Program-made: the position numbers and the translations under genes | Assembly (NCBI GenBank): GCA_965219955.1 | Contig: OZ244799.1 | Coordinates: 2,592,001 to 2,656,000 of the forward strand | Direction of reading: 5' to 3' | Source: a bacterium | GTDB lineage: Bacteria > UBA8248 | DNA: 64,000 bases | Part shown: positions 1 through 64,000 of the stretch, piece by piece | Layout of the letters: every line of letters starts with the position of its first letter | Position numbering within the stretch: position 1 is the first letter of the stretch | The notes under the pieces: generated by a model | What the model saw: the letters and a program-made list of their open reading frames with translations, nothing else | Told to the model about the DNA's origin: nothing | The model's database searches: none

Positions 1-11
1 TGGAGAAAGCC

Positions 12-329
12 ATGCCCGACACCGAATCCCGGACTGCGACCACACACCCCATGGACCCCCGGCGCGGTGAGAGCCTCTCGCCGATGTTCGCGGCCTTTCT
101 CTGCTGGCTCCTCGCACTGCCGCCCGTGACGGAACCAGCCATCACGGGCGTCGCGGTCGCGGGGGACAGCGTCCTCGCGGCCACGGACGCCGATCCCTTC
201 TTCAACGCCCATCTCGGCAGCCTCGGGGAATTCGAGCGCAACCTGAGAGGCTGGGGCGAGGCCTGCGGCGCAGACGCCGCCATGATCGAGAGCCTCGTCA
301 CGAAGCTCCGAAGCGCCGGACGGACCTGA
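12..329 (+). CDS. hypothetical protein (ICE/plasmid backbone)
   Basis: 105-aa ORF with GGAG RBS, co-oriented with the downstream mobile-element genes. Confidence 0.6.
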   Translation: MPDTESRTATTHPMDPRRGESLSPMFAAFLCWLLALPPVTEPAITGVAVAGDSVLAATDADPFFNAHLGSLGEFERNLRGWGEACGADAAMIESLVTKLRSAGRT

Positions 330-448
330 CCTCCATTCACACCGCGTAGAGGCCGAGTCCGGGCCTGCCGGGGCGTTCCGGGAGGTCCCGGGGGAGCGAT
401 CCCCCGGGGACGCCCTCCCTCATTCCCACGACAACCGAGGAGAGAGCC

Positions 449-3400
449 ATGCCGCAAGCCCTGACGGCGGAGGTGCGTCCGCGCGCCCCCCGCTCCAGTA
501 CGCCCGCCGAAGCCGATGCGCTCTATGAAGCCGCCGGGACCCTGCTGCCCGTCCTGGCGGCGGGACGCCCGCTCGACGCGAACGCGCTGCGCGAAGCCAT
601 GACGAGCGCTTTCGGCGCGAATGACGCCGGGGGCGCCTGGGTCTGGAAGGACGCCTACGAGGCGGCGGAAGCCGCCGTCGTGCTCTTCCTGAAACGCTAC
701 GGGCGGGCCATGCGCCAGCGGGCGGGGGCCGGACCCGATGGTCCCGCCGCCATGCTGGCCATGCTGGAAAAACTGTCCGCGCTGGAACCCTCCCACACGA
801 AGCGCTCCGAAGACCAGGTGCGCCTGCAGCAGTTCTCGACCCCGCTCGGCCTGGCATACGCCGCGGTGCGGGCGGCGGCGCTCCGGTCAGGCGACGTCGT
901 TCTGGAGCCAAGCGCCGGGACCGGGATGCTCGCCGTGATGGCGCAGTGCGCGCTCGGGAGCGAAAACACGCTCCACCTGAACGAGATCGCGAACGTCCGG
1001 GCCGGCCTCCTCGCTCATCTCTTCCCGAATGCGGGCGTCACCCGCCACGACGCCGAGGCCGTCGCCGACCGCCTCCCCGGGGTCCGGCCGGACGTCGTCC
1101 TCATGAACCCGCCGTTCTCTGCCACGCCGGGCGTCGCCCGGGTCCGTCATGACGCGGACCTGCGCCACCTGCGCTCGGCCTTTTGCGCGCTGGTCCCTGG
1201 CGGGCGGCTGGTCGCCGTCACGTCGGCGGGCTGCGTCCCGGGCGATGTGGCCTGGAAGGCGGCCTTCTCATCCCTGGAGATACCCGCCCGCGTCGTCTTC
1301 ACGATGGCGATCGACGGGCGCGCCTACGCGAGGCGCGGCACCACCTACGACACCCGGCTCACCGTGATCGAAAAGAGCCAGAAACCCGGTGTCACCGTCG
1401 ACTCGGAAAACCGCGCCGCGGACGCAGCCGAACTGCTCGATGCGGTTACGGCGCATGTTCCGCCGCGCCTGCCTGCTTCTGCCGCCGAGACGCCCGCATC
1501 GGACGCCCCGCTCCGCGATCTTTTCGGCGAGCCGACGGCGTCCGAGACGAAAGCGCGCAAGACCAGGGTGAGGGACAACGGGCGGCCGGCGTCGGACTCC
1601 ACCCATGACCGGGGAGCGGTCGCCGAGCTCGCATACGAGGCGGCCCCGCCTTGCGGCGAGGACGAGACGGCAGGCCCCTACGCGCCCTGGCGGCCGGGCG
1701 TCGTCCACGTACCGGGCGCCGTAGCGCATCCCACGCCGCTCGTCCAGTCGGCCGCCATGGCCGCCGTCGCGCATCCAAAACCCGCGCACCGCCCGCTGCT
1801 GCCCGAACGCGTCGTCACGGAGGGTTTGCTCTCCGACGCCCAGATCGAGAGCGTCGTCCTGGCCGGCGAGGCGCACGAGCGCCACCTCTCCGCACGCTAC
1901 CGGGTCGGATCGGGCTGGGAGACGGTCCGCCGCTTCGATGAGGAAGGCGGGACCACGGCCGAGGAAGCCGTGACGGAAGACGGGGAAGTCCTCTCGGCGC
2001 CCGTGCGGTTCCGCAGGGGCTGGATGCTGGGCGACGGCACCGGGTGCGGCAAGGGCCGGCAGGTGGCCGCGGTCATCCTCGACAACATACTCCGCGGCAG
2101 GAGGCGCGCGCTCTGGCTATCGGCCTCCGCCAACCTGCTCGAAGACGCGCGCCGTGACTGGTGCGCCCTCGGGGGAAGCGCCGAGGACGTGATCCCGCTG
2201 GGGAACTTCCGCCAGGGGGCCGACATCCCGCACGAGAGCGGTATCCTGTTCGCGACTTACGCCACGCTGCGCGCGCCGGCCCGGGAGGGCAAGGCGTCGC
2301 GGCTCGAACAGGTGGTCGCCTGGCTCGCGGGCGGCTTGGACGAGGAAGACCTCCACGGCTTCGGCGGCGTGATCGTGTTCGACGAGTCCCACGCGATGGC
2401 GAACGCGGCGGGTTCCAGGGGCTCGCGCGGCGCCGTCAAGCCCTCCGCCCAGGGACGGGCGGGACTCAGGCTCCAGAACGCGCTTCCGGGCGCCCGGGTG
2501 CTCTACGTCTCGGCCACCGGAGCCACGACCGTGACCGGCCTCGCCTACGCTGGCCGCCTGGGCCTCTGGGGCGCGGGAGAGACCCCCTTCGAGAACCGCG
2601 AGGAATTCGTAACCGCGATGGAGGCGGGCGGCGTCGCCGCCATGGAAGTTGTGGCGCGCGATCTCAAGGCCCTGGGGCTGTACCAGGCGCGGGCCCTTTC
2701 GTATGAAGGGATCGAGGTCGACATACTCGAACACCCGCTGAGTCCCGAGCAGCGCCGCATCTACGACGCCTACGCCGGCGCCTTCAAGGTCATCCACGCC
2801 AATCTCCAGGACGCGCTCGAGGCCACGGGCATCATGCAGGGCGAGGAGACGCTGAACAGGAACGCGAAGTCAGCCGCGCTCTCCGCCTTCGAGGGCGCGA
2901 AGCAGCGCTTCTTCGGCCACCTTTTGACCTCGATGAAGTGTCCCTCGCTCATCCGGGCGGTGGAGACGGACCTCGACGCCGGCCGCTCGGCCGTTATCCA
3001 GTTGGTCTCCACCGGAGAGGCCCTGATGGAGCGGCGGATCGCGGAGATCCCGGCGTCTGAATGGGACGACCTGTCGATCGACCTCACGCCCCGGGAATAC
3101 GTGCTCGACTTCCTCGCCCACGCCTTCCCGGTGCAGTTGCAGGAGCCCTTCACAGACGATGAGGGGAACCTCATGAGCCGGCCCGCCGTCGACGAGGACG
3201 GGAACCCCGTACTCTCCCAGGAGGCCCTCGCCAAACGCGAGGCGCTGATCGCGAAGCTGGCGTCGCTGCCGCCCGTTCCATCCGCGCTGGACCAGATCGT
3301 GCACCGCTTCGGCCACGACGCCGTGGCCGAGGTGACGGGCCGCTCCAGGAGGGTGCTCCGTATCGAGGACGCGGGGGGTACCAGGCACGCGCTCCGTCCC

Positions 3401-4891
3401 CGGCCGGCCTCGGCCTCTCTCGCCGAGACGGCGTCCTTCATGGACGGAGACAAGCGGATCCTGGTCTTCTCGATGGCGGGCGGCACGGGGCGCAGCTACC
3501 ACGCCGACCTCTCCGCCGCCAATACGCAGCGGAGGGTCCACTACCTGCTCGAACCCGGCTGGCGGGCGGACCAGGCGATACAGGGCCTGGGACGCACCCA
3601 CCGGACGCACCAGGCTTCGGCGCCGCTTTTCCGGCCCGTGACCACCGACGTGAAGGGCGAGAAACGCTTCATCGCCACCATCGCGCGTCGGCTCGATTCC
3701 CTGGGCGCCATCACGCGCGGACAGCGCAACTCCCAGACCGCCATGGCCGGGAGCGAGGCGACGCTCTTCCGCGCGGGCGACAACCTCGAGAGCCCCTACG
3801 CCCGGGCGGCGCTGCGCCAGTTCTACGGCGCCTTGTGGCGGGGCGGTCTCCCCGGCTGGTCTCTGGAGCGCTTCGAGGAGGCGACCGGTCTCAAGCTCAC
3901 CTACGAGGGATCGCTGAAAGAAGACCTCCCGCCCATGCCGAGGTTCCTGAACCGCCTGCTCGCGCTCCCCATAGCGGAGCAGAACGCGCTGTTCGCGGAA
4001 CTCGAATCCCGCGTCGAGTCCAACATCGAGGCGGCCGTCGAGGCGGGAACGTACGAGGTCGGCGTCGAGACCCTGAGCGCGGACTCTCTCACGGCGGCCG
4101 GCAGCGAGACCCTCTACGTTCATCCCGGCACAGGTGCGGAAACAGGCCTCGTCGAGATCCTCCGCCGCGACAGGCTCGTGCCCGTGACCGCCGCCGCCGC
4201 GCTCGAGACGGCGGGTAAGTCCGGCGCGCCTGCGCTGGTCGTGAACGACCGCTCGAAACGCGCGGCCGTCGTCCTGCCCGCCCCCTCGATGCTGTTCGAC
4301 GACGGGGGCGTGCAGGAACGCGCAAGGCTTCTGAGACCCGCGGCGCGGGAGGGGGTGGTGAGAGCCGAACTCGATGCCTCGAACTGGCGCGAGGCGGATG
4401 AGGCCGAATGGCGCTCCCTCTGGGAGGAGGAGGTCGCCGCACTCCCCTCGCACCGGGAATCGCGCTTCTGGCTCGTGACGGGGCTCCTCCTGCCGGTCTG
4501 GGACCGGCTGGGTGCGGAGAACATGCGGGTGCACCGTCTCGCCACCGATGCGGGAGAGGCGATGATCGGGCGCGCATTGGACGCAACCGGCGTCCGGGCC
4601 GTGCGCGCCGCCTTCGGCCTCGACGGGGGGCCGTCTCTCGGTCCAGACGAGGCATTCGACGCCGTCATGGGACGCGGCGAGGTCCTGACCCTCGCGAACG
4701 GCTGGCGCCTCGCGCGCCGCCGCGTCATGGGAGCGCAGCGCCTGGAGATCGAAGGCCCCGACGACCGCCAGGTCACCGCCCTCAAGCGCGCGGGCTGTAC
4801 GGTCGAGATCATCTCCTGGAGAGCGCGGGTCTTCGCGCCCGACGCAGCCGCTCTCGCCCGCGTCCTCGAAGACCGGCCCCTCGCCGACTGA
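449..4891 (+). CDS. strawberry notch-like NTPase/helicase fused to an N-terminal DNA methyltransferase domain
   Basis: VLEPSAGTG and NPPF methylase motifs; GDGTGCGKGRQ Walker A; DESH; QGLGRTHR helicase motif VI; typical of ICE/plasmid backbones. Confidence 0.9.
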   Translation: MPQALTAEVRPRAPRSSTPAEADALYEAAGTLLPVLAAGRPLDANALREAMTSAFGANDAGGAWVWKDAYEAAEAAVVLFLKRYGRAMRQRAGAGPDGPAAMLAMLEKLSALEPSHTKRSEDQVRLQQFSTPLGLAYAAVRAAALRSGDVVLEPSAGTGMLAVMAQCALGSENTLHLNEIANVRAGLLAHLFPNAGVTRHDAEAVADRLPGVRPDVVLMNPPFSATPGVARVRHDADLRHLRSAFCALVPGGRLVAVTSAGCVPGDVAWKAAFSSLEIPARVVFTMAIDGRAYARRGTTYDTRLTVIEKSQKPGVTVDSENRAADAAELLDAVTAHVPPRLPASAAETPASDAPLRDLFGEPTASETKARKTRVRDNGRPASDSTHDRGAVAELAYEAAPPCGEDETAGPYAPWRPGVVHVPGAVAHPTPLVQSAAMAAVAHPKPAHRPLLPERVVTEGLLSDAQIESVVLAGEAHERHLSARYRVGSGWETVRRFDEEGGTTAEEAVTEDGEVLSAPVRFRRGWMLGDGTGCGKGRQVAAVILDNILRGRRRALWLSASANLLEDARRDWCALGGSAEDVIPLGNFRQGADIPHESGILFATYATLRAPAREGKASRLEQVVAWLAGGLDEEDLHGFGGVIVFDESHAMANAAGSRGSRGAVKPSAQGRAGLRLQNALPGARVLYVSATGATTVTGLAYAGRLGLWGAGETPFENREEFVTAMEAGGVAAMEVVARDLKALGLYQARALSYEGIEVDILEHPLSPEQRRIYDAYAGAFKVIHANLQDALEATGIMQGEETLNRNAKSAALSAFEGAKQRFFGHLLTSMKCPSLIRAVETDLDAGRSAVIQLVSTGEALMERRIAEIPASEWDDLSIDLTPREYVLDFLAHAFPVQLQEPFTDDEGNLMSRPAVDEDGNPVLSQEALAKREALIAKLASLPPVPSALDQIVHRFGHDAVAEVTGRSRRVLRIEDAGGTRHALRPRPASASLAETASFMDGDKRILVFSMAGGTGRSYHADLSAANTQRRVHYLLEPGWRADQAIQGLGRTHRTHQASAPLFRPVTTDVKGEKRFIATIARRLDSLGAITRGQRNSQTAMAGSEATLFRAGDNLESPYARAALRQFYGALWRGGLPGWSLERFEEATGLKLTYEGSLKEDLPPMPRFLNRLLALPIAEQNALFAELESRVESNIEAAVEAGTYEVGVETLSADSLTAAGSETLYVHPGTGAETGLVEILRRDRLVPVTAAAALETAGKSGAPALVVNDRSKRAAVVLPAPSMLFDDGGVQERARLLRPAAREGVVRAELDASNWREADEAEWRSLWEEEVAALPSHRESRFWLVTGLLLPVWDRLGAENMRVHRLATDAGEAMIGRALDATGVRAVRAAFGLDGGPSLGPDEAFDAVMGRGEVLTLANGWRLARRRVMGAQRLEIEGPDDRQVTALKRAGCTVEIISWRARVFAPDAAALARVLEDRPLAD

Positions 4892-5031
4892 ACCCGCACG
4901 TGCGGCCGGCCCGCATGCGTATGGCCGGCCCATCAACGGCCGGCGGGGGCTGTTCCACCAATCTATCCGTATTGTCGACCGCCCGGCGTCGTTCGCCGGG
5001 GGGTCCGCCATCAACCAAGGGAGTCCGTTCC

Positions 5032-5292
5032 ATGACCTCACAGACACTGCCGGAAGACCCCGACTTCGCCTTCTGTCCGGCCTACGGCCCGGCCGACGCG
5101 CCGCAGGAGATACGGCTCGTTATCGAAGGGATGACGGGGTGCATCTCCACCTCCCTCGTCGCCCTGAACCTGGAAGACGCGGAACGCTTTTGCGATCGGC
5201 TGAACGCCCGCCTCGGAAAAGACAGGGAGGCATGGTCCGCCCTGTCCGCGCGCTCGATGGGCCCGGCGCAGGACGACGAGACCGCAGGTTGA
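5032..5292 (+). CDS. hypothetical protein
   Basis: 86-aa ORF (MTSQTLPEDP...) preceded by AAGGGAG RBS. Confidence 0.6.
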   Translation: MTSQTLPEDPDFAFCPAYGPADAPQEIRLVIEGMTGCISTSLVALNLEDAERFCDRLNARLGKDREAWSALSARSMGPAQDDETAG

Positions 5293-5464
5293 GCCGCCCT
5301 CCTTGTGCGCAGCCGCCCTGGCGGGGGCGGGAGCGTTCGCGGTCCGCGGGCGAACGCGTGCAGCTTCTCGACAAGATGAGCAGGAACGCAACGGAGCGCA
5401 CCCCGAGACGGCGGCGACCGCCGCAGGCATGGGGGGGAGATATTCCGCTCTGCTCCTTTCACGG

Positions 5465-5493
5465 GCCGGCGTCCCGGCGTCGGCTTTTTTTTT
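5465..5493 (+). terminator. intrinsic terminator
   Basis: gccggcg/cgtcggc hairpin followed by T9. Confidence 0.55.
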
Positions 5494-5518
5494 GCTGGTT
5501 ATCCAGAGGAGGTCCATC

Positions 5519-6514
5519 ATGCCCCGAACACCATCTCCCGCGGCCGGGATCGCCGCAGCGCTCGCCTCGCGGGCAGAGGACGTCTGCCGCCAATACCTGC
5601 CCGGGGGCAAGAAGCAGGGCCGCTATTGGATAGCGGGCGACCTCAAAGGCTCGCCCGGACGCTCGCTCTTCGTCCGCCTGAAGCCTCCGGGCGCGCCGGG
5701 CAAGTGGACCGACGCGGCCACCGGCGAGCACGGCGACCTGCTCGACCTGATCCGCAGCCGTTGCGCCGCGCCGACGCTGCGCGCGGCCATGGACGAGGCA
5801 CGCGCCTTCCTCGCCCTGCCCGCTCCGCCGCCCACCGGCGAGGGCCCGCCATACGACGCCAGGGAAGCGGCGCGGCGCATCTGGCGGGGTTGCCGTCCGC
5901 TCGACGGCGGCCCGGGAGAGGCCTACCTCCGCGCCCGGGGGATCACGCGGTTCCGCTTCCCCTCCCTGCGCTTCCACCCAGCGCTCTACCATCGCGAAGC
6001 CGACCGCCGTCTGCCCGCCCTGGTCGCCGCCGTGACCGACACCGAAGGCGCGCTCCACGGGGTGCACCGCACCTGGATCGATCCCGGTGCGTCCGCCAAG
6101 GCCGGCGTCCTCCCCACTCGTAAAGCGCTCGGCCGGGTCTTCGGATACGCCGTGCGTTTCGGCGCCCCCGGCGCCGCCCTCCTGGTCGGGGAGGGCATCG
6201 AGACGGTTCTCTCGGTAGTCACCGCGGCGCCCCGTGTCCCCGCCGCGGCCGCCCTCTCCGCAGGCAGCCTCGGCGCCTTCGTCCCCCCCGAGGGGGTCTC
6301 TTGCCTCATCGTCGCACGAGACAACGACCCGGAAGGCGAGAGGGCTACGGAACGCCTGGCCGCTCGCTGCACACGAATCGGGGTCGCCACCCGCGTCATC
6401 GTCTCCGAACGCGGAGACTTCAACGACGACCTCGCTGCGCTCGGCGCCGCCGTCCTCGCCGCACGGCTCGCTCCGCTCTTCCGCCTGGCAGGAGTCGGAG
6501 AGGAGCGGGGTTGA
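5519..6514 (+). CDS. toprim-domain DNA primase-like protein (plasmid/ICE type)
   Basis: GKWTDAATGEHGDLLDLI N-terminus, GEGIET and ARDND toprim motifs; GGAGG RBS. Confidence 0.85.
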   Translation: MPRTPSPAAGIAAALASRAEDVCRQYLPGGKKQGRYWIAGDLKGSPGRSLFVRLKPPGAPGKWTDAATGEHGDLLDLIRSRCAAPTLRAAMDEARAFLALPAPPPTGEGPPYDAREAARRIWRGCRPLDGGPGEAYLRARGITRFRFPSLRFHPALYHREADRRLPALVAAVTDTEGALHGVHRTWIDPGASAKAGVLPTRKALGRVFGYAVRFGAPGAALLVGEGIETVLSVVTAAPRVPAAAALSAGSLGAFVPPEGVSCLIVARDNDPEGERATERLAARCTRIGVATRVIVSERGDFNDDLAALGAAVLAARLAPLFRLAGVGEERG

Positions 6515-6547
6515 GTGGGGCGAAGCCCTGGTGAAAGGAGGGAGAGA

Positions 6548-6775
6548 ATGGACACCATCACCTTCAAGCGAATCGCCCCGCACGAGTCCCGCATCTACGC
6601 CGGGGGCGAGTATGTCGGCGACGTCTACCGCCGCGACGATATCCTCGCCCCCGGCCATGTCTTCTACGTCGTGCACCTCGACGAGGACCCCCGAGGTCCC
6701 CGGCGCGTGCACGAACGCCGCCGCATCCGCGAGGTCGCGCAGCGCCTCGTCGATTCACACCCGTTGTGGTCGTAA
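6548..6775 (+). CDS. hypothetical protein
   Basis: 75-aa ORF with strong AGGAGG RBS. Confidence 0.6.
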   Translation: MDTITFKRIAPHESRIYAGGEYVGDVYRRDDILAPGHVFYVVHLDEDPRGPRRVHERRRIREVAQRLVDSHPLWS

Positions 6776-6991
6776 TCGGGAGTCAGTCGGCCGCGCCTGC
6801 ACGTGCAGCCGGCCTATATACGTCTGGCGGGGGGGCGGCGGAAGGATAACGCCGTCCTGCTGCACAGCCGGCCCGCCGCCGGGGGGTCGCCTCCCGGCGG
6901 CGGCTCCGCCGTTCGTCGTATACGTATCGCCGTCTCGAAGCCGTCCAGGTTTCCTCTCGCCGGGGACCGCAGGCCGGTGCCTCAAAACGGG

Positions 6992-7265
6992 CTAGCTCAC
7001 GGCGTCCCTGAGCGCCTTGCCCGCCCTGAAGACCGGCGTATTCGAAGCCGCAATGGCGACGCTCTCGCCCGTGCGCAGGTTGCGCCCGGTGCGGGCCGGA
7101 CGGCTTCTCCTTGAGAACCTGCCGAACCCGACGATGGCGACGGCCTCATCGCGCGCAAGCGCCTCGCCGATGGCCGACAGCATCGCTTCGAGCGACCTTC
7201 CCGCGGCCGCGTGGCTCAGGCACGTCTCAGAGGCCAGGTGGAGCGACGACTTCAAGCTTCCTCAT
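6992..7265 (-). pseudogene. HU/IHF family DNA-binding protein, +1 frameshift near the 5' end
   Basis: GFGRFSRRSRPARTGRNLRTGE HU signature; ATG at 7265 (MRKLEVVA) is one base out of frame with the HLASET... body. Confidence 0.8.
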
Positions 7266-7493
7266 TCGTTCCCTCCCGGTATGGGCGGTGGATTGCACGC
7301 CACTATGCACCACCGGGATGCCGCTGAGAAGCGGACGGCGGCCCCTCACGTCCCACGAAAGTTCCGACACCGGTTGCGGACCCACCCTGGCAGAGGAAGA
7401 GCGAAGCGGGGAGCCGGGCAAATGCCCGGTAGGGAGAGGGAGACGGTCTCCAACTCCCGCTGCCGGGTGCGACAACTGATAGGAGGCTTAGCC

Positions 7494-7625
7494 ATGTACG
7501 AGAACGACTTCGACGTCGATGTTCCCACCACGGACGAACTGCTCGCAGAACTCGGACTCGACGCGTACACGATCCGCAAGATTCGCGACGAGGCGGGGGG
7601 CGAGGAGGAGTTCAGGAGGGAATAG
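7494..7625 (+). CDS. small acidic hypothetical protein
   Basis: 43-aa ORF with AGGAGG RBS, upstream of ssb. Confidence 0.5.
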   Translation: MYENDFDVDVPTTDELLAELGLDAYTIRKIRDEAGGEEEFRRE

Positions 7626-7701
7626 GGCAGATTGGGGGATCGGGGAGAGAGGCTTCCCGGCCCCTTCCACTTCATCATCTACACCACGAAGGAGAATCAT
7701 C

Positions 7702-8145
7702 ATGGCATTCGGACTCAACAGAGCGGAACTGATCGGGCGTCTCGGCGCCGACGCCGACATCAACCACCTCACGAGCGGCGGTCGCGTCGCCAACCTGTCC
7801 ATCGCGACGGATGAGGGCTACGTCGACAAGCAGAGCGGCGAGCGGGTGGACAAGACCGAGTGGCACCGAGTCGTGACCTTCCAGCCCGGGCTGGTCGACA
7901 TGTTCGAAAAGCACGCGAAGAAGGGCCGCCTGGTCTACATCGCGGGCAAGCTCCAGACCCGCCGCTGGAAGAAGGACGAGGAGGACTCTGATCGGTTCTC
8001 GACCGAGATCCTCATCGCGCCGGGCGGGCGCGTGCAGTTCCTCGACAAGGTGAACGGGAACGGAAATGGCAACGGTAACGGCAACGGCGCGCACGCCGAG
8101 GCGACGGTGCCCGCAGGCGTAGCCGGGGACGACATCCCGTTCTAG
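7702..8145 (+). CDS. ssb: single-stranded DNA-binding protein
   Basis: NRAELIGRLGAD, TEWHRVV, GKLQTRRW and C-terminal DDIPF. Confidence 0.95.
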   Translation: MAFGLNRAELIGRLGADADINHLTSGGRVANLSIATDEGYVDKQSGERVDKTEWHRVVTFQPGLVDMFEKHAKKGRLVYIAGKLQTRRWKKDEEDSDRFSTEILIAPGGRVQFLDKVNGNGNGNGNGNGAHAEATVPAGVAGDDIPF

Positions 8146-8153
8146 GTTCGCAA

Positions 8154-8188
8154 GGGGTCGGCGCTTCGGCGTCGGCCCCTTTTTCTTT
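8154..8188 (+). terminator. intrinsic terminator after ssb
   Basis: ggggtcggcgc-ttcg-gcgtcggcccc stem with T-tract. Confidence 0.75.
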
Positions 8189-8284
8189 GCTCCTTATCCA
8201 GAGAAGGTCCGCTCTGTCTGCCCTCTCATCTACCGGGAACACCCGGTAAATCCTCCGGTTCCGTGAACGTGTATGGACGCGCCC

Positions 8285-8539
8285 AGGATTGCAAGCATGG
8301 TCTTGAATAGTTCGGCGCAAAGTGGTCAGGCGCATTCGTGTATCCGGCCTCTCGATTGCGGCGTTTTTTTGCCGCGGGCCCGTATGGAGATGCGAGGATC
8401 GGGTCCATATCGATGAAGCGAGCTTGAAAGCTCTCCGTTCAGCGCCTGGTTTTCCCGATCCCGTCTCGATGACCGTTTGCCCCTACGTTATCCTCCGACC
8501 TGCTCACATTCCTCCCGGCTATACTTGCTCGCCCGCCGA
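8285..8539 (-). ncRNA. putative seek/bridge RNA of the IS1111 element
   Basis: non-coding region downstream of the transposase with 6-8 nt segments matching the target flanks and donor ends. Confidence 0.6.
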
Positions 8540-9565
8540 TCAGATGACCGGCGCAGGCTCCCTGTAGACCTGTTTGTTCGTCATCAGCGCCCAGGCGATG
8601 CGCGCCATCCTGTTCGCCAGCGCCACCGCGACCAGCATACGAGGCTTGCGCGCCAGCATCCGGGCCAGCCACGAGCCCGGTGGCGCGCCGCGCTGGTCCG
8701 CCCAGCGCACCACCACCATCGCGCCCATGATCAACAGCCGCCTGATGTCGCGCTGACCCATCTTCGATATCTTGCCCAGCCGCGCCTTGCCGCCCGTGGA
8801 GTGCTGCCGGGGTACGAGTCCGAGCCAGGCGGAGAAGTCCCGCCCGCACCGGAAGCTCTCCATCGGCGGCGCGAAGGCCAGTATCGCCGACGCGCAGATC
8901 GGCCCGACCCCCGGGATGCTCATCAGACGCCTCGCCTCTTCGTCCTCGTAAGCGCCGGCCCGGATACGGCTCTCCAGGTCCCCGATCTTCCTGTTGAGGC
9001 CGGCAATTTGCCCGAGCAGAAGCCCGCCCAGTTCGTGCACCGTCTCCGGCAGCCCCGAGTCCGGGTCCGCAACGGCCGACGCCAGCCGCGCGACGTGAGC
9101 GAGACCCTTGGGAGCGATGACGCCGAACTCCGCCAGGTGCCCGCGCAAGGCGTTGCTCGTCTGCGTACGCTGGCGAACCAGCAAGTCGCGTGTGCGGAAC
9201 AGCATCCCCAGGGACTGCTGCTCTTCGGTCTTCACCGCCACGAACCGCATCGTCGGCCGGGAGGCCGCCTCGCAGATCGCTTCCGCATCCGAGGTGTCGT
9301 TCTTCTGCCGTTTGACGAAAGGCTTCACGTAGACCGGTGGCATGATCTTCACCTCATGGCCGAGTTCACCGATCTCGCGGCCCCAATAGTGCGCGCTCCC
9401 GCATGCCTCCATCGCAACCTCACACCGCGGCTGCGATTCCAGAAAACCCAATACCTTCCCCCGGGTCAGCTTCTTGCGGAACGCGACCGACCCGTCCGGG
9501 CGCGCACCGTGGAGTTGAAAACCGTGTTTCGCCAAGTCGATACCGATGATGTGGACCTGTTCCAT
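8540..9565 (-). CDS. IS110 family transposase (DEDD recombinase)
   Basis: IGIDLAK, MEACG, KNDTSDAEAI, GLVPRQHSTGGK motifs. Confidence 0.95.
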   Translation of the reverse strand: MEQVHIIGIDLAKHGFQLHGARPDGSVAFRKKLTRGKVLGFLESQPRCEVAMEACGSAHYWGREIGELGHEVKIMPPVYVKPFVKRQKNDTSDAEAICEAASRPTMRFVAVKTEEQQSLGMLFRTRDLLVRQRTQTSNALRGHLAEFGVIAPKGLAHVARLASAVADPDSGLPETVHELGGLLLGQIAGLNRKIGDLESRIRAGAYEDEEARRLMSIPGVGPICASAILAFAPPMESFRCGRDFSAWLGLVPRQHSTGGKARLGKISKMGQRDIRRLLIMGAMVVVRWADQRGAPPGSWLARMLARKPRMLVAVALANRMARIAWALMTNKQVYREPAPVI

Positions 9566-9858
9566 CTCGCTCCTCCCGCAGGGCGGTAGACGATGTCGTC
9601 TCGCCCTAGTGTGATGGCGCCGGGAGGGCGCGTCCACCCCATCGATGAACCGTGTTCCCGGAAGATCGGCATGCTCCTGCCAATCATTCCATATTCAAGA
9701 CAGTGGCTCGATCTACCCCCCGCTGCGGGAATTTCGGGCCGAAAAAACGGCCCGAAATGACCCTTTCCGCAGCATGAGAGACTGTTTCCCGATGAGCTTC
9801 GCCTTCATCGTGAAACACCAAAGGCTCTTGTGTCCCGGTGGCGGTACTACCCTCTCTC

Positions 9859-10049
9859 TCTTAGCGCTCCCATTTTAGCACGCACGGCGCGGGGTCAAGG
9901 GTGCTTTTGCAAAAAACGCAAAAGCATCTTTTTTCAGAAAAAATCGGTGAAGCGTGGATTTTTTCCGCTGCGCGCCCTCCGGGTGAAAAAAGACTGAAAA
10001 CCGCCCCTGACGCCCACACCTAGCACGTGCTGAAAATGGGACGCTAAGA
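9859..10049 (+). promoter_or_regulatory. long imperfect hairpin, candidate Frpo/ssi-like single-strand promoter
   Basis: tcttagcgctcccattttagcacg pairs with cgtgctgaaaatgggacgctaaga; -35/-10-like boxes in the stem. Confidence 0.45.
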
Positions 10050-10084
10050 AGCGCATCCGTTAACTCTCTGGAAAGGAGAAAGGC

Positions 10085-10456
10085 ATGGAAACCACCGTGG
10101 TGAACCTGAACGAATATGTAGCAGAAAAAGGCCGTGGCTTGCTGGTCAGGATCGACCGCACCACGAAATGGGGAAATCCCTACCATCTCGGCGTGGATGG
10201 GGTCCGCGACAGCGTGATTGAAAAATACCGGCGATGGCTCTGGGGAAAAATCCAGGGCCAGGAGATCGATCTTCACGAACTCGCCGACCTGCAGGGAATG
10301 GAGCTTGGCTGCCACTGCCATCCCCTTCCGTGCCACGGCGACGTCCTCGCACGCGCCATCGATTGGGCCGCCGGCTATCTCGACAAGATGCCGAAAGAAG
10401 TGGGGCGCAACGAGCGTGGCTACGCTCTTCCCGAATTCAACTATCCCCTCGCTTGA
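10085..10456 (+). CDS. DUF4326 domain protein
   Basis: RIDRTTKWGNPY and LGCHCHPLPCHGDVL signature. Confidence 0.85.
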   Translation: METTVVNLNEYVAEKGRGLLVRIDRTTKWGNPYHLGVDGVRDSVIEKYRRWLWGKIQGQEIDLHELADLQGMELGCHCHPLPCHGDVLARAIDWAAGYLDKMPKEVGRNERGYALPEFNYPLA

Positions 10457-10477
10457 GGACAACGAAAGGAGTGAACG

Positions 10478-11431
10478 ATGACTGCCACCGCGACACACAA
10501 GGAGATGATCATGCACGAGCATACGGAACACGAAGCGCAGAACGAATCCTTCACCGCCATGGTCTGCGAGCAGGCCGCACTCTTCGGCGCGACCCCCGGG
10601 CCGGACGAGTTCGACAACCGGCCCGTCTGGGGCGAGGCGGAGTCCACCGCCGCCGTCCTCAAGGCCTTCGTCGCACTCGCCGAAGCCGCACCCGACGGAA
10701 CCCAGCTGGCGGACGAGCGGGCGAGCCTCCTGTGGGGCTTCGTCAACACCCTGGACGCCCAGACACAGCGGCTCGACCGCGCCGCCGACAAGCTCATCCC
10801 CGGCATCCGTGAAATGCAGCGCGAGCAGGACGGCTCCGAGATCAGGTCGCGTGAACTCGAACTCGCGACCGACCGGGCGCAAAACCTCACCGCCCGCCGC
10901 GACGCCTTCGAAGGACTGCGCGACGCCGCCGCAGAGGCCTACCGCGTCGAGACCGGCGAGGTATGGCGCCCGAGGCGAGGATCGCACGTCAGCCAGACCG
11001 GCAAGCTCACGTCGGCGGTGATCGAGGCGCGCGACTTCCAGCGCGCGAAAAAGGACCGCGAGAACACGGCCCACCTCCCCCAGGGAACGCTCGTCGCCGT
11101 CGCGGGAGGCAAGGAAGCCACCGACGCCGGTAAAATCATCGGCCAGCTCGACAAGCTGAAAGCCAAGTACGCCGACGTCGTCCTCGTCCACGGCGGCGGC
11201 CCCGGTGCGGAGAAGATAGCGGCTGGCTGGGCCGAGCGGAACGGCGTCCACCAGATCGTCTGCAAGCCCGACTGGGACGCCCACGGCAGGGCCGCTCCCT
11301 TCAGGCGCAACGACGAGCTGCTCTCCCTCCTCCCCAAGGGCGTGATCGCCTTCCCGGGTTCGGGCATCACGGACAACCTCGTCGACAAGGCCCGCACCCT
11401 CGGCATCCCCGTGCAACGCGTGGCCGCCTGA
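10478..11431 (+). CDS. DUF2493 (YspA/SLOG-like) domain protein
   Basis: LVHGGGPGAEKIA, AAPFRRNDELL, IAFPGSGIT; common plasmid/ICE gene. Confidence 0.85.
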   Translation: MTATATHKEMIMHEHTEHEAQNESFTAMVCEQAALFGATPGPDEFDNRPVWGEAESTAAVLKAFVALAEAAPDGTQLADERASLLWGFVNTLDAQTQRLDRAADKLIPGIREMQREQDGSEIRSRELELATDRAQNLTARRDAFEGLRDAAAEAYRVETGEVWRPRRGSHVSQTGKLTSAVIEARDFQRAKKDRENTAHLPQGTLVAVAGGKEATDAGKIIGQLDKLKAKYADVVLVHGGGPGAEKIAAGWAERNGVHQIVCKPDWDAHGRAAPFRRNDELLSLLPKGVIAFPGSGITDNLVDKARTLGIPVQRVAA

Positions 11432-12051
11432 TGTGAACACTCCTCGGGTCGCGTCGTCGTCGCCCGGCGGCGGCGCGGCCCGTCGCTTCTCCTGATTGCT
11501 CCGCTCGCCTCCTCTCGCTCACTCGCCGCGGCGGCTCCCGCTCGCCATCCTCTCCGGCGAAAATTCCCCTGTCGTTCGTTCCCAAGAATCCGCCGTTAGC
11601 CGCCCTTCGGCGCTTCGGATTTCACACCGGACGCATCGCCGATGCGGGTGTTGCGGAGGCTGCGAATAACTGCGACCCCCTGCGCTCCTCCTTGATTGTT
11701 CATCCCCCCGCGCATCCCCGTCGTGCCGAGATAAGTGCGTCGCATTTGCGACGAACCTCGATCCGGGCAACAATATCAACAGGTTAGGGGGAGGCCTGAT
11801 GCGCTCTTACGGTATAGATTCTCCGCCAGATACCAATTGCGTCGCAGACCGGTGTTCGCACGAATATGACTCCTTACAGCTTGCGTCGCAAAAACGACGC
11901 AAGACACGGATGCGCAGGGACATGATCGATCGGCGCATCCAGGCGCGAGAATGCGGTGCGTAACTCTGTTTCGGCTTCCAAAAGGCGCCTACAAGAGTCA
12001 AAAACATCTCACATAAACGGCAATTCAGAGAACGAAACGGGGGAGCACGCC

Positions 12052-12393
12052 ATGGGAAAAACGATCAACAAGCACATCCGAATCGATGAAGACCACTGGA
12101 AACGGATCGAAAAAGCCGCTCATGAGCGGGGGATTTCCCCGAGCCGGTTCATGACCTCGGCGGCGCTCGAGGCGATCGAGGGGCGGGATTGGCCGCGCAC
12201 GGAGGCGGAAATTCACCTGCTTCGCTCCGCCATGTTCACTGCGCAGGCCATCATCCGCGACATGGAGAGGGCCGGACGCGAGGAAGAAATCGAGCAAATC
12301 AGCAAAAGCATTTCCCAAGTCGCACCTGAATTGCCGGGCAATTCGGCAGCCGAACCTTTGGATCAGGCGGATACAAGAACCAACGATTCGTGA
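12052..12393 (+). CDS. ribbon-helix-helix protein (possible relaxosome accessory)
   Basis: NKHIRIDEDHWKRIEKAAHERGISPSRF beta-alpha-alpha pattern; GGGAG RBS; decayed copies at about 18460 and 40150. Confidence 0.6.
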   Translation: MGKTINKHIRIDEDHWKRIEKAAHERGISPSRFMTSAALEAIEGRDWPRTEAEIHLLRSAMFTAQAIIRDMERAGREEEIEQISKSISQVAPELPGNSAAEPLDQADTRTNDS

Positions 12394-12789
12394 ATCGATA
12401 TCCACCATCCAGGTGTCAATAGCGCAACGAAACGGTTGGAAAGTTCAGTCTCGCTGGGTCGCGATAACGGGCATCTTCCCGGACCCCTTCGGCATCGGGC
12501 TACGACGGGATACGCTCATTTGGCTGACAGCCACTTTGACGATCCAGCGGAGAGGCTCGGAAACGTGGTTATCGCAACTGTGACAAGACGCAAAACATCA
12601 GACCCGCCATGACACACCCCTCGCTCACTTCTCCGGCAAATCGGGCCTATTTCGTCGTACCGAATTGGTAAGATACCGTACTTCTTCCTGGTGTTACGGG
12701 CGACTGAGGGTTGAGGACACTCACGAAAGTAAAACCATTTGGTTTGGGAATCATATGGCCATTTCGCCGCCAGGAGGAGGTATTTTGAA

Positions 12790-14100
12790 TCATCGTGATT
12801 TCAACTCTCTCACAGAACGGACGAAATCGACATGTTTCGCGCGAGATTCCGCAGTAACAGGGATTTCGGCCGCCCTTATCTCGGCACAGATCGTTTCCAT
12901 CTCCTCGCGCGTCAAGTCCGGATACGATGAGCAATTAGAGGAGCTAACGATGTAGCGGTACAGATCCGCCAAACCCATGCAAATCACGCCTCGCATCCGC
13001 CATGTTTCATTCTGATTCGCTATCTTCTCGTGTTCATCAAACGGCAGGAATTCGTCCGCCGTTTTCAGGTGTGCATCCCCCACGAACGCCACGATTGGCC
13101 GAAGCAGCCAACGATCAACGATGTTGAGTTTAAGAAGAGCCTTTGCGTGCCCTTCGTTTTGCAATAGCGGATTGTAAAACTTGAACTTCTTCGACTTGAT
13201 TCCTGCTTTACGAGACCGGCGGCCTGCCTTGAATAATTGCGTCCACTGCTTCTGGCCAGGCTTTCCGAAGACCCACCCGCTCATTTCTTTGGTCTCAATC
13301 AAAAATACAGCGCTTGGCGACACCAAGATATGGTCGATCTGCGTTGTCCCTTGTCCGGAAGGCAGCATGACGTCATTGATCAGCATCCAATCCCTGTAAC
13401 GTCTCATCAACTCCCGACCCACCAAACGCTCGCCGTCGTTAATCGGAGTTGCTGTCAAATCTCGTGCATGGCCGTCCTGAATCCAGCGGCCTACCCTCCC
13501 GTTTCTTTTATGTCCAAACCATCGATGAACCTCACGTCGGCGATCATGTCTGTCAGATGACGGAAGCCGCGTAGCCAGCCCTGTCGCTTCTCGGCGCTCA
13601 TGGCGAACTGATGCACGAGACGCAGCGCCGTCTTCTCGCTCAGGCAGTTCCTGGTCTTCGCCGTTCGCGGCCGGATGGTGGCGAAGGTCTACTTGATGGG
13701 GTTTATCGTCCGAAGGCTCTGCCAGTGCGTCGCCGGGAAGTCGTAGAGGACGAGCAGTTCCTCCCGACGGCGTTGGCTGAGGCGAAGCAACTTTTGTGGT
13801 GCCGAGTTTCCGGCCGAGCAGATACAGGAGAAGTGCTAAAACGATAGCGCCCCCGACCCAAACATCCAATAGGCCATCCACCAGGTCAGGAACTAATGCC
13901 GTCCAGGACACGGCACTCTCGGAAGCGGAAAATTCAGGCATATTTGCGTTGTAGACAACAATCTTTTGGCCAACCAGCACCAAATCAGGATTTTCGATAT
14001 GATTCCATCTCTGCAATGCGTCCACGCTGACGCCGTAACGAGCCGCTATCTCGGAAAGCGTCTCTCCTGGCTCGACATGCGCAACTATGATTTTGTTCAT
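12790..14100 (-). CDS. LysM + TM + NERD nuclease-related domain protein with an IS-derived in-frame insert
   Basis: HVEPGETLSEIAARYGVSVDALQRWN LysM; QIDHILV..FLIETK NERD motif. Confidence 0.8.
   Translation of the reverse strand: MNKIIVAHVEPGETLSEIAARYGVSVDALQRWNHIENPDLVLVGQKIVVYNANMPEFSASESAVSWTALVPDLVDGLLDVWVGGAIVLALLLYLLGRKLGTTKVASPQPTPSGGTARPLRLPGDALAEPSDDKPHQVDLRHHPAANGEDQELPEREDGAASRASVRHERREATGLATRLPSSDRHDRRREVHRWFGHKRNGRVGRWIQDGHARDLTATPINDGERLVGRELMRRYRDWMLINDVMLPSGQGTTQIDHILVSPSAVFLIETKEMSGWVFGKPGQKQWTQLFKAGRRSRKAGIKSKKFKFYNPLLQNEGHAKALLKLNIVDRWLLRPIVAFVGDAHLKTADEFLPFDEHEKIANQNETWRMRGVICMGLADLYRYIVSSSNCSSYPDLTREEMETICAEIRAAEIPVTAESRAKHVDFVRSVRELKSR
13446..13764 (-). mobile_element. 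IS256 3'-end remnant embedded in the LysM-NERD gene
   Basis: homologous to 35790-36110, including the terminal IR gagttgctgtcaaat. Confidence 0.75.
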
Positions 14101-14174
14101 TTCGGCTCCGCGCCAAGACGAGGTCAACTAAAGATTTTGCATTCTCTGAAATCTGCCGAACCAACCTCTCGTGT

Positions 14175-14588
14175 TCATTTCGGAAACGGCATCCAGCCGA
14201 CAATGTCTCCTGGGCCAGTGGTGAGAATCCATGTCTTCCCGGTTTGACAGTCCATCAGGAATGTATGTCGAACTGCTAATCCTGAGGTGAATACAAAAAA
14301 CCTCGCTTTACGCGTACCGGATGTATCCGGTAGACTCAGTACGAGCATTTTCTGCCAAGTTACTTCGCCAATTCGTGTCTTCACCAACTGATCTACATTC
14401 CCTGTGTATCGGTCCAATCGAAACGTCCACTTCGCTGCCAAGGGAGACTGCACAATCGCAAATCGACCCTCTCGCGGCTGTGGTGTGGATTGGTGGACTC
14501 TGGCAGCGATAGACTGCGACGATGCCGAACCAGCCATAATAAAGACTATGCAAATAACCACTCCAACGGGTATAGAACTGCGCATCAC
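14175..14588 (-). CDS. secreted hypothetical protein
   Basis: signal-peptide-like N-terminus; two internal TF(R/L)(L/M)DxxTG repeats. Confidence 0.6.
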   Translation of the reverse strand: MMRSSIPVGVVICIVFIMAGSASSQSIAARVHQSTPQPREGRFAIVQSPLAAKWTFRLDRYTGNVDQLVKTRIGEVTWQKMLVLSLPDTSGTRKARFFVFTSGLAVRHTFLMDCQTGKTWILTTGPGDIVGWMPFPK

Positions 14589-14887
14589 TCCTTCTCCGAT
14601 TCTTTCGTCAAGTCATGACAGTATGCGTTATCAGAAAAAAATCTCGCTTCAATTTTTGTCTACGAAAATAGTGTGTTTTCTTGTCAATTCCAAGCAACGG
14701 TCTGTATTTATATGCACAAGAAGCTCTTTATCGTCTTCATACGGAGGTAGTGAAAGGCAACTTGGAATTGGTGGGTAGGCATCTCACCATGATGAGGAAA
14801 GCGACATTGATCGTGACCCGCCGTTGCCGTATGTGCGTTCATGATCTTTCCCGCCGTCGCGGTAGCCTTGCAGAGTTCTCAATTCTA

Positions 14888-15265
14888 TTATGCCGGTAAC
14901 TTCAAGAGAGTCATCTTCGCTTCTGACGAAACCTCGAGAACATGGTTGACAATAACGTCCATCGGGTTGCCGTACCCAGATAGAAAAACGATCGCATCAC
15001 GCAACAGCGCCTCAGAACGTTCCCGGCCCACGCTCGGCAGGATGATTAGGCCGGGGTGCACTTCCTGAGTGGAAACGAGCGCGCGGAAATCGCGCGCGTT
15101 GGCCGTCACGAGTACGAGGTCTTGCTCGACGCATCTGGCCAGGACATGGTGATCCGACGCGCCAAGCCCACCGAAGTCGCGCGGATGCAGAGCAACATGA
15201 ATCCCTTCGGAATTCAGAACTTGGGCAATTTTAGGGGACAGACACTCATCGAGAAACAACCGCAT
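14888..15265 (-). CDS. DUF5615 family PIN-like toxin
   Basis: MRLFLDECLSP start, LVTANARDF, HPGLIIL; follows a DUF433 gene. Confidence 0.85.
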   Translation of the reverse strand: MRLFLDECLSPKIAQVLNSEGIHVALHPRDFGGLGASDHHVLARCVEQDLVLVTANARDFRALVSTQEVHPGLIILPSVGRERSEALLRDAIVFLSGYGNPMDVIVNHVLEVSSEAKMTLLKLPA

Positions 15266-15285
15266 CGTCTTGCCGCAACCGCCGC

Positions 15286-15876
15286 CTAGGCCGCGTTTCG
15301 CCAGGGTCTGCCGGACGGGCGCCCCCGAAGAGGGTGGCATTTGGCATAGATCTCGGCGGCCTCGAACGCTTCGCGCGGAATCTCAGGGTAGTCCTCTGTG
15401 AGACCGTCGATGCCATCGCCGTCCTGCAGCCGCCCGAGAATCGCGTAAACGCTCAACCGCGTTCCGGCGATGACCGGCGTGCCGCCGAGGATGTCCTCAT
15501 CCGATGTGATGTAACGATCACGGGCTTTTCGGTATCGCTCGGCGTTACGTAGAGAGTCCGCCGCAAGACGCTCGAGATCGAGCATCGCGCCGGGAGTGAA
15601 TTCGATGGTCTCGAGCTGCATGGGCTCAAGACGAATCATATTCGTCCAGATCGCCCGTTTATGGCGTAAAGGGAGGTCCGTAAGATTGGCTGCTTTCAGG
15701 GTATGGAAATAGACCACGGCCCGGACCGGGAGATAGCGCATCGCGCCGCCGCGAAGACGGGCCGGGCCGGTGAGGGCCTGCAAGACGCGGGCTTCCAGGG
15801 CTTTTTCGATCGTTGTCCGGGACACCCCCGAGAGGGCAGCGGTTTCCCTGATTGTCAAATCGGCAGTGATAGGCAT
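15286..15876 (-). CDS. HTH-DUF433 antitoxin
   Basis: ILGGTPVIAGTRLSV DUF433 motif with N-terminal HTH. Confidence 0.85.
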   Translation of the reverse strand: MPITADLTIRETAALSGVSRTTIEKALEARVLQALTGPARLRGGAMRYLPVRAVVYFHTLKAANLTDLPLRHKRAIWTNMIRLEPMQLETIEFTPGAMLDLERLAADSLRNAERYRKARDRYITSDEDILGGTPVIAGTRLSVYAILGRLQDGDGIDGLTEDYPEIPREAFEAAEIYAKCHPLRGRPSGRPWRNAA

Positions 15877-16329
15877 AATTCACCTCCTTTCGGGGATGAA
15901 TATAAGGAAAGACCGTATGGTTTGCAAGTCTTGCCAGATTCGGTAATTCGCTTACCGGGCGGTAGCGATCCCACCACGCCCCGGTGTGATGTTTTCGGGA
16001 AGGCGCGTTTATCCCATTCTTTGGAGACACGGATTCGCAGAAGGAATGCGCAGGAGTTTGAATTCGTCCGCTTCCGTTTTGATTGCATATAGAGGCAGGA
16101 GAATCTTGGGCGAAATTCCAAAAAACAAATACCTTCAAGAAACTGCCAAAATTTCATGGCCATTGAAAACAACCGAATGTCTGAAAACGGCCGAAGTGCG
16201 TACCGAGGTGAGAGATTCTTCAGGAATTACCAGGAAGACTCGACAAACTCCAGACTTAATTTTTAGAGCGGAAAAAGATACTAATCAGCCGGATATTTCG
16301 TCACCCCCACTCCATCATTCTTGCCTTTT

Positions 16330-17739
16330 CTATCGCGTTCCACCGAATCCGGCAGACATATCGCTTCTCTCGACGACACCGCCCATGCCCTCATGCGCTG
16401 GTCCGAAGAACGCGCCCGTAACCTCGCCGGCATCGCCGCCGGTTTGGATGAAAGTATTCTTTCTGACGATGACGCTGTACCTGAGGTCGCCGTCATTCCA
16501 CATCGTTCCTGAATCGATATATTCCAAGTCTGTGAAGTCAATCTGTCCCCTGAGCGTTCCGATGTTGATGTTCAATCGGGTATCTCCGCTCAATGGCTCG
16601 GAACCGGGAGTCATTCCCAGGAGGCGGCCAGACCAGCTTACGCTTCCCGATAGCGACTGGTTATCGGCCAGGTCGTTTTCCGGCTTGGGGCCTCTTGCCC
16701 AGGTCTGAACCAGGCCGTTTCTCGATGCCGCGCCGAATGCGATATCTCCAATATCTCCGCGAACGTGGAACGATATATCGCTCCATGCGCCAAGTCTGTG
16801 CACGTCCGTCTCGCCCGGCTCATAAGCGGCGTAAAGGGCCTGAATCGCGTCATGGTCAACCGGGCCGAGAATGCGGTCTGAATACGAACGTGGAACACGC
16901 GAACGCATAATCGAGTCATGGTAAGTGTCGTAATCCGGGTGTCCTGGTTGTAAACCAAGGGCGTGTAGAAGTTCGTGGGCCAGCAGCAGAATATTGGCCT
17001 CATCAGTAAACTGCCCGAGCCTGTCCTCGTTTATCCATATTCTGGCGCTGTGCATTTTAACGAATGTCACTAGCCCGCCTTCATATTCGGCGGTGGATAA
17101 AGGAACCGTACGCGTTACACCGCGATATACCAGTCTGCTCGGCGGGTTCCATCGTCTGTGCGGCGCGTAGTCGATAAATATCTCTCCTTCGTCAACTTCA
17201 AAGGTGCCGACGCCTGGCGGGGACGGAACGCTGCTGAATCGCAGCCTGTTCTCACGAGGAAGATATGCGTTGATTATCTGTACTGCCTGAACGGCATAAT
17301 CCGTTTGCCTGGGGGTGGCTCCTTCCGCTACGCGGACTACCGGCGGACTTTCCCATGTATGAAGCGACGGTTCGTCTTCGTGGAGCTGGCTGAAGTTTTC
17401 GATGAATTGGCCCACGAATGCGATAACGGCCTCACGGCCCGCTCCATCCCGCACATGACCGGATGAGATAACCGTATCGCCATCCTGTCTCACTGCTCCA
17501 AGTTGGTTCGCCTCCGGCTTGACTCCGGCTCCCACATGCAAGGTATCGCTGTATTCGATTATCGGGGCCTGTCGCGCATGAACAGGAGCTTGCAACGGAA
17601 TAACAGAAGATGGAATGACAGAAGGTGTTCTCGGGATAACCGCACTCCCGCCGCCGCCTCCACCGCAACCGGGCAATATCAACGCGAACGATAGAAGGAC
17701 GGTGAATGCCTTTTGAGCGAAACGATTATTGTTTCTGAT
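16330..17739 (-). CDS. zincin metalloprotease lipoprotein with C-terminal TbpB-like barrel (start codon mutated to ATC, possible pseudogene)
   Basis: LPGC lipobox + poly-Gly, HELLHALGL, FFGPAHEGMGG...AGFGGTR end; signal peptide matches 59453-60850 but ATG reads ATC. Confidence 0.75.
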   Translation of the reverse strand: MRNNNRFAQKAFTVLLSFALILPGCGGGGGGSAVIPRTPSVIPSSVIPLQAPVHARQAPIIEYSDTLHVGAGVKPEANQLGAVRQDGDTVISSGHVRDGAGREAVIAFVGQFIENFSQLHEDEPSLHTWESPPVVRVAEGATPRQTDYAVQAVQIINAYLPRENRLRFSSVPSPPGVGTFEVDEGEIFIDYAPHRRWNPPSRLVYRGVTRTVPLSTAEYEGGLVTFVKMHSARIWINEDRLGQFTDEANILLLAHELLHALGLQPGHPDYDTYHDSIMRSRVPRSYSDRILGPVDHDAIQALYAAYEPGETDVHRLGAWSDISFHVRGDIGDIAFGAASRNGLVQTWARGPKPENDLADNQSLSGSVSWSGRLLGMTPGSEPLSGDTRLNINIGTLRGQIDFTDLEYIDSGTMWNDGDLRYSVIVRKNTFIQTGGDAGEVTGAFFGPAHEGMGGVVERSDMSAGFGGTR

Positions 17740-17959
17740 TTGATTTCTTCTTATGAAAGGGTGAATTTTGAAGCACCATACACATACATCCGCGAGCCGG
17801 ATGCAAGGATTTCACCAGCCGCTGGAAGTACCCTGTGACCATAAACGAGCAAAGACATGAGGAGCCCCTTCGCAGAGCGCTTCTCAAACGCGTCTCATCA
17901 CCCACGGTGCCTTGCCGATGATTCGGACATCCAAGACGTGAACCTCGCCGATCAGACGG

Positions 17960-18329
17960 TCCTGCTCGGCCGCTCCAGGATGGATCAGGAGGGTGTGAGC
18001 GTCGTGCGGTACCTGGGGGAGCCGACGGGCTCATGGAGGGGGCGCTCCTGAGACCTCTCCACAAGTCGGGTCGGCTGCGCGAGGGTCGCCTCACCGAGAG
18101 GAGCATACGGAGCATCATTATCCGCCGAGCGCGCGATGCGGGGGTTCAGGGCCGCATCAGAGGGAACAACCAGAGAGTGGCAGCGCGCAGAGCCTGGCGA
18201 ATGCGGGCGCCACTCTGGCCGAGATGCAGTCCGCCGGGCGCTGGCGCTCCCCCGTCATGCCGGTGCGCTACGCGCAGGAAAAACGCCCGCGGCAGGGCGC
18301 CGTGGCGAGGCTTCGCTACGGGCGTTGAC
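17960..18329 (+). pseudogene. Cre-like tyrosine recombinase C-terminal remnant
   Basis: RLTERSIRSIIIRRARDAGVQGR, then frameshifted SAQSLANAGATLAEMQSAGRWRSPVMPVRYA; catalytic HxLR degenerate. Confidence 0.65.
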
Positions 18330-18409
18330 GAACAAGGCCGCGAGTGCTCGCCGCCCTCACTCGGGATCCCGGTATTTTTTCCATACAGGTTTGGCGCCAT
18401 TCCTAGCTG

Positions 18410-18895
18410 ATCTCCATCACCTCACGAGCGAGAGTGGTTACCTCAGAGAAAACCCCGCATCGAAGCGGAGATTCACCCGTTGGCCTCCGCCATGTTCACC
18501 GCACAGGCCATAATCCGTGATATGGAGAGGAGAGGAAATCGAGTAAATCAGCAGAACTATCTCTGAAGTCGCTCCCGAATTACCGTGTAAATTGGCGAAT
18601 GGTTCAGGGAATCGGGCGGATTCTGTTACAGGGGACGAGTGAGTTTTCCTAAGACTTGATCCGCCGCGCTGAAGAGCATAAACCCGAGCACCATGCTCAA
18701 CAATGCGATTACCGTCCGGTAAAGGATGCTCACAGCCATCTTCCGTTCTTGCTTTTCTTTTACGCGATGAACTGTAGTTGGATGAGGACTTAAAGGACGG
18801 TGCATTGTATATGTATACAGGAAAGCCGGTCGTTTCACCTGCGCTCCGAATTATGTGCCCGCCTTTCGGTGTTTTGTCGAACGTCTGTATCCTTT
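18410..18895. repeat. ~490-bp diverged block, inverted copy of 39740-40225 (RHH remnant + small membrane ORF)
   Basis: direct comparison; shared ILYRTVIALLSMVLGFMLF peptide. Confidence 0.8.
18626..18739 (-). CDS. putative small hydrophobic peptide (37 aa)
   Basis: MAVSILYRTVIALLSMVLGFMLFSAADQVLGKLTRPL; homologue at 39888. Confidence 0.35.
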   Translation of the reverse strand: MAVSILYRTVIALLSMVLGFMLFSAADQVLGKLTRPL

Positions 18896-19011
18896 GATAC
18901 AAAAGTCCGTCCTAGTGTGGCCCACCTCTGGCAAGGATTCCCGCGCTTCTCTCCGGGTTGAAGAACATATCCTGGAGGGTTTCGTTACGAGCGCGTCCGG
19001 TCGGGAGGAGA

Positions 19012-19112
19012 AAAGGCCGACACCCCTCAAAGGGTTGGGTTGGCGAAAGATGGGAATTGTTGCGACACAATCCACGAGGTAACGCCGCCAGCCGAGTCGG
19101 GGTGTCGGCCTA
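19012..19112 (-). ncRNA. putative structured RNA/terminator element (copy 1)
   Basis: ggccgacaccc...ggggtgtcggcc closing stem, conserved with 42316-42413. Confidence 0.35.
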
Positions 19113-19132
19113 CTTCCATGAAGCGTAAAACA

Positions 19133-19235
19133 GGGGCTGCCCGCTGCTCCCGTTCCCGACCCGGAGGACTCAAACTCTCAGGCCGGGAACGGTACGCTTT
19201 GCTCCATCACGAGGGAAGCACCAGCGGACAACCCC
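19133..19235 (-). ncRNA. three-way-junction RNA motif, 3' of a lipoprotein gene
   Basis: inverted copy of 25912-26014. Confidence 0.55.
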
Positions 19236-19252
19236 GATTTCGCTCTCTTTTC

Positions 19253-21103
19253 CTAGTTTCTCGCGCCGAACGCGCCGGCCGCGACGCCGTTCCCGAAGCC
19301 GGCGTTGAACTCGCCCACCACGGTGTGCGGCTTTTCATCATTGTCATCACCCGTCGGGCCGTGGAAGGTGGCGCTGAAGCTGCCGTCGTCACTCGGGTGA
19401 CCGCCCTTCGCCGTGCCGGACGCGGTTGCATTGGACTCATCAATGTCACCGCTCAAAACCACTTCCCAGTTGTTCTCCTCACCGCCGGAGAGCTGGAAGT
19501 TGCTGATTGTCCCGGTCAGGGTGTTCAACTGACTCGGCGCGATGGTGCCCGTAGTGTCGGTGTCCGAAACAGGAACCTGACTGAAGGTCGCCGTCAAACT
19601 CACGGCCGCCGTGAAGTGGCCCGAAGTGGCCGCATCGACACTGCCGTCCGTCGTTTTGTAGGTTTCGTGCACGTATACGCCCACGGCGTCGCCGTTGTAT
19701 TCCGCGGTGCCCAGCACACTGGTAAGGCTTGAGGCTGTGGCGGGAACAGAAGAACCCGTGAAGGTCTGGACCGCGTTGTAGGTGACCGCGCCCTCAGAGT
19801 CCGTCGTCTTCATGATCCACACGCCGAAGTGCTTGAAGTCGGCATCCGAAACGTCGGAGGTCGCGCCCTCGGCGGGAGTGAATGCCCAACCCGCGCTCAT
19901 GGCTGTTATCGCGCCTTTATCACTGACCGTGACCGTGCAATCGGCGCTGGCGCTTGCACACCGGTACGTGCCCATCGCGCCGTTGTAGGTGCCCGCGGTT
20001 TCAAACGCCTTAATCGTCTGGTTTCCGTCGGTGCCCGCGTCGCTGTCCAGCTGGAACCTGGCGAAAGTGTGAACAGTGGACGAACCGCTGCCGGCGGCAA
20101 AGGCAGACGACCTGACCAGCTTTAGCGTGTCCCCCGTCGGAACCGTGGTGAGATCGTTGTCACTTGTACCACCGACCGAGAGAGCGGTCAGGTCGTTGTT
20201 AGCGGTGCCGTCGTTATCGGCGTCCTCGCTAAGCTCTAAGTCAACGTTCAGCGCCTGACCCGCCACCTTCGCGAACGCCGTCGCCTTCGGCGCCTCGATG
20301 TCGGTGCCGATGATCACGACTTCTTCTTCCACGTTGCCGTCGTCATCCGCTTCCATCGTGCGCGTGTGCATGCTGAAGGCGTTCTTGCCGCCGCCCAGAT
20401 CCATGGCGTGCATGAACTCGGGGTCGTCGTCACCTGCGCCCGGGACGGTAATCTCGATTTCCGTACCGTCTCGGTCGCGTGAGATGCCGATACCATAGTT
20501 ATTAGTAATCGTTGTAGCATCATCGAAGGGCGCTGCCGCGCTTGTAGCCTCCGCCGCGATGGCCGCTCTCTTCGAGGTGGCCGATTTCGTCACGGCCGCC
20601 GTCGCCGCCGCATCCGCCGCAGCTTGGGCCGCCATGCCCGACGCCGTCCGGGCATTCGCCAGCGCCGCTTCCGCATCGGCCTGCTGGCTTTCCGCTACGT
20701 CAGCGAGAGCCGACGCCGCATCCTGGCTCGACGCGTCTTGCGCCGCATTGCTCGCAGCCTCGGCTGCCGCGGCCGCCTCATTCGCCGCAGCTATCGCCGC
20801 AGCCGTTGCATCGTCATCCGCGTGGTCCAGCCCCGCAGCAGCCATAGCCGCCGCGCGCGCCGCGGTCGCCGCATCAGACGCTCTCTTTTTCGTCGCAGCC
20901 AGCTGTTCCGCCGCGAGATCAGCGGCCGACGTGCACGTTCCGTCTGCGTTATAGCGCCCACCGTCCGCCTCGCACATCTCTTGGGGTGTAGGAGTTGGTG
21001 CCGGCTCTTCTGCTGCAGTCCCACCACCGCCACCGCCGCAGCCCGCCAAACCAAGGGCAGCAACCAAGAGCGCCACCATGGTAAAGCTTCTCCATTTTTG
21101 CAT
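19253..21103 (-). CDS. surface lipoprotein, Ala-rich coiled coil + TbpB-like C-terminal barrel (copy 1)
   Basis: LAGC lipobox, poly-Gly, GEFNAGFGNGVAAGAFGARN end. Confidence 0.85.
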   Translation of the reverse strand: MQKWRSFTMVALLVAALGLAGCGGGGGGTAAEEPAPTPTPQEMCEADGGRYNADGTCTSAADLAAEQLAATKKRASDAATAARAAAMAAAGLDHADDDATAAAIAAANEAAAAAEAASNAAQDASSQDAASALADVAESQQADAEAALANARTASGMAAQAAADAAATAAVTKSATSKRAAIAAEATSAAAPFDDATTITNNYGIGISRDRDGTEIEITVPGAGDDDPEFMHAMDLGGGKNAFSMHTRTMEADDDGNVEEEVVIIGTDIEAPKATAFAKVAGQALNVDLELSEDADNDGTANNDLTALSVGGTSDNDLTTVPTGDTLKLVRSSAFAAGSGSSTVHTFARFQLDSDAGTDGNQTIKAFETAGTYNGAMGTYRCASASADCTVTVSDKGAITAMSAGWAFTPAEGATSDVSDADFKHFGVWIMKTTDSEGAVTYNAVQTFTGSSVPATASSLTSVLGTAEYNGDAVGVYVHETYKTTDGSVDAATSGHFTAAVSLTATFSQVPVSDTDTTGTIAPSQLNTLTGTISNFQLSGGEENNWEVVLSGDIDESNATASGTAKGGHPSDDGSFSATFHGPTGDDNDEKPHTVVGEFNAGFGNGVAAGAFGARN

Positions 21104-21280
21104 TACAATTCCTTCAGATATATTCTTTTTGTGCTAGGAAATGTTATGCTTGTATTCCTTTAATAAACATGCAGTTACAAGCTGTTGCGATATATCGTAT
21201 TTTTGGTCGGCGCGCCTCGTGTATCTGCCGAATCGCTCTCTTACTTGTACGGTTCCGCTAGCGTTGGAAACTTCCTTGCA

Positions 21281-21610
21281 TCAATCCTCGCTTGGCACCC
21301 GCAACCAGCCTGCAATGTCGCGCGCCCCATGCAGGATACGCCAGACGTCAATCTCGGTTTCCCTCTCGACATAGAAGACAAGATACGGATACTTCTCTAC
21401 GGTACGGAAGCGCAGGCCGGTGAGGTTGAGCTCATGCGCATAGCGGGGCGAACCCGCCTCCGGTCGTTCACTGATATGGCGGATGGCATCTTCGAGCGCG
21501 TCAATGAAGGTCAGCGCAACTGCTTCTCCCGACTCGGCCAGATAATGCTCGACTGCCTCTTCCACATCGCGCTGCGCACGCTCGCGAAGGACAACCTGTT
21601 TGCCGCTCAC
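21281..21610 (-). CDS. parE: RelE/ParE family toxin
   Basis: AQRDVEEAVEHY, PEAGSPRY, YPYLVFY, WRILHGARDI. Confidence 0.85.
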   Translation of the reverse strand: MSGKQVVLRERAQRDVEEAVEHYLAESGEAVALTFIDALEDAIRHISERPEAGSPRYAHELNLTGLRFRTVEKYPYLVFYVERETEIDVWRILHGARDIAGWLRVPSED

Positions 21611-21846
21611 TGCGCAGGTGTTTGGCGAACCAGGCTGCGGAGCTGGTTGAAGTAGTCCTCATCGGCGGTATTTGCCGGTGGAGATGAAGCACCTTCGAGA
21701 AGCAGACCGCGCAGATATTGGCAATCCCGGTCCTTGCGGATCAATTCGCGTACATACTCGCTCGAAGTGCTGTAGCCGCGTGCGCTGACTTGATCGTCAA
21801 CGAAGGATTTCAGTGTCTCCGGCAATGATATGTTCATCGTATTCAT
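21607..21846 (-). CDS. parD: ParD-like RHH antitoxin
   Basis: MNISLPETLKSFVDDQVSARGYSTSSEYVRELIR; overlaps the toxin start. Confidence 0.85.
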   Translation of the reverse strand: MNTMNISLPETLKSFVDDQVSARGYSTSSEYVRELIRKDRDCQYLRGLLLEGASSPPANTADEDYFNQLRSLVRQTPAQ

Positions 21847-21963
21847 GGTTGAATTCTGCCAGTATTGGCAAATTTTGTCAAGAATCCATATTAAACGATT
21901 AAACGAACGAGAAACGAGTTCAAGATGCGCTCCTTGGTGATAAAGCAACTAAGTAAAGGGTAT

Positions 21964-22041
21964 CCTACCTTCCTCGGCCCGCCGACGGATGACGCTTAAC
22001 CGCCCATCGTGGCCAGCGCGTTCGGTGCGAGAAAGCAATGA
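21964..22041 (+). pseudogene. 3'-end remnant of a TbpB-barrel lipoprotein gene
   Basis: reads PTFLGPPTDDA*PPIVASAFGARKQ*, like ATFHGPTGDD...AGAFGARN*. Confidence 0.5.
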
Positions 22042-22138
22042 AGTTCCACTGGAGCAAGGCGCCTTCGGCCCTAGGGCTTGACAGCGCCGTGGCGAAGTTT
22101 GTATGAGAAAAAAGTGGAGGTTCCCTGAAAATAGCTTC

Positions 22139-22244
22139 GGGGGTTGCTCATTGGTTGCTCCACATCGTCGGGAGCAAATCGTACCGACTCGCGTTACAGA
22201 GTTTGAGTCCTCTCGGCGCGGGAAGGGAGCAATGAGTGACCCCC
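22139..22244 (+). ncRNA. three-way-junction RNA motif (diverged copy)
   Basis: P1 ggggttgctcattg/caatgagtgacccc with compensatory changes; tttgagtc loop. Confidence 0.55.
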
Positions 22245-22736
22245 ACTTCAGGCTCACGGCCTGAGTCTTGTAGTCCCCCGGAAGTATGGCTCGAGAGGGC
22301 GGCCCCCGAAACGCCGTCTGCGCACCCGTGGCTGTACAACTCCGTGAAAGCCTCCTGCTCCTGAGTCTGAAGGCAGGTATCTCCCAACCCCGCTTCTTGA
22401 GCAGCCCCCCATCGGTCGATGAGCGATTCTGGATTGTATGCGTGCGCCGCCAATGAGCGGAGAATTTATCGGCTTCGGCCTTGCGTGAAAACGGTGCGCC
22501 GGATCCGCCGCGCTTCTCCGGGGGCCGTAGTCACGACGTGAAGGAAACGACTCCCCGGGTCGTGATGCCGTTCGTTCAAGACTCGTTAAAGAGGTTCGCG
22601 TGAGAGGCTGGCGACTATATGAGGCGGCTCCCCTTCGAGCGCGCTGGAACAGCGTCATCGAATCACAAGCGAATCGACTGAAACCCCCGCGCCGACTCCG
22701 GGGTCTTGTCCGCACATCCTGATTGGCTGCCCGCCG

Positions 22737-22997
22737 CTAGTCGGCTCTGCGGGCAACGAGGTCCAGGGTTCTCGGCTGGTCGCAGCGGACGATACCGGTT
22801 GTTCGGGTGCCCGCGAGAGAAACCGCGAAGCCCGCCCTGCGCGCAATGTCGCCGTCCGGTGCGACCGGCAAGACCACGGGCGTCCCGGTGAGCCTGTTGA
22901 ACGCGTCGGGGGATACGATCAGTACCGGACGGGCACCCTGTCGTTCATGGCCTGCGGCGGGGTCGAGACCGACGAGCCAGATTTTCTCCCGCTTCAC
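22737..22997 (-). pseudogene. PemK/MazF family toxin, C-terminally truncated
   Basis: LDPAAGHERQGARPVLIVSPDAFN...CDQPRTLD; stops at 86 aa. Confidence 0.75.
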
Positions 22998-23254
22998 TAC
23001 AACAACTCGCTGCCGACCGGACCGGCCTCAACCCAGGCGCGGTCCCCGGCGAGCTGCGCAGCGGTCCCGACGCATTGCGCCAGAAGCTCATCGAGTGAAT
23101 AGGCGGGACGTGTCTTGGGCGCAACGATCAGGCGACCGTCCTCCACGGCGACGTCCACCTTCGCTCCGGCCCGGAGTTTCAGTAGGTCCAGAAGGTCGGG
23201 GGGAGCGGCGAGCATGATGGAACCACCGACCTTGCGGAGATTCGTCGTATGCAT
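22997..23254 (-). CDS. AbrB/MazE/PemI family antitoxin
   Basis: MHTTNLRKVGGSIML...YSLDELLAQC...PVGSELL. Confidence 0.85.
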   Translation of the reverse strand: MHTTNLRKVGGSIMLAAPPDLLDLLKLRAGAKVDVAVEDGRLIVAPKTRPAYSLDELLAQCVGTAAQLAGDRAWVEAGPVGSELL

Positions 23255-23795
23255 GGCACCCTCCGGATGATACATAAATACAACATACCGAGGCCGGCAA
23301 TGCAATTTGGAGACATTCCTGAACCGGGTTTCGGGATGGTGCGCGTCCCGGTTCTACGAAACCGAAGAAAAGAAGAGCCGGTGGAACCGATGAGCTACAA
23401 TCCTGCGCAATGCGCGAGACAGCGACAGCACTCCTCGGGCAGCAGCGTGGCGCTATACTTCCCAGTGGTGTTGTGATCGGCGAAAGTTCTTTTAGAATAT
23501 GATCCTGCCTCCTTTTGTGAGAGGAGACACGATCACGAGGAGCGTTCACGCCGCCCCGGGCTGCTGAAAAATCCCTGTCCGGAGAGCCTGTATATGAATC
23601 TATATCGCCGTGTCGACGAAGTGATGACGGAAGGCGTGGCGCCAGAGAACGATCGAGGGACGGCGACGCCGCCCGGGGGTTTTGTCCCGGCTCTTGTTTC
23701 CCGGCGGTTGCACCCAGCGGGAAGGGCGGGTAGAATCACCGAACATACGGCTTGACTTTGATGCCTCGTTATGCAAGATTTTGTCGTAATATCTA

Positions 23796-23824
23796 TTGAC
23801 TCGTAGAGTCGGATGCCGTAATAA
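23796..23824 (+). promoter_or_regulatory. candidate sigma70 promoter for the lipoprotein copy 2
   Basis: TTGACT-17 nt-TAATAA in an AT-rich intergenic region. Confidence 0.35.
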
Positions 23825-24043
23825 AGACTTTAATCATCTGGACTTCGCCCGAACCTTTACGATAAAGTAAACAATAATGAACTATCAGGGTATACAACGG
23901 GAGGAGGACATAACGAAAGATTCAGCAAAATGAAGCGGAACAGAAAACGAAGGAATACGGGAAGAATCTCAAGATAGAAAAAAGGAATAATCTACATCGC
24001 CCGCTGTGGGCAATCCAACAAGTAATTTTAGGGAGGAATTGTA

Positions 24044-25894
24044 ATGCAAAAATGGAGAAGCTTTACCATGGTGGCGCTCTTGGTTGCTGCCCTTGGTTTG
24101 GCGGGCTGCGGCGGTGGCGGTGGTGGGACTGCAGCAGAAGAGCCGGCACCAACTCCTACACCCCAAGAGATGTGCGAGGCGGACGGTGGGCGCTATAACG
24201 CAGACGGAACGTGCACGTCGGCCGCTGATCTCGCGGCGGAACAGCTGGCTGCGACGAAAAAGAGAGCGTCTGATGCGGCGACCGCGGCGCGCGCGGCGGC
24301 TATGGCTGCTGCGGGGCTGGACCACGCGGATGACGATGCAACGGCTGCGGCGATAGCTGCGGCGAATGAGGCGGCCGCGGCAGCCGAGGCTGCGAGCAAT
24401 GCGGCGCAAGACGCGTCGAGCCAGGATGCGGCGTCGGCTCTCGCTGACGTAGCGGAAAGCCAGCAGGCCGATGCGGAAGCGGCGCTGGCGAATGCCCGGA
24501 CGGCGTCGGGCATGGCGGCCCAAGCTGCGGCGGATGCGGCGGCGACGGCGGCCGTGACGAAATCGGCCACCTCGAAGAGAGCGGCCATCGCGGCGGAGGC
24601 TACAAGCGCGGCAGCGCCCTTCGATGATGCTACAACGATTACTAATAACTATGGTATCGGCATCTCACGCGACCGAGACGGTACGGAAATCGAGATTACC
24701 GTCCCGGGCGCAGGTGACGACGACCCCGAGTTCATGCACGCCATGGATCTGGGCGGCGGCAAGAACGCCTTCAGCATGCACACGCGCACGATGGAAGCGG
24801 ATGACGACGGCAACGTGGAAGAAGAAGTCGTGATCATCGGCACCGACATCGAGGCGCCGAAGGCGACGGCGTTCGCGAAGGTGGCGGGTCAGGCGCTGAA
24901 CGTTGACTTAGAGCTTAGCGAGGACGCCGATAACGACGGCACCGCTAACAACGACCTGACCGCTCTCTCGGTCGGTGGTACAAGTGACAACGATCTCACC
25001 ACGGTTCCGACGGGGGACACGCTAAAGCTGGTCAGGTCGTCTGCCTTTGCCGCCGGCAGCGGTTCGTCCACTGTTCACACTTTCGCCAGGTTCCAGCTGG
25101 ACAGCGACGCGGGCACCGACGGAAACCAGACGATTAAGGCGTTTGAAACCGCGGGCACCTACAACGGCGCGATGGGCACGTACCGGTGTGCAAGCGCCAG
25201 CGCCGATTGCACGGTCACGGTCAGTGATAAAGGCGCGATAACAGCCATGAGCGCGGGTTGGGCATTCACTCCCGCCGAGGGCGCGACCTCCGACGTTTCG
25301 GATGCCGACTTCAAGCACTTCGGCGTGTGGATCATGAAGACGACGGACTCTGAGGGCGCGGTCACCTACAACGCGGTCCAGACCTTCACGGGTTCTTCTG
25401 TTCCCGCCACAGCCTCAAGCCTTACCAGTGTGCTGGGCACCGCGGAATACAACGGCGACGCCGTGGGCGTATACGTGCACGAAACCTACAAAACGACGGA
25501 CGGCAGTGTCGATGCGGCCACTTCGGGCCACTTCACGGCGGCCGTGAGTTTGACGGCGACCTTCAGTCAGGTTCCTGTTTCGGACACCGACACTACGGGC
25601 ACCATCGCGCCGAGTCAGTTGAACACCCTGACCGGGACAATCAGCAACTTCCAGCTCTCCGGCGGTGAGGAGAACAACTGGGAAGTGGTTTTGAGCGGTG
25701 ACATTGATGAGTCCAATGCAACCGCGTCCGGCACGGCGAAGGGCGGTCACCCGAGTGACGACGGCAGCTTCAGCGCCACCTTCCACGGCCCGACGGGTGA
25801 TGACAATGATGAAAAGCCGCACACCGTGGTGGGCGAGTTCAACGCCGGCTTCGGGAACGGCGTCGCGGCCGGCGCGTTCGGCGCGAGAAACTAG
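24044..25894 (+). CDS. surface lipoprotein, Ala-rich coiled coil + TbpB-like barrel (copy 2)
   Basis: identical 616-aa protein to 19253-21103. Confidence 0.85.
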   Translation: MQKWRSFTMVALLVAALGLAGCGGGGGGTAAEEPAPTPTPQEMCEADGGRYNADGTCTSAADLAAEQLAATKKRASDAATAARAAAMAAAGLDHADDDATAAAIAAANEAAAAAEAASNAAQDASSQDAASALADVAESQQADAEAALANARTASGMAAQAAADAAATAAVTKSATSKRAAIAAEATSAAAPFDDATTITNNYGIGISRDRDGTEIEITVPGAGDDDPEFMHAMDLGGGKNAFSMHTRTMEADDDGNVEEEVVIIGTDIEAPKATAFAKVAGQALNVDLELSEDADNDGTANNDLTALSVGGTSDNDLTTVPTGDTLKLVRSSAFAAGSGSSTVHTFARFQLDSDAGTDGNQTIKAFETAGTYNGAMGTYRCASASADCTVTVSDKGAITAMSAGWAFTPAEGATSDVSDADFKHFGVWIMKTTDSEGAVTYNAVQTFTGSSVPATASSLTSVLGTAEYNGDAVGVYVHETYKTTDGSVDAATSGHFTAAVSLTATFSQVPVSDTDTTGTIAPSQLNTLTGTISNFQLSGGEENNWEVVLSGDIDESNATASGTAKGGHPSDDGSFSATFHGPTGDDNDEKPHTVVGEFNAGFGNGVAAGAFGARN

Positions 25895-25911
25895 GAAAAG
25901 AGAGCGAAATC

Positions 25912-26014
25912 GGGGTTGTCCGCTGGTGCTTCCCTCGTGATGGAGCAAAGCGTACCGTTCCCGGCCTGAGAGTTTGAGTCCTCCGGGTCGGGAACGGGAG
26001 CAGCGGGCAGCCCC
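25912..26014 (+). ncRNA. three-way-junction RNA motif
   Basis: P1 ggggttgtccgctg/cagcgggcagcccc, P2 tgcttc/ggagca, long P3 with tttgagtc loop; G-U pairs favour the + strand. Confidence 0.55.
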
Positions 26015-26060
26015 GTTTCCTTGACATGAGACATTGTCCGTCCTCAACAACCCCTCTTCA

Positions 26061-29000
26061 ATGATGAATCCTCTCGACAAACCCTGCCCGGGTATCGCTT
26101 GCTCTTCGCGCCGCGCCCCTGGCGTCGCCATAGCGGTACTTCTCTTTATCGCCACCCTCTCTTGCCTGATGCCGCAAACGGCGTCGGCGCAGGATAGCGC
26201 CACCTACACCTTCACCTTCGAGGGCAACTGGAACCTGCGGAGCGCGCCCAAGGGGGTTCCGTCCAACGCGTATTTCACGGCGATCATCTGGCGCACTCAC
26301 GACAGCGGGATCACCTACTGGAAGCCGGGCGGCATGGCGAGCAGGGGCGTGGAGGTGGTCGCGGAAGACGGCGCCACTCATATTTTCGCCGATGAAACCA
26401 TCGCCGAAGGGGCAAGGGACCACCTGGGAACTGGCGATGTGTTCGGTGTGCCGAGAGGCGGTAATACGAGGGGGAGCACGAAAATCCGTTTCCGGAGCAA
26501 GAAATACCCCCGTCTCACCTTCCTGTCGATGCTCGGCCCCACACCGGACTGGTTCGTGGGCGTCTCGGGCATCTCGCTGCTGGATTCGAAAGGCAACTGG
26601 GTCCGTTCGAAAACCATGAGTCTGTATGCTTACGACGCCGGCACCGAGGAGGGGAGCGAGTATACGCAGAACAACCCCGCTTCGAACCCTCACGTGCCGA
26701 TATTCAGCCTCAAGGGCAAAGGCAAGTTTTCGGGTTCGAGCGTTCCGGTGGCGAGGATCAGACTCGAACTAGACGTTCCGCCGAACCCGGTAAACCTCAA
26801 GGTGGGCGGGAAAACCGCCGCCGTCATCGGCGAAGGCGGCGCACTCGATATCACGGCGGCGCTGAACAGCGTCAACGACTCGGGTGGTGCTCTCGCCATT
26901 CCCATCCGGGTACGAAGCAATGGCTCCACCGCCGGGAGCAATGACTACACGCTGGGCGCGGCTTCTGTCGCCATCGCCGACAACGCACGCACCGGTACGG
27001 TGAAGTTTACGGCGAACGATGACGGCGCCGATGAACCGCCGGAGAAGGTGATTGTGGAACTGGGCAGTTCCTTGCCGAAAGGCGTCACGGCCGGGTCCGG
27101 CAATACGGTGACGATCACCATCGCCGACGACGACGCCACGGTGGTGAGTCTCGCGCGAACCGATTCGGGCGCTATCGCCGAGGGAGGGACGGGCGCGAGG
27201 GAAAACGCCGAATTCACGGTAAGCCTGGGCCGTGCGCTGGCCGCCGGAGAGCGCATAGACGTTCCGCTGGTATTCTCCGGCGCGGGCATCACCTCGGCCG
27301 ACCTCGAGGCACTGGCATTGAAGTCCGGCAGCCACCTCAACACGGGCGTTACGCTTTCCGGGGCCGGGACGCTCACGCCCGTGATCCGCTTTCAGGGCGC
27401 GAACGCCCGGACCGCCACACTGGAACTGACGCCAGCCGACGATGACGAGGTGGAGGGCAACGAGAGCCTGCGTGTCGCCCTCGGCCCGGACGGGAGCGGG
27501 ACGAACGGGTTTGACCGCAGCGCCCTCGGCACGAACGTCGGCGGCGGATCGGACCCTCACAAAACCAGCAATTCCTTCAATCTGATACTTGAATCGGATG
27601 ACGATCCACCACCTTCGACGCCTGTTGTGAGCATAGCGGGCGGCAGCGCCGTCACCGAGGGCGGCACGGCGACCTTCACACTGAGTGCGTCTCCCAAGCC
27701 CCCGGCTGGTATTACCGTGAGGGTGACGGTCACCGACAGCGGCGCGTTCGCCGGGAGCGGTCAGTCGGGTACGAGGACGCTCGCCATGGGAACGGGCGGC
27801 ACGGCCGTCCTCACGGTCACGACGCTCAACGACGAAATCGACGAGGAGAACGGCTCGATCACGGCGACGGTCGCTGCGGGCGATGGGTATTCACCATCAA
27901 ATACCAAAGGCACGGCGACGGTCGCGGTGAGCGACGACGACTTGCCGCTGCCTGTGGCGTCGTTCTCCTCCTCCTCGCAAAGCGCTGGGGAGAACGCGGG
28001 AACGCGCAACGTGAGGGTGAACCTGTCCCGGACCCCGGCTTCGGGCTTCACGCTGAACTATTCGGTAAAGGGTACGGCAGTCTCGGGCGTGGACTACACG
28101 GCGCTTCCGGGCAGCGTTTCGGTGTCATCGGGTGCGGCGAGTGTGGATATTCCGGTGAAAATCACCGACGACGGAGCGGACGAGGGTAGCGAGACGGTTT
28201 TGCTGACACTCACCGCGGGCGAGGGCTACGAGGTGGGGAGCACGAACGTCCACACACTGACCATCGAAGACAATGACGATCCACCACCTTCGACGCCTGT
28301 TGTGAGCATAGCGGGCGGCAGCGCCGTCACCGAGGGCGGCACGGCGACCTTCACACTGAGTGCGTCTCCCAAGCCCCCGGCTGGTATTACCGTGAGGGTG
28401 ACGGTCACCGACAGCGGCGCGTTCGCCGGGAGCGGTCAGTCGGGTACGAGGACGCTCGCCATGGGAACGGGCGGCACGGCCGTCCTCACGGTCACGACGC
28501 TCAACGACGAAATCGACGAGGAGAACGGCTCGATCACGGCGACGGTCGCTGCGGGCGATGGGTATTCACCATCAAATACCAAAGGCACGGCGACGGTCGC
28601 GGTGAGCGACGACGACTTGCCGCTGCCTGTGGCGTCGTTCTCCTCCTCCTCGCAAAGCGCTGGGGAGAACGCGGGAACGCGCAACGTGAGGGTGAACCTG
28701 TCCCGGACCCCGGCTTCGGGCTTCACGCTGAACTATTCGGTAAAGGGTACGGCAGTCTCGGGCGTGGACTACACGGCGCTTCCGGGCAGCGTTTCGGTGT
28801 CATCGGGTGCGGCGAGTGTGGATATTCCGGTGAAAATCACCGACGACGGAACGGACGAGGGTAGCGAGACGGTTTTGCTGACACTCACCGCGGGCGAGGG
28901 CTACGAGGTGGGGAGCACGAACGTCCACACACTGACCATCGAAGACAATGACGATCCACCACCTTCGACGCCTGTTGTGAGCATAGCGGGCGGCAGCGCC

Positions 29001-32000
29001 GTCACCGAGGGCGGCACGGCGACCTTCACACTGAGTGCGTCTCCCAAGCCCCCGGCTGGTATTACCGTGAGGGTGACGGTCACCGACAGCGGCGCGTTCG
29101 CCGGGAGCGGTCAGTCGGGTACGAGGACGCTCGCCATGGGAACGGGCGGCACGGCCGTCCTCACGGTCACGACGCTCAACGACGAAATCGACGAGGAGAA
29201 CGGCTCGATCACGGCGACGGTCGCTGCGGGCGATGGGTATTCACCATCAAATACCAAAGGCACGGCGACGGTCGCGGTGAGCGACGACGACTTGCCGCTG
29301 CCTGTGGCGTCGTTCTCCTCCTCCTCGCAAAGCGCTGGGGAGAACGCGGGAACGCGCAACGTGAGGGTGAACCTGTCCCGGACCCCGGCTTCGGGCTTCA
29401 CGCTGAACTATTCGGTAAAGGGTACGGCAGTCTCGGGCGTGGACTACACGGCGCTTCCGGGCAGCGTTTCGGTGTCATCGGGTGCGGCGAGTGTGGATAT
29501 TCCGGTGAAAATCACCGACGACGGAGCGGACGAGGGTAGCGAGACGGTTTTGCTGACACTCACCGCGGGCGAGGGCTACGAGGTGGGGAGCACGAACGTC
29601 CACACACTGACCATCGAAGACAATGACGATCCACCACCTTCGACGCCTGTTGTGAGCATAGCGGGCGGCAGCGCCGTCACCGAGGGCGGCACGGCGACCT
29701 TCACACTGAGTGCGTCTCCCAAGCCCCCGGCTGGTATTACCGTGAGGGTGACGGTCACCGACAGCGGCGCGTTCGCCGGGAGCGGTCAGTCGGGTACGAG
29801 GACGCTCGCCATGGGAACGGGCGGCACGGCCGTCCTCACGGTCACGACGCTCAACGACGAAATCGACGAGGAGAACGGCTCGATCACGGCGACGGTCGCT
29901 GCGGGCGATGGGTATTCACCATCAAATACCAAAGGCACGGCGACGGTCGCGGTGAGCGACGACGACTTGCCGCTGCCTGTGGCGTCGTTCTCCTCCTCCT
30001 CGGTGGCTCTCCAGATAGGGACGCTGCCGGAGGGAGGCCTGTCACTCGATGAGGGGGATTCGGCAAGCTACACATTGGTGCTGACGGCGCAGCCCACGGA
30101 CCCGGTGAGAGTGACACCCGAAAGTGCGCACCCGGAGGCGGTGTCGGTGCGTCCGGCGTGGCTGGAATTCACTCCGGACAACTGGGACGCGCCGCAAAAT
30201 GTGACCCTGACTGCTGTGGTCGATGGAGACGCCCAAGACGAGAGCGTGGTTGTCTCTCACGCAGTATCGAGCGCAGACGCGCGCTACGGGGGGCTCGACG
30301 GCGGGACGGTGCGGGTGAGTGTCTCGGACGCTAGTGGACCGCAGTTCGTGTCGACGCATTTCGCGTTCACGATAGCGGAGAACACGGTGGGTCCGACGCC
30401 CGTACGCGGTGCCGGGGGTAGCCCCGGAGCGGTGCGCGCGACTGGGAACGGCGTCAGGTACACCATGGCCGGCGGCGGCGAACTTTTTCTGGTCGATGCG
30501 GAGACGGGTGCAGTGACCTATACGGGCTCGGGCGAACCGACGGGGCGCCATGAACTGACCATTCTTGCCAGCGACGCGCTGGGGCGCGTCGCCAGGACAC
30601 GGGTAAGCGTACGGGTTATAGAGGATCCGTCGTCTGTGGCCGCAGGACTGCTGCGTATTGCGCGCACCGGGGCGGACCACGTGCTGGAGGGCATCGCCTC
30701 GCGACTTGAAGCAGTGCGAAGACTGGGTATCGAGGTTCGCCTGGCAGGACAAGACATTCTGGCCCTTGAGGGGAATGATGGAACGTCAAGCCTTGCGTCT
30801 GCGATCAACTCTGCGCACGGGCGTCGAGGTGAAAGGATGGAGGCACGATCGGTCGGACGTGCCCTGTCGGAAGAGGAATTGCTGAGGGGGGTGGCGTTCG
30901 CGCTGAGCGGAGATATGACGCCGGGCGGCGCGTCCTGGTCGGCCTGGGGCAGGGGGACCGGTTCCCGATTCGACGAACAGGAGGGAGAGCGCTCCATGCA
31001 GGGCGAGGTGCTGACGGGCATCGTCGGCCTCGACAGGAGAGAGGGACGGTGGCTGACGGGCCTGGTGGTTTCACGCAGCGCAGGTGAGGGTGAGTGGAGC
31101 GGACCAGGCAACGAGCGATGGCAGATGGAGACCGACCTCACGATCCTCGCGCCCTATACGGCGTTCAGTCTCTCGGACCCGGTCACGCTCTGGGGGACGG
31201 TGGGCTACGGGCGGGGTTCGCTCGGGGTGAAGCGCCCCGGAGGCGGTTCGAGCGAGACCGACGTAGATACGACCTTGTTGGCGGCGGGCGTCCGGGGGGA
31301 GTTGATCGAGGCGCCGCCCGGGGGCGGGTTCGGCCTCGCCGTTAAATCGGACGTGCTGTGGCTGCGGGCGAATTCGGACGAGGAGAACGGTCTCTCCGCC
31401 ACGTCGCAGGACGCGACCAGGTCCCGGCTCGCTCTGGTAGCCTCGTGGCGTGGTAGATTCGAGGGTTATGGTGAACTGGGAATGAAGCTGGAGTTGGGTG
31501 GGCGTCATGAAGGAGACGACGCGGAGAGCGGTTTCGGGGTGGAAGCGGGCGTTGCCGTAAACTGGAGCGACCAGAGGCGCGGAATCGGTATTCAGGTCGA
31601 AGGACGGGTTCTGACGCTTCACGACGCCTTCGATACGAGTGAGGAAGGCCTCTCGGTTTCTCTTTCCTGGATGCCGGGCGGGACGTCGCCGCTGGGTCCC
31701 TCGATCGCGTTCCGTCTCGACAGGGGAGCGCCTTCTCCGGGTGGGCTCGATCGCCTGGCGGCGTCCGGTACCGGAACGGCCTCGGACGAAGCGACTGGCC
31801 GGGCTTACTCTTTCGAGGCGGCCTGGGGTTTCCCTGCCTTCGGTGGGCGGTTCGTGGGTAGCCCCTATATCCGTCACGGTTTCTCCTCTGCGGCGAACGA
31901 CTATACCTTCGGCTGGCGCCTTGCCCCGGCCGCGCCCGAGGCTTTCGACCTCACCCTCGGGGTTCAAGCCACGATGAGCGAGAACGGAGACGAGAATCCC

Positions 32001-32039
32001 GATCACGGCGTCGGGCTCGAGTTGAGGAAGACGTGGTGA
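26061..32039 (+). CDS. autotransporter adhesin: Spondin_N + Calx-beta repeats + cadherin-like + C-terminal beta-barrel
   Basis: signal peptide; SMLGPTPDWFVG and YDAGTE (Spondin_N); DDxxDExxE Calx-beta motifs; ends in LELRKTW; start codon uncertain. Confidence 0.85.
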   Translation: MMNPLDKPCPGIACSSRRAPGVAIAVLLFIATLSCLMPQTASAQDSATYTFTFEGNWNLRSAPKGVPSNAYFTAIIWRTHDSGITYWKPGGMASRGVEVVAEDGATHIFADETIAEGARDHLGTGDVFGVPRGGNTRGSTKIRFRSKKYPRLTFLSMLGPTPDWFVGVSGISLLDSKGNWVRSKTMSLYAYDAGTEEGSEYTQNNPASNPHVPIFSLKGKGKFSGSSVPVARIRLELDVPPNPVNLKVGGKTAAVIGEGGALDITAALNSVNDSGGALAIPIRVRSNGSTAGSNDYTLGAASVAIADNARTGTVKFTANDDGADEPPEKVIVELGSSLPKGVTAGSGNTVTITIADDDATVVSLARTDSGAIAEGGTGARENAEFTVSLGRALAAGERIDVPLVFSGAGITSADLEALALKSGSHLNTGVTLSGAGTLTPVIRFQGANARTATLELTPADDDEVEGNESLRVALGPDGSGTNGFDRSALGTNVGGGSDPHKTSNSFNLILESDDDPPPSTPVVSIAGGSAVTEGGTATFTLSASPKPPAGITVRVTVTDSGAFAGSGQSGTRTLAMGTGGTAVLTVTTLNDEIDEENGSITATVAAGDGYSPSNTKGTATVAVSDDDLPLPVASFSSSSQSAGENAGTRNVRVNLSRTPASGFTLNYSVKGTAVSGVDYTALPGSVSVSSGAASVDIPVKITDDGADEGSETVLLTLTAGEGYEVGSTNVHTLTIEDNDDPPPSTPVVSIAGGSAVTEGGTATFTLSASPKPPAGITVRVTVTDSGAFAGSGQSGTRTLAMGTGGTAVLTVTTLNDEIDEENGSITATVAAGDGYSPSNTKGTATVAVSDDDLPLPVASFSSSSQSAGENAGTRNVRVNLSRTPASGFTLNYSVKGTAVSGVDYTALPGSVSVSSGAASVDIPVKITDDGTDEGSETVLLTLTAGEGYEVGSTNVHTLTIEDNDDPPPSTPVVSIAGGSAVTEGGTATFTLSASPKPPAGITVRVTVTDSGAFAGSGQSGTRTLAMGTGGTAVLTVTTLNDEIDEENGSITATVAAGDGYSPSNTKGTATVAVSDDDLPLPVASFSSSSQSAGENAGTRNVRVNLSRTPASGFTLNYSVKGTAVSGVDYTALPGSVSVSSGAASVDIPVKITDDGADEGSETVLLTLTAGEGYEVGSTNVHTLTIEDNDDPPPSTPVVSIAGGSAVTEGGTATFTLSASPKPPAGITVRVTVTDSGAFAGSGQSGTRTLAMGTGGTAVLTVTTLNDEIDEENGSITATVAAGDGYSPSNTKGTATVAVSDDDLPLPVASFSSSSVALQIGTLPEGGLSLDEGDSASYTLVLTAQPTDPVRVTPESAHPEAVSVRPAWLEFTPDNWDAPQNVTLTAVVDGDAQDESVVVSHAVSSADARYGGLDGGTVRVSVSDASGPQFVSTHFAFTIAENTVGPTPVRGAGGSPGAVRATGNGVRYTMAGGGELFLVDAETGAVTYTGSGEPTGRHELTILASDALGRVARTRVSVRVIEDPSSVAAGLLRIARTGADHVLEGIASRLEAVRRLGIEVRLAGQDILALEGNDGTSSLASAINSAHGRRGERMEARSVGRALSEEELLRGVAFALSGDMTPGGASWSAWGRGTGSRFDEQEGERSMQGEVLTGIVGLDRREGRWLTGLVVSRSAGEGEWSGPGNERWQMETDLTILAPYTAFSLSDPVTLWGTVGYGRGSLGVKRPGGGSSETDVDTTLLAAGVRGELIEAPPGGGFGLAVKSDVLWLRANSDEENGLSATSQDATRSRLALVASWRGRFEGYGELGMKLELGGRHEGDDAESGFGVEAGVAVNWSDQRRGIGIQVEGRVLTLHDAFDTSEEGLSVSLSWMPGGTSPLGPSIAFRLDRGAPSPGGLDRLAASGTGTASDEATGRAYSFEAAWGFPAFGGRFVGSPYIRHGFSSAANDYTFGWRLAPAAPEAFDLTLGVQATMSENGDENPDHGVGLELRKTW
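27598..30002 (+). repeat. 675-bp near-identical tandem repeat, about 3.6 units (two Calx-beta domains each)
   Basis: units start at 27598, 28273, 28948, 29623; only one A/T amino-acid difference seen. Confidence 0.95.
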
Positions 32040-32133
32040 GGCGTGGAGGCCGTTTGAAAGTGCTTTCGGGTTTCCGGGAGAGTTGTTCGAATCTCTCCTG
32101 CGGCGGCCTGTGCGCAGACGCAGGAGACCGGAT

Positions 32134-33096
32134 ATGACCCTGAAACGTTTTCTTTTACCGGCGGTAACACTGGCGTTGCTCTCCGCATGTGGGGGAGGAG
32201 GGGGCGGCGGGGCCGCCCCGTCGGCCGTTCCGACGCCGCCTCCCGGCCCCGCCGCCGTGATCGCCACCCATCTGGAAATGACGGACCAGGTTTTCACGGT
32301 TCGCGAGCCGGGGCTTCTGGTCGCGAGGGATGGCGAGTCCGAGGGTTCGCCTTCCTATGAACGCACACGGCGCGACGAGGTGGTTTGCGGGGAAGGCGTG
32401 TCGTGCGTTTTCCCGGCCGGAGAAGATGGTGGACGGAACATTCTCGACGGTGAATCGCACGTGCGGGCCAGGGCGCGTGACGCCTCGATCGGGTTTCACA
32501 AGAGCATCCTCGCTCGGGCAAACGTCCTCCCTGGTCGTATCGGCGGCATCCGGGCCTTCCGTGTGGATGTCCGGGAGCCCTCGGCGGAGGTCTACGGCGC
32601 CTGGGGCGAATGGAGCGCCTTTTATGCCGTGTGGGAACGCGACGAGCGCGGCGCACTCGACCTGACGTGGAGCGCTGCCTTCGGGGAGAGTACCGGCGTG
32701 CGGCCGACGGCGCCCGGGGGCTCGGCCAGGTGGCGGGGCGGAATGGTCGCGCGCACCCGCGCAGGCGGGGTCGAACTCGAGGGAAGCTCCTTGCTCGTCT
32801 ACGACTTTGCGGATAACTCTCTCGACCTGGCGCTGCTGGGCGTCGCGCCAACAGCCCGGGCGACCGCCGGGGGCCGTGTCTACGGCGGCCCCGGAAGCTT
32901 CACGTGGCGGGACCTGCCGGTCTCTCCCGATGGAACGTTCGGCTTGCTTTCGGGAGGCAACGCCCGCGCCAGCACCGACCTTCACCCGATACTGGGCCAG
33001 GTGGAGGGCGCGTTCTACGGACCGGATGCCGTGGAGGCCGCCGGCGTGTTCGAGCGCGACGGCGTCGTCGGCGCGTTCGGCGCCGATCGCGAATAG
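32134..33096 (+). CDS. lipoprotein with TbpB-like C-terminal barrel
   Basis: LSAC lipobox + poly-Gly; GAFYGPDAVEAAGVF...GAFGADRE. Confidence 0.85.
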   Translation: MTLKRFLLPAVTLALLSACGGGGGGGAAPSAVPTPPPGPAAVIATHLEMTDQVFTVREPGLLVARDGESEGSPSYERTRRDEVVCGEGVSCVFPAGEDGGRNILDGESHVRARARDASIGFHKSILARANVLPGRIGGIRAFRVDVREPSAEVYGAWGEWSAFYAVWERDERGALDLTWSAAFGESTGVRPTAPGGSARWRGGMVARTRAGGVELEGSSLLVYDFADNSLDLALLGVAPTARATAGGRVYGGPGSFTWRDLPVSPDGTFGLLSGGNARASTDLHPILGQVEGAFYGPDAVEAAGVFERDGVVGAFGADRE

Positions 33097-34736
33097 AGCG
33101 GCCCGTTCAGGACGCCCGATGCCGCATCCTCCTCATCGGTGACCGGACGGCTGCTTCATGCACGCTCAGTAAATGCGTCCTGCATGCCTTCGAACGCCCT
33201 GGGGGTTGCCCAAATGACTAGGGGATTGTGGCAAGTTACGTTTCAAGCCAGGATGCCAATCCAAGAGGCTGGAATCCATACCCTTTGTTCCCGATACCGC
33301 CGAAATAGCCTGCCCGCGCAAAATCCGGATAGACAGGAAGGGACTCGATTTGCTTATGATGCGAGACTAGAGCGGTGAGCATCCTCACTCTGGTCGGATA
33401 AGACTGCCACGGATTCAGGGAAGGACTTTCTCCACCAGCGCCGGAACGCTCTTCCGGTTCGGGCTCGTTTAGTTGTTGCAGTATTGCACCTAGCCCGGGA
33501 CAAGCGGTTCGGGCTTCACGAAGCTGCAGAGGGTCTGTCCGAAAATACGTGTAATCAACGGTCGTGAGCCTTCGGCTTATCCGGCTCAGCCGGATAAGCG
33601 GTCCTCAAACACAACGGACCACCTGCCCGATCAAGGCCACTTATTCAACAATGCAACGCTAAATACTCCCAGTCGCCTCGATCTCCGGGCCGAGAACCTG
33701 TCACCCTCATCGTTTTCCGCCGAAGGCGGCGGAAAGGTCGTGTCTTTCCAAAACGCCGCCCATCCCCTCGTGACGGGGGCCGAAGAACGCGCCCGTCACC
33801 GTACCGAGGTCCTTCCCGCTCCAAGGGTAGCCGGTTCTGTTTCCACTCAATTCGACAATCCTGTATTCCGTATCCGCCCGGTGAAACGTATTGCCCAGGT
33901 CGTCCGCGCGGATCGCGTAGCGCAGGTCGCCGTCTCCCCAAGTCGCGCCGCTCTCGAAGCGCATACCGGTGAAGTCGAGTTCACCCAGAAAATCTCCCAT
34001 GTCGAGAGTGAGCGAGGCGTCGCCGACGACCCCGCCTCCAGAGGGTGTGACCCCCACCAGCGCCCCCCGCCAGGTCACGCTCCCCGAGAGCACCGGGTTA
34101 TCGTAGAGAATGGTCGCGGGTTTGGGACCCATGGCCCAAGGCTGCGGCAGGCCGTTCCTGAAGGCGACGCCGAAGGAAACCTCCCCGGACCCGATTCCCA
34201 GGTCCCCGCGCAGGTGAAACGATGTATCGCTCCACGGCCTGAGGGTTTCCGCGGAAATCTCCTGGGGCTTCACACCGGGCGGAAAGCGGCTGTAAGCCGC
34301 GAGAAGCCCATCGCGGTCGATTGGATGGATCAGGGACCTCGGCTGCGTCCCGGGATAAAACCCCGCATCGCTGAGCGTCGATTCGTACCGCTCCGGGTCG
34401 GTGTGGCTCACGAAACCCACCGCGTGGAGCAGTTCATGGACCAGCACGTGGGTGATTTCCGCATCGCTCAAGGAACCGACTGCTTCGGTGTCGATCAGTA
34501 CTTCGGAATAGGCCGCGCCTTGTCTCGATACTTCGAGGGTTTGCGCGTCCTCGTCCTCGACGTGGTAACTTACCCTTGAGCGCCCCAGTTCCGAGGGGTC
34601 GGCGCCTTCGGGGTAGAATGGATCCGTCTTGGTGATGAAACGCACCCGTATTTCGTTAAAGATTTTCGGATAATCCGGATACGCGAACACGTCGTGGAGG
34701 CGTGGATGCAACCTGATCTGGCGCCCGAAAGGAAGG

Positions 34737-36110
34737 GAGTTACTGTCAAAAGTTGTGTATGAGTTGAATTGAAAGAGGCGGCGCATCCTGCTGAAATGGG
34801 TTTGTTAGAAGCCCGGTCATTCAGCACAAGGAGATGCGCCACCATGAGCAAAGATACGACGATTCCATTTGTAAATCCAGCATTCCGCGACGAGTTGAGC
34901 GACTTGGTACGCGAGGGCGCGCGACGAATCATCCGCCAGGCGGTGGAAGCGGAGTTGGGAGCCTTTCTGGAAGAACACGCGGACGAGCACGATGCGCAAG
35001 GCCGCCGCGCGGTGGTCCGCAACGGTTATCTGCCCTCGCGGGAGGTATTGACGGGTGTGGGCCCGGTCCGGGTCCAGGTGCCTCGGACGCGTGACCGGTC
35101 GGGTTCGGGCCGGCGCTTCCGCTCGGAGTTGTTGCCGCCGTACCTGAAGAAGACGAATCGTGTGGAGGCGGTGATCCCGTGGCTGTACCTGAAGGGGGTA
35201 TCGACGAACGACTTCGGGGAGGCGCTGCGTGCGCTGTTTGGCGAGTCGGTGGGGGGCTTGTCGCCTGCGAGCGTCGCGCGTCTCAAGGAGGGCTGGGACC
35301 GCGAGTACGCGCAGTGGCGCAAGCGGGCGTGGCGCGGCGAGGAGTTCGTATACCTGTGGGCGGACGGCATCTACGTGAACGTCCGCGGGGAGGAGCGTCG
35401 CTGTCTTTTAGTGGTTGTGGGCTGCGATGCGCGCGGCCGCAAGCGCTTCCTGGCCCTGGAGCCAGGCTATCGTGAGTCGAAGGAGAGCTGGAAGGCGGTT
35501 CTGCTGAGCCTGCGGGAGCGCGGCGTGAAGCCGGCAAAGTTGGCGGTGGGCGACGGGAGTCTGGGATTCTGGTCGGCGCTGGCGGAGGTATATCCCGAGA
35601 CCCGGGCGCAGCGCTGCTGGGTGCACAAGACGGCGAACGTACTCGACAAGATGCCCAGGAGCGTTCAGAGGGAAGCGAAGTCGATGCTGCACGAGATGTG
35701 ACCCGCGCGCATGCGAAGAACACGTTCGGACGCTTCTGCGCCACCTGGGAGGAGAAGTACCCAAAGCGGTCGAGTGCCTGGCGAAGGACGAGGAGGAGCT
35801 GTTCGCCTTCTACGACTTCCCGGGGGCGCACTGGCGGAGTATCCGGACGACGAACCCCATCGAGTCGACGTTCGCCACGATCCGCCTGCGAACGGCGAAG
35901 ACGAGGAACTGCCTGAGCGAGAAGTCGGCGCTGAGCCTGGTGCATCAACTCGCCATGAGCGCCGAGAAGCGATGGGGCCGGCTACGCGGCCTGCGTCATC
36001 TGGCAGACGTGATTACCGACGTGAGGTTCATCAACGGGGTGAACGAAAAGGAAACCGGCAGGGAGGCCGCCGAACTCAGGACGGCCATACACAACATTTG
36101 ACAGTAACTC
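34737..36110 (+). mobile_element. IS256 family element (degenerate transposase)
   Basis: IRs gagttactgtcaaa / tttgacagtaactc; 9-bp TSD aaaggaagg. Confidence 0.9.
34844..36080 (+). pseudogene. IS256 transposase, premature stop and frameshifts
   Basis: YLWADGIY, VGDGSLGF, QRCWVHK; stop at 35701; RTTNPIESTF in a later frame; 3' end approximate. Confidence 0.85.
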
Positions 36111-36752
36111 AAAGGAAGGGCCGTGTTGATGACCTCGACCGCGTCCTGCGCAAGAAGCGCAAAGCGCGAGAACCTCGTGCGTGTCTGCGGTCCGCGCGTC
36201 ACAACCAAGGTGACTACTTTCGCTTCGGGGTAGGTCGCGAGCCCCGTCACGCTTCTCTCTGAGATGTTGTGGCTCGCCGCTATCTGAAGGTACTCGACGA
36301 CGTCGGCGGCGCTCACCCCGTCCCTCACGTTTCCCCTCGATAGGGCGGCCCCGCCACGCGCGCCCGCAGCGTCGAGAGCACCGGCAGGAGGCGCAACATC
36401 GGCGCCCACGTGCAGGGATTCGCCGAATTCCAGCACCGGTGCGCCCGGCCTGAAAGTGTCCTTTCATATATAGTCCGATCTTATATGGTCTTCTAACGAG
36501 ACGCTCGGGAACTCTTCTGCCTGGGCAACCGGTGGAGGAGGGGGAGGAGTGCCTCCTCCTCCGCAGTCGGCCAAGGTGATGAAGGCAAGAAATGAAGTAA
36601 CCAAGTACAGTATGAAGGTCCGCATCGAAAAACTCCGCGCTCACTTCTGTTCTGTATATCATAAACCGCTGCATCAGGTAAAATTCGCCCCGAAACCAGA
36701 AGGCGCGCCTGGGGAATTGCTTGCTTTCGTTGCGAGCCGCCACCGCGGGTAC

Positions 36753-36802
36753 ATGCGCCGCCTTCTTCAATTCAGCTCATACACAACTTCTGACAGAAAC
36801 TC
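36753..36802 (-). mobile_element. solo IS256 left-end remnant
   Basis: inverted near-copy of 34737-34786. Confidence 0.65.
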
Positions 36803-37112
36803 CCCCGTTGAGCGCGTGAAGCTGTGGCCATTGTTCGTCTTACGCGCCACGCTGGAGCGTCTAGATAGTGACTTTGGGGGTCTCCCATCTTGTGGTACGG
36901 CTATCGAGTTGAACGGCTACTCGATGAGGACGCGGTTGAATACTGCCCGCGCTTCACCATTTGTGGCCATGCGAATCACACGGAAACCGATCACCTGCGC
37001 TCGGCGAGCAAGGATATCTCGTCCACAACCGACATGCCGGTTCACTGGGACGGCCTCACCGGCCGCCGCATCCCGGACTGCGTGGCGGGCAGATTCGATC
37101 AGGAGGGTCTTC

Positions 37113-38279
37113 TCAGAGTATGTCCTTCGCGATGCTGGCGGCGACCCGCTCTGCGGACTCGCGCAACGATTCGCGCGCCAGATGCGCGTAGCGCGCCGTC
37201 GTCTCGATCCGGGCGTGGCCCAGCAGGCGCCCTATCATGGGGAGGCTCTCGCCCAGCGCGAGCGCGCGCGAGGCGAACGAGTGGCGCAGGTCGTGGATCC
37301 GGACGTCCTTGAGACCCGCGCGGGCGCGGAGGACCTTCCAGGCATAATCGATCCGGCCCGTGTGGGTGCCCGGCCTCATTCCCGGAAAGACCCACGGACT
37401 GCCGGGCTTTCGTGGCAGGGCGGCGAGGAGCTTGATCGCAGGCGGGGATAGCGGCACGACGCGCGCGCCTGTTTTCGCGTCGGGCAGCCGGAATGCCCCC
37501 TCGGCAAGCGACACGTTCTCCCAGCGCAGCGAGAGTATCTCGGACTTCCTGCACCCGGTCAGCATCAGGAGGCGGATAACCGCCACGCCGGAAGCTGCCC
37601 CCCCGCCCCGGCGCTCCGCCTCTGCCAGTACGCGTCCCAGGCGGGTGAACTCTTTATCCGTCAGAAACCGCTCCCGGCTGCGCTCGGGGTACCTCATGAT
37701 CGAGCGGCACGGGTTGCATCCTTTGGGCACCATGCCCCAGTTCTCGCCCAGCTTGTACATCAGCTTCAGGGTCCGGACTACGTAGTTGGCCATGAAAGGC
37801 GTCTTGTGCAGCCGCTGGTGTAGTTCAACGACCTGCGCGCGATCGAGCGCCGCCAGCGGCAGGCGGCCCAAGGCCGGCACGATGTGCCCGTACACCACCG
37901 AGCGGATCAGGCTCTCAGAACTCGGTTTGCAGCGTACCGCCACGTGTTCCTCCATGTAGCGCCACGCCAGATCGGCCACGCTCGGTCCGCCCACGGGCTT
38001 CCCCGGCCTTGAAACCCCCTCCTCGCCCGCCTTCACCCGCATGATGAGCGAGGCCGCGCGCTTTCTCGCCTCATCGGCGCTGATCACCCCGTGGCGGCCC
38101 ACCGTCACGCGCCTGGGGCCTCGAGGCCCCCGCGCCTGGGCGATGTAGACTTTGGAACCTGTGGGATAGACCCTGACCCCGAAGCCGGCGAGTTCTCCGT
38201 CCCAGTAGACGGTGTCCTTTGCGGGCTTGAGCCGGGCCACCATCCGGTTCGAGAGCCTCACCCGCTCGAGCTTCGCCAC
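37113..38279 (-). CDS. tyrosine integrase with N-terminal arm-binding (DUF4102-like) domain
   Basis: WDGELAGFGVRV; TGCRKSE, HDLRHS, LLGH, RYAH catalytic residues. Confidence 0.92.
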   Translation of the reverse strand: MAKLERVRLSNRMVARLKPAKDTVYWDGELAGFGVRVYPTGSKVYIAQARGPRGPRRVTVGRHGVISADEARKRAASLIMRVKAGEEGVSRPGKPVGGPSVADLAWRYMEEHVAVRCKPSSESLIRSVVYGHIVPALGRLPLAALDRAQVVELHQRLHKTPFMANYVVRTLKLMYKLGENWGMVPKGCNPCRSIMRYPERSRERFLTDKEFTRLGRVLAEAERRGGGAASGVAVIRLLMLTGCRKSEILSLRWENVSLAEGAFRLPDAKTGARVVPLSPPAIKLLAALPRKPGSPWVFPGMRPGTHTGRIDYAWKVLRARAGLKDVRIHDLRHSFASRALALGESLPMIGRLLGHARIETTARYAHLARESLRESAERVAASIAKDIL

Positions 38280-38283
38280 CTCC

Positions 38284-39459
38284 TCATTCCCCCCGGGCGG
38301 CTTGCGTCTCGAGGTGGGACCCGATGCTCTCGCCCACCCGTTTCGCCGCCACCTTCTCCGCCCCGCGCATCAGGTGCGCGTAGCGCGCCGTCGTCGATAC
38401 CTTCGCGTGTCCGAGCAGCTTCCCTATGGCGGGCAGGCCCTCGCCCAGCGCGAGCGCCCGGCTGGCGTAGGAGTGGCGCAAGTCGTGGAGCCTGACGTCG
38501 GGGAGTCCCGCCCGGGACCGGATGCGCCGCCAGAAGCTCTCGAAACCAGGCCCGAAGCTTCCCCCTCCAGGACCCGGGAACAGGAGGGCCTCCCCCGGCG
38601 TGCGGGCAAGGCTATCTAGCACTTCGGCCACCGGCGCCGTCAGGTGGACCATGCGAGGTCCCGACTTGGCGTCCCTCAGGCGCAACTCCCCCGCCGTCGC
38701 GTCCACGTCGTCCCAGCGAAGCGAGAGTATCTCGCTCTTTCTGCACCCGGTCAGCATCAACAGACGGAGCGCCCCGATCATGGAACTCTGCTCCGTGCCC
38801 TCCGCCTCGCATTCTTTGAGCACACAGCCCAGGCGCCGGAACTCATCGAGCGCCAGGAACCGCTCGCGGGGCGGCCTCCGGTAGCGCCGCAACCCCCGGC
38901 ACGGGTTCTCGCCGGGTGGTGCGAGTCCCCATGCCTCGGCCAGCGTGAACATCCTCGACAGAACGTCCACCGCCATGTCCGCCGTCCGCGGCGTCTTCCG
39001 GAGACGGTGGTGCAGCCCCGAGACCTCGGCGCCGCCCACGTCCCCGATTCCCGACTCCCCCAGGACCGGCAGCACGTGCTTCTCGAGTATGCGGCGGTAC
39101 CACTCGATCGTGAGCGGCTTGCAGTGCTCCACGACGTGCACCCGCATGAAGCGCTCCGCCAGGGCGGCGACGGTGAGCTCTTCCGCGGGCGCTGTCTCCT
39201 CGCCCCGCCTGATGCGGTCGATGAGGGCGGAGGCGAGCTTGCGCGCCTCCTCGCACGAGAGCTCTCCGTAGCGGCCGAGCGCCCGGCGCTTCGGCCCCCT
39301 AGGGCCTCTCGACTGCACCACGTAGATCTTGCGGCCCGTGGGGTAGACGCGCACCCCGAAACCCGCCAGGTCACGGTCCCAGAATACGGCGTCTCTTCCG
39401 TCAACACGCAACGCGTTGACGGTTCGCTGCGTAAGCCTCCGTTCACTTCTTCTGGGCAT
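38284..39459 (-). CDS. tyrosine integrase with N-terminal arm-binding domain (tandem paralogue)
   Basis: WDRDLAGFGVRV; TGCRKSE, HDLRHS, LLGH, RYAH. Confidence 0.92.
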   Translation of the reverse strand: MPRRSERRLTQRTVNALRVDGRDAVFWDRDLAGFGVRVYPTGRKIYVVQSRGPRGPKRRALGRYGELSCEEARKLASALIDRIRRGEETAPAEELTVAALAERFMRVHVVEHCKPLTIEWYRRILEKHVLPVLGESGIGDVGGAEVSGLHHRLRKTPRTADMAVDVLSRMFTLAEAWGLAPPGENPCRGLRRYRRPPRERFLALDEFRRLGCVLKECEAEGTEQSSMIGALRLLMLTGCRKSEILSLRWDDVDATAGELRLRDAKSGPRMVHLTAPVAEVLDSLARTPGEALLFPGPGGGSFGPGFESFWRRIRSRAGLPDVRLHDLRHSYASRALALGEGLPAIGKLLGHAKVSTTARYAHLMRGAEKVAAKRVGESIGSHLETQAARGE

Positions 39460-39739
39460 TGCTCTTCACGGGATAGACGTAATCAAATCGTTGTCGAGCG
39501 GCATCAAACCGGTGCGGATTGGAACACAGGCCTGACCGGGTTGCAAACAGGGGAAGGCGATTTGTCAGGTGATGAAAATGGTAAATGAATATAAATCTGG
39601 GGTTTTTCGTACCTGCTCTCGGTCTTTGCCCGTCTCCATCAGGGGTTGAGAAGTCAAGTACTTCCTCACGTGTCAGGGAAAACCCCGGGTTCCGGTCGAG
39701 TGTCACCTTTGCGAAGAACGACAAGTTACCGGGGGAGCA

Positions 39740-40225
39740 GAATTCAGACGTTCGACAAGAGCACCGGAAGACAGACATATGATTCGGAACGCAGGCGAAA
39801 CGACCGGTTTTCGTGTATGCGACGCACCGTCCTTTAAATCCTCATCCAACTACAGTTCATCGAGTACGAGAAAGACAAGAGCGGAAGATGACTGTGGGCA
39901 TCCTTTACCGGACGGTAATCGCGTTGTTGAGCATGGTGCTCGGCTTTATGTTATTCGGAGTGGCGAATCAATTCTCACGAAAACCCACGCGTCCCCTGTA
40001 CACGAACCCGCCTGATTCGCCAAACCATTCGCCGATTTACACGGCAATTCGGGAGCGACTTCAGAGACAGTTCTGCTGATTTGCTCGATTTCCTCTTCTC
40101 GCCCTCTCCTCTCCATATCGAGGATGATGGCCTTTGCGGTGAACATGGCGGAGGGCAACGGGTGAATCTCCGCTTCGATGCCGGGCTTTCTGAGGTAACC
40201 ACATTAGCTCGTGAGGTGATGGAGA
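39740..40225. repeat. inverted homologue of 18410-18895
   Basis: direct comparison. Confidence 0.8.
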
Positions 40226-40636
40226 CCGTCGCAGACTTAACTGATACCACTTCGCTGGATAGGAGCAGTTCGGGGATCACAGTGTTAAATTCGATCACCG
40301 GAGTTCTCACCGACAATACGGACAAGAGCTACACGTATCAAGGAAACGCGAACGGCGCATATATGGCGGACGGAAAGGCCAGTTATTTCAAGGTGTACGT
40401 TTCGCTAACGGCCGAGTTCTAGGATCTAGGCAAAACGGGTTCGGGGACCATCGGGGGCAACGTCACGAAAATAACGGCTGGCGGGAAGCCCATTGACGGA
40501 AGCATTGAATTGCAGGAACAGGTTCTAACTGATAACCTGAGTGTCCTTTTTACAAACGTAGCCGCGGGCGTAGTTGAAGGAAACGCCGACAACGACGCCT
40601 AGAAGGGCTAGTTTTTCGGAATGAGATATGACAAAA

Positions 40637-41980
40637 GAGAGTGTCCGAAGTCTTGTGTAAGTAAGGGTCGAGGGTTCACACTTCACCAGGAGGAGGACCT
40701 TTGATGACGAGACTGAGACCTGAGCTATTGGACGAGTTGCTGTCCGGCTACGAGAAGCCGGAAGACCTGTTGGGCGAGGACGGGCTGTTCAAGCAGCTCA
40801 AGGAGGCTCTTGTGGAGCGCGCGCTGGGCGCGGAGTTGAGCGAGCACCTCGGCTACGAGAAGGGAGACCCAGCCGGACGAGGTAGTGGCAACAGCCGCAA
40901 CGGGCATTCCGGCAAGACGGTTCTGAGCGATGATGGCGAGTTGGACCTGGCGGTTCCCCGGGACCGCAACGGGACGTTCGAGCCGGCGATCGTGCCCAAG
41001 GGGGAGCGGCGCCTCGAGGGTTTCGACGAGCGCATCGTGTCGCTGTACGCGCGCGGGATGAGCGTGCGCGAGATCCGGGGCCACCTCGAGGAGTTGTACG
41101 GGGTATCGGTATCGCCGGACCTGATCAGCCGGGTGACCGACGCCGTGCTAGAGGAGGTGCGGGAGTGGCAGAACCGGCCCCTGGACCCTGTTTATCCGGT
41201 CGTGTTCTTCGACGCGCTGCGGGTGAAGATCCGCGACGAGGGCCTGGTTCGGAACAAGGCGGTCTACCTCGCCCTGGCGATTACCTCCGAGGGCGACAAG
41301 GAGGTGCTGGGGCTTTGGATCGAGCAGACCGAGGGGGCGAAGTTCTGGCTCAAGGTGATGAACGAGCTCCAGGCCCGGGGCCTGCAGGACATTCTGGTCG
41401 CGGTGGTGGACGGGCTCGCAGGCTTTCCCGACGCCATCGGCACGGTATTCCCGCGCACCGCGGTCCAGACCTGCATCGTCCATCTGATACGCAATTCGAT
41501 GTCGTTCGTCGCCTGGAAGGACCGCCGGAAGGTCATGCCCGATCTCAAGGCGGTCTACCGGGCCGAGACGCTCGAAGCCGCGGCGGCCAGGCTCGATGAG
41601 TTCGAAGCCCGCTGGGGGGAGCGCTACCCGGCGGTGGCTCCCGCCTGGCGTCGCGCCTGGGAGCATGTGGCGCCGATGTTCGCCTTCCCGCCGGCCATCC
41701 GGAAGATGATCTATACGACCAACGCCCTGGAGAGCCTGCATCGGTCGTTGCGCAAGATCATCAAGACCCGGGGAAGCTTTCCCAGCGACGAGGCGGCGAC
41801 GAAGTTGCTGTTCCTGGCGATACGCAACGCCGGAGTCCGTTGGCGCCGCCCAGTTGACTGGACCGCCGCGAAGGGGCAATTTGCCATTCTGTTCGAGGAT
41901 CGCTTTCCTGGCTCAGCTAGCTGAGCCAGGAAAGCCCAAAGACCCGAGACCGTGGCTTACACAGATAATCGGACATACCC
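40637..41980 (+). mobile_element. IS256 family element, copy A (1344 bp)
   Basis: imperfect IRs; 8-bp TSD tgacaaaa. Confidence 0.95.
40701..41924 (+). CDS. IS256 family transposase
   Basis: VFFDALRVKIR, VVDGLAGF, QTCIVHLIRNS, YTTNALES. Confidence 0.95.
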   Translation: MMTRLRPELLDELLSGYEKPEDLLGEDGLFKQLKEALVERALGAELSEHLGYEKGDPAGRGSGNSRNGHSGKTVLSDDGELDLAVPRDRNGTFEPAIVPKGERRLEGFDERIVSLYARGMSVREIRGHLEELYGVSVSPDLISRVTDAVLEEVREWQNRPLDPVYPVVFFDALRVKIRDEGLVRNKAVYLALAITSEGDKEVLGLWIEQTEGAKFWLKVMNELQARGLQDILVAVVDGLAGFPDAIGTVFPRTAVQTCIVHLIRNSMSFVAWKDRRKVMPDLKAVYRAETLEAAAARLDEFEARWGERYPAVAPAWRRAWEHVAPMFAFPPAIRKMIYTTNALESLHRSLRKIIKTRGSFPSDEAATKLLFLAIRNAGVRWRRPVDWTAAKGQFAILFEDRFPGSAS

Positions 41981-42189
41981 TGACAAAAAAGTTGAGGCCC
42001 CATGGATTACGGTACAAGGCTTTGTAGATGGATACACAAGCTATTTAATTGTACGCACTTCCCGGTTCGGTTGCGGGGTCGTTTTACGTCAACAAGCTGA
42101 CCGCGTCCGGAGGAGGCGTTGTCTTCATCGGGGCGTTCGGGGCGCACAGATAACAGGGCAGTACACCTATAAGGAGAGCAAATTAATAA

Positions 42190-42294
42190 AGGGGATTGCC
42201 CGTTGGTTGCTTCCCTCGTGCTAGAGCAAACTGTATCGTTCCTTGCTATGAGTTTGAGTCCTCGATCAGGTAGCGGGAACAATGGGCAGCCCCT
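42190..42294 (+). ncRNA. three-way-junction RNA motif (diverged copy)
   Basis: P1 gggg(a)ttgcccgttg/caatgggcagcccc; tttgagtc loop; follows the GAFGAHR* stop. Confidence 0.55.
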
Positions 42295-42315
42295 GCTTGC
42301 GTTTCAGGCAAGCTG

Positions 42316-42413
42316 GCCGACACCCTGCCGCAGCTGGCACTTTACCTTGTGGATTGTGTCGCAGCAATTCCCGTCTTTCGCCAGCCCTGTAAGGGGTGTC
42401 GGCCTTTTTTTTT
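42316..42413 (+). ncRNA. putative structured RNA/terminator element (copy 2)
   Basis: ggccgacaccc/gggtgtcggcc stem with T9 tail. Confidence 0.35.
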
Positions 42414-42673
42414 GCCCGACCCAGACGCGCTCGCAACGAAAAATGTTCTTCAACCCGGACAGCCCTTCAGAAGCGGCATTGATAACCCCCATCAGACCAC
42501 GACCGAATATATATTGCGTCAGGCGAAGCCCTGGAGAGGAAATGGTATGGACGCCTTCCCGGCAACCGAGTGCCGCGGTTCGAGAGGGTCGACATGGATC
42601 CTCGATGATCTGTGGCACCCTGAGAAGCTCAAGGGGAAGACATAGTGTCTTCCCAGGCCAACCGGAGGGTCCA

Positions 42674-43702
42674 ATGATGAAGAATGGCAGAACGGTCGTC
42701 GGTGTGGATACGGCGAAAAGCGTGTTCCAGTTGTACTGGGTCGAGGTGGAGACGGGAAAAAGGATGTCCCTGAAGCTGACGCGGGCGAGGTTCCTCGAGC
42801 ACTTCGCCAATCGCGCTCCGTGCCTGATCGCGATGGAGGCGTACGGCGGCTCGCAGCACTGGGCGCGTCGTCTGCGGAAACTGGGCCACGAGGCGAGGTT
42901 GCTTCCGGCGAAGATGGTGAGGCCCTTCGTTGCCGGCAACAAGAATGATTCGCACGACGCGCGCGTGATCTGGACGGCGGTGCAACAGCCTGGGGTAAAG
43001 GCGGTTGCGATCAAGAGCGAGGAACAGCAGGCCGTCCTGGCGCTGCACCGCATGCGCCAGCAGCTGGTGAAGTTCCGCACGGCCCAGATCAACGGCTTGC
43101 GCGGCCTGTTGACCGAATACGGAGAGGTCATGCCACAAGGCCGGGCGGGCATGCGGCGAGACATGGTCGCAGCCCTCGGCCGGATATCGGAGCGACTGCC
43201 GACGATGGTCGTGGACGCCCTGCGAGAGCAATGGGCGCGCGTGGCCCGGCTCGACGAGGAGGTTCGCGGTATCGAGCGCCGCCTGAAGCTGTGGCATCAA
43301 GACAACGCCGAGAGCCGCAGGGTGGCGGAGATCCCCGGTGTCGGTTTGCCGGGCGCGACCGCTTTGGTGGCCGCGATGGGTGATCCCGCCGCGTTCAGTT
43401 CCGGTCGGGAGTTCGCCGCCTAGCTGGGGCTGACGCCCCGCCATGTCGGGACCGGCGGAAAGGTGCGCGTGCTCGGAATCTCCAAGCGGGGCGACAGGTA
43501 CCTGCGCACCTTGCTGATACACGGCGCCCGCGCCGCAATCGTCCACGGCAAGGCGCCGCGTGAATGGGTGTTGCGCCTGGCCGGACGGCGGCCCCCGAAC
43601 GTGGTCGTCGTCGCCCTGGCGAACAAGATGGCGCGCACGATCCGGGCCCTGCTGGCCCATGACCGGGAATACCAACGAAACTTTGTCGGCCATCCTGCGT
43701 AA
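42674..43702 (+). pseudogene. IS110 transposase with an internal TAG (43421-43423)
   Basis: VGVDTAK, KNDSHDA, REFAA*LGLTPRHVGTGGK. Confidence 0.9.
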
Positions 43703-43965
43703 GTCCGGATGGCAAAAGATAACACGAAACGATGAACGGAGGTGGCACGCCGAAGGATTGCGCAAGGCAGGATAAAGTGTGATGGCTAACAGGTCAGACC
43801 GCGGCCCGCAAAGTCTGTATGGCATCGAAGGCGAAAAGCCTTGAAGAGGAAATGAGGCGCGGGTCGGCTGATTCCATCAGGGCCGGCAGGCAAGAGCACC
43901 TGCACCGAAAGGCCGAATATAAAGCTGCAACCTGACAGTCAAAAGCACCGAATCCGCCTTTGCCA
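43703..43965 (+). ncRNA. putative seek/bridge RNA
   Basis: segments atggcatc, agaggaa and atataaa match the intron target flanks and the donor end. Confidence 0.6.
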
Positions 43966-44570
43966 CCGGGAAGGCGTCCATATAAAGGATGCCATGACCT
44001 GAAACCTCTCGTAGCGACCCGGCGGGTTCGACCCCCGCCCGGCAAAGGCCGAGCCGGCCAGCCGGAAGCGAGTCTTGCATGGCGTGCGGCAACGCGCGTC
44101 GTGAAGCGTAGACAGCAGGTGACGAAGCGGCGGGGTAAGCCTCGAAATCGGTCAATCGACGACGCCTTCATTGTTAATCGTGTGGGGGCAGCACCGGAAG
44201 CGCCGCTATCGGCGAGGCGCAACGGGTTGTCCGGGGTCGTGGACCGGCGCAAAGTCACGGGACGGGTCGCCAGGGAACCTGGGAGATCCTGCACTTGCCC
44301 GTGGGCAAGGATGCTGGGAAGGGGATGCCAGCATGCAAATCCAGAACCCGGCCCGTCGCCGGGCCTGTACGGCGGCGGGAGCGCTATATGGCGGACACGA
44401 ACCCCGCAGGCGCCCGCGGAGCCGACCGGCGAAAACAATAAGCCGAAGGACATGCGGGGGCAGGAAGTCGTAGCGCCCTGATAGTACCGCTGAGGGCGGG
44501 GAACCGTGGCCATCGGGACCCGCTGGAGGGAAGCGGGGCGTCATCTGTACAGAGCCACTGATGGGAAACG

Positions 44571-45238
44571 TTGGAGGAAACCCTGAGTTCCACGAACACG
44601 TACACGAAACAGCAGTGGATAGCCGAACAGGTGAGGGAGCATCCGGAACGGGTGTTCACGTCCCTGCACCACCTCATCGACGGCGAGTGGATGCGCGAAG
44701 CGTATCGCCGCACGCGCAAGGATGGGGCGAGGGGCATCGACGGCGTGAGTGCTGCCGACTACGAGAAGGACCTGGAGGCGAATCTTGACGACCTCCTGAG
44801 CCGGATGAAGTCGGGCCGCTACTTTGCGCCGCCGGTGCGCCGGCGCTACATCCCGAAGGCGGACGGCACGAAACGACCGCTCGGCATTCCGACGTTCGAA
44901 GACAAGGTGGCGCAACGGGCAATCCTGATGCTGCTGGAGCCGATTTACGAGACGGACTTTTTGACGTGCTCGTACGGCTTCCGGCCCGGACGGTCGGCTC
45001 ACGATGCCCTGGACGCACTTCGCACGGGCATCATGGAGCAGCGCCAACGATGGGTGATAGACGCGGATTTGAAAGCGTACTTCGACTCAATCCCGCACAC
45101 CCACCTGCGGTCATTCCTCGACCTGCGGATTAAGGACGGCGTCGTAAGGCGCATGATTGACAAATGGCTGAAAGCGGGGGTGCTCGAAGAGGGCACCGTT
45201 CACAGGCCGGTCGCCGGTACTCCTCAAGGTGGGGTCAT
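44571..45238 (+). CDS. ltrA: group II intron RT/maturase, N-terminal part
   Basis: GIDG, IPKADG..RPLGIPT, SYGFRPGRS, DADLKAYFDSI, GTPQGGV. Confidence 0.92.
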
Positions 45239-46889
45239 GACACCCTGAACGCAAAAGGCAACTCTGCTCTCCGGCGCCGCCGTCGTCGGGTTCCGATGGG
45301 ATCGGACTGCCACCGGACGCCCCCGGGATCGGGATGGAATGGCGAATCGTGATCTTCTCCTCACTGACCAGCACCTCCTTGACGAGAAGCCGGACAAGGC
45401 GCTGTTGTTCGCCGGTATCCAGGCTATGGGCGGAGGAGCGAAGCCGCGCCAGGAACCCGCTCAGCGTGTCGGCGAGCCGGAGGTAGGTTTCCCGATCCTT
45501 GACCTGCTCGACAACGGACTGCAGTTCACGATGAAGAGCCTGTTCCTGACGGCGTAGCCCGGGCGTTCTCTCGCGCAGTTCGTCGATGGTGATCAGCTCC
45601 TCCTGATAGGCATTGACCAGGCGGTCGATGCTCTTTCGTGTTCTGATCAACCGGCGCCGCAAGTCGGTCTCGCGCTGCCGGTTGGGGTCGGAGTCGCGGG
45701 CCGCCTCCAGACGCCGATCGATTTCGGCGCCGATCAGCGCCGGATCCTCAAGCAGGCGAACGACTTCGCTCCAGACAACGTCGTCAAGCAGATCCTGGCG
45801 CACCGGCCGATTGTCGCATAGCGGCCCGTTGAGATGCCGCCAGGCGTCGGAGCCCAGGCAGCGGTAATAGTAAATCGTGCGCGCGCTCGTCCGGGTCGAC
45901 GTGCGATACAGGGAATAGCCGCATTTTCGGCACGAGACCAGCCCCTGCACCACGCTGGGCGTCCTGGTCCGGCGCCGCCCGAGGGCCTTGTTCATCTCCA
46001 GCCGCTCTTCGGCCAGGGCAAAGGTCTCCTCGCTGACGACCGCCGGCACCGGAATCTCGATCCATTCCTCGCGCGGTTTCTCGTGACCGCCGGTGGTGGC
46101 GCCGGCCACGCCGCCGCGCAACCGCAAGGGGCGGGTCACGGTTTTTCGCGGCATCTGGCGGGTCTTGCCGAAGCACGCCTTGCCCTTGTACGCCGGGTTG
46201 CGCAGCATCGCCCACACGGTCGAACGCTCCCAGCGTCCGCGCCCGGAGGACGTGGGTACCGCCCGCTCGTTGAGCTTGCGGGTGATCTCGCCAATGCTCA
46301 TGTGGTCATGAGTATAGTAGCGATAGACTTCGCGAACCACCGATGCCTGAGGTTCGAGCACCTCATAGTAGGCATCGCTCTCGGAAGTTTTCTTGTGGTA
46401 GCGGTAGCCATAAGGCGCGCCTCCGAGAACCGCAACTTCACCACACTGCGCACGATGACGCTTGCCGCGACGGGAACGTTCCAGTATCTGTGCGCGCTCG
46501 TATTCCGCGATCATCCCCTGGAACTGGACGAGGAGGTTGTCTTCCGGGGTTTCCATCGACGGCGCGTTCACAAACACGGTCTCAACGCCATGGCGGGCCA
46601 ACTCTTCGATAATCAGCACCTGGTGGGCGTAGCGGCGGCTCAAACGGTCCGGGGCATGGACCACCAATGTATCGAAGCGCCCTTCCGCGGCGAGGTCCCT
46701 GATCCGCTCCAGCCCCGGGCGCTCGAGAACAGCGCCGCTGCAGCCGTCATCCTCGACGAGCATCTCCGGCGCGACGCTGTAGCCGTGGTTCCTGGCGTAT
46801 TCGACCAGCGCCTCGGTCTGGCTCGCGATCGTGCTGCTCTCCCTCTGCTGCTCGCCCGAGACCCGCGCATAAAGGGCTGCGACTTTCAT
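45111..46889 (-). CDS. large serine recombinase (resolvase + recombinase + zinc ribbon + coiled coil)
   Basis: YARVS catalytic Ser, DRLSR, PYGY, CRKC...YYRC zinc ribbon. Confidence 0.95.
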   Translation of the reverse strand: MKVAALYARVSGEQQRESSTIASQTEALVEYARNHGYSVAPEMLVEDDGCSGAVLERPGLERIRDLAAEGRFDTLVVHAPDRLSRRYAHQVLIIEELARHGVETVFVNAPSMETPEDNLLVQFQGMIAEYERAQILERSRRGKRHRAQCGEVAVLGGAPYGYRYHKKTSESDAYYEVLEPQASVVREVYRYYTHDHMSIGEITRKLNERAVPTSSGRGRWERSTVWAMLRNPAYKGKACFGKTRQMPRKTVTRPLRLRGGVAGATTGGHEKPREEWIEIPVPAVVSEETFALAEERLEMNKALGRRRTRTPSVVQGLVSCRKCGYSLYRTSTRTSARTIYYYRCLGSDAWRHLNGPLCDNRPVRQDLLDDVVWSEVVRLLEDPALIGAEIDRRLEAARDSDPNRQRETDLRRRLIRTRKSIDRLVNAYQEELITIDELRERTPGLRRQEQALHRELQSVVEQVKDRETYLRLADTLSGFLARLRSSAHSLDTGEQQRLVRLLVKEVLVSEEKITIRHSIPIPGASGGSPIPSEPDDGGAGEQSCLLRSGCHDPTLRSTGDRPVNGALFEHPRFQPFVNHAPYDAVLNPQVEE

Positions 46890-47043
46890 TCTCGTCTCCT
46901 ATCTCTCGTCTTCGGGCAGGGATTTTGCAGGCTTGATCGGGAACCAGTATCTCGTAGGCATTCTGGAGCCTGGCTGCGAACAGGCGATCGAAACTGTAAT
47001 CAAGTTCAACGCCGGGCAGCGAACCCGGGCGGCGCGCAGCCAT
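46747..47043 (-). CDS. small hypothetical protein (candidate directionality factor)
   Basis: between the regulator and the LSR, overlapping the LSR start; LDYSFDRLFAARLQNAYEILVP. Confidence 0.5.
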   Translation of the reverse strand: MAARRPGSLPGVELDYSFDRLFAARLQNAYEILVPDQACKIPARRREIGDENESRSPLCAGLGRAAEGEQHDREPDRGAGRIRQEPRLQRRAGDARRG

Positions 47044-47044
47044 G

Positions 47045-47365
47045 TCAATCCACGTCCGGGAGAAAGCGCCTCAGTGCCCGTGCGACGACGTCCCCGATGG
47101 CCTGGCCGCTGATCCTGGCGTGCGTACGCAGGGCTTGCGCCAACGCGCCCGGAATCTTGATGGTCATGGGAATCCGGGATTCGACCGGCTCGGCCGGACG
47201 GTCCATGGCCAGCGCCTGCTGAACGTAGCGGTAGGACTGCCGCTGCGATACGCCGAAACGCTGCGATAGCCGCACTACAGCCTCGTTCGTCGTGACGCCC
47301 TGTGCGAGCAGCGAGTAGGCGGCGTTGATCCGTTCGGCTTTCTGGGACTTCGATGATCGCGTCAT
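47045..47365 (-). CDS. HTH/RHH-like DNA-binding protein
   Basis: LSQRFGVSQRQSYRYV HTH; C-terminal MTIKIPGALAQALR..IGDVVARAL RHH-like segment. Confidence 0.7.
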   Translation of the reverse strand: MTRSSKSQKAERINAAYSLLAQGVTTNEAVVRLSQRFGVSQRQSYRYVQQALAMDRPAEPVESRIPMTIKIPGALAQALRTHARISGQAIGDVVARALRRFLPDVD

Positions 47366-47474
47366 TTGACATAATAATATTACCTCTTGAGACGAAGATC
47401 AAGTACCGAGCGATCCCGCCACGCCACAATCTGGCGCTCAAACTGGAAGTTGCCTTTTGCGTTCGGGGTGTCAT

Positions 47475-48147
47475 CTCGCCGATGCTCTCGAACATCTTCC
47501 TGCACCATGTGCTGGACAAGTGGTTCGAGGAATTGGCGAAGCCGCGTCTTAACGGACGGTGCCAACTGGTGCGATACGCCGATGACTTTGTCATCGCCTT
47601 CGAAGACCGCCACAGCGGCAAGCGATTGCTTGACGTGCTGGGCAAACGTCTGGGCCGATACGGACTCACGCTCCATGAGGCCAAGACGCGCTATGTGGAC
47701 TTCCGCCGGAGGCGTCCCTACGGGCGTCACTGGATGGCGTCGGCCACGACGTTCGACTTCCTCGGCTTCACCCACGTCTGGGGGCGGTCGATGCAAGGCA
47801 AGGACGTCGTTCGCCAAATCACGGCGAAAGGCCGCTTCGCCCGCGCGCTGAAATCGGTGCACGAGTGGTGCAAGAGACATCGGCACCTGCCGGTCAAGGC
47901 GCAGCATGACTATCTCGTCCGGGTGATACGAGGCCACTGCGCATATTACGGTCTGACAGGGAACGGCAAGCGTCTTCGGTGGTTCCGCTACCAAGTGGCT
48001 CGCACGTGGCGGAAGTGGCTTGCGCGCCGCAGCCGCCTGCGCCGGATGAACTGGGACCGGATGAACGCGCTTCTCTTGCGATACCCCCTTCCATTTGTCT
48101 CGTACGTGCGTTCTCGGCAAAGCTCCTTGAGCGAACCTGTCAGGTGA
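47475..48147 (+). CDS. ltrA: group II intron RT/maturase, C-terminal part
   Basis: (I)SPMLSNIFLH, RYADDFV, FDFLGF, thumb/X domain RGHCAYY; no endonuclease domain. Confidence 0.92.
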
Positions 48148-50116
48148 GGAACCGAGTGCGTCAGTCGCGCACGCTCGGCTCTGTGGGGGGCGGGGCGCAG
48201 CAATGCCCCCGCCTACCCGTAACCATTCGGCGGCAGGGTGATGGTTTGCGCGTAGCTCATCGCGGATAATCGAAGAGATTCCCCTGAAGGGCTGGTAACA
48301 CGATCCGGCATGTGGTAATCATGTCGGCATGAAGATCTGCACGGAAGCTGTTCAGGCGGAAGTTTCGTTGGCCGAGAGGCCGGATGAGCGATGGCCTCAT
48401 TCCCCCGGGTTGCCCGCAACCGCAGAGGCCTACTGGCGTTCGCTGTACGAGCGAGAACGTGCGCGCGCGGAGTCTGCGGAGGCGCGCTGTGAGGAGTTGC
48501 GGCTCAAGGAGGTGGATTCGCGTGCGCGGGCGGGTTCGCTGAAGTGGTGTCTCGACAACTGCCGGATGAAGCTAGCCGCGAGGGTCGGGAAGTTGAAGGA
48601 AGTCCGCCGCGCGGCGAAGAAGGACGTCGAGGCGCTCGAGGCGGAAGTGGCTCGTCTGGAGAAGCAGCTTCGCAAAGCGGGAGTGGAGCCGGGCAAGCCC
48701 GGCCCGATCGAGTCGCTGCGCAAGGAAGCCGCCCGGCTGCGCAAGGAGGTCACCCGGTTGAACAAGGCTCTCTCGGGCGCGCTGCCTGAGAAGGAGGCCG
48801 CGCGGCTGCGCCGGGCCGTGGAGAAGCGGGAGAAGACGCTTGAGTCACTGCGCAAGGAGCTTGAGGGGCGGGAGAAGGATGTGGCCCGGCTGGAGGATCA
48901 ACTGGCCTGGGAGAAGATGGAGACGGCGGATCACAAGAAGACGATTCAGTATCGTGAAGAGGAGCTAATCCGGCTCTACGGGAAGTTGCGGGAATTGCGC
49001 GACGAGTTGCGTGTCTCGCTCCGGGCCGCGGGCAGAGTGAAGGAGGGGCTGAAGGAGCGGCTGTTGCGCGCGAAGGAGGCGTTGCGCACGAGGTCGTCTC
49101 GTCGGGACGCGGAACTTCGCAAGGCCCTGGGGAGGTCGCGGCGCCAGAAGACGGCGATCGGGTCGCTGTCGAGGGAGAACGGGCGGTTGCGCCGTGCGCT
49201 GCGCAAGTCGGAGGCCCGCCGTGCGCGTCTGGAGGCCGAGCTCGCGAAGCTTCGCGCGACCGGAGCGGTGCTGGCGAGGAGGCTGTTCGGGCGCAGGAGC
49301 GAGCGGCAGGAGAGGCCGCGCACCGGGCGAAGGCGCGGCGGACAGCCCGGCGCCCGGGGCCATGGCCGCACCCCGCGGCCCGCGCTCGATGAGAGGACGG
49401 AAGTCCGCAACCCGCCGGCCGGTGCGCGCGTCTGCGCCGCTTGCGGGAAGCCCTACGCGGCGAACGGCGCCCGTGTGTCGCGCATCGTCGAGATCGAAGT
49501 CTCGGCGTACAGGCGCGTCATCCACCGTACGAGGTGGCGCCGGGGGTGCGGTTGCGCGTCCTCGCCCACCGAGGTGTCGGCGCCGCCCGCGCCGCGCCTG
49601 TTCGCGGGCACGGCTTACGGGACGAGCGTGTGGGCGCGCCTGCTGTTCGAACGCTACGCCTGCTTCCGCCCGCTCAACCGGGTCGCCGCGTGGTTGTCGG
49701 ACCAGGGGCTTCCGATCTCGGCGGGGACGCTGGGCGACAGCGCGCACCGGTTCATGCCGCTGTTCGAACCGCTGAACGGGGCGATCCTCGCCCGCCAGAA
49801 CGAGGCGTCGGTGCGCCACGGGGACGAAACGACCTGGCGCGTTCAGTCGCTTCGCGAGCAAGGACGCTCGAACCGCGCCTGGCTGTGGGCCTCGCTGAGC
49901 GCAGACTCCGTCTACTTCCACGTCGACCCCTCGCGGTCTGCTGAGGTCGCGATGAAGCTCTTCGGCGCGGCCGGCTCCCATACGGTACTCGTCTGCGACC
50001 GCTACAGCGCCTACAAGAAGCTGGCGCGCAGGCCCGAGAGGAACTGGCCGCCCTGCCGGCGCAGGCGCGCGAGGGCAAGGCGCTTCGCTCGCTGCTGAAC
50101 CACCGCGAGGGGCTGA

Positions 50117-51460
50117 GGGTATGTCCGATTATCTGTGTAAGCCACGGTCTCGGGTCTTTGGGCTTTCCTGGCTCAGCTAGCTGAGCCAGGAAAGCGATCC
50201 TCGAACAGAATGGCAAATTGCCCCTTCGCGGCGGTCCAGTCAACTGGGCGGCGCCAACGGACTCCGGCGTTGCGTATCGCCAGGAACAGCAACTTCGTCG
50301 CCGCCTCGTCGCTGGGAAAGCTTCCCCGGGTCTTGATGATCTTGCGCAACGACCGATGCAGGCTCTCCAGGGCGTTGGTCGTATAGATCATCTTCCGGAT
50401 GGCCGGCGGGAAGGCGAACATCGGCGCCACATGCTCCCAGGCGCGACGCCAGGCGGGAGCCACCGCCGGGTAGCGCTCCCCCCAGCGGGCTTCGAACTCA
50501 TCGAGCCTGGCCGCCGCGGCTTCGAGCGTCTCGGCCCGGTAGACCGCCTTGAGATCGGGCATGACCTTCCGGCGGTCCTTCCAGGCGACGAACGACATCG
50601 AATTGCGTATCAGATGGACGATGCAGGTCTGGACCGCGGTGCGCGGGAATACCGTGCCGATGGCGTCGGGAAAGCCTGCGAGCCCGTCCACCACCGCGAC
50701 CAGAATGTCCTGCAGGCCCCGGGCCTGGAGCTCGTTCATCACCTTGAGCCAGAACTTCGCCCCCTCGGTCTGCTCGATCCAAAGCCCCAGCACCTCCTTG
50801 TCGCCCTCGGAGGTAATCGCCAGGGCGAGGTAGACCGCCTTGTTCCGAACCAGGCCCTCGTCGCGGATCTTCACCCGCAGCGCGTCGAAGAACACGACCG
50901 GATAAACAGGGTCCAGGGGCCGGTTCTGCCACTCCCGCACCTCCTCTAGCACGGCGTCGGTCACCCGGCTGATCAGGTCCGGCGATACCGATACCCCGTA
51001 CAACTCCTCGAGGTGGCCCCGGATCTCGCGCACGCTCATCCCGCGCGCGTACAGCGACACGATGCGCTCGTCGAAACCCTCGAGGCGCCGCTCCCCCTTG
51101 GGCACGATCGCCGGCTCGAACGTCCCGTTGCGGTCCCGGGGAACCGCCAGGTCCAACTCGCCATCATCGCTCAGAACCGTCTTGCCGGAATGCCCGTTGC
51201 GGCTGTTGCCACTACCTCGTCCGGCTGGGTCTCCCTTCTCGTAGCCGAGGTGCTCGCTCAACTCCGCGCCCAGCGCGCGCTCCACAAGAGCCTCCTTGAG
51301 CTGCTTGAACAGCCCGTCCTCGCCCAACAGGTCTTCCGGCTTCTCGTAGCCGGACAGCAACTCGTCCAATAGCTCAGGTCTCAGTCTCGTCATCAAAGGT
51401 CCTCCTCCTGGTGAAGTGTGAACCCTCGACCCTTACTTACACAAGACTTCGGACACTCTC
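50117..51460 (-). mobile_element. IS256 family element, copy B
   Basis: inverted copy of 40637-41980; 8-bp TSD ggggctga. Confidence 0.95.
50173..51396 (-). CDS. IS256 family transposase
   Basis: identical protein to 40701-41924. Confidence 0.95.
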   Translation of the reverse strand: MMTRLRPELLDELLSGYEKPEDLLGEDGLFKQLKEALVERALGAELSEHLGYEKGDPAGRGSGNSRNGHSGKTVLSDDGELDLAVPRDRNGTFEPAIVPKGERRLEGFDERIVSLYARGMSVREIRGHLEELYGVSVSPDLISRVTDAVLEEVREWQNRPLDPVYPVVFFDALRVKIRDEGLVRNKAVYLALAITSEGDKEVLGLWIEQTEGAKFWLKVMNELQARGLQDILVAVVDGLAGFPDAIGTVFPRTAVQTCIVHLIRNSMSFVAWKDRRKVMPDLKAVYRAETLEAAAARLDEFEARWGERYPAVAPAWRRAWEHVAPMFAFPPAIRKMIYTTNALESLHRSLRKIIKTRGSFPSDEAATKLLFLAIRNAGVRWRRPVDWTAAKGQFAILFEDRFPGSAS

Positions 51461-51777
51461 GGGGCTGAGCGTCTTCCTGGAGCGTCCCTCGGTACCGATG
51501 GACAACAACGCCATTGAGAGAGTGCTCAGACGTCCCGTGATCGGCAGGCGGCTCTCGTTCGGCTCCGTGAGCGAGGCCGGCGCCCGGTTCACGGCGATGA
51601 TGTACTCCGTCCTCGGTACACTCTCGTTAAACGGGGTCGATCCGCTTCGCTGGCTGGAGGCATGGCTCACGGCCTGCGCGGAGAACGGCGGCCGCCCACC
51701 CGGGGACCTCTCCGCGTGGCTGCCCTGGTCGATGGGCGCGGAGCGTCGTCGCGCCCTCACGGCGCCGGGATGACGCC

Positions 51778-52620
51778 GTGACCGAGTGCCGCTACTACGG
51801 ACGCGACTTCACGACGGAAGAGATGGCGCTGCTGCGCGCGCTGATCGCAGGCCCACCTGCGCTCAACCGCCATGCGCTGTCGAAGGAGTTCTGCCGCCGC
51901 ATCGGCTGGTTCAAGCCCGACGGCGGGCTCAAGGACATGATGGCCCGGGTGACCATGCTCGCCATGCACAGGGACGGCCTGATCTCGCTCCCCCCGCCGA
52001 AGCACCCCCGAGCCCAGGCCAAGCCGATCGTCTTCGGACCCGACACCGAACCTCCCCTCATCCCGGCGCCCGAGACCCTTGATGAGGTCCGCCCCCTCGA
52101 TATGCGCATCGTCGTGCGCGGAACCCGCGAGGGCAGGCTCTGGAACGAGTTCGTCGCACGCTATCACTACCTCGGCTACAAGACCCTCGTCGGCGCCCAG
52201 ATGCGCTACGCCGTCCACGACCGCGACGGCAGGCCCCTCGCCATGCTCGGCTTCTCCACCGCCGCGTGGAAACTCGCCCCGCGCGATGCCTTCATCGGCT
52301 GGACCCCGCAGCTGCGCGAGAAGAACCTCCCCCTCGTGGTCGACAACCCGAGGTTCCTCATCCTGCCCTGGATCAAAATCCCCAACCTCGGCTCCCACCT
52401 CCTCGCCATCGTCCGCAGGCGCCTGCCCGGAGACTGGACCGAACGCTATGGCACCACCCCCGTCCTCGTCGAGACCTTCGTCGAGACGCCGCGATACACC
52501 GGCGCCGTCTACAGGGCTTCGGGGTGGATTCACGTCGGAACCACACAGGGACGTGGGCGCTACGACAGGGACAGACGCTTCGACAAGCCCAGAAACTGGA
52601 AGCAAGTCCTCAACCGGTAA
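51778..52620 (+). CDS. DUF4338 (DruA-like) domain protein
   Basis: YHYLGY, PRDAFIGW, RFLILPW, NLGSHLL, LVETFVE, YRASGW. Confidence 0.85.
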   Translation: MTECRYYGRDFTTEEMALLRALIAGPPALNRHALSKEFCRRIGWFKPDGGLKDMMARVTMLAMHRDGLISLPPPKHPRAQAKPIVFGPDTEPPLIPAPETLDEVRPLDMRIVVRGTREGRLWNEFVARYHYLGYKTLVGAQMRYAVHDRDGRPLAMLGFSTAAWKLAPRDAFIGWTPQLREKNLPLVVDNPRFLILPWIKIPNLGSHLLAIVRRRLPGDWTERYGTTPVLVETFVETPRYTGAVYRASGWIHVGTTQGRGRYDRDRRFDKPRNWKQVLNR

Positions 52621-53182
52621 AATCATCACCCATCCCGGCCCGAACTACTGCTTCAAGGCGCCACCATCACGGCTTGGATAAACGCTTACAAATGTTCACC
52701 GACACGGATTCGCCAGAGTGCGTGGTAATTATAATCAACCCGCTTTCGCTTTGATTACGGGTTGGGGAAGGCAAATTCCGGGAGATATGAATGGGACATA
52801 TATCCAACATGATATCAATGGGTTATACGGATTCCATAGCCGGTGAGAACGGCTCGGAATATACGATGAAGCTGATTTATCGAAAAACCCCGTGAATTTA
52901 TCTTATTTTATCGAATTTTACGGAAATTCATTTCCCGGTTCGACTTTTTTTGGGGCTCCGCCACCATACCCGAGCGGAAACCCCGCCGCCACGGGCAAAT
53001 GCGCGAAATTGCGCCGCCGGCCTGCTCCCGAGACGAAGCCGGAACGCCCCGAAAATCCCCCCAGGTGCGCATTTCCCCGCATTTGCGATGCAGGGTTCCG
53101 ATGCCGGGCATCCTACATTGGGCGCAGTGGCGGCGATGGGCGCCGCCGTTTTCGAGGATCCGATATGGAAAGGAGAAAGCGC

Positions 53183-53896
53183 ATGACGACGCAAACGCAA
53201 CCCGAAACGGAAACAGAAGAAGAAGCCAGCGAAGAGTCGACGGAAGAAACGGCGGAACAGCAGAGCGAAACGCAGCCGGAAAGCGGCATCGACCTGGAGG
53301 CGATTCTCAACCAGGTTCTCGTGATGCACCGGACACTGGACCTCATCGCCACCACCCTCTCGACCGTTTCCGTGAAAGGGCCGGCCGGGCCTCCGGGCCC
53401 TCAGGGCGAAAAGGGCGACCCGGGTGAGCAGGGGCCACAGGGCCTTCAAGGTCCGCAGGGGGAGCGGGGTATTCAGGGTGAACGCGGCCCGCGAGGCGAA
53501 CGCGGATTGCAGGGACCCCAAGGCCCACAGGGCGAACGTGGATTGCAGGGTCCCCAGGGACCCCAGGGCGAAACCGGCCCTCAGGGTATTCCCGGCGCGC
53601 AAGGCCCCAAGGGCGACAAAGGCGACCCCGGCCAGGAGGGCGCACCCGGTGAGCAGGGTCCGCAAGGCGCGACAGGTGATCGCGGCCCCAGAGGATACAC
53701 AGGTGCTACAGGCGCTCGCGGTCCGCGAGGTGCGCAAGGACTACGAGGATTGGAAGGGCCGCAAGGGCCAAAAGGTGAAGATGGCGATGATGGCGAGCGT
53801 GGTCCGGAAGGGCCGCAGGGGCCTCGGGGCGTCTGCTCGTGCAATAGCGGCGGCAGCGATGACGACGGAATCGATGATGATGACGACGGAATCTAG
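53183..53896 (+). CDS. collagen-like protein
   Basis: about 50 uninterrupted Gly-X-Y triplets, acidic N-terminus, CSC and Asp-rich tail; AGGAG RBS. Confidence 0.9.
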
Positions 53897-54471
53897 TGAT
53901 GCCGCGTGAATTCCCGTTTCTGATGAACGTGCGCCGGGGGGATGTCGATGAATGGCGGCGACTGCTGAACGACGCCCTGATTCGCGGAACCCCGGAATCG
54001 CCGATTGTCGGCCGGAAGGGGCAGCGGCGGTCCATGCTTTTGGACATGCGCCTTCCATTGACGCACGGCGCCCGGGCAGGCTGGATCGGTGAACAGCTTG
54101 CCCGGGCGCTTCGCGGCGGCTTCTTCGATGCCCGGGCCGTCGCAAGCAGCGGCGTTCCGGGAACCCTGGCCGTCGGCGGCTTGCTCGCACAACTTCCCGA
54201 TATGGAAGCCTGCATCATTCGACCCGAGCGAAGAACATACGGCAGGCGTCGTATCGTAGAGGGCGCCCGGCCCGAAAGCGTCGTATATATCGACGATATC
54301 ATGGCGGGTGGAAACACCGCGTTGCGGGCAATCAGGGTGTTGAAGGCGGAAGGCATCCGCGTCGAGGGCATCCTGACAATCGTTTGCTTCGACTGGTGTC
54401 GGGGCGCGGCGCGCTTGTCCTCCGCCGGCGTCAAGGCGGCCCATCTGGTGCATCTGGAGAAAATACGGTAG
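53896..54471 (+). CDS. type I phosphoribosyltransferase (orotate PRT-like, divergent)
   Basis: VVYIDDIMAGGNT PRPP-binding loop; RRTYGRRRIVEG flexible loop. Confidence 0.75.
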   Translation: MMPREFPFLMNVRRGDVDEWRRLLNDALIRGTPESPIVGRKGQRRSMLLDMRLPLTHGARAGWIGEQLARALRGGFFDARAVASSGVPGTLAVGGLLAQLPDMEACIIRPERRTYGRRRIVEGARPESVVYIDDIMAGGNTALRAIRVLKAEGIRVEGILTIVCFDWCRGAARLSSAGVKAAHLVHLEKIR

Positions 54472-54569
54472 CGCCCGGTTCTTGGGGCAGCGTTTCATTT
54501 TGAATTCGAGCCGCCTCCGGCCAGGTCCGGGGGCGGCTCGAACCCTGAATCAGGGAATGAAGACGCGAG

Positions 54570-54945
54570 AACGGGCTCGTTGAAAAAGCCCTCTCAAGCA
54601 AGGAATGGAATGGTTCCCCCCTTGAGGATCGCCGGCAACTGATGAAGGAGGAAGAAGGGAGTCCCCCCCACCCCCCTTGTCAGGGCTATTGAAAAACCCC
54701 TGAGAGGGTAATGGCAACTTCCTGAAAGGGAAACCCCATAAAGTCAACCCCCCCTACCCCCCCTTGTCAGGGGGGCAAGAAAAAACAAAACCCCCTCGGC
54801 CCGGAGAGGGCGCATCGCCTTTTTATCACCCCTTGTCAGGGAATTGCCTTTTTTACCCCCCTGTTAAGGGGGGATAGGTGGGGTTGGTTTTCCAGTCGAG
54901 AGGGGCGTCTCCCTACCTCCTGAAAAGAGGCTCTTTCAACAACTC
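54570..54945. repeat. REP/MITE-like cluster (ccccttgtcaggg palindromes, ttgaaaaa ends)
   Basis: four related palindromes, shared with 62500-62790. Confidence 0.6.
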
Positions 54946-55016
54946 CAGACCGACGATCCCTGGCGAAATGGAAGGCTCCCTCCATCCCAACCCTCGTTCC
55001 ACCCGGCGGGCCACCC

Positions 55017-56483
55017 TCATCTCACCCCGCCGAAAGCGCCGAGAATCTTCTCCGCCCGATCGTCCAGAACCCCCGCCGCTTCCTCGTGGTTGGGGCCGTA
55101 GAACCCTCCCACCACCTTTCCGTCCGGGTCCGTGAACCCGTTTTCTTCTACCGTCACGTCATAGGCCAGGCCGGACTTCCGCCATCCAGTGAGCCGCGCC
55201 CGCGCTTCCACGTCTACTGCCGTGCGAAGATTCATGAACCGTACCGTCCCGTCGAGCGCCTCGGCCGAGAGAACGATCTCGGCCTCGCCGAACACCGGAG
55301 CGAACTTTTCCATATCGCTGGCCAGCAACGAGCCGCTCCACGTCAGCGTGCCCGTATGCGCGGCGGCGAATTCCGCGGCGGACGGGTTGCCAAAAACGTC
55401 CGCCTCCACCGCGATGTGATCGGTGATGCGCGTGGTGGTGAAGCTCATGTGCCGGGCCGCCGTAACCACCCATGCCGAGTGCTTCGCCCATGCGCCGTAG
55501 CTGTAGAGCTCGGGCTCCGAAGGATAATCGTCCGCCACGGTGTATCCGATATCCTTCATGTAGGCGAAATCCATTTCATGCGGAATCGCAATATCATCGC
55601 CGCAATAGGACATGATCATCGCGCAGGCGCCCAGATGACCGAAATCCGGTTCGCCGTCGCGATCCTTCTGGAAGGGCACGTTCCGGCCTCCATTCGCCGC
55701 CGTCAACGCCGGGCCGGTCCATACCCCCCGTTCATAGTCCACATGACGAGCAACAGCCTCCGGCGGCCTGTTACCCGGTGTTGCATCATGCCCGATTGCG
55801 TGGCCCATCTCATGAGCGGCGATATAACTCATCCAATGCGTTCCTCTATTGATGTCTTTTGCCGCCAAATTTATATAACCTGTCCTGGCCGTAAAATCCT
55901 TTCCCACCGTCTGATCGGTCCGATACGTCCCGTTGGAATACCCCCAGGCATAATCCCATTCGGGATTTTCGAAATCAGAGTCAATGTCAATCAGAATCCC
56001 GTCCACCAGACGCGGGATGATCCGCCCGTTCTCCCTCCCCTTGCGTGTCACAGGCGTATCCGTTGACATGAAGGGACCGAGCACGTCCTTGAGCCTGTGA
56101 GACCATGCCTTTCCCGCTCTCTCAATGCCGCCCTTCACGAAATCCGGCAACGAATCAAAATACCCTTCAGAATCCCCGGTGAAATCGATGTCGATGGTGT
56201 CCGTCGGACCCGACATCCGCTGCGCGTACGTTATCCCGTCCTTCGAACCCAGAACGGAATACCCCGACGGGTCCAGACCCTCGAACCGGGGGAGATTGCC
56301 GCCTCCAGAAAGACCGAAATAAGACGCGATCGGCTCGGGCGACTTCCAGGTATCCCGAATGTCCACTCCCGCGGTGTTCACGATGGCGGCGGGGACGGGA
56401 ATGAAACTTCCGCCGCCCCCTCCCCCGCCGCAGCCGTAGAGCGCGAGAACGAACGACAGGAAAACAACCAGAACTTTCATCAT
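55017..56483 (-). CDS. zincin metalloprotease lipoprotein with TbpB-like barrel, paralogue A3
   Basis: LYGC lipobox; HEMGHAIGH; IMSY Met-turn-like motif; GAFGGVR. Confidence 0.85.
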   Translation of the reverse strand: MMKVLVVFLSFVLALYGCGGGGGGGSFIPVPAAIVNTAGVDIRDTWKSPEPIASYFGLSGGGNLPRFEGLDPSGYSVLGSKDGITYAQRMSGPTDTIDIDFTGDSEGYFDSLPDFVKGGIERAGKAWSHRLKDVLGPFMSTDTPVTRKGRENGRIIPRLVDGILIDIDSDFENPEWDYAWGYSNGTYRTDQTVGKDFTARTGYINLAAKDINRGTHWMSYIAAHEMGHAIGHDATPGNRPPEAVARHVDYERGVWTGPALTAANGGRNVPFQKDRDGEPDFGHLGACAMIMSYCGDDIAIPHEMDFAYMKDIGYTVADDYPSEPELYSYGAWAKHSAWVVTAARHMSFTTTRITDHIAVEADVFGNPSAAEFAAAHTGTLTWSGSLLASDMEKFAPVFGEAEIVLSAEALDGTVRFMNLRTAVDVEARARLTGWRKSGLAYDVTVEENGFTDPDGKVVGGFYGPNHEEAAGVLDDRAEKILGAFGGVR

Positions 56484-57937
56484 CTCCTCCCCCCGAAGGC
56501 GCCGAGAATCTTCTCCGCCCGATCGTCCAGAACCCCCGCCGCCTCCTCGTGGTTCGGGCCGTAAAAGCCACCCACCACCTTTCCGTCCGGGTCCGTGAAC
56601 CCGTTTTCTTCCACCGTTACGTCATACGCCAGGCCGGACTTCCGCCATCCCGTCAGCCGGGCCCGCGCTTCCACGTCGACTGCCGTGCGAAGATTCGTGA
56701 ACCGCACCGCGCCCTCGAGCGTATCGGCCGAGAGAACGATTTCCGCCTTGCCGAACACCGGAGCGAACTTTTCCATATCGCTGGCCAGCAGGGAGCCGCT
56801 CCACGTCAGCGTCCCACTGTGCGCGGCGGCGAAATCCGCGGCGGAAGGATTTCCGTAAACGTCCGCCTCCACCGCGATGTGATCGGTGATGCGCGTGGTG
56901 GAGAAGGTCATGTGCCGGGCCGCCGTAACCACCCATGCCGAGTGTTCCGCCCATGCGCCGTAGCTGTAGAGCTCGGGCTCCGAAGGATAATCGTCCGCCA
57001 CGGTGTATCCGATATCCTTCATGTAGGCGAAATCCATTTCATGCGGAATCGCAATATCATCGCCGCAATAGGACATGATCATCGCGCAGGCGCCCAGGTG
57101 ACCGAAATCCGGTTCACCGTCGCGATCCTTCTGGAAGGGCACGTTCCGGCCCCCGTTGGCCGCCGTCAGCGCCGGGCCGGTCCATACCCCCCGCTCATAG
57201 TCCACATGGCGGGCAATCGCCTCCGGCTTCTTATAAGTTTGTATCGCATTATGCCCAATCGCGTGGCCAATCTCATGAGCAGCTAAATAAGCGAACCACA
57301 ATGGTCTTCTCTCGATGTCTATTGCCGCCAACTTTATATAACCTGTCCTAACCGTAAAATTCTGCCCCTCAATCTGCTCGTAACGAAAATCCCCGGTCGA
57401 ATATCCCCAAACATAGTCCCACTTGGGATTCTCGAAATCAGTGTCAAAGTCAAGAAGAATCCCGTCCACCAGACGCGGGATGATATCATCGTTCTCATCC
57501 CTCCCTTTGCGTGTCACCACCGAATCCGTTGACTGGTAGGGGCCGAGCACGTCCTTGAGCCTGTAGGACCAGGATTTTCCCGCTCGCTCCACGGTTCCCT
57601 GCACGAAATCCGGCGACTGGTCGAAATACCCGGTGAAATCGATGTCGATGGTGTCCGTCGGACCCGACATCCGCTGCGCGTACGTGATCCCGTCCTTCGA
57701 ACCCAGGACGGAATACCCCGACGCGTCCAGGCCCTCAAAGCGAGGGAGGCTGCCGCCTCCAGAAAGACCGAAATAAGACGCGATCGGCTCGGGCGACTTC
57801 CAGGTATCCCGAATGTCCACTCCCGCGGTGTTCACGATGGCGGCGGGGACGGGAATGAAACTTCCGCCGCCCCCTCCCCCGCCGCAGCCGTAGAGCGCGA
57901 GAACGAACGACAGGAAAACAACCAGAACTTTCATCAT
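56480..57937 (-). CDS. zincin metalloprotease lipoprotein with TbpB-like barrel, paralogue A2
   Basis: LYGC; HEIGHAIGH; ATGA overlap with neighbours. Confidence 0.85.
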   Translation of the reverse strand: MMKVLVVFLSFVLALYGCGGGGGGGSFIPVPAAIVNTAGVDIRDTWKSPEPIASYFGLSGGGSLPRFEGLDASGYSVLGSKDGITYAQRMSGPTDTIDIDFTGYFDQSPDFVQGTVERAGKSWSYRLKDVLGPYQSTDSVVTRKGRDENDDIIPRLVDGILLDFDTDFENPKWDYVWGYSTGDFRYEQIEGQNFTVRTGYIKLAAIDIERRPLWFAYLAAHEIGHAIGHNAIQTYKKPEAIARHVDYERGVWTGPALTAANGGRNVPFQKDRDGEPDFGHLGACAMIMSYCGDDIAIPHEMDFAYMKDIGYTVADDYPSEPELYSYGAWAEHSAWVVTAARHMTFSTTRITDHIAVEADVYGNPSAADFAAAHSGTLTWSGSLLASDMEKFAPVFGKAEIVLSADTLEGAVRFTNLRTAVDVEARARLTGWRKSGLAYDVTVEENGFTDPDGKVVGGFYGPNHEEAAGVLDDRAEKILGAFGGRR

Positions 57938-59391
57938 CTCCTCCCCCCGAAGGCGCCGAGAATCTTCTCCGCCCGGTCGTCCAGAACCCCCGCCGCCTCC
58001 TCGTGGCTGGGGCCGTAAAACCCTCCCACCACCTTTCCGTCCGGGTCCGTGAAGCCGTTCGCCTCGACCGTCACGTCATACGCCAGGCTCGATTTCCGCC
58101 ACCCCGTCAGCCGCGCCCGCGCTTCCACGTCTACTGCCGTGCGAAGGTTCAGGAACCGCACCGCGCCCTCCAGCGTATCGGCCGAGAGAACGATTTCCGC
58201 CTCGCCGAACACCGGAGCGAACTTTTCCATATCGGTCGCCAGCAAGGAGCCGCTCCACGTCAGCGTGCCCGTATGCGCACCGGCGAAATCCGCATCGGAC
58301 TGGTTGCCAAAAACATCCGCCTCCACCGCGATATGATCGGTGATGCGCGTGGTGGAGAAGGTCATGTGCCGGGCCGCCGTGACCACCCACGCCGAGTGTT
58401 CCGCCCATGCGCCGTAGCTGTAGAGCTCGGGCTCCTCCGGATAATCATCCGCCACGGTGTATCCGATATCCTTCATGTAAGCGAAATCCATTTCATGCGG
58501 AATCGCAATATCATCGCCGCAATAGGACATGATCATGGGGCAGGCGCCCAGATGACCAATATCCGGTTCACCGTCGCGATCCTTCTGGAAGGGCACGTTC
58601 CTGCCTCCATTGGCCGCCGTCAATGCCGGGCCGGTCCATACCCCCCGGTCGAAGTCCACATAACGGGAAATTGCCTCCGGTACCGTTGTGCTTGACGCAC
58701 TATGTCCGATTGCGTGGCCAATCTCATGAGCGGCGATATAAGCGAACCACAATGGTCCTCTGTTGATGTCTCTTGCCGCCACCTCGAACCAACCCGTCCT
58801 GACCGTAAAGTCCTGCCCCACAACCTGTTCGTACCGATAAAGTCCCCTGGAACCCCCGAAATTTCTATTCTCCCACTTGGGATTCTCATAATCAGTCTCG
58901 AAATCAAGGAGAATTCCGTCCACCAGACGCGGGATCTGTTGCCCGTTCTCATCCAATCCCTTGCGGGTCACCACTCCATCTGTGGACTCGTAGGGGCCGA
59001 GCACGTCCTTGAGCCTGTGGGACCAGGCCTTTCCCGCTCGCTCCAGGCCTCCCTTCACGAAATCCGGCAACGGGTCGAAATACCCGGTGAAATCGATGTC
59101 GATGGTGTCCGTCGGGCCCGACATCCGCTGCGCGTACGTTATCCCGTTCTTCGAACCCAGGACGGAATACCCCGAAGCGTCCAGACCCTCGAACCGGGGG
59201 AGGCTGCCGCCTCCTTCAAGACCGAAGTAGGTGGCGAGCGGCTCGGTCGATTTCCACGTATCCCGAATGTCCACTCCCGCGGTGTTCACGATGGCGGCGG
59301 GGACGGGAATGAAACTTCCGCCGCCCCCTCCCCCGCCGCCGCAGCCGTAAAGCGTGAGAACGAAAGACAGAAAAGCAGCCGGAACCTTCAT
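57934..59391 (-). CDS. zincin metalloprotease lipoprotein with TbpB-like barrel, paralogue A1
   Basis: LYGC; HEIGHAIGH; GAFGGRR. Confidence 0.85.
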   Translation of the reverse strand: MKVPAAFLSFVLTLYGCGGGGGGGGSFIPVPAAIVNTAGVDIRDTWKSTEPLATYFGLEGGGSLPRFEGLDASGYSVLGSKNGITYAQRMSGPTDTIDIDFTGYFDPLPDFVKGGLERAGKAWSHRLKDVLGPYESTDGVVTRKGLDENGQQIPRLVDGILLDFETDYENPKWENRNFGGSRGLYRYEQVVGQDFTVRTGWFEVAARDINRGPLWFAYIAAHEIGHAIGHSASSTTVPEAISRYVDFDRGVWTGPALTAANGGRNVPFQKDRDGEPDIGHLGACPMIMSYCGDDIAIPHEMDFAYMKDIGYTVADDYPEEPELYSYGAWAEHSAWVVTAARHMTFSTTRITDHIAVEADVFGNQSDADFAGAHTGTLTWSGSLLATDMEKFAPVFGEAEIVLSADTLEGAVRFLNLRTAVDVEARARLTGWRKSSLAYDVTVEANGFTDPDGKVVGGFYGPSHEEAAGVLDDRAEKILGAFGGRR

Positions 59392-59452
59392 TATCTCTTC
59401 CCTGTTCTTGTCCGCCGCCCTGAAGATTCAAGGCAATTCCCGAAAGGCGGCT

Positions 59453-60850
59453 CTATCTCACTCCGCCGAACCCGGCGCTCATGTCCGCCCTCTCCACGAC
59501 GCCGCCCATCCCCTCATGATTCGGGCCGAAGAACATTCCCGTAACCTCGCCCGCATCGCCACCCGTTTGATAGAACGCATTGCCCCGGACGATGACGCTG
59601 TAGCGCAGGTCTCCGTCGTTCCACCGCGTTCCCGAGCCGACAGGGCCTGGAGCAGTATAAACGCCCCAGTGCTCCAAGCCTGTGAAGTCTATCCGGCCGG
59701 TGAGCGTTGCGAGGTTGATGGTCAAATCGGCTGCTCCGGCGAGCGATTCCGACCTGGAAGTGAAACCAAGGAGACGGCCAACCCAGCTTGCGCTGCCGGA
59801 TAGAGCCTGATTATCCGCCAGGTTCGTTTCCGGGCTTTGGCCGTGCGCCCAGGGTTGAATCAGGCCGTTCCTTGAAGATGCGCCGAATGATACGTCATCC
59901 ATATCGCCGCGAAGATGAAAGGATACATCCGTCCACGGGCCGAGGTCGTTCGGGTCATACCGCTTAACCCCATTCTCATGGAAGAAACGGGTGTAGAGCG
60001 CATAGAGAACGTCCCTGTCAATACCCGGCAGGGTAACCAGCGGGAAATTCAGATAGTCCGTATTCATGACCGACCGATATTCGTGCGGCTCGATATGCTC
60101 AAGAAAACCGAGCGCATGAAATATCTCGTGAGCCAGCACCTTCCTCACTTGGTTCGTTGTCCTTACGATATCGGTATTCACCCAGATATAAGAAGCTGGC
60201 CCTCCACCTGAATGTGCGCCTGAGTATTCCACACCAGCTGCTAACACAGGTGGTATTTCTTCCTGGGGCCATTCGCCCTGCGGTTCGATGCCAACGTATA
60301 TCTGGCCGTCAGGAATATAATGACTGTCGCCTAAGGCAGGGCGCGGGGCACGCTCCGATGAGACGGTTATCCTTTTGTCATAGGGCAATGCGCTGTTTAT
60401 CAACTGCACGGTTCGGACTATTTGATCTACATAAATATCTCTGGTTGTTCGCCGGATGGAAACAGTAGGTTTTAGTCTGAAATTGCGAAGATAAGAAACG
60501 CCGGGGTCACTCGTAAATCCCACAACCGCTTGCTTGCCAAGGTAGTCATTCACCCTTACGGAACTCTCCCCATCTCTGATGTGGCCTGCCGATATAGCAA
60601 CTCTACCATGCGCTCCTGATCGAGATAAGTTGTTGAGGGAAGGCCTGTCGGCGGCCCCAACCTGAACGCCGTCGCGAAATGCAGTTATGGGTGCATTTAC
60701 CGCCTGGGCCGGTATCAGGGCGGGCTGCCTGGAGAGAGACGATCCGCCACCGCCACCTCCTCCTCCGCCTCCACCGCAGCCGGGCAATATCAACGCGAAC
60801 GAGAGAAGAGCGCTGAATGCCTTTTGAGCGAAACGATTTTTGTTTCTCAT
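59453..60850 (-). CDS. metzincin lipoprotein with TbpB-like barrel, paralogue B2
   Basis: LPGC; HEIFHALGFLEH; SVMN Met-turn; AGFGGVR. Confidence 0.85.
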   Translation of the reverse strand: MRNKNRFAQKAFSALLSFALILPGCGGGGGGGGGGGSSLSRQPALIPAQAVNAPITAFRDGVQVGAADRPSLNNLSRSGAHGRVAISAGHIRDGESSVRVNDYLGKQAVVGFTSDPGVSYLRNFRLKPTVSIRRTTRDIYVDQIVRTVQLINSALPYDKRITVSSERAPRPALGDSHYIPDGQIYVGIEPQGEWPQEEIPPVLAAGVEYSGAHSGGGPASYIWVNTDIVRTTNQVRKVLAHEIFHALGFLEHIEPHEYRSVMNTDYLNFPLVTLPGIDRDVLYALYTRFFHENGVKRYDPNDLGPWTDVSFHLRGDMDDVSFGASSRNGLIQPWAHGQSPETNLADNQALSGSASWVGRLLGFTSRSESLAGAADLTINLATLTGRIDFTGLEHWGVYTAPGPVGSGTRWNDGDLRYSVIVRGNAFYQTGGDAGEVTGMFFGPNHEGMGGVVERADMSAGFGGVR

Positions 60851-60894
60851 GTGGTTATCTCTACTTATAGGAAAGTGAATTTTGAACCACTCAA

Positions 60895-62268
60895 CTATCG
60901 CGTCCCGCCGAACCCTGCAGACATATCACTTCGTTCAACGACGCCGCCCATCCCCTCATGATTCGGGCCGAAGAACATCCCCGTAACCTCGCCCGCATCG
61001 CCACCCGTTTGATAGAACGCATTGCCCCGGACGATGACGCTGTAGCGCAGGTCTCCGTCGTTCCACCGCGTTCCCGAGCCGACAGGGCCTGGAGCAGTAT
61101 AAACGCCCCAGTGCTCCAGGCCGGTGAAATCTATCCGGCCGGTGAGCGTTGCGAGGTTGACGGTGAGGCCCGCGGCCCCGGCGAGCGATTGCGAATCGGA
61201 CGTGAACCCCAGGAGGCGACCAGCCCAGGTTGCGCTGCCGGATAGAGCCTGATTATCCGCCAGATTCGTTTCCGGACTCGGCCCATGCGCCCACGGCTGA
61301 AGCAATCCGTTCCTCGAGGATGCTCCGAACGACACGTCATCAAGGTCGCCGCGCAGGTGGAAGGAAGTGTCAGTCCATGGCTCCAGGCTATTTGGATCCC
61401 ACAGCTTGTATCCTCCCTGTACTTCCTGGAAGCGAGAGAAAATAGCATAGAGCGCATCCGTATCAATCTGGAAAAGAATATGCGCTGGATAGGGGAATTG
61501 ATATCTTATGTTCATAATTGAGCGATATTCGCCCGGTTCAATATGCTCCGGCAAACCGAGCGCGTGGCCAATCTCATGGGCCAGTATTTTCCTGATGTAA
61601 CTCGCGTTGTTTTGTGCTGTAACGGGGTCAGCCCATATGGAGGACTTCGAATTGTATCCAGTTTGGACACCGGCAACTTTCACGGGCGGCCTTTCCTCTA
61701 TAGGCCATTTGTCCTGCGGTTCGATGCCAACAAAAATTTCCCCGTCTGATATGTAATTGCTCCATACATGGTCGTTTATACCTGAACCTGGATGAAAGCC
61801 GCGCCTGGGTGAGATGGTAATCTTTCTATCGTGCGGCAAGGCGGTATTGATGAGCTGAACTGTTTTGACTATATCGTCGACATATCTGTTTTCAGTCGTT
61901 TCCCGGATGATGATTGTTGGTTTCTGATTGAAGGCATCCAGATATTGACTGCCTGGCTCATCGGGATATTGAAGAACTGCCTGTCTTTGCAGGAAGTCGT
62001 TTACGCGCTCGGCGCTCTCGCCATCGCGTATGCGGCCTGTAGATACGGCAACTTCGCCATGCGTTCCGGCCAACGACAGGGCATTGCGGGCTGGCCTGAC
62101 GTCAGCGCCGACCTGAACCCCGTCCCTTAAGAATACGATGGGCGCATTCCTCGACTGGGCGGGCATCAAGGCGGGAAGCCCGGGGAAAGTTGCGCCGCCC
62201 CCGCCCCCACCCCCGCCGCAGCCGTAGAGCGCAAGAACGAACGACAGAAAAGCAGCCGGAACCTTCAT
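60895..62268 (-). CDS. metzincin lipoprotein with TbpB-like barrel, paralogue B1
   Basis: LYGC; HEIGHALGLPEH; SIMN; AGFGGTR. Confidence 0.85.
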   Translation of the reverse strand: MKVPAAFLSFVLALYGCGGGGGGGGATFPGLPALMPAQSRNAPIVFLRDGVQVGADVRPARNALSLAGTHGEVAVSTGRIRDGESAERVNDFLQRQAVLQYPDEPGSQYLDAFNQKPTIIIRETTENRYVDDIVKTVQLINTALPHDRKITISPRRGFHPGSGINDHVWSNYISDGEIFVGIEPQDKWPIEERPPVKVAGVQTGYNSKSSIWADPVTAQNNASYIRKILAHEIGHALGLPEHIEPGEYRSIMNIRYQFPYPAHILFQIDTDALYAIFSRFQEVQGGYKLWDPNSLEPWTDTSFHLRGDLDDVSFGASSRNGLLQPWAHGPSPETNLADNQALSGSATWAGRLLGFTSDSQSLAGAAGLTVNLATLTGRIDFTGLEHWGVYTAPGPVGSGTRWNDGDLRYSVIVRGNAFYQTGGDAGEVTGMFFGPNHEGMGGVVERSDMSAGFGGTR

Positions 62269-62499
62269 CGTCTCTCCCCTGTTTTTATCCGGCGCCCTGA
62301 AAATTCAAGGCGATTCCCGAAAGGCGGCGATGCGCCCTGGGGAACCGCGGCCGGGGAGCGCGGACTCCCGGGAGGTAGCCGTCATCCGTGATGACGTTGT
62401 TCTGTGGTCATTGCGACTCACCATACAGAATTATTGACCGATAAGTCAATATAAACGGGCAGAGGGCTGGAATTCTCGTCCCATCCCGGCGGCGCACCG

Positions 62500-63065
62500 C
62501 CTTTTCATACCCCCCTGACAAGGGGTTGTTGAAAAAGCCCGATAAAAGAGGAATGGCGATTGTAGGGACAACCCTCCGTGGTTGTCCTGTGCAGGATGGT
62601 TGCCATCAGGACAGGCACGGAGGCCTGTCCCTACGGGGCGACGCCTCTTCGGTCGGTTCGACTGCCCCCTCATTTGTTCAAAACCAACCCCCCCCCTACC
62701 CCCCCTTGTCAGGGGGGCAAGAAAAAGCAAACCCCCTCATCCCGGCGGGGGGCGCATCGCCGCACTGCCTGGTTGTTGAAAAAAGCTGACAATACCGAGA
62801 TTGCCGTCATTCCGGCGCATGCCGGAATCCAGAGCCGATGGGAGAATTCCGAGTCGAGAGAATCCCGCCGCCTGAACCGGTTTGCCACATTCCCGTTTTT
62901 CTTCCACGTCCGTCCGCCTGGATTCCGGCATGCGCCGGAATGACGAACCAAATCGAGAACTGCAAGTTTCCGCAGGGGTCGTTCGCGAACGACCCCTGCA
63001 ATCGGATTGACTGCCTCTTCGGTCGCGACAAACCTTCGTTCATGAGCTCAAGCCCGTGGACACCC
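62500..63065. repeat. mosaic of REP-like palindromic repeats
   Basis: gtagggacaaccctccgt..acggaggcctgtccctac pair; gtcattccggcgcatgccggaatcca inverted pair (62806-62944); ccccttgtcagggggg. Confidence 0.7.
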
Positions 63066-63283
63066 CCGGCGCCGGGAGCCGGGAACCGCGCCCGTTCGCA
63101 TTAAAACCCGTTCGGTGGGAAAATACGGCTTGCGTCTCACGGGCCCCGGACGAAGGCCGGAAGAACGCCTGGACTTCCGGGCGCGTATCCCGGGGCGATG
63201 GCGCATCGAGGGAACATCCACCGGCGGGCGGGCGCGCCGGGGCCGGCGCTTTTCATCCCGCCGCAGACTCAGGAGGAACTGCA

Positions 63284-63751
63284 ATGGCCGAAGACCATCA
63301 TCATTTCATGGGGTTGACGCTCGAGGAGTCGCGTCTTGCGCTCGAGGCGGGGAACTCCCCCGTCGGCTCGATCATCGTCAGGGACGGAGAAATCATCGGC
63401 AGGGGGCAGAACCGCGCCATCTCCCACAACGACCCCACCTGCCACGGCGAGACCGACGCCATCCGGAACGCATGCCGCGAACTGGGCGCGCCCGACCTGC
63501 CCGGCTCGACGCTCTACACGGCGATGGAGCCCTGCCCGATGTGCTGCTGGGCGATCGTCCTGGCGAAGGTCGAAACGCTCGTCCTGGGCGCGCGCCACGC
63601 GGAAATGGGGCGAACCGACTACGGGGACTATTCCGTCGAGAAACTCCTGGAGATGGGGAACCAGACCGTGGAGCTCGTCACCGGGGTCCGGGTGGCCGAA
63701 TGCGAGGCCTTGAGGCGCAGCTGGTCGGGATGGGTGGAGCCCGAAGCGTAG
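63284..63751 (+). CDS. nucleoside deaminase (TadA/guanine deaminase-like)
   Basis: PVGSIIV, DPTCHGE, EPCPMC zinc motifs; AGGAGG RBS. Confidence 0.9.
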   Translation: MAEDHHHFMGLTLEESRLALEAGNSPVGSIIVRDGEIIGRGQNRAISHNDPTCHGETDAIRNACRELGAPDLPGSTLYTAMEPCPMCCWAIVLAKVETLVLGARHAEMGRTDYGDYSVEKLLEMGNQTVELVTGVRVAECEALRRSWSGWVEPEA

Positions 63752-63799
63752 CCGCAGGGGGCTGCCCGAAAAGTCCTCACATCTCCCTCATCCCGGGTA

Positions 63800-63905
63800 G
63801 CGGCCCTTCGACAGGCTCAGGACAGGCTCCCTCGACTTCGCTCGGGGCAGGCTCCGCCCCCGTCTTCCTCATCCTGAGTAGCCGCCGAAGGCGGCGTATC
63901 GAAGG
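63800..63905. repeat. REP-like repeats (cccttcgacaggctcagg type)
   Basis: two direct copies plus an inverted cctgag..tcgaagg partner. Confidence 0.55.
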
Positions 63906-64000
63906 ACAACCGCGCGCAGTGCGGAAGCGATTGCTCCGCGCGCCGGGAGACGCCTTTTGACCCTTTCTCTTCGGTCGGGTCGAACCTTCGGTACGGCGCT

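What the first reader, a model, noticed from the sequence alone, without database searches (positions are those of the whole stretch)
25912..26014. Unrecognised covarying three-way-junction RNA tied to the 3' ends of barrel-lipoprotein genes
Seen: four copies (19133-19235 minus, 22139-22244, 25912-26014, 42190-42294), of which three are sequence-divergent. All keep a ~14-bp P1 with compensatory changes (ttgtccgctg/cagcgggcag; ttgctcattg/caatgagtga; ttgcccgttg/caatgggcag). They also keep a tgct/agca P2, a GUA/GAR loop-E-like junction and a long P3 capped by invariant gag-tttgagtc-ctc. G-U pairs fix the sense strand. Each copy follows the stop codon of an (A/G)FGA-ending lipoprotein gene or remnant, and there is no T-tract. 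It matches no riboswitch or ribozyme I recognise. Inference: an mRNA processing, stability or localisation element, a new ribozyme, or a signal for gene duplication, since the 1981-bp duplication ends exactly at P1.
Basis: partly seen in the sequence, partly recalled or inferred. Interest (0 to 1): 0.85.

Follow-up and report, generated by a model that had tools for sequence, protein, structure and literature searches.

The report
New 3'UTR RNA on surface-lipoprotein genes
A previously undescribed, strongly conserved Y-shaped RNA sits just after the genes for a family of surface lipoproteins in uncultured sponge-associated bacteria, and its two exposed loops match, in antisense, the ribosome-binding region of those same genes, so it probably tunes how much of these surface proteins is made.

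Summary
All four window copies exist, two of them identical inside an exact 1981-nt inverted duplication. They belong to a family of 12 copies in this genome and 112 matches in 18 genomes. The three-way-junction fold is backed by strong covariation: 24 of 35 pairs change on both sides and 96.2% of cells pair. Abundant G-U pairs fix the strand. Rfam has no match.

The element is tied to one gene family, TbpB/NHBA/fHbp-like (Slam-type) surface lipoproteins. It lies a median 77 nt after their stop codon. In 51 of 112 cases it lies about 75-130 nt before a terminator-like hairpin with a T-rich tail. It is therefore an internal 3'UTR element, not the terminator.

New lead: both conserved loops are antisense to the family's conserved 5'UTR/ribosome-binding module. 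The cap UGAGUCCUC matches GAGGACUCA, and two different P2-loop variants each match 8 nt of one invariant 5'UTR.

My best reading (about 0.5) is a bipartite anti-RBS element acting in cis or in trans. No RNA data exist, and the complementarity was found post hoc.

A conserved orphan tandem locus also carries the fold without a lipoprotein gene. I class this as a new RNA family and a new variant of 3'UTR antisense control.

The parts
25912..26014 (+). Focal copy of the three-way-junction RNA (main type). P1 is 25912-25925 with 26001-26014. P2 hairpin is 25927-25947. J2/3, containing GUA, is 25948-25954. P3 is 25955-25997 with the cap GAGTTTGAGTCCTC at 25970-25983. J3/1 (GAG) is 25998-26000.
   Evidence: Sequence; fold with z -6.99; CM hit of 113.8 bits; pair counts.
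19133..19235 (-). Identical copy on the minus strand. It forms the end of the inverted 1981-nt duplication.
22139..22244 (+). Divergent copy of the 'T-type'. P1 is GGGGGUUGCUCAUUG, and the P2 loop is ACAUCGUCG instead of CCCUCGUGAU.
   Evidence: 99.9 bits.
42190..42294 (+). Divergent main-type copy.
   Evidence: 113.4 bits.
24044..25894 (+). Surface-lipoprotein gene of 616 aa, with a lipobox (LAGC) and a C-terminus GAFGARN. The C-terminal 260 aa are predicted to form a TbpB/NHBA/fHbp-like handle plus beta-barrel.
   Evidence: ORF; AF2 pLDDT 86.7; Foldseek top hits NHBA, HpuA, TbpB, LbpB and fHbp.
19253..21103 (-). Identical second copy of the 616-aa lipoprotein gene.
22018..22041 (+). Short remnant of a lipoprotein C-terminus (..AFGARKQ*), 97 nt upstream of copy 22139.
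   Evidence: No longer remnant was found by tblastn.
42130..42153 (+). Remnant C-terminus (..GAFGAHR*) of a lipoprotein gene broken by an insertion sequence.
40701..41924 (+). IS256-family (Transposase_mut) gene inserted in the lipoprotein gene upstream of copy 42190.
   Evidence: Pfam PF00872, E 5.6e-129; flanking homology to paralogues.
19007..19111 (-). 'Type I' downstream module: a long hairpin closed by GGCCGACACCCC/GGGGUGUCGGCC and followed by UUUUCUCC. It is the likely intrinsic terminator of the lipoprotein transcript.
   Evidence: Fold; motif census found 38 of 112 copies with this module.
42315..42413 (+). The same type I module, followed by U9.

Best explanation
The element is a new structured RNA family of about 105 nt, transcribed as part of the 3'UTR of operons encoding TbpB-like (Slam-type) surface lipoproteins (SLPs). 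A 15-bp clamp helix (P1) and a conserved junction hold two hairpins, P2 and P3. Their apical loops are antisense to the conserved translation-initiation module of the SLP family. The P3 cap (UGAGUCCUC) pairs with the Shine-Dalgarno region GAGGACUCA. The P2 loop pairs with the segment just 5' of it (UAUCACGA or CGACGAUG, depending on the P2 variant). I propose that the junction works as a bipartite 'kissing' anti-RBS. It would bind the 5'UTR of its own mRNA (5'-3' UTR pairing through the cap) and/or, in trans, the 5'UTRs of the Slam-linked SLP gene and other paralogues. The result would be lower translation and altered mRNA stability.

Shown here: the structure, the strand, the covariation, the link to SLP genes, the position between stop codon and terminator, and the sequence complementarity.

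Inferred: transcription, the pairing itself, its direction (repression) and whether it acts in cis or in trans.
For: Structure:
- 112 matches (102 distinct) from 18 genomes.
- 96.2% of cells pair, against 88.7+-0.3% in shuffles (0 of 500 reach it).
- 24 of 35 pairs change on both sides.
- The covariation score is 0.349, against 0.04-0.09 when partners are slid.
- P1 and P2 are recovered from a structure-blind MAFFT alignment of 43 non-redundant copies, with 14 of 22 pairs compensatory.
- Strand: 99-135 bits forward against 21-27 bits reverse, with many G-U pairs.

Context:
- 76 of 112 copies have a same-strand ORF of at least 150 aa ending in G-x-F-G-A within 600 nt upstream. For 73 it is within 250 nt, with a median stop-to-P1 distance of 77 nt.
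- Five more copies have broken remnants.
- 19 of 26 copies on other contigs (17 on metagenome contigs, 9 on species-genome contigs) show the same context.
- A terminator-like module follows about 75-130 nt downstream in 51 of 112 copies, 38 of type I and 13 of type II.
- RNA and SLP family co-occur. Five of the six genus genomes without the RNA also lack the protein.

Antisense:
- The RBS module GGAGGACUCAC-NNN-AUG occurs 2-18 times in 15 of the 17 RNA-positive genomes of the genus (once or twice, partly with a mismatch, in G006 and G004) and 0-1 times in the six RNA-negative ones. Reversed-pattern controls give 0-2 per genome, except 8 in G015.
- Pairing the coordinates by hand, 30 of 32 SLP-linked elements in three complete genomes (G012 14/14, G002 10/10, G020 6/8) have the module 1.75-3.8 kb upstream on the same strand.
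- The invariant 5'UTR of the Slam-adjacent SLP gene (..CCUUAUCACGACGAUGAGGAGGACUCACUC.AUG) has the core AUCACGACGAUG in the SLP-gene rows of 13 of the 14 genomes in which that locus was read (G004 differs by one base) and a close variant in G044. It holds an 8-nt complement of the main P2 loop, an 8-nt complement of the different T-type P2 loop, and a 9-nt complement of the cap. Shuffled loops reach these lengths in 86, 47 and 10 of 20000 trials.
- Tandem leader hairpins carrying AUCACGAGG-NNN-GAGGACUCAAC (10 + 10 nt complements) stand upstream of one SLP locus in 11 of 23 genomes, with a control of 0.
- There is one cis compensatory case. The RBS variant GACUCG is paired with the cap variant CGAGUC in G002, while three G012 loci have G.U at that position.
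- A secreted sCache gene beside Slam has 17 bp of complementarity (RBS plus AUG) to the P3 arm and cap in 3 genomes.
Against: - No RNA data of any kind exist, so transcription, processing and pairing are all unobserved.
- The complementarity was found post hoc. All SLP 5'UTRs are paralogous, so they count as few independent events.
- A 9-nt match that includes an SD/anti-SD core is partly trivial. In duplex-energy terms the cap against ordinary gene-A 5'UTRs (-16.7 kcal/mol) sits only at about the 5th percentile of 3000 random start regions.
- The two window copies at 19133 and 25912 belong to a gene whose RBS (GGAGGAAUUGUAAUG) lacks the GACUCA extension.
- The main-type P2 loop has no complement in the 5'UTR of its own operon, so a purely cis model fails for P2.
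- G044 has the RBS module without the RNA, so the module does not depend on the element.
- The orphan B-type target site is only partly conserved.
- In the distant genome G042 only a 7-nt loop complement was seen, and it lies away from the RBS.
Confidence: 0.5

Rival explanations
1. The element is a structured 3'UTR element that works without antisense pairing. It could be a docking site for an RNA-binding protein or RNase, or a 3' stabiliser or processing signal that sets the half-life or 3' end of SLP mRNAs. The loop complementarity to the RBS would then be incidental or a relic of its origin.
For: Its position lies between the stop codon and the terminator. The loop and junction nucleotides are invariant, which is typical of protein recognition. 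Copy B of the orphan locus is almost invariant across 10 genomes, although no SLP gene is adjacent in most of them. The window's own 616-aa gene lacks the extended RBS match.
Against: Three separate loops (cap, main P2, T-type P2) each carry 8-9 nt complements within one 30-nt conserved 5'UTR, which shuffled loops rarely reach. The RBS module and the element co-occur almost one to one. A mere stabiliser would not need conserved loops.
Confidence: 0.25
2. The element is a selfish or modular intergenic repeat (REP/BIME- or MITE-like) that hitch-hikes with the SLP genes. P1 would be terminal inverted repeats.
For: The genome is rich in other intergenic repeat families, and the flanks are mosaic. 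Similarity between loci often starts and stops at the element's edges. The duplication ends at P1. The copies are multiple and dispersed.
Against: The copies are not scattered: 76 of 112, plus remnants, sit behind one gene family in one orientation. No precise empty site was seen. The paralogue without the element has a wholly different 3'UTR from the stop codon on. Pairing is maintained by compensatory and G-U changes with a strong strand bias. There were no matches in viral contigs.
Confidence: 0.08
3. The element is a DNA-level signal. It could be a homology anchor or recombination site for gene conversion or duplication among SLP paralogues. Alternatively, it could be a protein-binding site shared in inverted orientation by the 5' and 3' ends of the operons.
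For: An exact 1981-nt inverted duplication ends at P1. In other samples the same repeat is a single collapsed unitig at about twice the depth and differs from the window at 26 positions, so the two copies are homogenised within strains. The motifs at the 5' and 3' ends are reverse complements of each other.
Against: Compensatory changes and G-U (not A-C) pairs are not expected for a double-stranded DNA site. In the element the two motifs stand in the order P2 loop then cap, about 35 nt apart and each in a hairpin loop. That is not the inverted repeat of the contiguous 5' module. The element's sequence does not read like the attC consensus as I recall it (my own reading).
Confidence: 0.07
4. 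The element is a self-cleaving ribozyme or a ligand-binding (riboswitch-like) aptamer.
For: It has a compact three-way junction with invariant junction nucleotides, and a terminator lies downstream.
Against: No Rfam ribozyme or riboswitch matches even at E<=10. The junction strands do not fit the hammerhead core as I recall it (G at the would-be cleavage position; AnnGUA instead of CUGAnGA). The element lies after the genes, not before them. The sequence between the element and the terminator comes in unrelated types I and II, so there is no conserved expression platform.
Confidence: 0.04

Closest known systems
icaR mRNA 5'-3' UTR interaction in Staphylococcus aureus (PMC3868564; search listing and start of abstract seen, details recalled)
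   Same: A 3'UTR segment containing an anti-SD-like sequence is complementary to the Shine-Dalgarno region of the same mRNA. The proposed effect is on translation and decay.
   Different: Here the antisense bases sit in two loops of a covarying three-way junction rather than in a linear UCCCC motif. The element is shared by a whole paralogous gene family, and one of its loops fits other family members' 5'UTRs better than its own. Nothing has been tested experimentally.
mRNA-mRNA regulation by a 3'UTR (Listeria hly 3'UTR acting on the prsA2 5'UTR, PMC8722363; B. subtilis hbs 5'/3'-UTR pairing, PMC5737220; listings and abstract starts seen)
   Same: The 3'UTR of one messenger pairs with the 5'UTR of another (or of its own) to couple the expression of functionally linked secreted or surface proteins.
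   Different: Those are single gene pairs with a positive or protective effect. Here there would be a family-wide network, and its sign is unknown.
Two-site kissing antisense RNAs such as OxyS-fhlA (recalled, not looked up) and 3'UTR-derived sRNAs
   Same: Two hairpin loops of one RNA would contact two nearby sites around an RBS. The orphan tandem locus looks like free-standing sRNA genes with the same fold.
   Different: The scaffold, the sequence and the taxon differ. No Hfq/ProQ link or processing site is known here.
REP/BIME, ERIC and Correia-type intergenic repeats
   Same: These are multi-copy, about 100 nt long, fold into stem-loops, are often found in 3'UTRs, and have mosaic flanks.
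   Different: This element is strictly associated with one gene family and one orientation. It has a branched fold with conserved loops and compensatory evolution. No transposition signature was seen.
Slam-dependent surface lipoproteins (TbpB, LbpB, fHbp, NHBA, HpuA; PMC5449769, listing and abstract start seen)
   Same: The host genes share the predicted handle plus 8-stranded barrel and the ..GAFGA(K/R).. C-terminus. One SlipAM/DUF560 gene lies beside one family member.
   Different: The host is an uncultured lineage outside the Proteobacteria-centred literature. There are about 10 loci per genome, most of them far from Slam, and none of my literature searches returned an RNA element described for such genes (one search was made for citations).

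Membership tests
Any Rfam 15 family | Covariance-model score at or above the family's gathering threshold | tested here: not met
   The only window hit is a group II intron at 44029-44246. Around the element, the best matches at E<=10 are chance-level (15 bits against a threshold of 100). The orphan locus also has no meaningful hit.
Intrinsic (Rho-independent) terminator | G+C-rich hairpin immediately followed by a U-tract | tested here: not met
   P1 is followed by UGUUUC, CUCCUUC or similar, not by a U-tract. Separate terminator-like hairpins with T-rich tails (2-9 T in the next 10 nt) lie about 75-130 nt further on in 51 of 112 copies.
MITE / REP-like mobile repeat | Terminal inverted repeats with target-site duplication, insertion in diverse intergenic sites, and precise empty sites | tested here: not met
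   P1 could pass for terminal inverted repeats. However, 76 of 112 copies plus remnants follow one gene family. The one comparable paralogue without the element differs over the entire 3'UTR. Target-site duplications were not searched for systematically.
Integron attC site | 5'-RYYYAAC...GTTRRRY-3' core sites in that order, arrays beside an integron integrase | tested here: not met
   By my own reading of the sequence, the element reads GTTG...CAAC, the opposite order, on either strand (consensus recalled). The copies are dispersed, not in an array. No integrase search was made.
Hammerhead ribozyme | Three-way junction with core CUGANGA / GAAA / cleavage site H (consensus recalled) | tested here: not met
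   By my own reading of the alignment, the junction strands are G, A(N)NGUA and GAR, and the single-nucleotide strand is an invariant G. There is no Rfam hammerhead hit.
tRNA-like structure / tmRNA | Cloverleaf-type arms with a canonical T-loop, detectable by ARAGORN | tested here: not met
   ARAGORN found 0 genes in the window. The T-loop-like UUUGAGU is off register with the cap stem, and the B-type variant (UUGGGUC) loses it.
Riboswitch | Aptamer upstream of the regulated genes, with a conserved expression platform | tested here: not met
   The element lies downstream of the genes. The spacer to the terminator is of unrelated types. There is no Rfam match.
3'UTR anti-SD / 5'-3' UTR pairing element (icaR-like, a functional class) | Located in the 3'UTR of the regulated mRNA | tested here: met
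   It lies between the stop codon (median 77 nt) and a terminator module. Transcription itself is not shown.
3'UTR anti-SD / 5'-3' UTR pairing element (icaR-like, a functional class) | Sequence complementary to the SD region of the target mRNA | tested here: met
   The cap UGAGUCCUC pairs with GAGGACUCA at the first gene of 30 of 32 SLP-linked operons in three complete genomes. It is not met for the window's own 616-aa gene.
3'UTR anti-SD / 5'-3' UTR pairing element (icaR-like, a functional class) | Demonstrated pairing and an effect on translation or decay | not testable with these tools
   No RNA runs are available. RNAcofold cannot model loop-loop contacts.
Slam-dependent surface lipoprotein (host gene) | Lipobox, a C-terminal handle plus 8-stranded beta-barrel like TbpB/fHbp, and a Slam (PF04575) gene in the genome | tested here: met
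   There is a lipobox LAGC. The AF2 model has pLDDT 86.7 and Foldseek top hits NHBA, HpuA, TbpB, LbpB and fHbp (E 3e-5 to 5e-3, TM only 0.3-0.5). One PF04575 gene scores 94.8 bits. Pfam TbpB_B_D itself does not match by sequence.

The most novel reading that the evidence does not exclude
The junction RNAs form an RNA-level cross-regulation network for a multigene family of surface lipoproteins. Each dispersed SLP operon would carry, in its 3'UTR, a two-loop antisense module that silences the ribosome-binding region of the Slam-linked 'master' SLP gene and of other paralogues. The 5'UTR of one locus, with 2-4 tandem decoy-like hairpins, and a free-standing tandem sRNA locus would buffer the system. 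The outcome would be hierarchical or one-at-a-time display of surface-protein variants in a host-associated symbiont, without DNA rearrangement.
Probability: 0.2. Interest if true: 0.85.

Novelty: new variant of a known kind. Interest (0 to 1): 0.68.

Why it matters
If the reading is right, this would be a case in which a whole family of bacterial surface-protein genes carries a dedicated structured antisense module in its 3'UTRs. That would extend 3'UTR-5'UTR control, known from a few single genes in Firmicutes, to a family-wide network in an uncultured, host-associated lineage.

It gives a concrete and cheaply testable RNA-RNA pair of about 105 nt against about 40 nt, with natural loop variants.

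It adds a well-supported new family for RNA databases.

It flags Slam-type surface lipoproteins, which are important host-interaction and vaccine antigens elsewhere, as subject to post-transcriptional control.

Even if the antisense idea fails, the covariation makes this a solid new structured RNA of unknown function.

Tried and rejected
- RNA evidence: the run search listed 12 runs, and no holder is on record as RNA, so 'no RNA holder listed'.
- Read laying could use only DNA contigs. It showed repeat boundaries and strain differences but nothing on expression.
- Rfam at gathering and at permissive thresholds gave nothing relevant.
- ARAGORN gave nothing.
- Protein identity by sequence failed. 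Pfam gave no hit and the PDB sequence search gave none. The ESM Atlas gave only a weak TbpB_B_D lead, score 0.88. The fold search settled the question.
- The simple terminator scan misses the long-range type I hairpin. My own T-tract/RNAfold finder was noisy, picking up internal T runs, so I replaced it with a motif census. Copies without a type I or II motif are unclassified, not shown to lack terminators.
- MITE test: the paralogue without the element (G000 3001106, minus strand) shares no 3'UTR sequence with element-bearing relatives, so there is no empty site.
- A possible P1 extension into the flanks (AAAG/UUUC) is not kept in the orphan type, by inspection. I dropped it.
- A kissing contact between the P2 loop and the P3 cap within one molecule could not be supported by the variants, by inspection.
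- Coding potential of the element is rejected, because copies differ by 1-nt indels.
- RNAcofold of the 5'UTR with the element gives ddG of about 0, because nested-structure algorithms cannot form loop-loop contacts. This is uninformative.
- In G042, the distant genome, the SLP 5'UTR shows only a 7-nt complement of the cap loop, about 50 nt upstream of the start. This is too weak to count.
- Literature searches found no description of this motif. Supplements were not consulted.
- Earlier findings of this scan: nothing on this element.
- Viral contigs: 0 matches.

Full report
**Observation**

They align with 76% mean column identity. Copies 19133(-) and 25912(+) are identical because they end an exact 1981-nt inverted duplication, 24034-26014 <-> 21113-19133.

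On the + sense all three distinct sequences fold into the same Y shape. The energies are far below shuffled controls (z -7.0, -5.8, -2.7), and the reverse complements fold worse.

For the focal copy the helices are:
- P1: 25912-25925 with 26001-26014
- P2: 25927-25947
- P3: 25955-25997, with the cap at 25970-25983

**Family and structure**

The 14-nt cap occurs exactly 10 times in the 4.28-Mb genome. In that search, with one mismatch allowed (12 matches), the reversed-pattern control gave 1+1.

A covariance model built from these ten copies also finds a diverged tandem pair at G000 3669895-3670188. It scores the sense strand at 99-135 bits and the antisense strand at 21-27 bits.

After fetching all hits from relatives, 112 matches (102 distinct) from 18 genomes were aligned. 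The pair counts on this alignment are:
- 96.2% of cells pair, against 88.7+-0.3% in shuffles (0 of 500 reach it).
- 24 of 35 pairs change on both sides.
- The covariation score is 0.349, against 0.04-0.09 when the 3' partners are slid.
- All five helices contain compensatory pairs.

That alignment was fitted to the model. As a check, a structure-blind MAFFT/RNAalifold run on 43 copies below 90% identity recovers P1 and P2, with 14 of 22 pairs compensatory. P3 is lost there only because of indels. Frequent G-U pairs, for example 44, 37, 62, 46 and 45 sequences at five positions, would be A-C mismatches on the other strand. So the sense is that of the upstream gene.

**Distribution**

Within the class held by the genome collection (51 genomes), the RNA occurs in this genome, in 16 of 22 other genomes of the genus, and in one genome (G042) of another family. 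It was not found in the other 27.

Record titles call these organisms 'MAG: bacterium' or 'MAG: Nitrospinota bacterium', and DNA runs holding the window are labelled 'sponge metagenome'. A pattern scan found 15 metagenome stretches and no viral contig.

**Host genes**

- 76 of 112 copies have, on the same strand within 600 nt upstream, an ORF of at least 150 aa ending in a G-x-F-G-A motif. For 73 it lies within 250 nt, with a median stop-to-P1 distance of 77 nt and a range of 7-206 nt.
- Four more copies have IS-broken or frameshifted remnants, as does the tandem locus of G004.
- Window copy 22139 keeps only ..AFGARKQ*.
- 19 of 26 copies on other contigs (17 on metagenome contigs, 9 on species-genome contigs) show the same context.
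- The distant G042 copy lies 284 nt behind such a gene.

Sequence methods do not name the protein. An AlphaFold model of the last 260 residues (34-sequence alignment, pLDDT 86.7) hits NHBA, HpuA, TbpB, LbpB, fHbp and hemophilin first. The E-values are 3e-5 to 5e-3 and the TM scores are modest, 0.3-0.5. The genome has one Slam gene (PF04575, 94.8 bits).

RNA and protein family co-occur. Five of the six genus genomes without the RNA gave no protein match. G010 gave one weak protein match and no RNA.

**Not the terminator**

Downstream of the element come two unrelated modules.
- Type I is a long hairpin closed by GGCCGACACCCC/GGGGUGUCGGCC plus a U-tract.
- Type II is a classical A-tract/stem/T-tract terminator.

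By motif, 38 and 13 of 112 copies carry them, ending about 75-130 nt after P1. The remaining copies are unclassified. So the element is an internal 3'UTR module.

Copy 25912 is an exception. It is followed after 20-47 nt by the start of a 2001-aa Calx-beta/cadherin gene.

**Known families excluded**

None of the following fits; the membership table gives the details.
- Rfam
- ARAGORN
- The hammerhead core
- attC
- Riboswitch architecture
- MITE behaviour: the one SLP paralogue without the element has a wholly different 3'UTR from the stop codon on, so there is no empty site

**The new lead**

I searched for the cap motif in looser form and then for its complement. This showed that GAGGACUCA is the Shine-Dalgarno region of SLP genes. 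Of 14 RBS-positioned occurrences in G000, 8 start lipoproteins with the family's or a similar lipobox signal peptide, and one starts a secreted sCache protein beside Slam.

Across the class, the module GGAGGACUCAC-NNN-AUG occurs as follows:
- 2-18 times in 15 of the 17 RNA-positive genomes of the genus, and once or twice (partly with a mismatch) in the other two, G006 and G004
- 0-1 times in the six RNA-negative genomes of the genus
- Reversed controls give 0-2 per genome, except 8 in G015

I paired the coordinates by hand. In three complete genomes, 30 of 32 SLP-linked elements have the module 1.75-3.8 kb upstream on the same strand (G012 14/14, G002 10/10, G020 6/8). In G000 this holds for six loci, but not for the duplicated 616-aa gene of the window.

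The second loop fits too. The 5'UTR of the Slam-adjacent SLP gene..CCUUAUCACGACGAUGAGGAGGACUCACUC.AUG, has the core AUCACGACGAUG in the SLP-gene rows of 13 of the 14 genomes in which that locus was read. G004 differs by one base, and G044 carries a close variant. This 5'UTR contains three complements:
- UAUCACGA, the complement of the main-type P2 loop
- CGACGAUG, the complement of the different T-type P2 loop, which is also the P2 loop of window copy 22139
- GAGGACUCA, the complement of the cap

Shuffled loops reach these match lengths in 86, 47 and 10 of 20000 trials.

One SLP locus carries 2-4 tandem leader hairpins with AUCACGAGG-NNN-GAGGACUCAAC in 11 of 23 genomes, with a control of 0. 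In 10 of those 11 genomes a T-type element lies 1.9-4.4 kb downstream.

One cis compensatory change was seen. In G002 the RBS variant GACUCG goes with the cap variant CGAGUC. Three G012 loci have G.U at that position.

The sCache gene's RBS and AUG can form 17 bp with the P3 arm and cap in G000, G011 and G016. The match is weaker in other RNA-positive genomes and absent in four RNA-negative ones.

**Mechanism**

I therefore read the junction as a scaffold that presents two antisense loops to the SLP translation-initiation region.

The cap can reach the RBS of its own operon, which would be cis 5'-3' UTR pairing. The P2 loops fit the Slam-adjacent gene and the leader hairpins better than they fit their own operon, which points to action in trans. 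Repression is the simplest expectation because the SD would be covered, but the sign is inferred.

The order of the motifs argues against a DNA-site explanation. In the element the P2 loop comes first and the cap about 35 nt later. This is not the inverted repeat of the contiguous 5' module.

**Orphan locus**

A 1.9-kb ORF-poor intergenic region holds one to three tandem copies in most RNA-positive genomes. Copy B is almost invariant across 10 genomes while its flanks diverge. In G004 and G006 the array follows an SLP-like gene or its remnant.

The variant cap of copy B (GUUGGGUCCUC) and its P2 loop match a bipartite site at the RBS of a small conserved membrane ORF (G000 3083951). That site is only partly conserved.

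These copies look like free-standing sRNA versions of the fold.

**Caveats**

- No expression data exist.
- CM E-values are rough by design.
- The genomes are related and the SLP 5'UTRs are paralogous, so the counts overstate independence.
- The complementarity was noticed after looking, and the targets for the shuffle test were chosen by me.
- An SD/anti-SD core is easy to find by chance. The cap's duplex energy with ordinary gene-A leaders is only about the 5th percentile of random start regions.
- G044 has the RBS module without the RNA.

**Verdict**

This is a real RNA family absent from Rfam. None of my literature searches found it described. It has a specific genomic role at the 3' end of Slam-type surface-lipoprotein operons.

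The best-supported mechanism is bipartite antisense control of the family's ribosome-binding region (about 0.5). The main rival is a protein-binding or stability element (about 0.25).

Noticed in passing
window 19133-21113 and 24034-26014: This is an exact 1981-nt inverted duplication (SLP gene plus element) flanking a 2.9-kb segment. In two other samples the repeat is one collapsed unitig at about twice the flanking depth and differs from the window at 26 positions. The two copies therefore stay identical within a strain (concerted evolution), and inversion of the middle segment is conceivable.
   Followed up: partly
window 19007-19111 (-) and 42315-42413 (+); 38 of 112 loci: This is a second repeat family ('type I module'): a conserved hairpin of about 100 nt closed by GGCCGACACCCC/GGGGUGUCGGCC and followed by a U-tract. 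It has a conserved inner part (GGAUUGUGUCGCAGCA). It is probably a structured terminator and possibly an RNA motif in its own right.
   Followed up: partly
G000:C1:3669895-3670188 (outside the window): This is the orphan tandem pair of the same fold in a 1.9-kb ORF-poor region. Copy B is nearly invariant in 10 genomes. In five of them the upstream region carries a TTGACA-like promoter box and a further conserved stretch of unknown nature, with no Rfam hit.
   Followed up: partly
G000:C1:1775889-1776176 (outside the window): Three tandem leader hairpins of about 100-165 nt sit upstream of an SLP operon. Each carries an RBS-like GAGGACUCAAC in its 5' arm or loop and CACGAGG/CCUCGUG arms. The arrangement is conserved in 11 of 23 genus genomes.
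   Followed up: partly
G000:C1:2997575-3002942 (outside the window): This is a conserved cluster of a secreted sCache_2 protein, Slam (PF04575) and an SLP gene. A small upstream ORF repeats the same 5'UTR/RBS module 233 nt earlier. This SLP gene is the family member in G000 found without the 3' element.
   Followed up: partly
window 44029-44246 (+): A group II intron (RF02005, 127 bits) lies 1.7 kb downstream of copy 42190. No link to the element was seen.
   Followed up: no
window 26034-32039 (+): A 2001-aa protein with Spondin_N, three Calx-beta domains and a cadherin domain starts 20-47 nt after copy 25912, with no terminator between. It may therefore be co-transcribed with the lipoprotein gene.
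   Followed up: no
window 16330-17682 (-): This is another lipobox protein (450 aa, ending ..SAGFGGTR), downstream of copy 19133 on the same strand. It has no Pfam hit.
   Followed up: no
flanks of many loci (e.g. L049, L077, L096): The genus is rich in other short intergenic repeats. These include REP-like palindromes that begin with GTAGGGACAGG..CCTGTCC, and C-rich blocks (CCCCCCCTACCCCCCCTTGACAGGGG).
   Followed up: no
G000:C1:3083977 onward; L218-L222: A small conserved ORF (VDYLRPVFASLYALFQPVV.., with a hydrophobic tail in four genomes) has an RBS carrying complements of the orphan B-type loops.
   Followed up: partly

What the first reader, a model, noticed from the sequence alone, without database searches (positions are those of the whole stretch)
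42535..43995. IS1111 whose guide RNA appears programmed against group II intron domain I
Seen: removing the IS rebuilds the intron 5' end ttgcgtcaggcgaagccctg-gagagg-AA-ggatgccatgacctgaaa-cctctc, so the IS sits beside the alpha loop. Its non-coding region contains agaggaa (43845-43851, equal to the left flank plus core) and atggcatc (43819-43826, the reverse complement of the right flank 43988-43995), either side of a short hairpin. It also contains atataaa (43917-43923, equal to the donor right end) and ccat. Established: IS110/IS1111 recombinases use bridge/seek RNAs with target and donor guide loops. Inference: an RNA-guided element specialised on a ribozyme gene. The transposase now has a TAG, so it is probably non-autonomous.
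Basis: partly seen in the sequence, partly recalled or inferred. Interest (0 to 1): 0.85.

Follow-up and report, generated by a model that had tools for sequence, protein, structure and literature searches.

The report
Guided IS1111 element inside an intron
A dead copy of an RNA-guided jumping gene sits in the first 30 bases of a self-splicing intron exactly where its own guide RNA points, but its relatives aim at ordinary gene starts, which this intron site happens to resemble.

Summary
An IS1111-type element (about 42540-43984) splits the 5' end of a group II intron. More than 20 uninterrupted intron copies in sister genomes show the empty site.

That loop belongs to a conserved RNA fold in the 3' non-coding region. 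In 59 insertion events of related elements (36 different guide pairs), these two loop segments change together with the flanking DNA. A third segment (43917-43923) tracks the element's right end in 62 of 64 loci. This is a seekRNA/bridge-type guide, and it matches this site.

The claim that the element is specialised on a ribozyme gene is not supported:
- In relatives, 53 of 57 insertions lie between a GGAG-like ribosome-binding motif and an ATG, and 39 of 57 of those ATGs open real reading frames.
- The intron site (AGAGGAGGATGCCATG) looks like such a gene start. Two real gene starts in this genome differ from it by one base.
- Among 44 genomes of the order, only this one has the element in the intron. 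The 90%-identical sibling sits in a coding gene and carries a different guide.
- Sponge-metagenome contigs do repeat the same junction, so intron targeting within one species stays open.

The TAG replaces a conserved Trp codon. This is a new member of a known kind.

The parts
42540..43984 (+). IS1111-type insertion sequence. Ends are set by the 7-bp left / 3-bp right extension rule around the sub-terminal repeats, and are ambiguous by up to 2 nt because A-runs flank both junctions (42540-42542 and 43984-43986).
   Evidence: The rule is from PMC11187229, Introduction. A contig joint 42539->43986 appears in three runs.
42546..42562 (+). Left sub-terminal inverted repeat TATGGACGCCTTCCCGG.
   Evidence: Read. 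The same repeat is found in 62 related loci.
43966..43982 (+). Right sub-terminal inverted repeat CCGGGAAGGCGTCCATA.
42674..43702 (+). Transposase gene (342 codons), broken by an in-frame TAG at 43421-43423 that lies just before the GLTPRHVGTG motif.
   Evidence: Pfam hits. Relatives have Trp (TGG) at this codon: L014 and five other loci, and A>G at 43422 in four runs.
43776..43935 (+). Conserved structured part of the 3' non-coding region, the predicted seekRNA/bridge-type RNA. Its true transcript ends are unknown.
   Evidence: Alignment A1 of 40 distinct sequences. 34 pairs, 99.3% of cells paired, 10 pairs with compensatory changes, 0 of 500 shuffles as good, slid controls at most 3.
43817..43828 (+). 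5' side of the target loop (T segment). ATGGCATC at 43819-43826 is complementary to the top strand at 43988-43995.
   Evidence: It is hypervariable among relatives and matches each relative's own right flank.
43829..43842 (+). Hairpin that separates the two guide segments (AGGC GAAAA GCCTT).
   Evidence: Compensatory changes in 3 of 4 pairs.
43843..43854 (+). 3' side of the target loop (B segment). AGAGGAAATG at 43845-43854 equals the left junction 42535-42544, that is, target left half plus core plus the first bases of the element.
43802..43866 (+). Helix closing the target loop (43802-43809 with 43859-43866; 43813-43816 with 43855-43858), together with everything it encloses.
   Evidence: Pairs 28/96 and 31/93 each switch in 18 of 40 sequences.
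43917..43923 (+). Donor-end guide ATATAAA, the same sense as the right end plus core. It follows the hairpin 43881-43914.
   Evidence: Its first six bases equal the right-end extension in 62 of 64 loci across four variants (ATATAA, ATACAA, ATATAG, ATACAG).
42534..42541 (+). Left half of the target inside the intron (GAGAGG plus A-run). GAGAGG is the 5' strand of a domain I helix.
43985..44010 (+). Right half of the target (A-run, GGATGCCATG), the rest of the hairpin loop, and the 3' strand CCTCTC (44005-44010).
   Evidence: The 74%-identical intron copy has GAAGGG...CTCTTC, that is, two compensatory changes.
42514..48222 (+). Group II intron, broken twice. It contains a 5' TTGCG, domain I-IV RNA at 44029-44246, reverse-transcriptase reading-frame pieces at 44571-45248 and 47353-48147, and domains V/VI at 48147-48222.
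   Evidence: Rfam RF02005 127 bits, E 1.6e-36. RF00029 34.4 bits, below its gathering score of 40. RVT_1 found on both pieces.

Best explanation
This is an ordinary RNA-guided insertion by an IS1111-family element, now dead. It landed in a sequence at the 5' end of a group II intron that imitates the kind of site its clade normally uses.

The RNA (shown). The 3' non-coding region folds into an RNA with an internal loop, and the two single-stranded sides of that loop are guides. The 5' side (T, ATGGCATC) is complementary to the top strand just right of the crossover. The 3' side (B, AGAGGAAATG) has the sense of the top strand left of the crossover, plus the core A(A) and the first bases of the element. 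A second unit (hairpin 43881-43914 followed by ATATAAA) reads the element's own right end.

The reaction (inferred by analogy). By analogy with ISEc11 and IS621, the element excises as a circle. The RNA holds the circle junction (CCATATA-AA-ATGGT...) and the target (GAGAGG-A(A/G)-GATGCCAT) together. The DEDD/Thr-Gly recombinase then exchanges strands at the core without duplicating the target.

The clade's target (shown). In this clade the conserved parts of the guides (GGAG..AA in B, AUG or AUC at the 5' end of T) direct insertion between a Shine-Dalgarno-like motif and a start codon. Four or five lineage-specific bases choose which start region.

Why the intron. The intron reads AGAGG-A-GGATGCC-ATG, a look-alike of such a start region, so it was hit.

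State of this copy (shown). The TAG at codon 250 removes the C-terminal catalytic domain, and the genome has no second copy. This copy cannot move by itself. The intron is also inactivated.
For: 1. Family: both Pfam domains, the GLTPRHVGTG motif, 17-bp sub-terminal repeats and a 263-nt downstream non-coding region.
2. Fold: 34 pairs, 99.3% of cells paired, 10 pairs with compensatory changes, 0 of 500 shuffles reach this, slid controls at most 3. The flagged motifs map to the unpaired loop sides 43817-43828 and 43843-43854.
3. Guide-flank covariation over 59 distinct insertion events and 36 guide pairs. The T segment against its own right flank has a mean longest match of 6.37 nt, against 3.67 for guides of other lineages. 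Matches of 8 nt or more occur in 20 of 59 own pairings and 4 of 2065 cross pairings. For B the means are 9.05 and 6.08. On the window's flanks no other guide class exceeds 6 nt (T), while its own scores 8.
4. The closest sibling L014 (90% identical) has T ATTATAAC and B GCGGGAAATG. Its flanks read ...GCGCGGG|AAATGG and ...ATAAA|TATAATG.
5. The donor guide equals the right-end extension in 62 of 64 loci over four sequence variants.
6. Gene-start targeting: 53 of 57 events have an ATG 5-13 nt beyond the right repeat, and 39 of 57 open at least 60 codons. At random positions in the same loci the figure is 236 of 2800.
7. The two one-mismatch look-alikes of the intron 15-mer in this genome are real gene starts, each opening at least 134 codons.
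8. Only one copy of the element exists in the genome. Trp is conserved where the window has TAG.
Against: 1. The window's T match starts one base (two-A target) or zero bases (single-A target) from the core, and its CAT lies 12 nt from the repeat end. Most relatives have 9-11 nt. The geometry is at the edge of the family range, although L102 and L104 share it.
2. Own-flank T matches are short (4-5 nt) in 23 of 59 events, so pairing is not the whole rule.
3. The guide type of the window (ATGGCA[T/A]C) also occurs in the decayed relics L015 and L016 of two other species. Their flanks do not match it. I can only explain this by later rearrangement.
4. No transcript ends, no RNA-protein association and no transposition were observed. 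The mechanism is inferred by analogy with ISEc11/IS621.
5. The same element-intron junctions recur in metagenome contigs of three studies. This fits the rival (intron targeting) as well as simple inheritance within one species.
Confidence: 0.75

Rival explanations
1. Intron-specialised lineage. This guide variant has been selected to home into the multi-copy group II intron. The intron acts as a renewable, harmless landing pad, in the way other IS1111 members use attC sites, REP elements or transposon ends. The element has inserted independently into several intron copies.
For: The guide matches the majority intron sequence with ideal geometry: AGAGG + A, then GATGCCAT directly after the core. 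13 of 22 close intron copies in sister genomes carry the exact GATGCCAT. All 13 exact 15-mer sites in 23 genomes of the genus lie at intron 5' ends, though that is expected for any 15-mer of a repeated element. Contigs of sponge-metagenome runs from three studies carry the right junction (X7, X8, and the RNA run X14) and the left junction (X5, X7, X8). In X7 and X8 the letters upstream of the intron differ from the window. X8 has one A fewer at the right junction. A near-identical guide persists in relics in two other species.
Against: Among 44 species-representative genomes of the order, only the window's genome has the element in an intron. More than 20 intron copies in 8 genomes are empty, including those in G017 and G018, which hold relics of the element elsewhere. 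There is one copy per genome. The differing upstream letters in X7 and X8 are linked to the element across only 28 shared bases in short-word contigs, so they may be chimeric. X5 shows the same locus as the window. The whole clade targets gene starts, and the intron site is one mismatch from two gene starts. Two exact scans of metagenome contigs for the guide region found nothing.
Confidence: 0.2
2. Passenger. The element inserted once, and the intron then copied itself, element included, to new sites by retrohoming. That would explain element-bearing introns in different contexts.
For: Only the possibly different upstream contexts in X7 and X8.
Against: The element splits a domain I helix/loop 27 nt from the 5' end and adds 1.4 kb to the ribozyme core. 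The window's intron also has a broken reverse-transcriptase gene. All other intron copies examined lack the element.
Confidence: 0.03
3. Coincidence. The short matches between the non-coding region and the flanks are chance, and the element chose the site by protein-DNA recognition.
For: A 7-nt match to the left flank is common in shuffles (1930 of 5000). The same 7-mer length also matches in the hairpin (AGGCGAA at 43829).
Against: Both matches in order occurred in only 16 of 5000 shuffles. Lineage-by-lineage covariation of both loop segments with the flanks, and of the donor segment with the right end, cannot arise by chance.
Confidence: 0.02

Closest known systems
ISEc11 / ISXne4 and other IS1111-family elements with a seekRNA (Siddiquee et al. 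2024, PMC11187229; abstract, Introduction and four Results sections read)
   Same: DEDD transposase of about 340 aa with the GL-P----(S/T)G motif. Sub-terminal inverted repeats with asymmetric extensions. Long non-coding region downstream of tnp. The top-strand complement lies 5' of the bottom-strand match. Close relatives are naturally retargeted by swapping only the guide bases, as L014 is relative to the window.
   Different: The target here lies inside a group II intron. The clade's general target is a Shine-Dalgarno-plus-ATG motif. A donor-end guide that covaries with the right end is visible here, whereas the sections I read describe only target matches. Nothing here is experimentally shown.
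IS621 bridge RNA (IS110 family; recalled from Durrant et al. 2024 and Hiraizumi et al. 2024, seen here only in search listings)
   Same: One RNA with a target-binding unit and a donor-binding unit, each with one guide per strand around a short core.
   Different: In IS621 the RNA is encoded upstream of the recombinase and the order of the strand matches is reversed (PMC11187229 abstract). IS621 has no sub-terminal repeats.
IS900 of Mycobacterium avium subsp. paratuberculosis (IS110 family). Doran et al. [quoted passage not shown]
   Same: An IS110-superfamily element that inserts, in one orientation, at ribosome-binding-site/start-codon signals.
   Different: IS900 belongs to a different branch without sub-terminal repeats. 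IS900 is said to use the host signals for an antisense reading frame (hed). Here the ATG in the left end opens only 8-11 codons in most relatives. It is in frame with tnp and open in 2 of 33 distinct relatives, and also in the window.
IS1111 members that target other mobile or repeated elements: ISKpn4/ISPst6 (attC sites) and ISPa11 (REP), named in PMC11187229; IS4321 is named there only for its target logo, and that its target is Tn21-type ends is recalled.
   Same: A guided element whose landing site lies in another repeated or mobile element.
   Different: For those elements many independent insertions define the target. Here only one insertion is certain.

Membership tests
IS1111 family (within the IS110 superfamily) | N-terminal DEDD (RuvC-like) transposase domain | tested here: met
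   PF01548, E 1.1e-11, residues 9-149. The four catalytic residues were not mapped individually.
IS1111 family (within the IS110 superfamily) | C-terminal PF02371 domain with a GL-P----S(t)G motif | tested here: met
   PF02371, E 1.1e-19. GLTPRHVGTG follows the TAG directly. The motif is as given in PMC11187229.
IS1111 family (within the IS110 superfamily) | Sub-terminal inverted repeats of 11-13 bp or more with short asymmetric terminal extensions | tested here: met
   17-bp perfect repeat at 42546-42562 / 43966-43982. The family repeat ATGGACGCCTCCC is present in 62 related loci.
IS1111 family (within the IS110 superfamily) | Long non-coding region downstream of tnp | tested here: met
   43703-43965, 263 nt.
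IS1111 family (within the IS110 superfamily) | Transposase length 330-350 aa | tested here: met
   342 codons if the TAG is read through as X.
IS1111 family (within the IS110 superfamily) | seekRNA with the top-strand complement 5' of the bottom-strand match | tested here: met
   T at 43819-43826 precedes B at 43845-43854. The same order holds in all 64 aligned loci.
IS1111 family (within the IS110 superfamily) | RNA co-purifies with the transposase and is required for movement | not testable with these tools
   Contigs of an RNA-library run cover 43568-44049, but that does not show a transcript.
IS1111 family (within the IS110 superfamily) | Orientation-specific insertion without target duplication | tested here: inconclusive
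   GGAG lies to the left and CATG to the right in 53 of 57 events. Whether one or two A are shared or duplicated cannot be settled because of the A-runs.
Rfam-curated bridge/seek RNA family | Match to a curated covariance model | tested here: not met
   No Rfam 15 family matches 43703-43986 at E up to 1. The structure rests on my own alignment A1.
Group II intron (host of the insertion) | Domain I-IV and domain V/VI RNA plus an intron-encoded reverse transcriptase | tested here: met
   RF02005, 127 bits. RF00029, 34.4 bits, below its gathering score of 40. RVT_1 found on both reading-frame pieces. More than 20 copies with the same 5' boundary occur at different loci.
Group II intron (host of the insertion) | The interrupted hairpin loop is the alpha loop of domain I | not tested
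   The Rfam model starts 42 nt downstream. The only 6-nt complement of the loop in domain I (44078-44083) lies inside a modelled helix.

The most novel reading that the evidence does not exclude
A seekRNA lineage has shifted from gene starts to a look-alike site in the first 30 bases of a multi-copy group II intron, and now uses intron copies as its landing pad. That would be one RNA-guided mobile element parasitising a ribozyme-based one. On this reading, the element-bearing introns seen with different upstream sequence in sponge-symbiont metagenomes are independent guided insertions.
Probability: 0.2. Interest if true: 0.6.

Novelty: new member of a known kind. Interest (0 to 1): 0.4.

Why it matters
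This is a clean natural example in which the guide loops of an IS1111 seekRNA can be read directly from sequence. The 36 naturally reprogrammed relatives give a covariation-backed fold, a donor-end guide and the tolerated spacing between guide match and crossover. People engineering bridge/seek recombinases could use that information.

It also shows that a whole IS1111 clade aims at ribosome-binding-site/start-codon regions, as was reported long ago for IS900. An intron can be hit simply because it resembles such a region. The intron hit itself is a curiosity unless repeated independent insertions are shown.

Tried and rejected
Searches that found nothing or could not be run:
- A single-sequence fold of 43776-43935 is no better than shuffles (z -0.58). 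Only the alignment-based fold is informative.
- Exact scans of metagenome contigs for the guide region found no hit (36-mer, 24-mer).
- Supplementary files of PMC11187229 were closed. They hold target logos for about 300 elements and may already list gene-start or intron targets.

Ideas rejected:
- That the host ribosome-binding site drives an N-terminally extended transposase from the ATG in the left end. That ATG is in frame and open in the window, but in only 2 of 33 distinct relatives.
- That the shared 29 nt left of L014 and L015 is part of the element or another intron end. It reads as a coding frame that looks like a response-regulator N-terminus (my reading, not scanned). Rfam finds no intron in L014-L018.
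- That 'all exact target sites are introns' supports specialisation. Any 15-mer of a repeated element would behave this way.
- A candidate alpha' partner: inconclusive.

Limits on the evidence:
- Parts of the stretch without contig cover prove nothing.
- Rows dropped before counts: 17 of the 80 loci gave no repeat pair (many are cut contigs). L055 gave a spurious pair and was removed. 5 of 64 loci were duplicates or had flanks under 25 nt.
- Literature searches. The only paper holding IS110 + group II intron + bridge RNA is a language-model preprint seen as a listing. 'Intron' occurs 0 times in PMC11187229. These searches found no report of an IS110/IS1111 element targeting a group II intron, but subscription journals are not covered.
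Full report
WHAT IS THERE

Window 42540-43984 (+) is an insertion sequence. It has perfect 17-bp sub-terminal inverted repeats (42546-42562 and 43966-43982) and a 342-codon transposase frame (42674-43702). A 263-nt non-coding region follows the gene. The protein matches both Pfam domains of IS110/IS1111 transposases and carries GLTPRHVGTG. This is the GL-P----S(t)G motif that Siddiquee et al. give for IS1111 transposases (PMC11187229, section read). The frame holds one TAG at 43421-43423, directly before that motif.

L014 and five more distant relatives have Trp at this codon. Contigs of four public runs read G instead of A at 43422. The stop is therefore a private nonsense mutation that removes the C-terminal domain. 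The genome holds no second copy. The only other relatives are nine genes at 38-40% amino-acid identity.

THE HOST SEQUENCE

The flanks belong to a group II intron:
- Rfam D1-D4 model at 44029-44246 (127 bits).
- A domain V/VI match at 48147-48222 (34.4 bits, below its gathering score).
- Two pieces of a reverse-transcriptase frame.

The genus holds many copies of this intron (9 of 23 genomes). In 22 close copies the sequence runs straight through the insertion point. 20 read CTGGAGAGG-A-GGA(T/C)GCCATGACC and 2 have AAA. Contigs of three metagenome runs also join 42539 to 43986.

The element sits at the 5' edge of a hairpin loop closed by GAGAGG/CCTCTC. A 74%-identical intron copy in the same genome has GAAGGG/CTCTTC, which is two compensatory changes. 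I could not test whether this loop is the 'alpha' loop.

THE GUIDE

I collected 80 related loci from public genomes (66-90% amino-acid identity) and located the sub-terminal repeats in 62 of them. I then aligned the last 250 nt of each element. The region is strongly conserved except for two short segments.

An alignment of 40 distinct sequences gives a consensus fold of 34 pairs. 99.3% of cells are paired and 10 pairs show compensatory changes. No shuffle out of 500 is as good, and structures slid by 1-3 columns reach at most 3 such pairs.

In that fold the two variable segments are the unpaired sides of one internal loop (window 43817-43828 and 43843-43854). A small hairpin (43829-43842) separates them. 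A helix (43802-43816 with 43855-43866) closes the loop. Their order, with the top-strand complement first, is the order reported for IS1111 seekRNAs.

Covariation with the flanks settles the function. Over 59 distinct insertion events with 36 different guide pairs:
- The 5' segment matches the reverse complement of its own right flank over 6.37 nt on average. Guides of other lineages reach 3.67 nt.
- Matches of 8 nt or more occur in 20 of 59 own pairings and 4 of 2065 cross pairings.
- The 3' segment matches its own left junction over 9.05 nt, against 6.08 nt for other lineages.

The closest sibling, L014 (90% identical), has ATTATAAC and GCGGGAAATG where the window has ATGGCATC and AGAGGAAATG. 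Its flanks read ...GCGCGGG|AAATGG and ...ATAAA|TATAATG.

A third segment, ATATAAA at 43917-43923 after a second hairpin, has the sense of the element's right end. Its first six bases equal the right-end extension in 62 of 64 loci across four variants. The 'ccat' lies in an invariant predicted helix and says nothing.

Taken alone, the window's matches are only moderately improbable: 16 of 5000 shuffles give both in order. The comparative evidence carries the claim.

THE CROSSOVER

Variants with G instead of A (for example L044, L050, L088) show the same two bases (GA) at both junctions, in the B segment and in the donor guide. I therefore read a two-base core, AA in most elements. Its second base at the right junction often comes from the target, as in L036, L047, L082 and L085.

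With the majority intron sequence the target is then GAGAGG-AG-GATGCCAT. That is five or six bases matched by B, then the core, then eight bases matched by T directly after it. The window, X7 and X14 have one more A at the right junction than X8. I cannot say whether that reflects two events or a later slip.

WHAT THE CLADE TARGETS

In relatives the left flank ends in GGAG(A/G). The right flank carries an ATG 5-13 nt beyond the repeat in 53 of 57 events. In 39 of 57 that ATG opens at least 60 codons, against 236 of 2800 random positions in the same loci. The conserved parts of the guides encode this: GGAG..AA in B, and AUG or AUC at the 5' end of T.

The clade therefore inserts between the ribosome-binding site and the start codon of genes. 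Four or five lineage-specific bases choose which gene. Targeting of translation-initiation signals is on record for IS900 of the same superfamily. I saw this only as the title of Doran et al. 1997 in a reference list.

The intron reads AGAGGAGGATGCC-ATG-ACC-TGA, which is a look-alike of such a region. The two one-mismatch copies of this 15-mer in the window's genome are real gene starts, each opening at least 134 codons.

IS IT SPECIALISED ON THE INTRON?

Among 44 species-representative genomes of the order, the junction exists only in the window's genome. The intron copies elsewhere are empty. The relatives of the element are elsewhere too: L014 is in a coding frame that looks like a response-regulator N-terminus (my reading, not scanned), and L015 and L016 are decayed relics.

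Against this, contigs of sponge-metagenome runs from three studies carry the same junctions at 97-99% identity:
- Right junction: X7 record 19 (43043-44126), X8 record 27 (43054-44041) and RNA-library run X14 record 4 (43568-44049).
- Left junction: X5 record 9 has the window's own upstream sequence. X7 record 17 and X8 record 25 show other letters upstream of 42512.

Only 28 shared bases separate the exon from the element, and these are short-word contigs. The different contexts may therefore be assembly artefacts, and I count them as a hint. I give the intron-specialised reading 0.2.

VERDICT

The ecological reading, an element specialised on a ribozyme gene, is not supported. The best account is a guided, gene-start-seeking IS1111 element that hit an intron sequence resembling a gene start and then lost its transposase.

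What is shown: the anatomy, the fold, the covariation, the clade's targets, the empty sites and the nonsense mutation. What is inferred by analogy with ISEc11/IS621: transcription and processing of the RNA, the circle intermediate, and strand exchange at the core.

Noticed in passing
window 45237-47474: A second insertion splits the intron's reverse-transcriptase frame (pieces 44571-45248 and 47353-48147). It is bounded by 27-nt inverted repeats (45237-45263 / 47448-47474, 96% complementary). It carries a 592-aa large serine recombinase on the minus strand (45111-46889; Resolvase, Recombinase and Zn_ribbon_recom domains). Whether it is an integrated element or an inverted segment was not worked out.
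   Followed up: partly
L036-L113 (related loci), left and right junctions: The whole clade of related IS1111-type elements inserts between a GGAG-like ribosome-binding motif and the ATG of genes. 53 of 57 events have the ATG and 39 of 57 open at least 60 codons. The guide loops carry conserved GGAG..AA and AUG/AUC parts.
   Followed up: yes
window 43881-43925 and the same columns in 64 loci: A donor-end guide after a second hairpin covaries with the right-end extension (62 of 64 loci, four variants). Core variants AA and GA appear together in the target guide, the donor guide and both junctions.
   Followed up: yes
L015 (G018) and L016 (G017): Two decayed relics carry a guide almost identical to the window's (ATGGCAAC), but their flanks do not match it. 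L015's left flank is homologous to L014's target over 29 nt. This suggests exchange of the guide region between copies, or later rearrangement.
   Followed up: partly
G000:C1, eight places (e.g. 4138671-4139672) and window about 8561-9550 (-): Nine further IS110/IS1111-type transposase genes at 38-40% amino-acid identity to this one. Eight of them are near-identical copies of one element. Their guides and targets were not examined.
   Followed up: no
run X14 (RNA library), record 4, beyond window 44049: The contig leaves the window's sequence at 44049 and continues with letters resembling the intron's domain VI (compare window about 48195-48222). This suggests an internally deleted, ORF-less derivative of the element-bearing intron in that sample.
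   Followed up: no
window 42543-42673: The ATG in the element's left end is in frame with the transposase, with no stop between, giving a possible 44-residue extension behind the intron's GGAG-like motif. The same holds in only 2 of 33 distinct relatives, so it is probably accidental.
   Followed up: yes
window 40701-41924 (+): A 407-aa open frame just upstream looks to me like another transposase. It was not scanned against any library.
   Followed up: no

Follow-up and report, generated by a model that had tools for sequence, protein, structure and literature searches.

A compact serine recombinase element in the reverse transcriptase gene of a group II intron, with a recombinase gene that appears to span its own attachment site

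The window, the whole stretch of 64,000 nucleotides of contig OZ244799.1 (GCA_965219955.1) that was analyzed, holds on its plus strand a group II intron with an insert (43986–48219). This span is the extent of a unit that is 93–96% identical in two genomes of the same genus (blastn, the G011 and G020 loci) and not a mapped 5′ splice site. As in a group II intron, ribozyme domains flank an open reading frame (ORF) for a reverse transcriptase (RT)/maturase: Rfam group-II-D1D4-6 matches at 44029–44246 with 127 bits, and Intron_gpII (domain V/VI) matches at 48147–48222 with 34.4 bits, which is under the gathering score of 40 (E 4e-4). The GIIM match in the RT is weak (E 0.03). The RT is encoded in two halves on the plus strand. 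The N-terminal half (44571–45238, 222 aa) ends in ...GTPQGGV at 45236, followed by AT (45237–45238), the first two bases of the next codon. The C-terminal half (47473–48147, 224 aa), which includes a maturase-like region, restarts at 47473 with ATC TCG CCG and reads ISPMLSNIFLH...YADD. The N-terminal half covers positions 1–127 of the Pfam RVT_1 profile and the C-terminal half positions 125–204, so the two are contiguous. Both are open, and rejoined they give an ORF of 446 aa. An earlier note, made from the letters of this DNA, had described an RT broken between GTPQGGV and ISPMLSN that excision would restore to 446 aa, and both the frames and the RVT_1 coverage agree. Read from these frames, an element divides the RT/maturase gene of the intron into two. 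The interrupted gene is the sole RT copy found in the host genome; a second intron-like stretch there (74% identity over 625 nt) was ruled out as an empty site since it has no RT.

The mobile element occupies 45239–47472 on the minus strand, 2234 bp set between two AT dinucleotides (45237–45238, the putative crossover dinucleotide, and 47473–47474), and interrupts the RT exactly between ...PQGGV and ISP.... The five letters GTCAT are common to both element–RT junctions, with the left copy at 45234–45238. The earlier note had reported ends that match as inverted repeats at 24 of 25 positions (45239–45263 and 47448–47472) around a duplicated AT. A repeat search recovered the same arms together with the AT as 27 nt (45237–45263 and 47448–47474) with 26 of 27 positions matching (96% complementary). 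The terminal inverted repeat on the side of the large serine recombinase (LSR), a P-type half-site at 45239–45263, carries the conserved core of the family, ACGCAAAAGGTAAC, and doubles as code for the LSR residues ...SCLLRSGC. That the LSR ORF passes through the terminal repeat was absent from the earlier note. The element boundaries agree with those of 63 complete relatives; the host genome has one copy, and end-to-end identical copies occur in other genomes. The element is cargo-free. Between the AT copies lie, in order on the minus strand, an HTH-RHH gene, a small ORF and the LSR gene, which is the content that had been proposed.

A sigma-70-like promoter, TTGATC-17-TATTAT (47374–47402, minus strand), lies directly upstream of the start codon of the HTH-RHH gene (47045–47365, minus strand, 106 aa; alignment A2). 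The promoter scan returned 1 site against 0.3 expected, and the promoter positions are conserved in the family. In the AlphaFold model of the DNA-binding protein (pLDDT 90), a three-helix HTH forms the N-terminus and a ribbon-helix-helix (RHH) the C-terminus. No Pfam or NCBIfam model matched above its cut-off, and the fold search gave no match at E ≤ 0.001; partial fold likeness was found to Mu transposase I-beta, KorA and ArdK for the HTH and to Arc and NikA for the RHH. PGAP names the homologs "ribbon-helix-helix protein, CopG family".

The small ORF, orfX (46747–47043, minus strand, 98 aa; alignment A3), shows coding periodicity, is conserved over its first approximately 40 aa, overlaps the LSR start by 143 nt and is open in most relatives. 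Neither Pfam nor NCBIfam gave a match above cut-off, and the predicted fold of orfX alone is poor (pLDDT 60, one helix). Prediction of a complex of orfX with the LSR scored 0.75, while the best control scored 0.00; the partner pLDDT was at least 69 and the contacts agreed by at least 82% between runs. Of 80 solved complexes 58 reach the mark for this score, as do 2 of 110 mismatched pairs, a calibration that is only rough because our own alignments were used. The pass may also reflect likeness, because a similar complex has already been solved, that of SPbeta integrase and YotN as a fusion (9dxd), and this is the top sequence match in the PDB. The predicted interface covers LSR residues 363–397 and 479–521, the region given for RDF binding on LSRs in PMC12286644. 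We regard orfX, whose predicted binding site is the base of the LSR coiled coil, as a candidate recombination directionality factor (RDF). The coiled coil itself is one that we infer from the sequence together with the predicted interface.

In the integrated state the LSR ORF extends over 45111–46889 on the minus strand (592 aa); 46889–45239 lies in the element (550 aa), and the remaining 42 codons continue into the antisense strand of the RT DNA as read-out. The protein has the catalytic resolvase domain with its nucleophilic serine (PF00239, E 3.3e-34, residues 4–150) as well as the Recombinase (PF07508, E 1.2e-19) and zinc-ribbon (Zn_ribbon_recom, PF13408, E 5.2e-9) domains of the LSR family, and the catalytic motif YARVS, including R9 and S11, is invariant in 33 sequences (alignment A4). 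Among solved structures its best relative is SPbeta integrase (9dxh, E 4.5e-13), which aligns over residues 48–523. At the other end of the element we found a "tail exon" (47380–47472, minus strand), 30 codons plus TAA that contain the HTH-side terminal inverted repeat (47448–47472) and continue the LSR frame only when the element ends are joined. No LSR stop codon occurs within the element in the 68 loci with a located LSR-side end; once the ends are joined, 62 of 64 elements have their stop between +89 and +95. All 47 non-redundant elements keep the tail frame open, whereas the other two frames soon run into stops; the actinobacterial elements keep it open too, and indels in the tail come in threes. 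Pairwise differences in the tail by codon position (.375/.341/.608) compare with.388/.278/.584 in the HTH gene, and synonymous changes make up 41% of the differing tail codons versus 9% and 6% in the other frames. In two natural head-to-tail junction contigs, the LSR ORF ends with the conserved tail.

The tail amounts to the last approximately 31 of approximately 581 LSR codons, with the short motifs FxFERxIxGWR and LDLRRKR. Because these codons sit at the other end of the element, a full-length native LSR is encoded only with the ends joined. From the frames, then, the LSR gene is one that is completed only across joined ends, in a circle or a head-to-tail tandem. The native tail was found in none of the 20 database proteins of approximately 580 aa that were checked, from 120 matches listed. 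Any role of the tail would be pure inference. Mimicry of orfX by the tail was considered and rejected, since hhalign pairs exactly 7 columns of FxFERxI in the tail with YaFDRLl in orfX at a probability of 1.4%; it is kept as an idea only.

In species-representative genomes, 560 of 600 pattern matches encode relatives. The best 80 of these 560 relatives, from many phyla and with LSR identities of 60–81%, were taken as the locus set, and the LSR, the small ORF and the HTH-RHH gene occur together in nearly all of them. The earlier note had proposed PQGG in group II intron RT genes as the attB of a minimal LSR element, with recurrently split RTs beside homologs of the LSR and the small ORFs as the check. 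The 80 loci have 160 junctions, of which 132 are evaluable (19 ends were unlocated and 9 flanks too short), and 121 of the 132 adjoin one half of an RT whose break falls at the same codon, between QG(G/A/S)(V/P) and (I/V)SP, just as the proposal would have it. The RT was recognized by motif and tblastn at 92 junctions, by tblastn only at 4 and by motif only at 25; these 25 rest on a short motif, and at least one (right side of L008) looks false. The other 11 junctions are not RT, and two loci, L037 and L047, have non-RT sequence on both sides. As the same ends and RT break recur so often, the arrangement is far beyond chance.

The target is a motif of group II intron RTs that reads PQG(G/A)(V) before the break and (I/V)SP(L)L(A/S)N after it. 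All 44 C-side flanks tested match RVT_1 and 34 of the 44 match GIIM, the flanking RTs are 25–92% identical to that of the window, and 10 of 11 scanned loci have group II intron RNA domains next to the RT, with at least four intron RNA classes occupied (D1D4-2, -3, -4 and -6). The target would permit crossing of intron classes and phyla because it is the most conserved stretch of the RT. Both target half-sites start AT-C-x-C-x-CCGC, which makes the RT motif quasi-symmetric. Among 57 unique N-side flanks the dinucleotide is AT in 29, GT in 13, CT in 6, GC in 4, AG in 2, TT in 2 and TA in 1, with no GA in the RT orientation. The dinucleotides on the two sides are the same in 28 of 44 pairs, different in 16, and AT on both sides in the window. 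Canonical LSRs are intolerant of a mismatched core dinucleotide. The same architecture was found on plasmids of cultured Mesorhizobium (LSR identity 60%), Streptomyces (50%) and Rhodococcus (49%), and a clade at 41–43% LSR identity is without the RHH gene and without RT flanks. The protein collection holds related recombinases in the thousands (E ≤ 1e-30), of which only a part is shown to belong to the RT-targeting group.

Copies in the same genome are 99.9–100% identical, with the alignment confined to the element from end to end. In five of the genome groups compared, the identity between copies ends exactly where the element ends, with unrelated RT copies as flanks, and therefore the element itself is the mobile unit. 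The distribution is patchy, with carriers in 2 of 22 genomes of the same genus and 3 of 51 in the phylum, and decayed copies with stop codons exist. The element stretch was also found in independent metagenomes. A Logan contig from a sponge metagenome (run X9) passes directly from 45233 to 47470 and lacks the 2236 nt between them, with 5 letters shared at the joint; joints were sought in assembled contigs, not reads, with a side of 30 and a likeness threshold of 90. This contig is an uninterrupted form of the RT, whose source may be a related strain or a paralog, and further uninterrupted RT copies occur in runs X10 and X11; that runs X10–X12 show no joint at the site itself carries no weight in such contigs. 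No recombination or excision and no free circle, whose junction had been suggested as a check, was observed: a pattern scan of metagenome contigs gave four with joined ends, all of which fit head-to-tail tandems better than circles. L099 and L097 have two diverged copies, and L098 and L096 have RT on the far side.

All the above make it very probable that 45239–47472 is an autonomous, IS-sized, site-specific element with an LSR as its transposase, an RT motif as its target and a recombinase gene that spans its own site. LSR dimers would bind at both P-type arms and at the quasi-symmetric RT motif, and strands would be exchanged at the central dinucleotide, usually AT. Joining of the conserved terminal repeats of approximately 26 nt would give a near-perfect palindromic attP, and because the AT and the arms are symmetric, insertion in either orientation would result. 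The earlier note had expected such a palindrome with a central AT, and the loci match it: the LSR is co-directional with the RT in 27 loci and opposite in 16, plus the window. The integrated copy would make an LSR with an arbitrary C-terminal tail. This state-dependent C-terminus and the co-transcribed orfX, acting as directionality factor at the base of the coiled coil, might together set integration versus excision, and the HTH-RHH protein would regulate the single promoter.

As possible consequences the earlier note had named silenced retrohoming, an excisable switch and travel within the intron RNA. An improbable alternative is that the element spreads mainly as cargo of the intron RNA by retrohoming, with an RT in trans or after transient excision, and uses the LSR for occasional hops. 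The insert does lie within the ORF region of the intron. The composite of intron and element, 93–96% identical, occurs in G000, G011 and G020 next to an IS66-like element, in three different contexts and orientations, and two further loci, L019 and L020, share 4.5 kb including flanks. However, the three contexts are accounted for just as well by independent site-specific insertion; in G020, an intron of the same lineage lies in another context and has the element inverted, for which in-place inversion and independent insertion would be indistinguishable. Copy identity that ends at the element ends means that riding in the intron is unnecessary to explain the spread, four intron RNA classes are occupied, and in the host genome there is no further RT that could act in trans.

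The element could also be a domesticated excisable switch, like skin in sigK, SPbeta in spsM and the fdxN element, that restores the intron RT/maturase on cue and is a regulator instead of a parasite. We consider this quite unlikely. It would suit the exact interruption with both RT halves open, the RDF-like partner predicted for the LSR, the relationship to SPbeta integrase and the sub-threshold match to the XisF model, and the single copy within the only RT of the genome. However, some genomes have many near-identical copies in different introns, both orientations occur, spread across phyla at 81% LSR identity goes with patchiness within the genus, and there are decayed copies, tandem arrays and reshuffled flanks, which are marks of a selfish and recently mobile element. 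An ordinary integrative element with loose targeting, whose position in the RT arose by chance or from faulty annotation or assembly, could draw on the non-RT junctions and on the many carriers that are MAGs, but it is hardly credible and effectively refuted by the recurrence of the module and the RT junction counts, besides the finished plasmids of cultured strains and the independent metagenomes.

The autonomous site-specific element resembles several known systems. In the clostridial Tn4451/Tn4453 (TnpX) and Tn5397 (TndX), an LSR is likewise the sole transposase through a circular form, which is a proposal for the element, and the PDB sequence matches include the catalytic domain of TnpX (2mhc, E 1.6e-7). 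Joined ends matter there for recombinase expression, and here for completion of the ORF; work by Lyras and Rood in 2000 reportedly found a promoter formed across the circle joint. Elements of the Tn4451/Tn5397 type are 6–21 kb, with resistance cargo, GA dinucleotides at ends and targets, looser targets and a complete recombinase gene. In contrast, our element is 2.2 kb and cargo-free, with 26-nt inverted ends of the perfect type, an AT or GT core and a single RT motif as target, its recombinase ORF itself crosses the joint, and the family flanks are not those of GA targets. In the skin (SpoIVCA), SPbeta (SprA/SprB), gerE "gin" and cyanobacterial fdxN (XisF) elements, too, an LSR that may be accompanied by a small RDF interrupts an ORF exactly, and excision restores the gene; the XisF model scores the LSR at 97 bits against a cut-off of 375. 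They are single-copy and host-timed elements in developmental genes of the host, whereas the present family is multi-copy, crosses phyla, can insert in either orientation and has another selfish element as its target. The IS607 family is also minimal, IS-sized and has a serine-recombinase transposase, but model NF033518 gives 38 bits, where its cut-off is 110, and on the catalytic domain alone, which places the element outside that family. The transposases of IS607 elements are small and have their HTH at the N-terminus, and these elements are without inverted ends or strong site specificity.

A recombination site within the recombinase's own ORF is the likeness to the SSV-type "suicidal" integrases. 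In archaeal viruses and plasmids, integration partitions the gene of these integrases (PMC8371274 and PMC7253208), and a 2021 review describes suicidal tyrosine integrases as exclusive to archaea (PMC8371274). Those enzymes are tyrosine recombinases with a fragmented gene, whereas ours is a bacterial serine recombinase from which only the last approximately 31 codons are severed, with catalytic and DNA-binding domains intact. By sequence, the recombinase of the element is an analog and not a member of the SSV-type integrases. Large LSR surveys such as that of Durrant and colleagues from 2022 may list such proteins or sites in their supplements. In the open literature, PMC6907783 and PMC3091744 included, we found no bacterial recombinase split by its own site and no LSR element in group II intron RT genes. 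The earlier note knew of no such family either.

Because relatives in many phyla occupy the same spot of the RT, the family appears to be a parasite that preys on another parasite and had not been described before. With hundreds of relatives in species-representative genomes, it would be a widespread DNA parasite specialized on a retroelement, and it may knock out the RT/maturase, possibly reversibly. An LSR gene completed across its own attP would extend the "suicidal integrase" principle to bacteria and the serine family, and the split gene suggests a state-dependent way of setting directionality. More tentatively, and with some doubt, this could be the first self-splitting recombinase of the bacterial serine family, in which the joined-end tail, in competition or cooperation with the RDF-like protein at the coiled-coil hinge, would form a directionality switch. 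The element would then be a self-contained and cargo-free device for integration and excision, directed at an RT motif that is conserved universally, and a hyper-parasite able to silence and release introns across phyla. A compact LSR, a palindromic donor site of approximately 50 bp, a predicted RDF of 40 aa and a natural target in many genomes also offer prospects as a tool. Such loci are currently annotated as unrelated genes for a "recombinase", a "CopG" protein and two RT fragments, and the variable lengths of the annotated recombinases would be read-out artefacts of the integrated state.

The reverse transcriptase (RT) gene in the window is interrupted by a single insert. As an earlier note had claimed, the plus-strand RT frame stops at ...GTPQGGV (45236) and picks up with ISPMLSNIFLH...YADD at 47473. 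The Pfam RVT_1 profile is matched at positions 1–127 by the upstream piece and at positions 125–204 by the downstream piece, therefore the two pieces are a single RT domain, cut at one point. The insert, hereafter the element, spans 45239–47472 (2234 bp) between two flanking AT dinucleotides. The same note's claims of inverted repeats at the ends and of a minimal gene content also hold: the terminal arms (45237–45263 and 47448–47474, 27 nt) are 96% complementary, and three minus-strand genes lie between the flanking ATs. These encode a 106-aa DNA-binding protein (HTH-RHH, 47365–47045), a small ORF (orfX, 47043–46747), and a large serine recombinase (LSR, from 46889) with Resolvase, Recombinase and Zn_ribbon_recom domains.

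Judged by its RNA matches, the host of the insert is a group II intron. An Rfam group-II-D1D4-6 match lies at 44029–44246 and a sub-threshold match to domain V/VI at 48147–48222, and the unit common to the window and related genomes extends from 43986 to 48219. The frame of the RT C-terminal half is open backwards into the element to an ATG at 47353, yielding a 264-aa ORF (47353–48147, plus strand), so that the C-terminal part of the RT/maturase could in principle be expressed from inside the element.

A pattern scan of species-representative genomes returned at least 560 LSR relatives among the 600 matches listed, and we kept the best 80 of these relatives (60–81% LSR identity). Comparison of the window's five proteins with the 80 loci by tblastn indicated that the three element genes (LSR, orfX and HTH-RHH) occur together and that RT halves adjoin the element, the N-terminal half (RT-N) ending at about residue 222 and the C-terminal half (RT-C) beginning at residue 1. 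Element ends were then placed by the conserved terminal repeat, and all 160 junctions of the 80 loci were sorted into classes. In 19 the end was not located and in 9 the flank was shorter than 28 nt. Among the 132 evaluable junctions 121 were RT, so the flanks of the homologues are recurrently split RT genes, as had been anticipated. The assignment rests on motif and tblastn in 92, on tblastn only in 4, and on a short motif only in 25, a class in which at least one call looks false (L008, right side). The other 11 junctions were not RT. Both flanks are non-RT at two loci, L037 and L047; the L037 site, judged by eye, is like the RT target in its DNA. The non-RT flanks on the right of L047 and the left of L048 have a similar short stretch, ...TGGCA(A/G)CAAGGCTA..., which might point to a secondary target or shared neighbouring element. 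In two loci of one Alphaproteobacteria MAG (L005 and L007), the element itself is broken within the small-ORF region by inserts of ~3.5 kb and 5.3 kb, respectively, which are partly repeated.

The LSR gene is co-directional with the RT in 27 loci and opposite in 16, as in the window, and the flanking RTs are 25–92% identical to the window's RT. We tested 43 C-side flanks and that of the window, picked from 59 candidates (xSP at the start, at least 150 aa); all 44 matched RVT_1 and 34 matched the group II maturase domain. An Rfam scan of 11 hand-picked loci placed group II intron RNA domains beside the RT in 10, and the RNAs belong to four D1–D4 classes (-2, -3, -4 and -6). In cultured Mesorhizobium (60% LSR identity), Streptomyces (50%) and Rhodococcus (49%), the same layout exists on finished plasmids, on which PGAP labels an RT fragment, a CopG-family RHH protein, a recombinase and a maturase-domain fragment. 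Cultured carriers include Mesorhizobium sp. AR02 (pMspAR02c), Bradyrhizobium elkanii USDA 76 and Nitrococcus mobilis Nb-231. A remoter clade with 41–43% LSR identity (Nitrobacter, Skermanella, Microvirga and P. putida pDK1) lacks both the RHH gene and RT flanks.

Where one genome contains several copies, the likeness between them begins and ends exactly at the element ends, with 99.9–100% identity, which indicates recent movement between unrelated RT genes. Examples of end-to-end identical copies are L008/L009, L046/L047, L057/L060, L023/L025/L026 and L006/L037. On this sequence comparison the mobile unit is the element, not the intron. In one Pseudomonadales MAG (L016–L020) the flanks are reshuffled among five copies, and elsewhere RT-N lies on both sides (L034 and L053) or RT-C does (L021 and L033). 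Such reshuffling points to recombination between dispersed copies that inverted or translocated DNA. Occurrence is patchy: the element is present in 2 of the 22 genomes of the same genus and in 3 of 51 across the phylum, and LSRs 81% identical are found in MAGs labelled Binatia, Alphaproteobacteria and Spirochaetia. The window's genome has a single copy, inside the only RT found there. Some copies in the same-genus genome G020 contain TAG stops, a sign of decay.

Across the family both element arms follow the consensus CACGCCCCGAACGCAAAAGGTAACTT with an almost invariant core, ACGCAAAAGGTAAC. The symmetric arms, if joined, would give a near-perfect palindrome, in agreement with the attP proposed earlier. 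The target half-sites, read outward from the centre, are alike (AT-C-x-C-x-CCGC...) and also resemble the proximal part of the arms; therefore the RT motif DNA is itself quasi-symmetric, which would suit the need of an LSR dimer. An uninterrupted target is present in a contig assembled from a sponge-metagenome run (X9), which connects 45233 directly to 47470, the joint having 5 shared letters, and contigs from two further runs (X10 and X11) contain other RT copies reading straight through ...PQGGVISP.... These contigs represent unoccupied targets, not excision.

Of the 57 unique flanks on each side, the dinucleotide next to the element is AT in 29 on the N side and 31 on the C side, and GT in 13 on either side. 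Among 44 pairs, the dinucleotides of the two sides are the same in 28; the 16 discordant pairs are the chief misfit with a textbook LSR. A single tolerated mismatch followed by replication is a possible explanation, as it predicts exactly such mixed pairs. Flanks may also have been exchanged between copies. Mutation is a further possibility.

The LSR gene does not end within the element. In all 68 loci whose LSR-side end could be placed, the frame reaches the element end without a stop codon, and the ORF reads out into neighbouring DNA for 17 to 1190 nt; in the window it takes in 42 foreign codons before its stop at 45111. This read-out explains the wide length spread of LSR homologues in the databases (full-length ones of about 554 to 865 aa among the matches listed). 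When the ends are joined, the LSR frame runs on at the other end and stops after 89–95 nt in 62 of 64 elements, the exceptions being L034 (frameshifted 3′ end) and L049 (contig-end artefact). In 47 of 47 non-redundant elements the frame of this tail is open from element position 1 to 88, 91 or 94, whereas the other two frames are mostly closed by position 8–41 or 21–33. In the part of the tail past the terminal repeat, differences between pairs are spread over the three codon positions (.375/.341/.608) as in the HTH gene (.388/.278/.584), and 41% of differing codons are synonymous versus 9% and 6% in the other frames. Tail lengths differ by multiples of three, residues F9, R19 and D25 of the conserved peptide are invariant, and actinobacterial elements likewise have an open tail frame of 30–34 codons. 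That the tail is coding is thus well supported by these comparisons. The sole promoter-like site seen (TTGATC-17-TATTAT, 47402–47374) is just upstream of the HTH-RHH start, and its -10 box overlaps the tail stop codon.

Four metagenome contigs (L096–L099) contain joined element ends, and in L097 and L099 the LSR ORF extends 31 codons beyond the joint, closing with the conserved tail. The contigs resemble head-to-tail tandems of diverged copies more than they do free circles. Some of the neighbouring elements are just 80–84% identical; apparently elements also integrate beside a resident copy, and the upstream LSR of a tandem would regain its native tail.

HTH-RHH is conserved (62% mean column identity), and its model (pLDDT 90) consists of a three-helix HTH (6–53), a linker, and a predicted strand-helix-helix unit typical of ribbon-helix-helix proteins. 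A fold search with this model gave no significant match, only partial likenesses. The protein is probably the regulator or an end-binding accessory protein.

The unique part of orfX has coding periodicity (.327/.359/.571), its N-terminal ~40 residues are conserved, and it is open over 90–106 aa in most relatives, being broken in L045, L051 and L078. In most relatives orfX, whose stop position is conserved, overlaps the LSR start by 125–152 nt in a different frame (element positions 584–726; window 46889–46747). LSR third positions are slightly more constrained in the overlap (.486 vs.558), which may be a true dual-coding stretch. Alone, orfX is predicted to fold poorly (pLDDT 60, one helix at 17–33). 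Its predicted complex with LSR residues 300–550 scored 0.75 against 0.00 for the best control, with partner pLDDT of at least 69 and contacts agreeing between runs by at least 82%; 58 of 80 solved complexes attain this mark, as do 2 of 110 mismatched pairs. The predicted contacts join LSR 363–397 and 479–521 to orfX 10–38, and the contacted LSR surface in the model is the coiled-coil base plus the last zinc-domain strands. Recombination directionality factors (RDFs) are reported to bind this surface (PMC12286644). The prediction supports binding of orfX to LSR; the pass may partly reflect likeness, because the closest PDB relative, the SPbeta integrase with its RDF, is already a solved complex of this kind.

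Taken from genome comparison, these data demonstrate a three-gene, cargo-free, symmetric-ended element whose insertions fall at a single RT codon boundary, in either orientation, and which has moved recently. Insertion would disable the intron's RT/maturase, and excision would restore a 446-aa RT ORF, because both halves are intact in the window. We propose that the LSR excises the element by attL × attR exchange, aided by the small RDF-like protein, whose gene overlaps the LSR start and would be co-transcribed with the LSR gene in both the integrated and joined states. The joined ends would re-form the palindromic attP together with a full-length recombinase gene, and the native LSR would next integrate the circle into another RT motif or, alternatively, beside a resident copy to give tandems. 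A role for the tail might follow: the LSR C-terminus is the only component that changes with element state, and for this reason we suggest it as a directionality switch, a tentative idea that we rate as somewhat less than probable.

LSR-driven elements, gene-intervening LSR elements and small serine-recombinase IS are already known, and the nearest precedent found for a self-crossing recombinase gene is the SSV-type "suicidal" tyrosine integrases. No description of the present family was found in the openly available full-text papers searched. What is new is the target, the DNA of a retroelement's conserved catalytic motif across intron classes and phyla, together with the minimal, symmetric architecture and the self-split serine recombinase gene.

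The surroundings of the intron are a nest of mobile elements. The intron is flanked by an IS110-type transposase gene and an IS66-type transposase gene (42203–43825 and 48329–50098), and the former (DEDD_Tnp_IS110) is apparently frameshifted, going on in another frame at 43463–43702. Elsewhere in the window's genome, a stretch (G000:C1:1950093–1950720, L003) that matches the 5′ ribozyme part of the intron at 74% identity and has no RT nearby is probably an ORF-less or truncated intron. Compared with window 45237–47474, the element in G020 (L094/L101) is inverted relative to an intron of the same lineage, with ~93% identity in the element as well as in its flanks; this reflects either in-place inversion via the symmetric sites or independent insertion. 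Three same-genus genomes (window 43986–52595, L100 in G011 and L101 in G020) have the same intron-plus-element composite (93–96% identity) next to an IS66-like element, and its place or orientation at the IS66-like element differs in all three. At that element's other end G020 contains a mini-intron without an ORF (653 nt of the 5′ part plus 95 nt of the 3′ part; L101:13767–14547), and the introns seem to target the ends of the IS66-like element.
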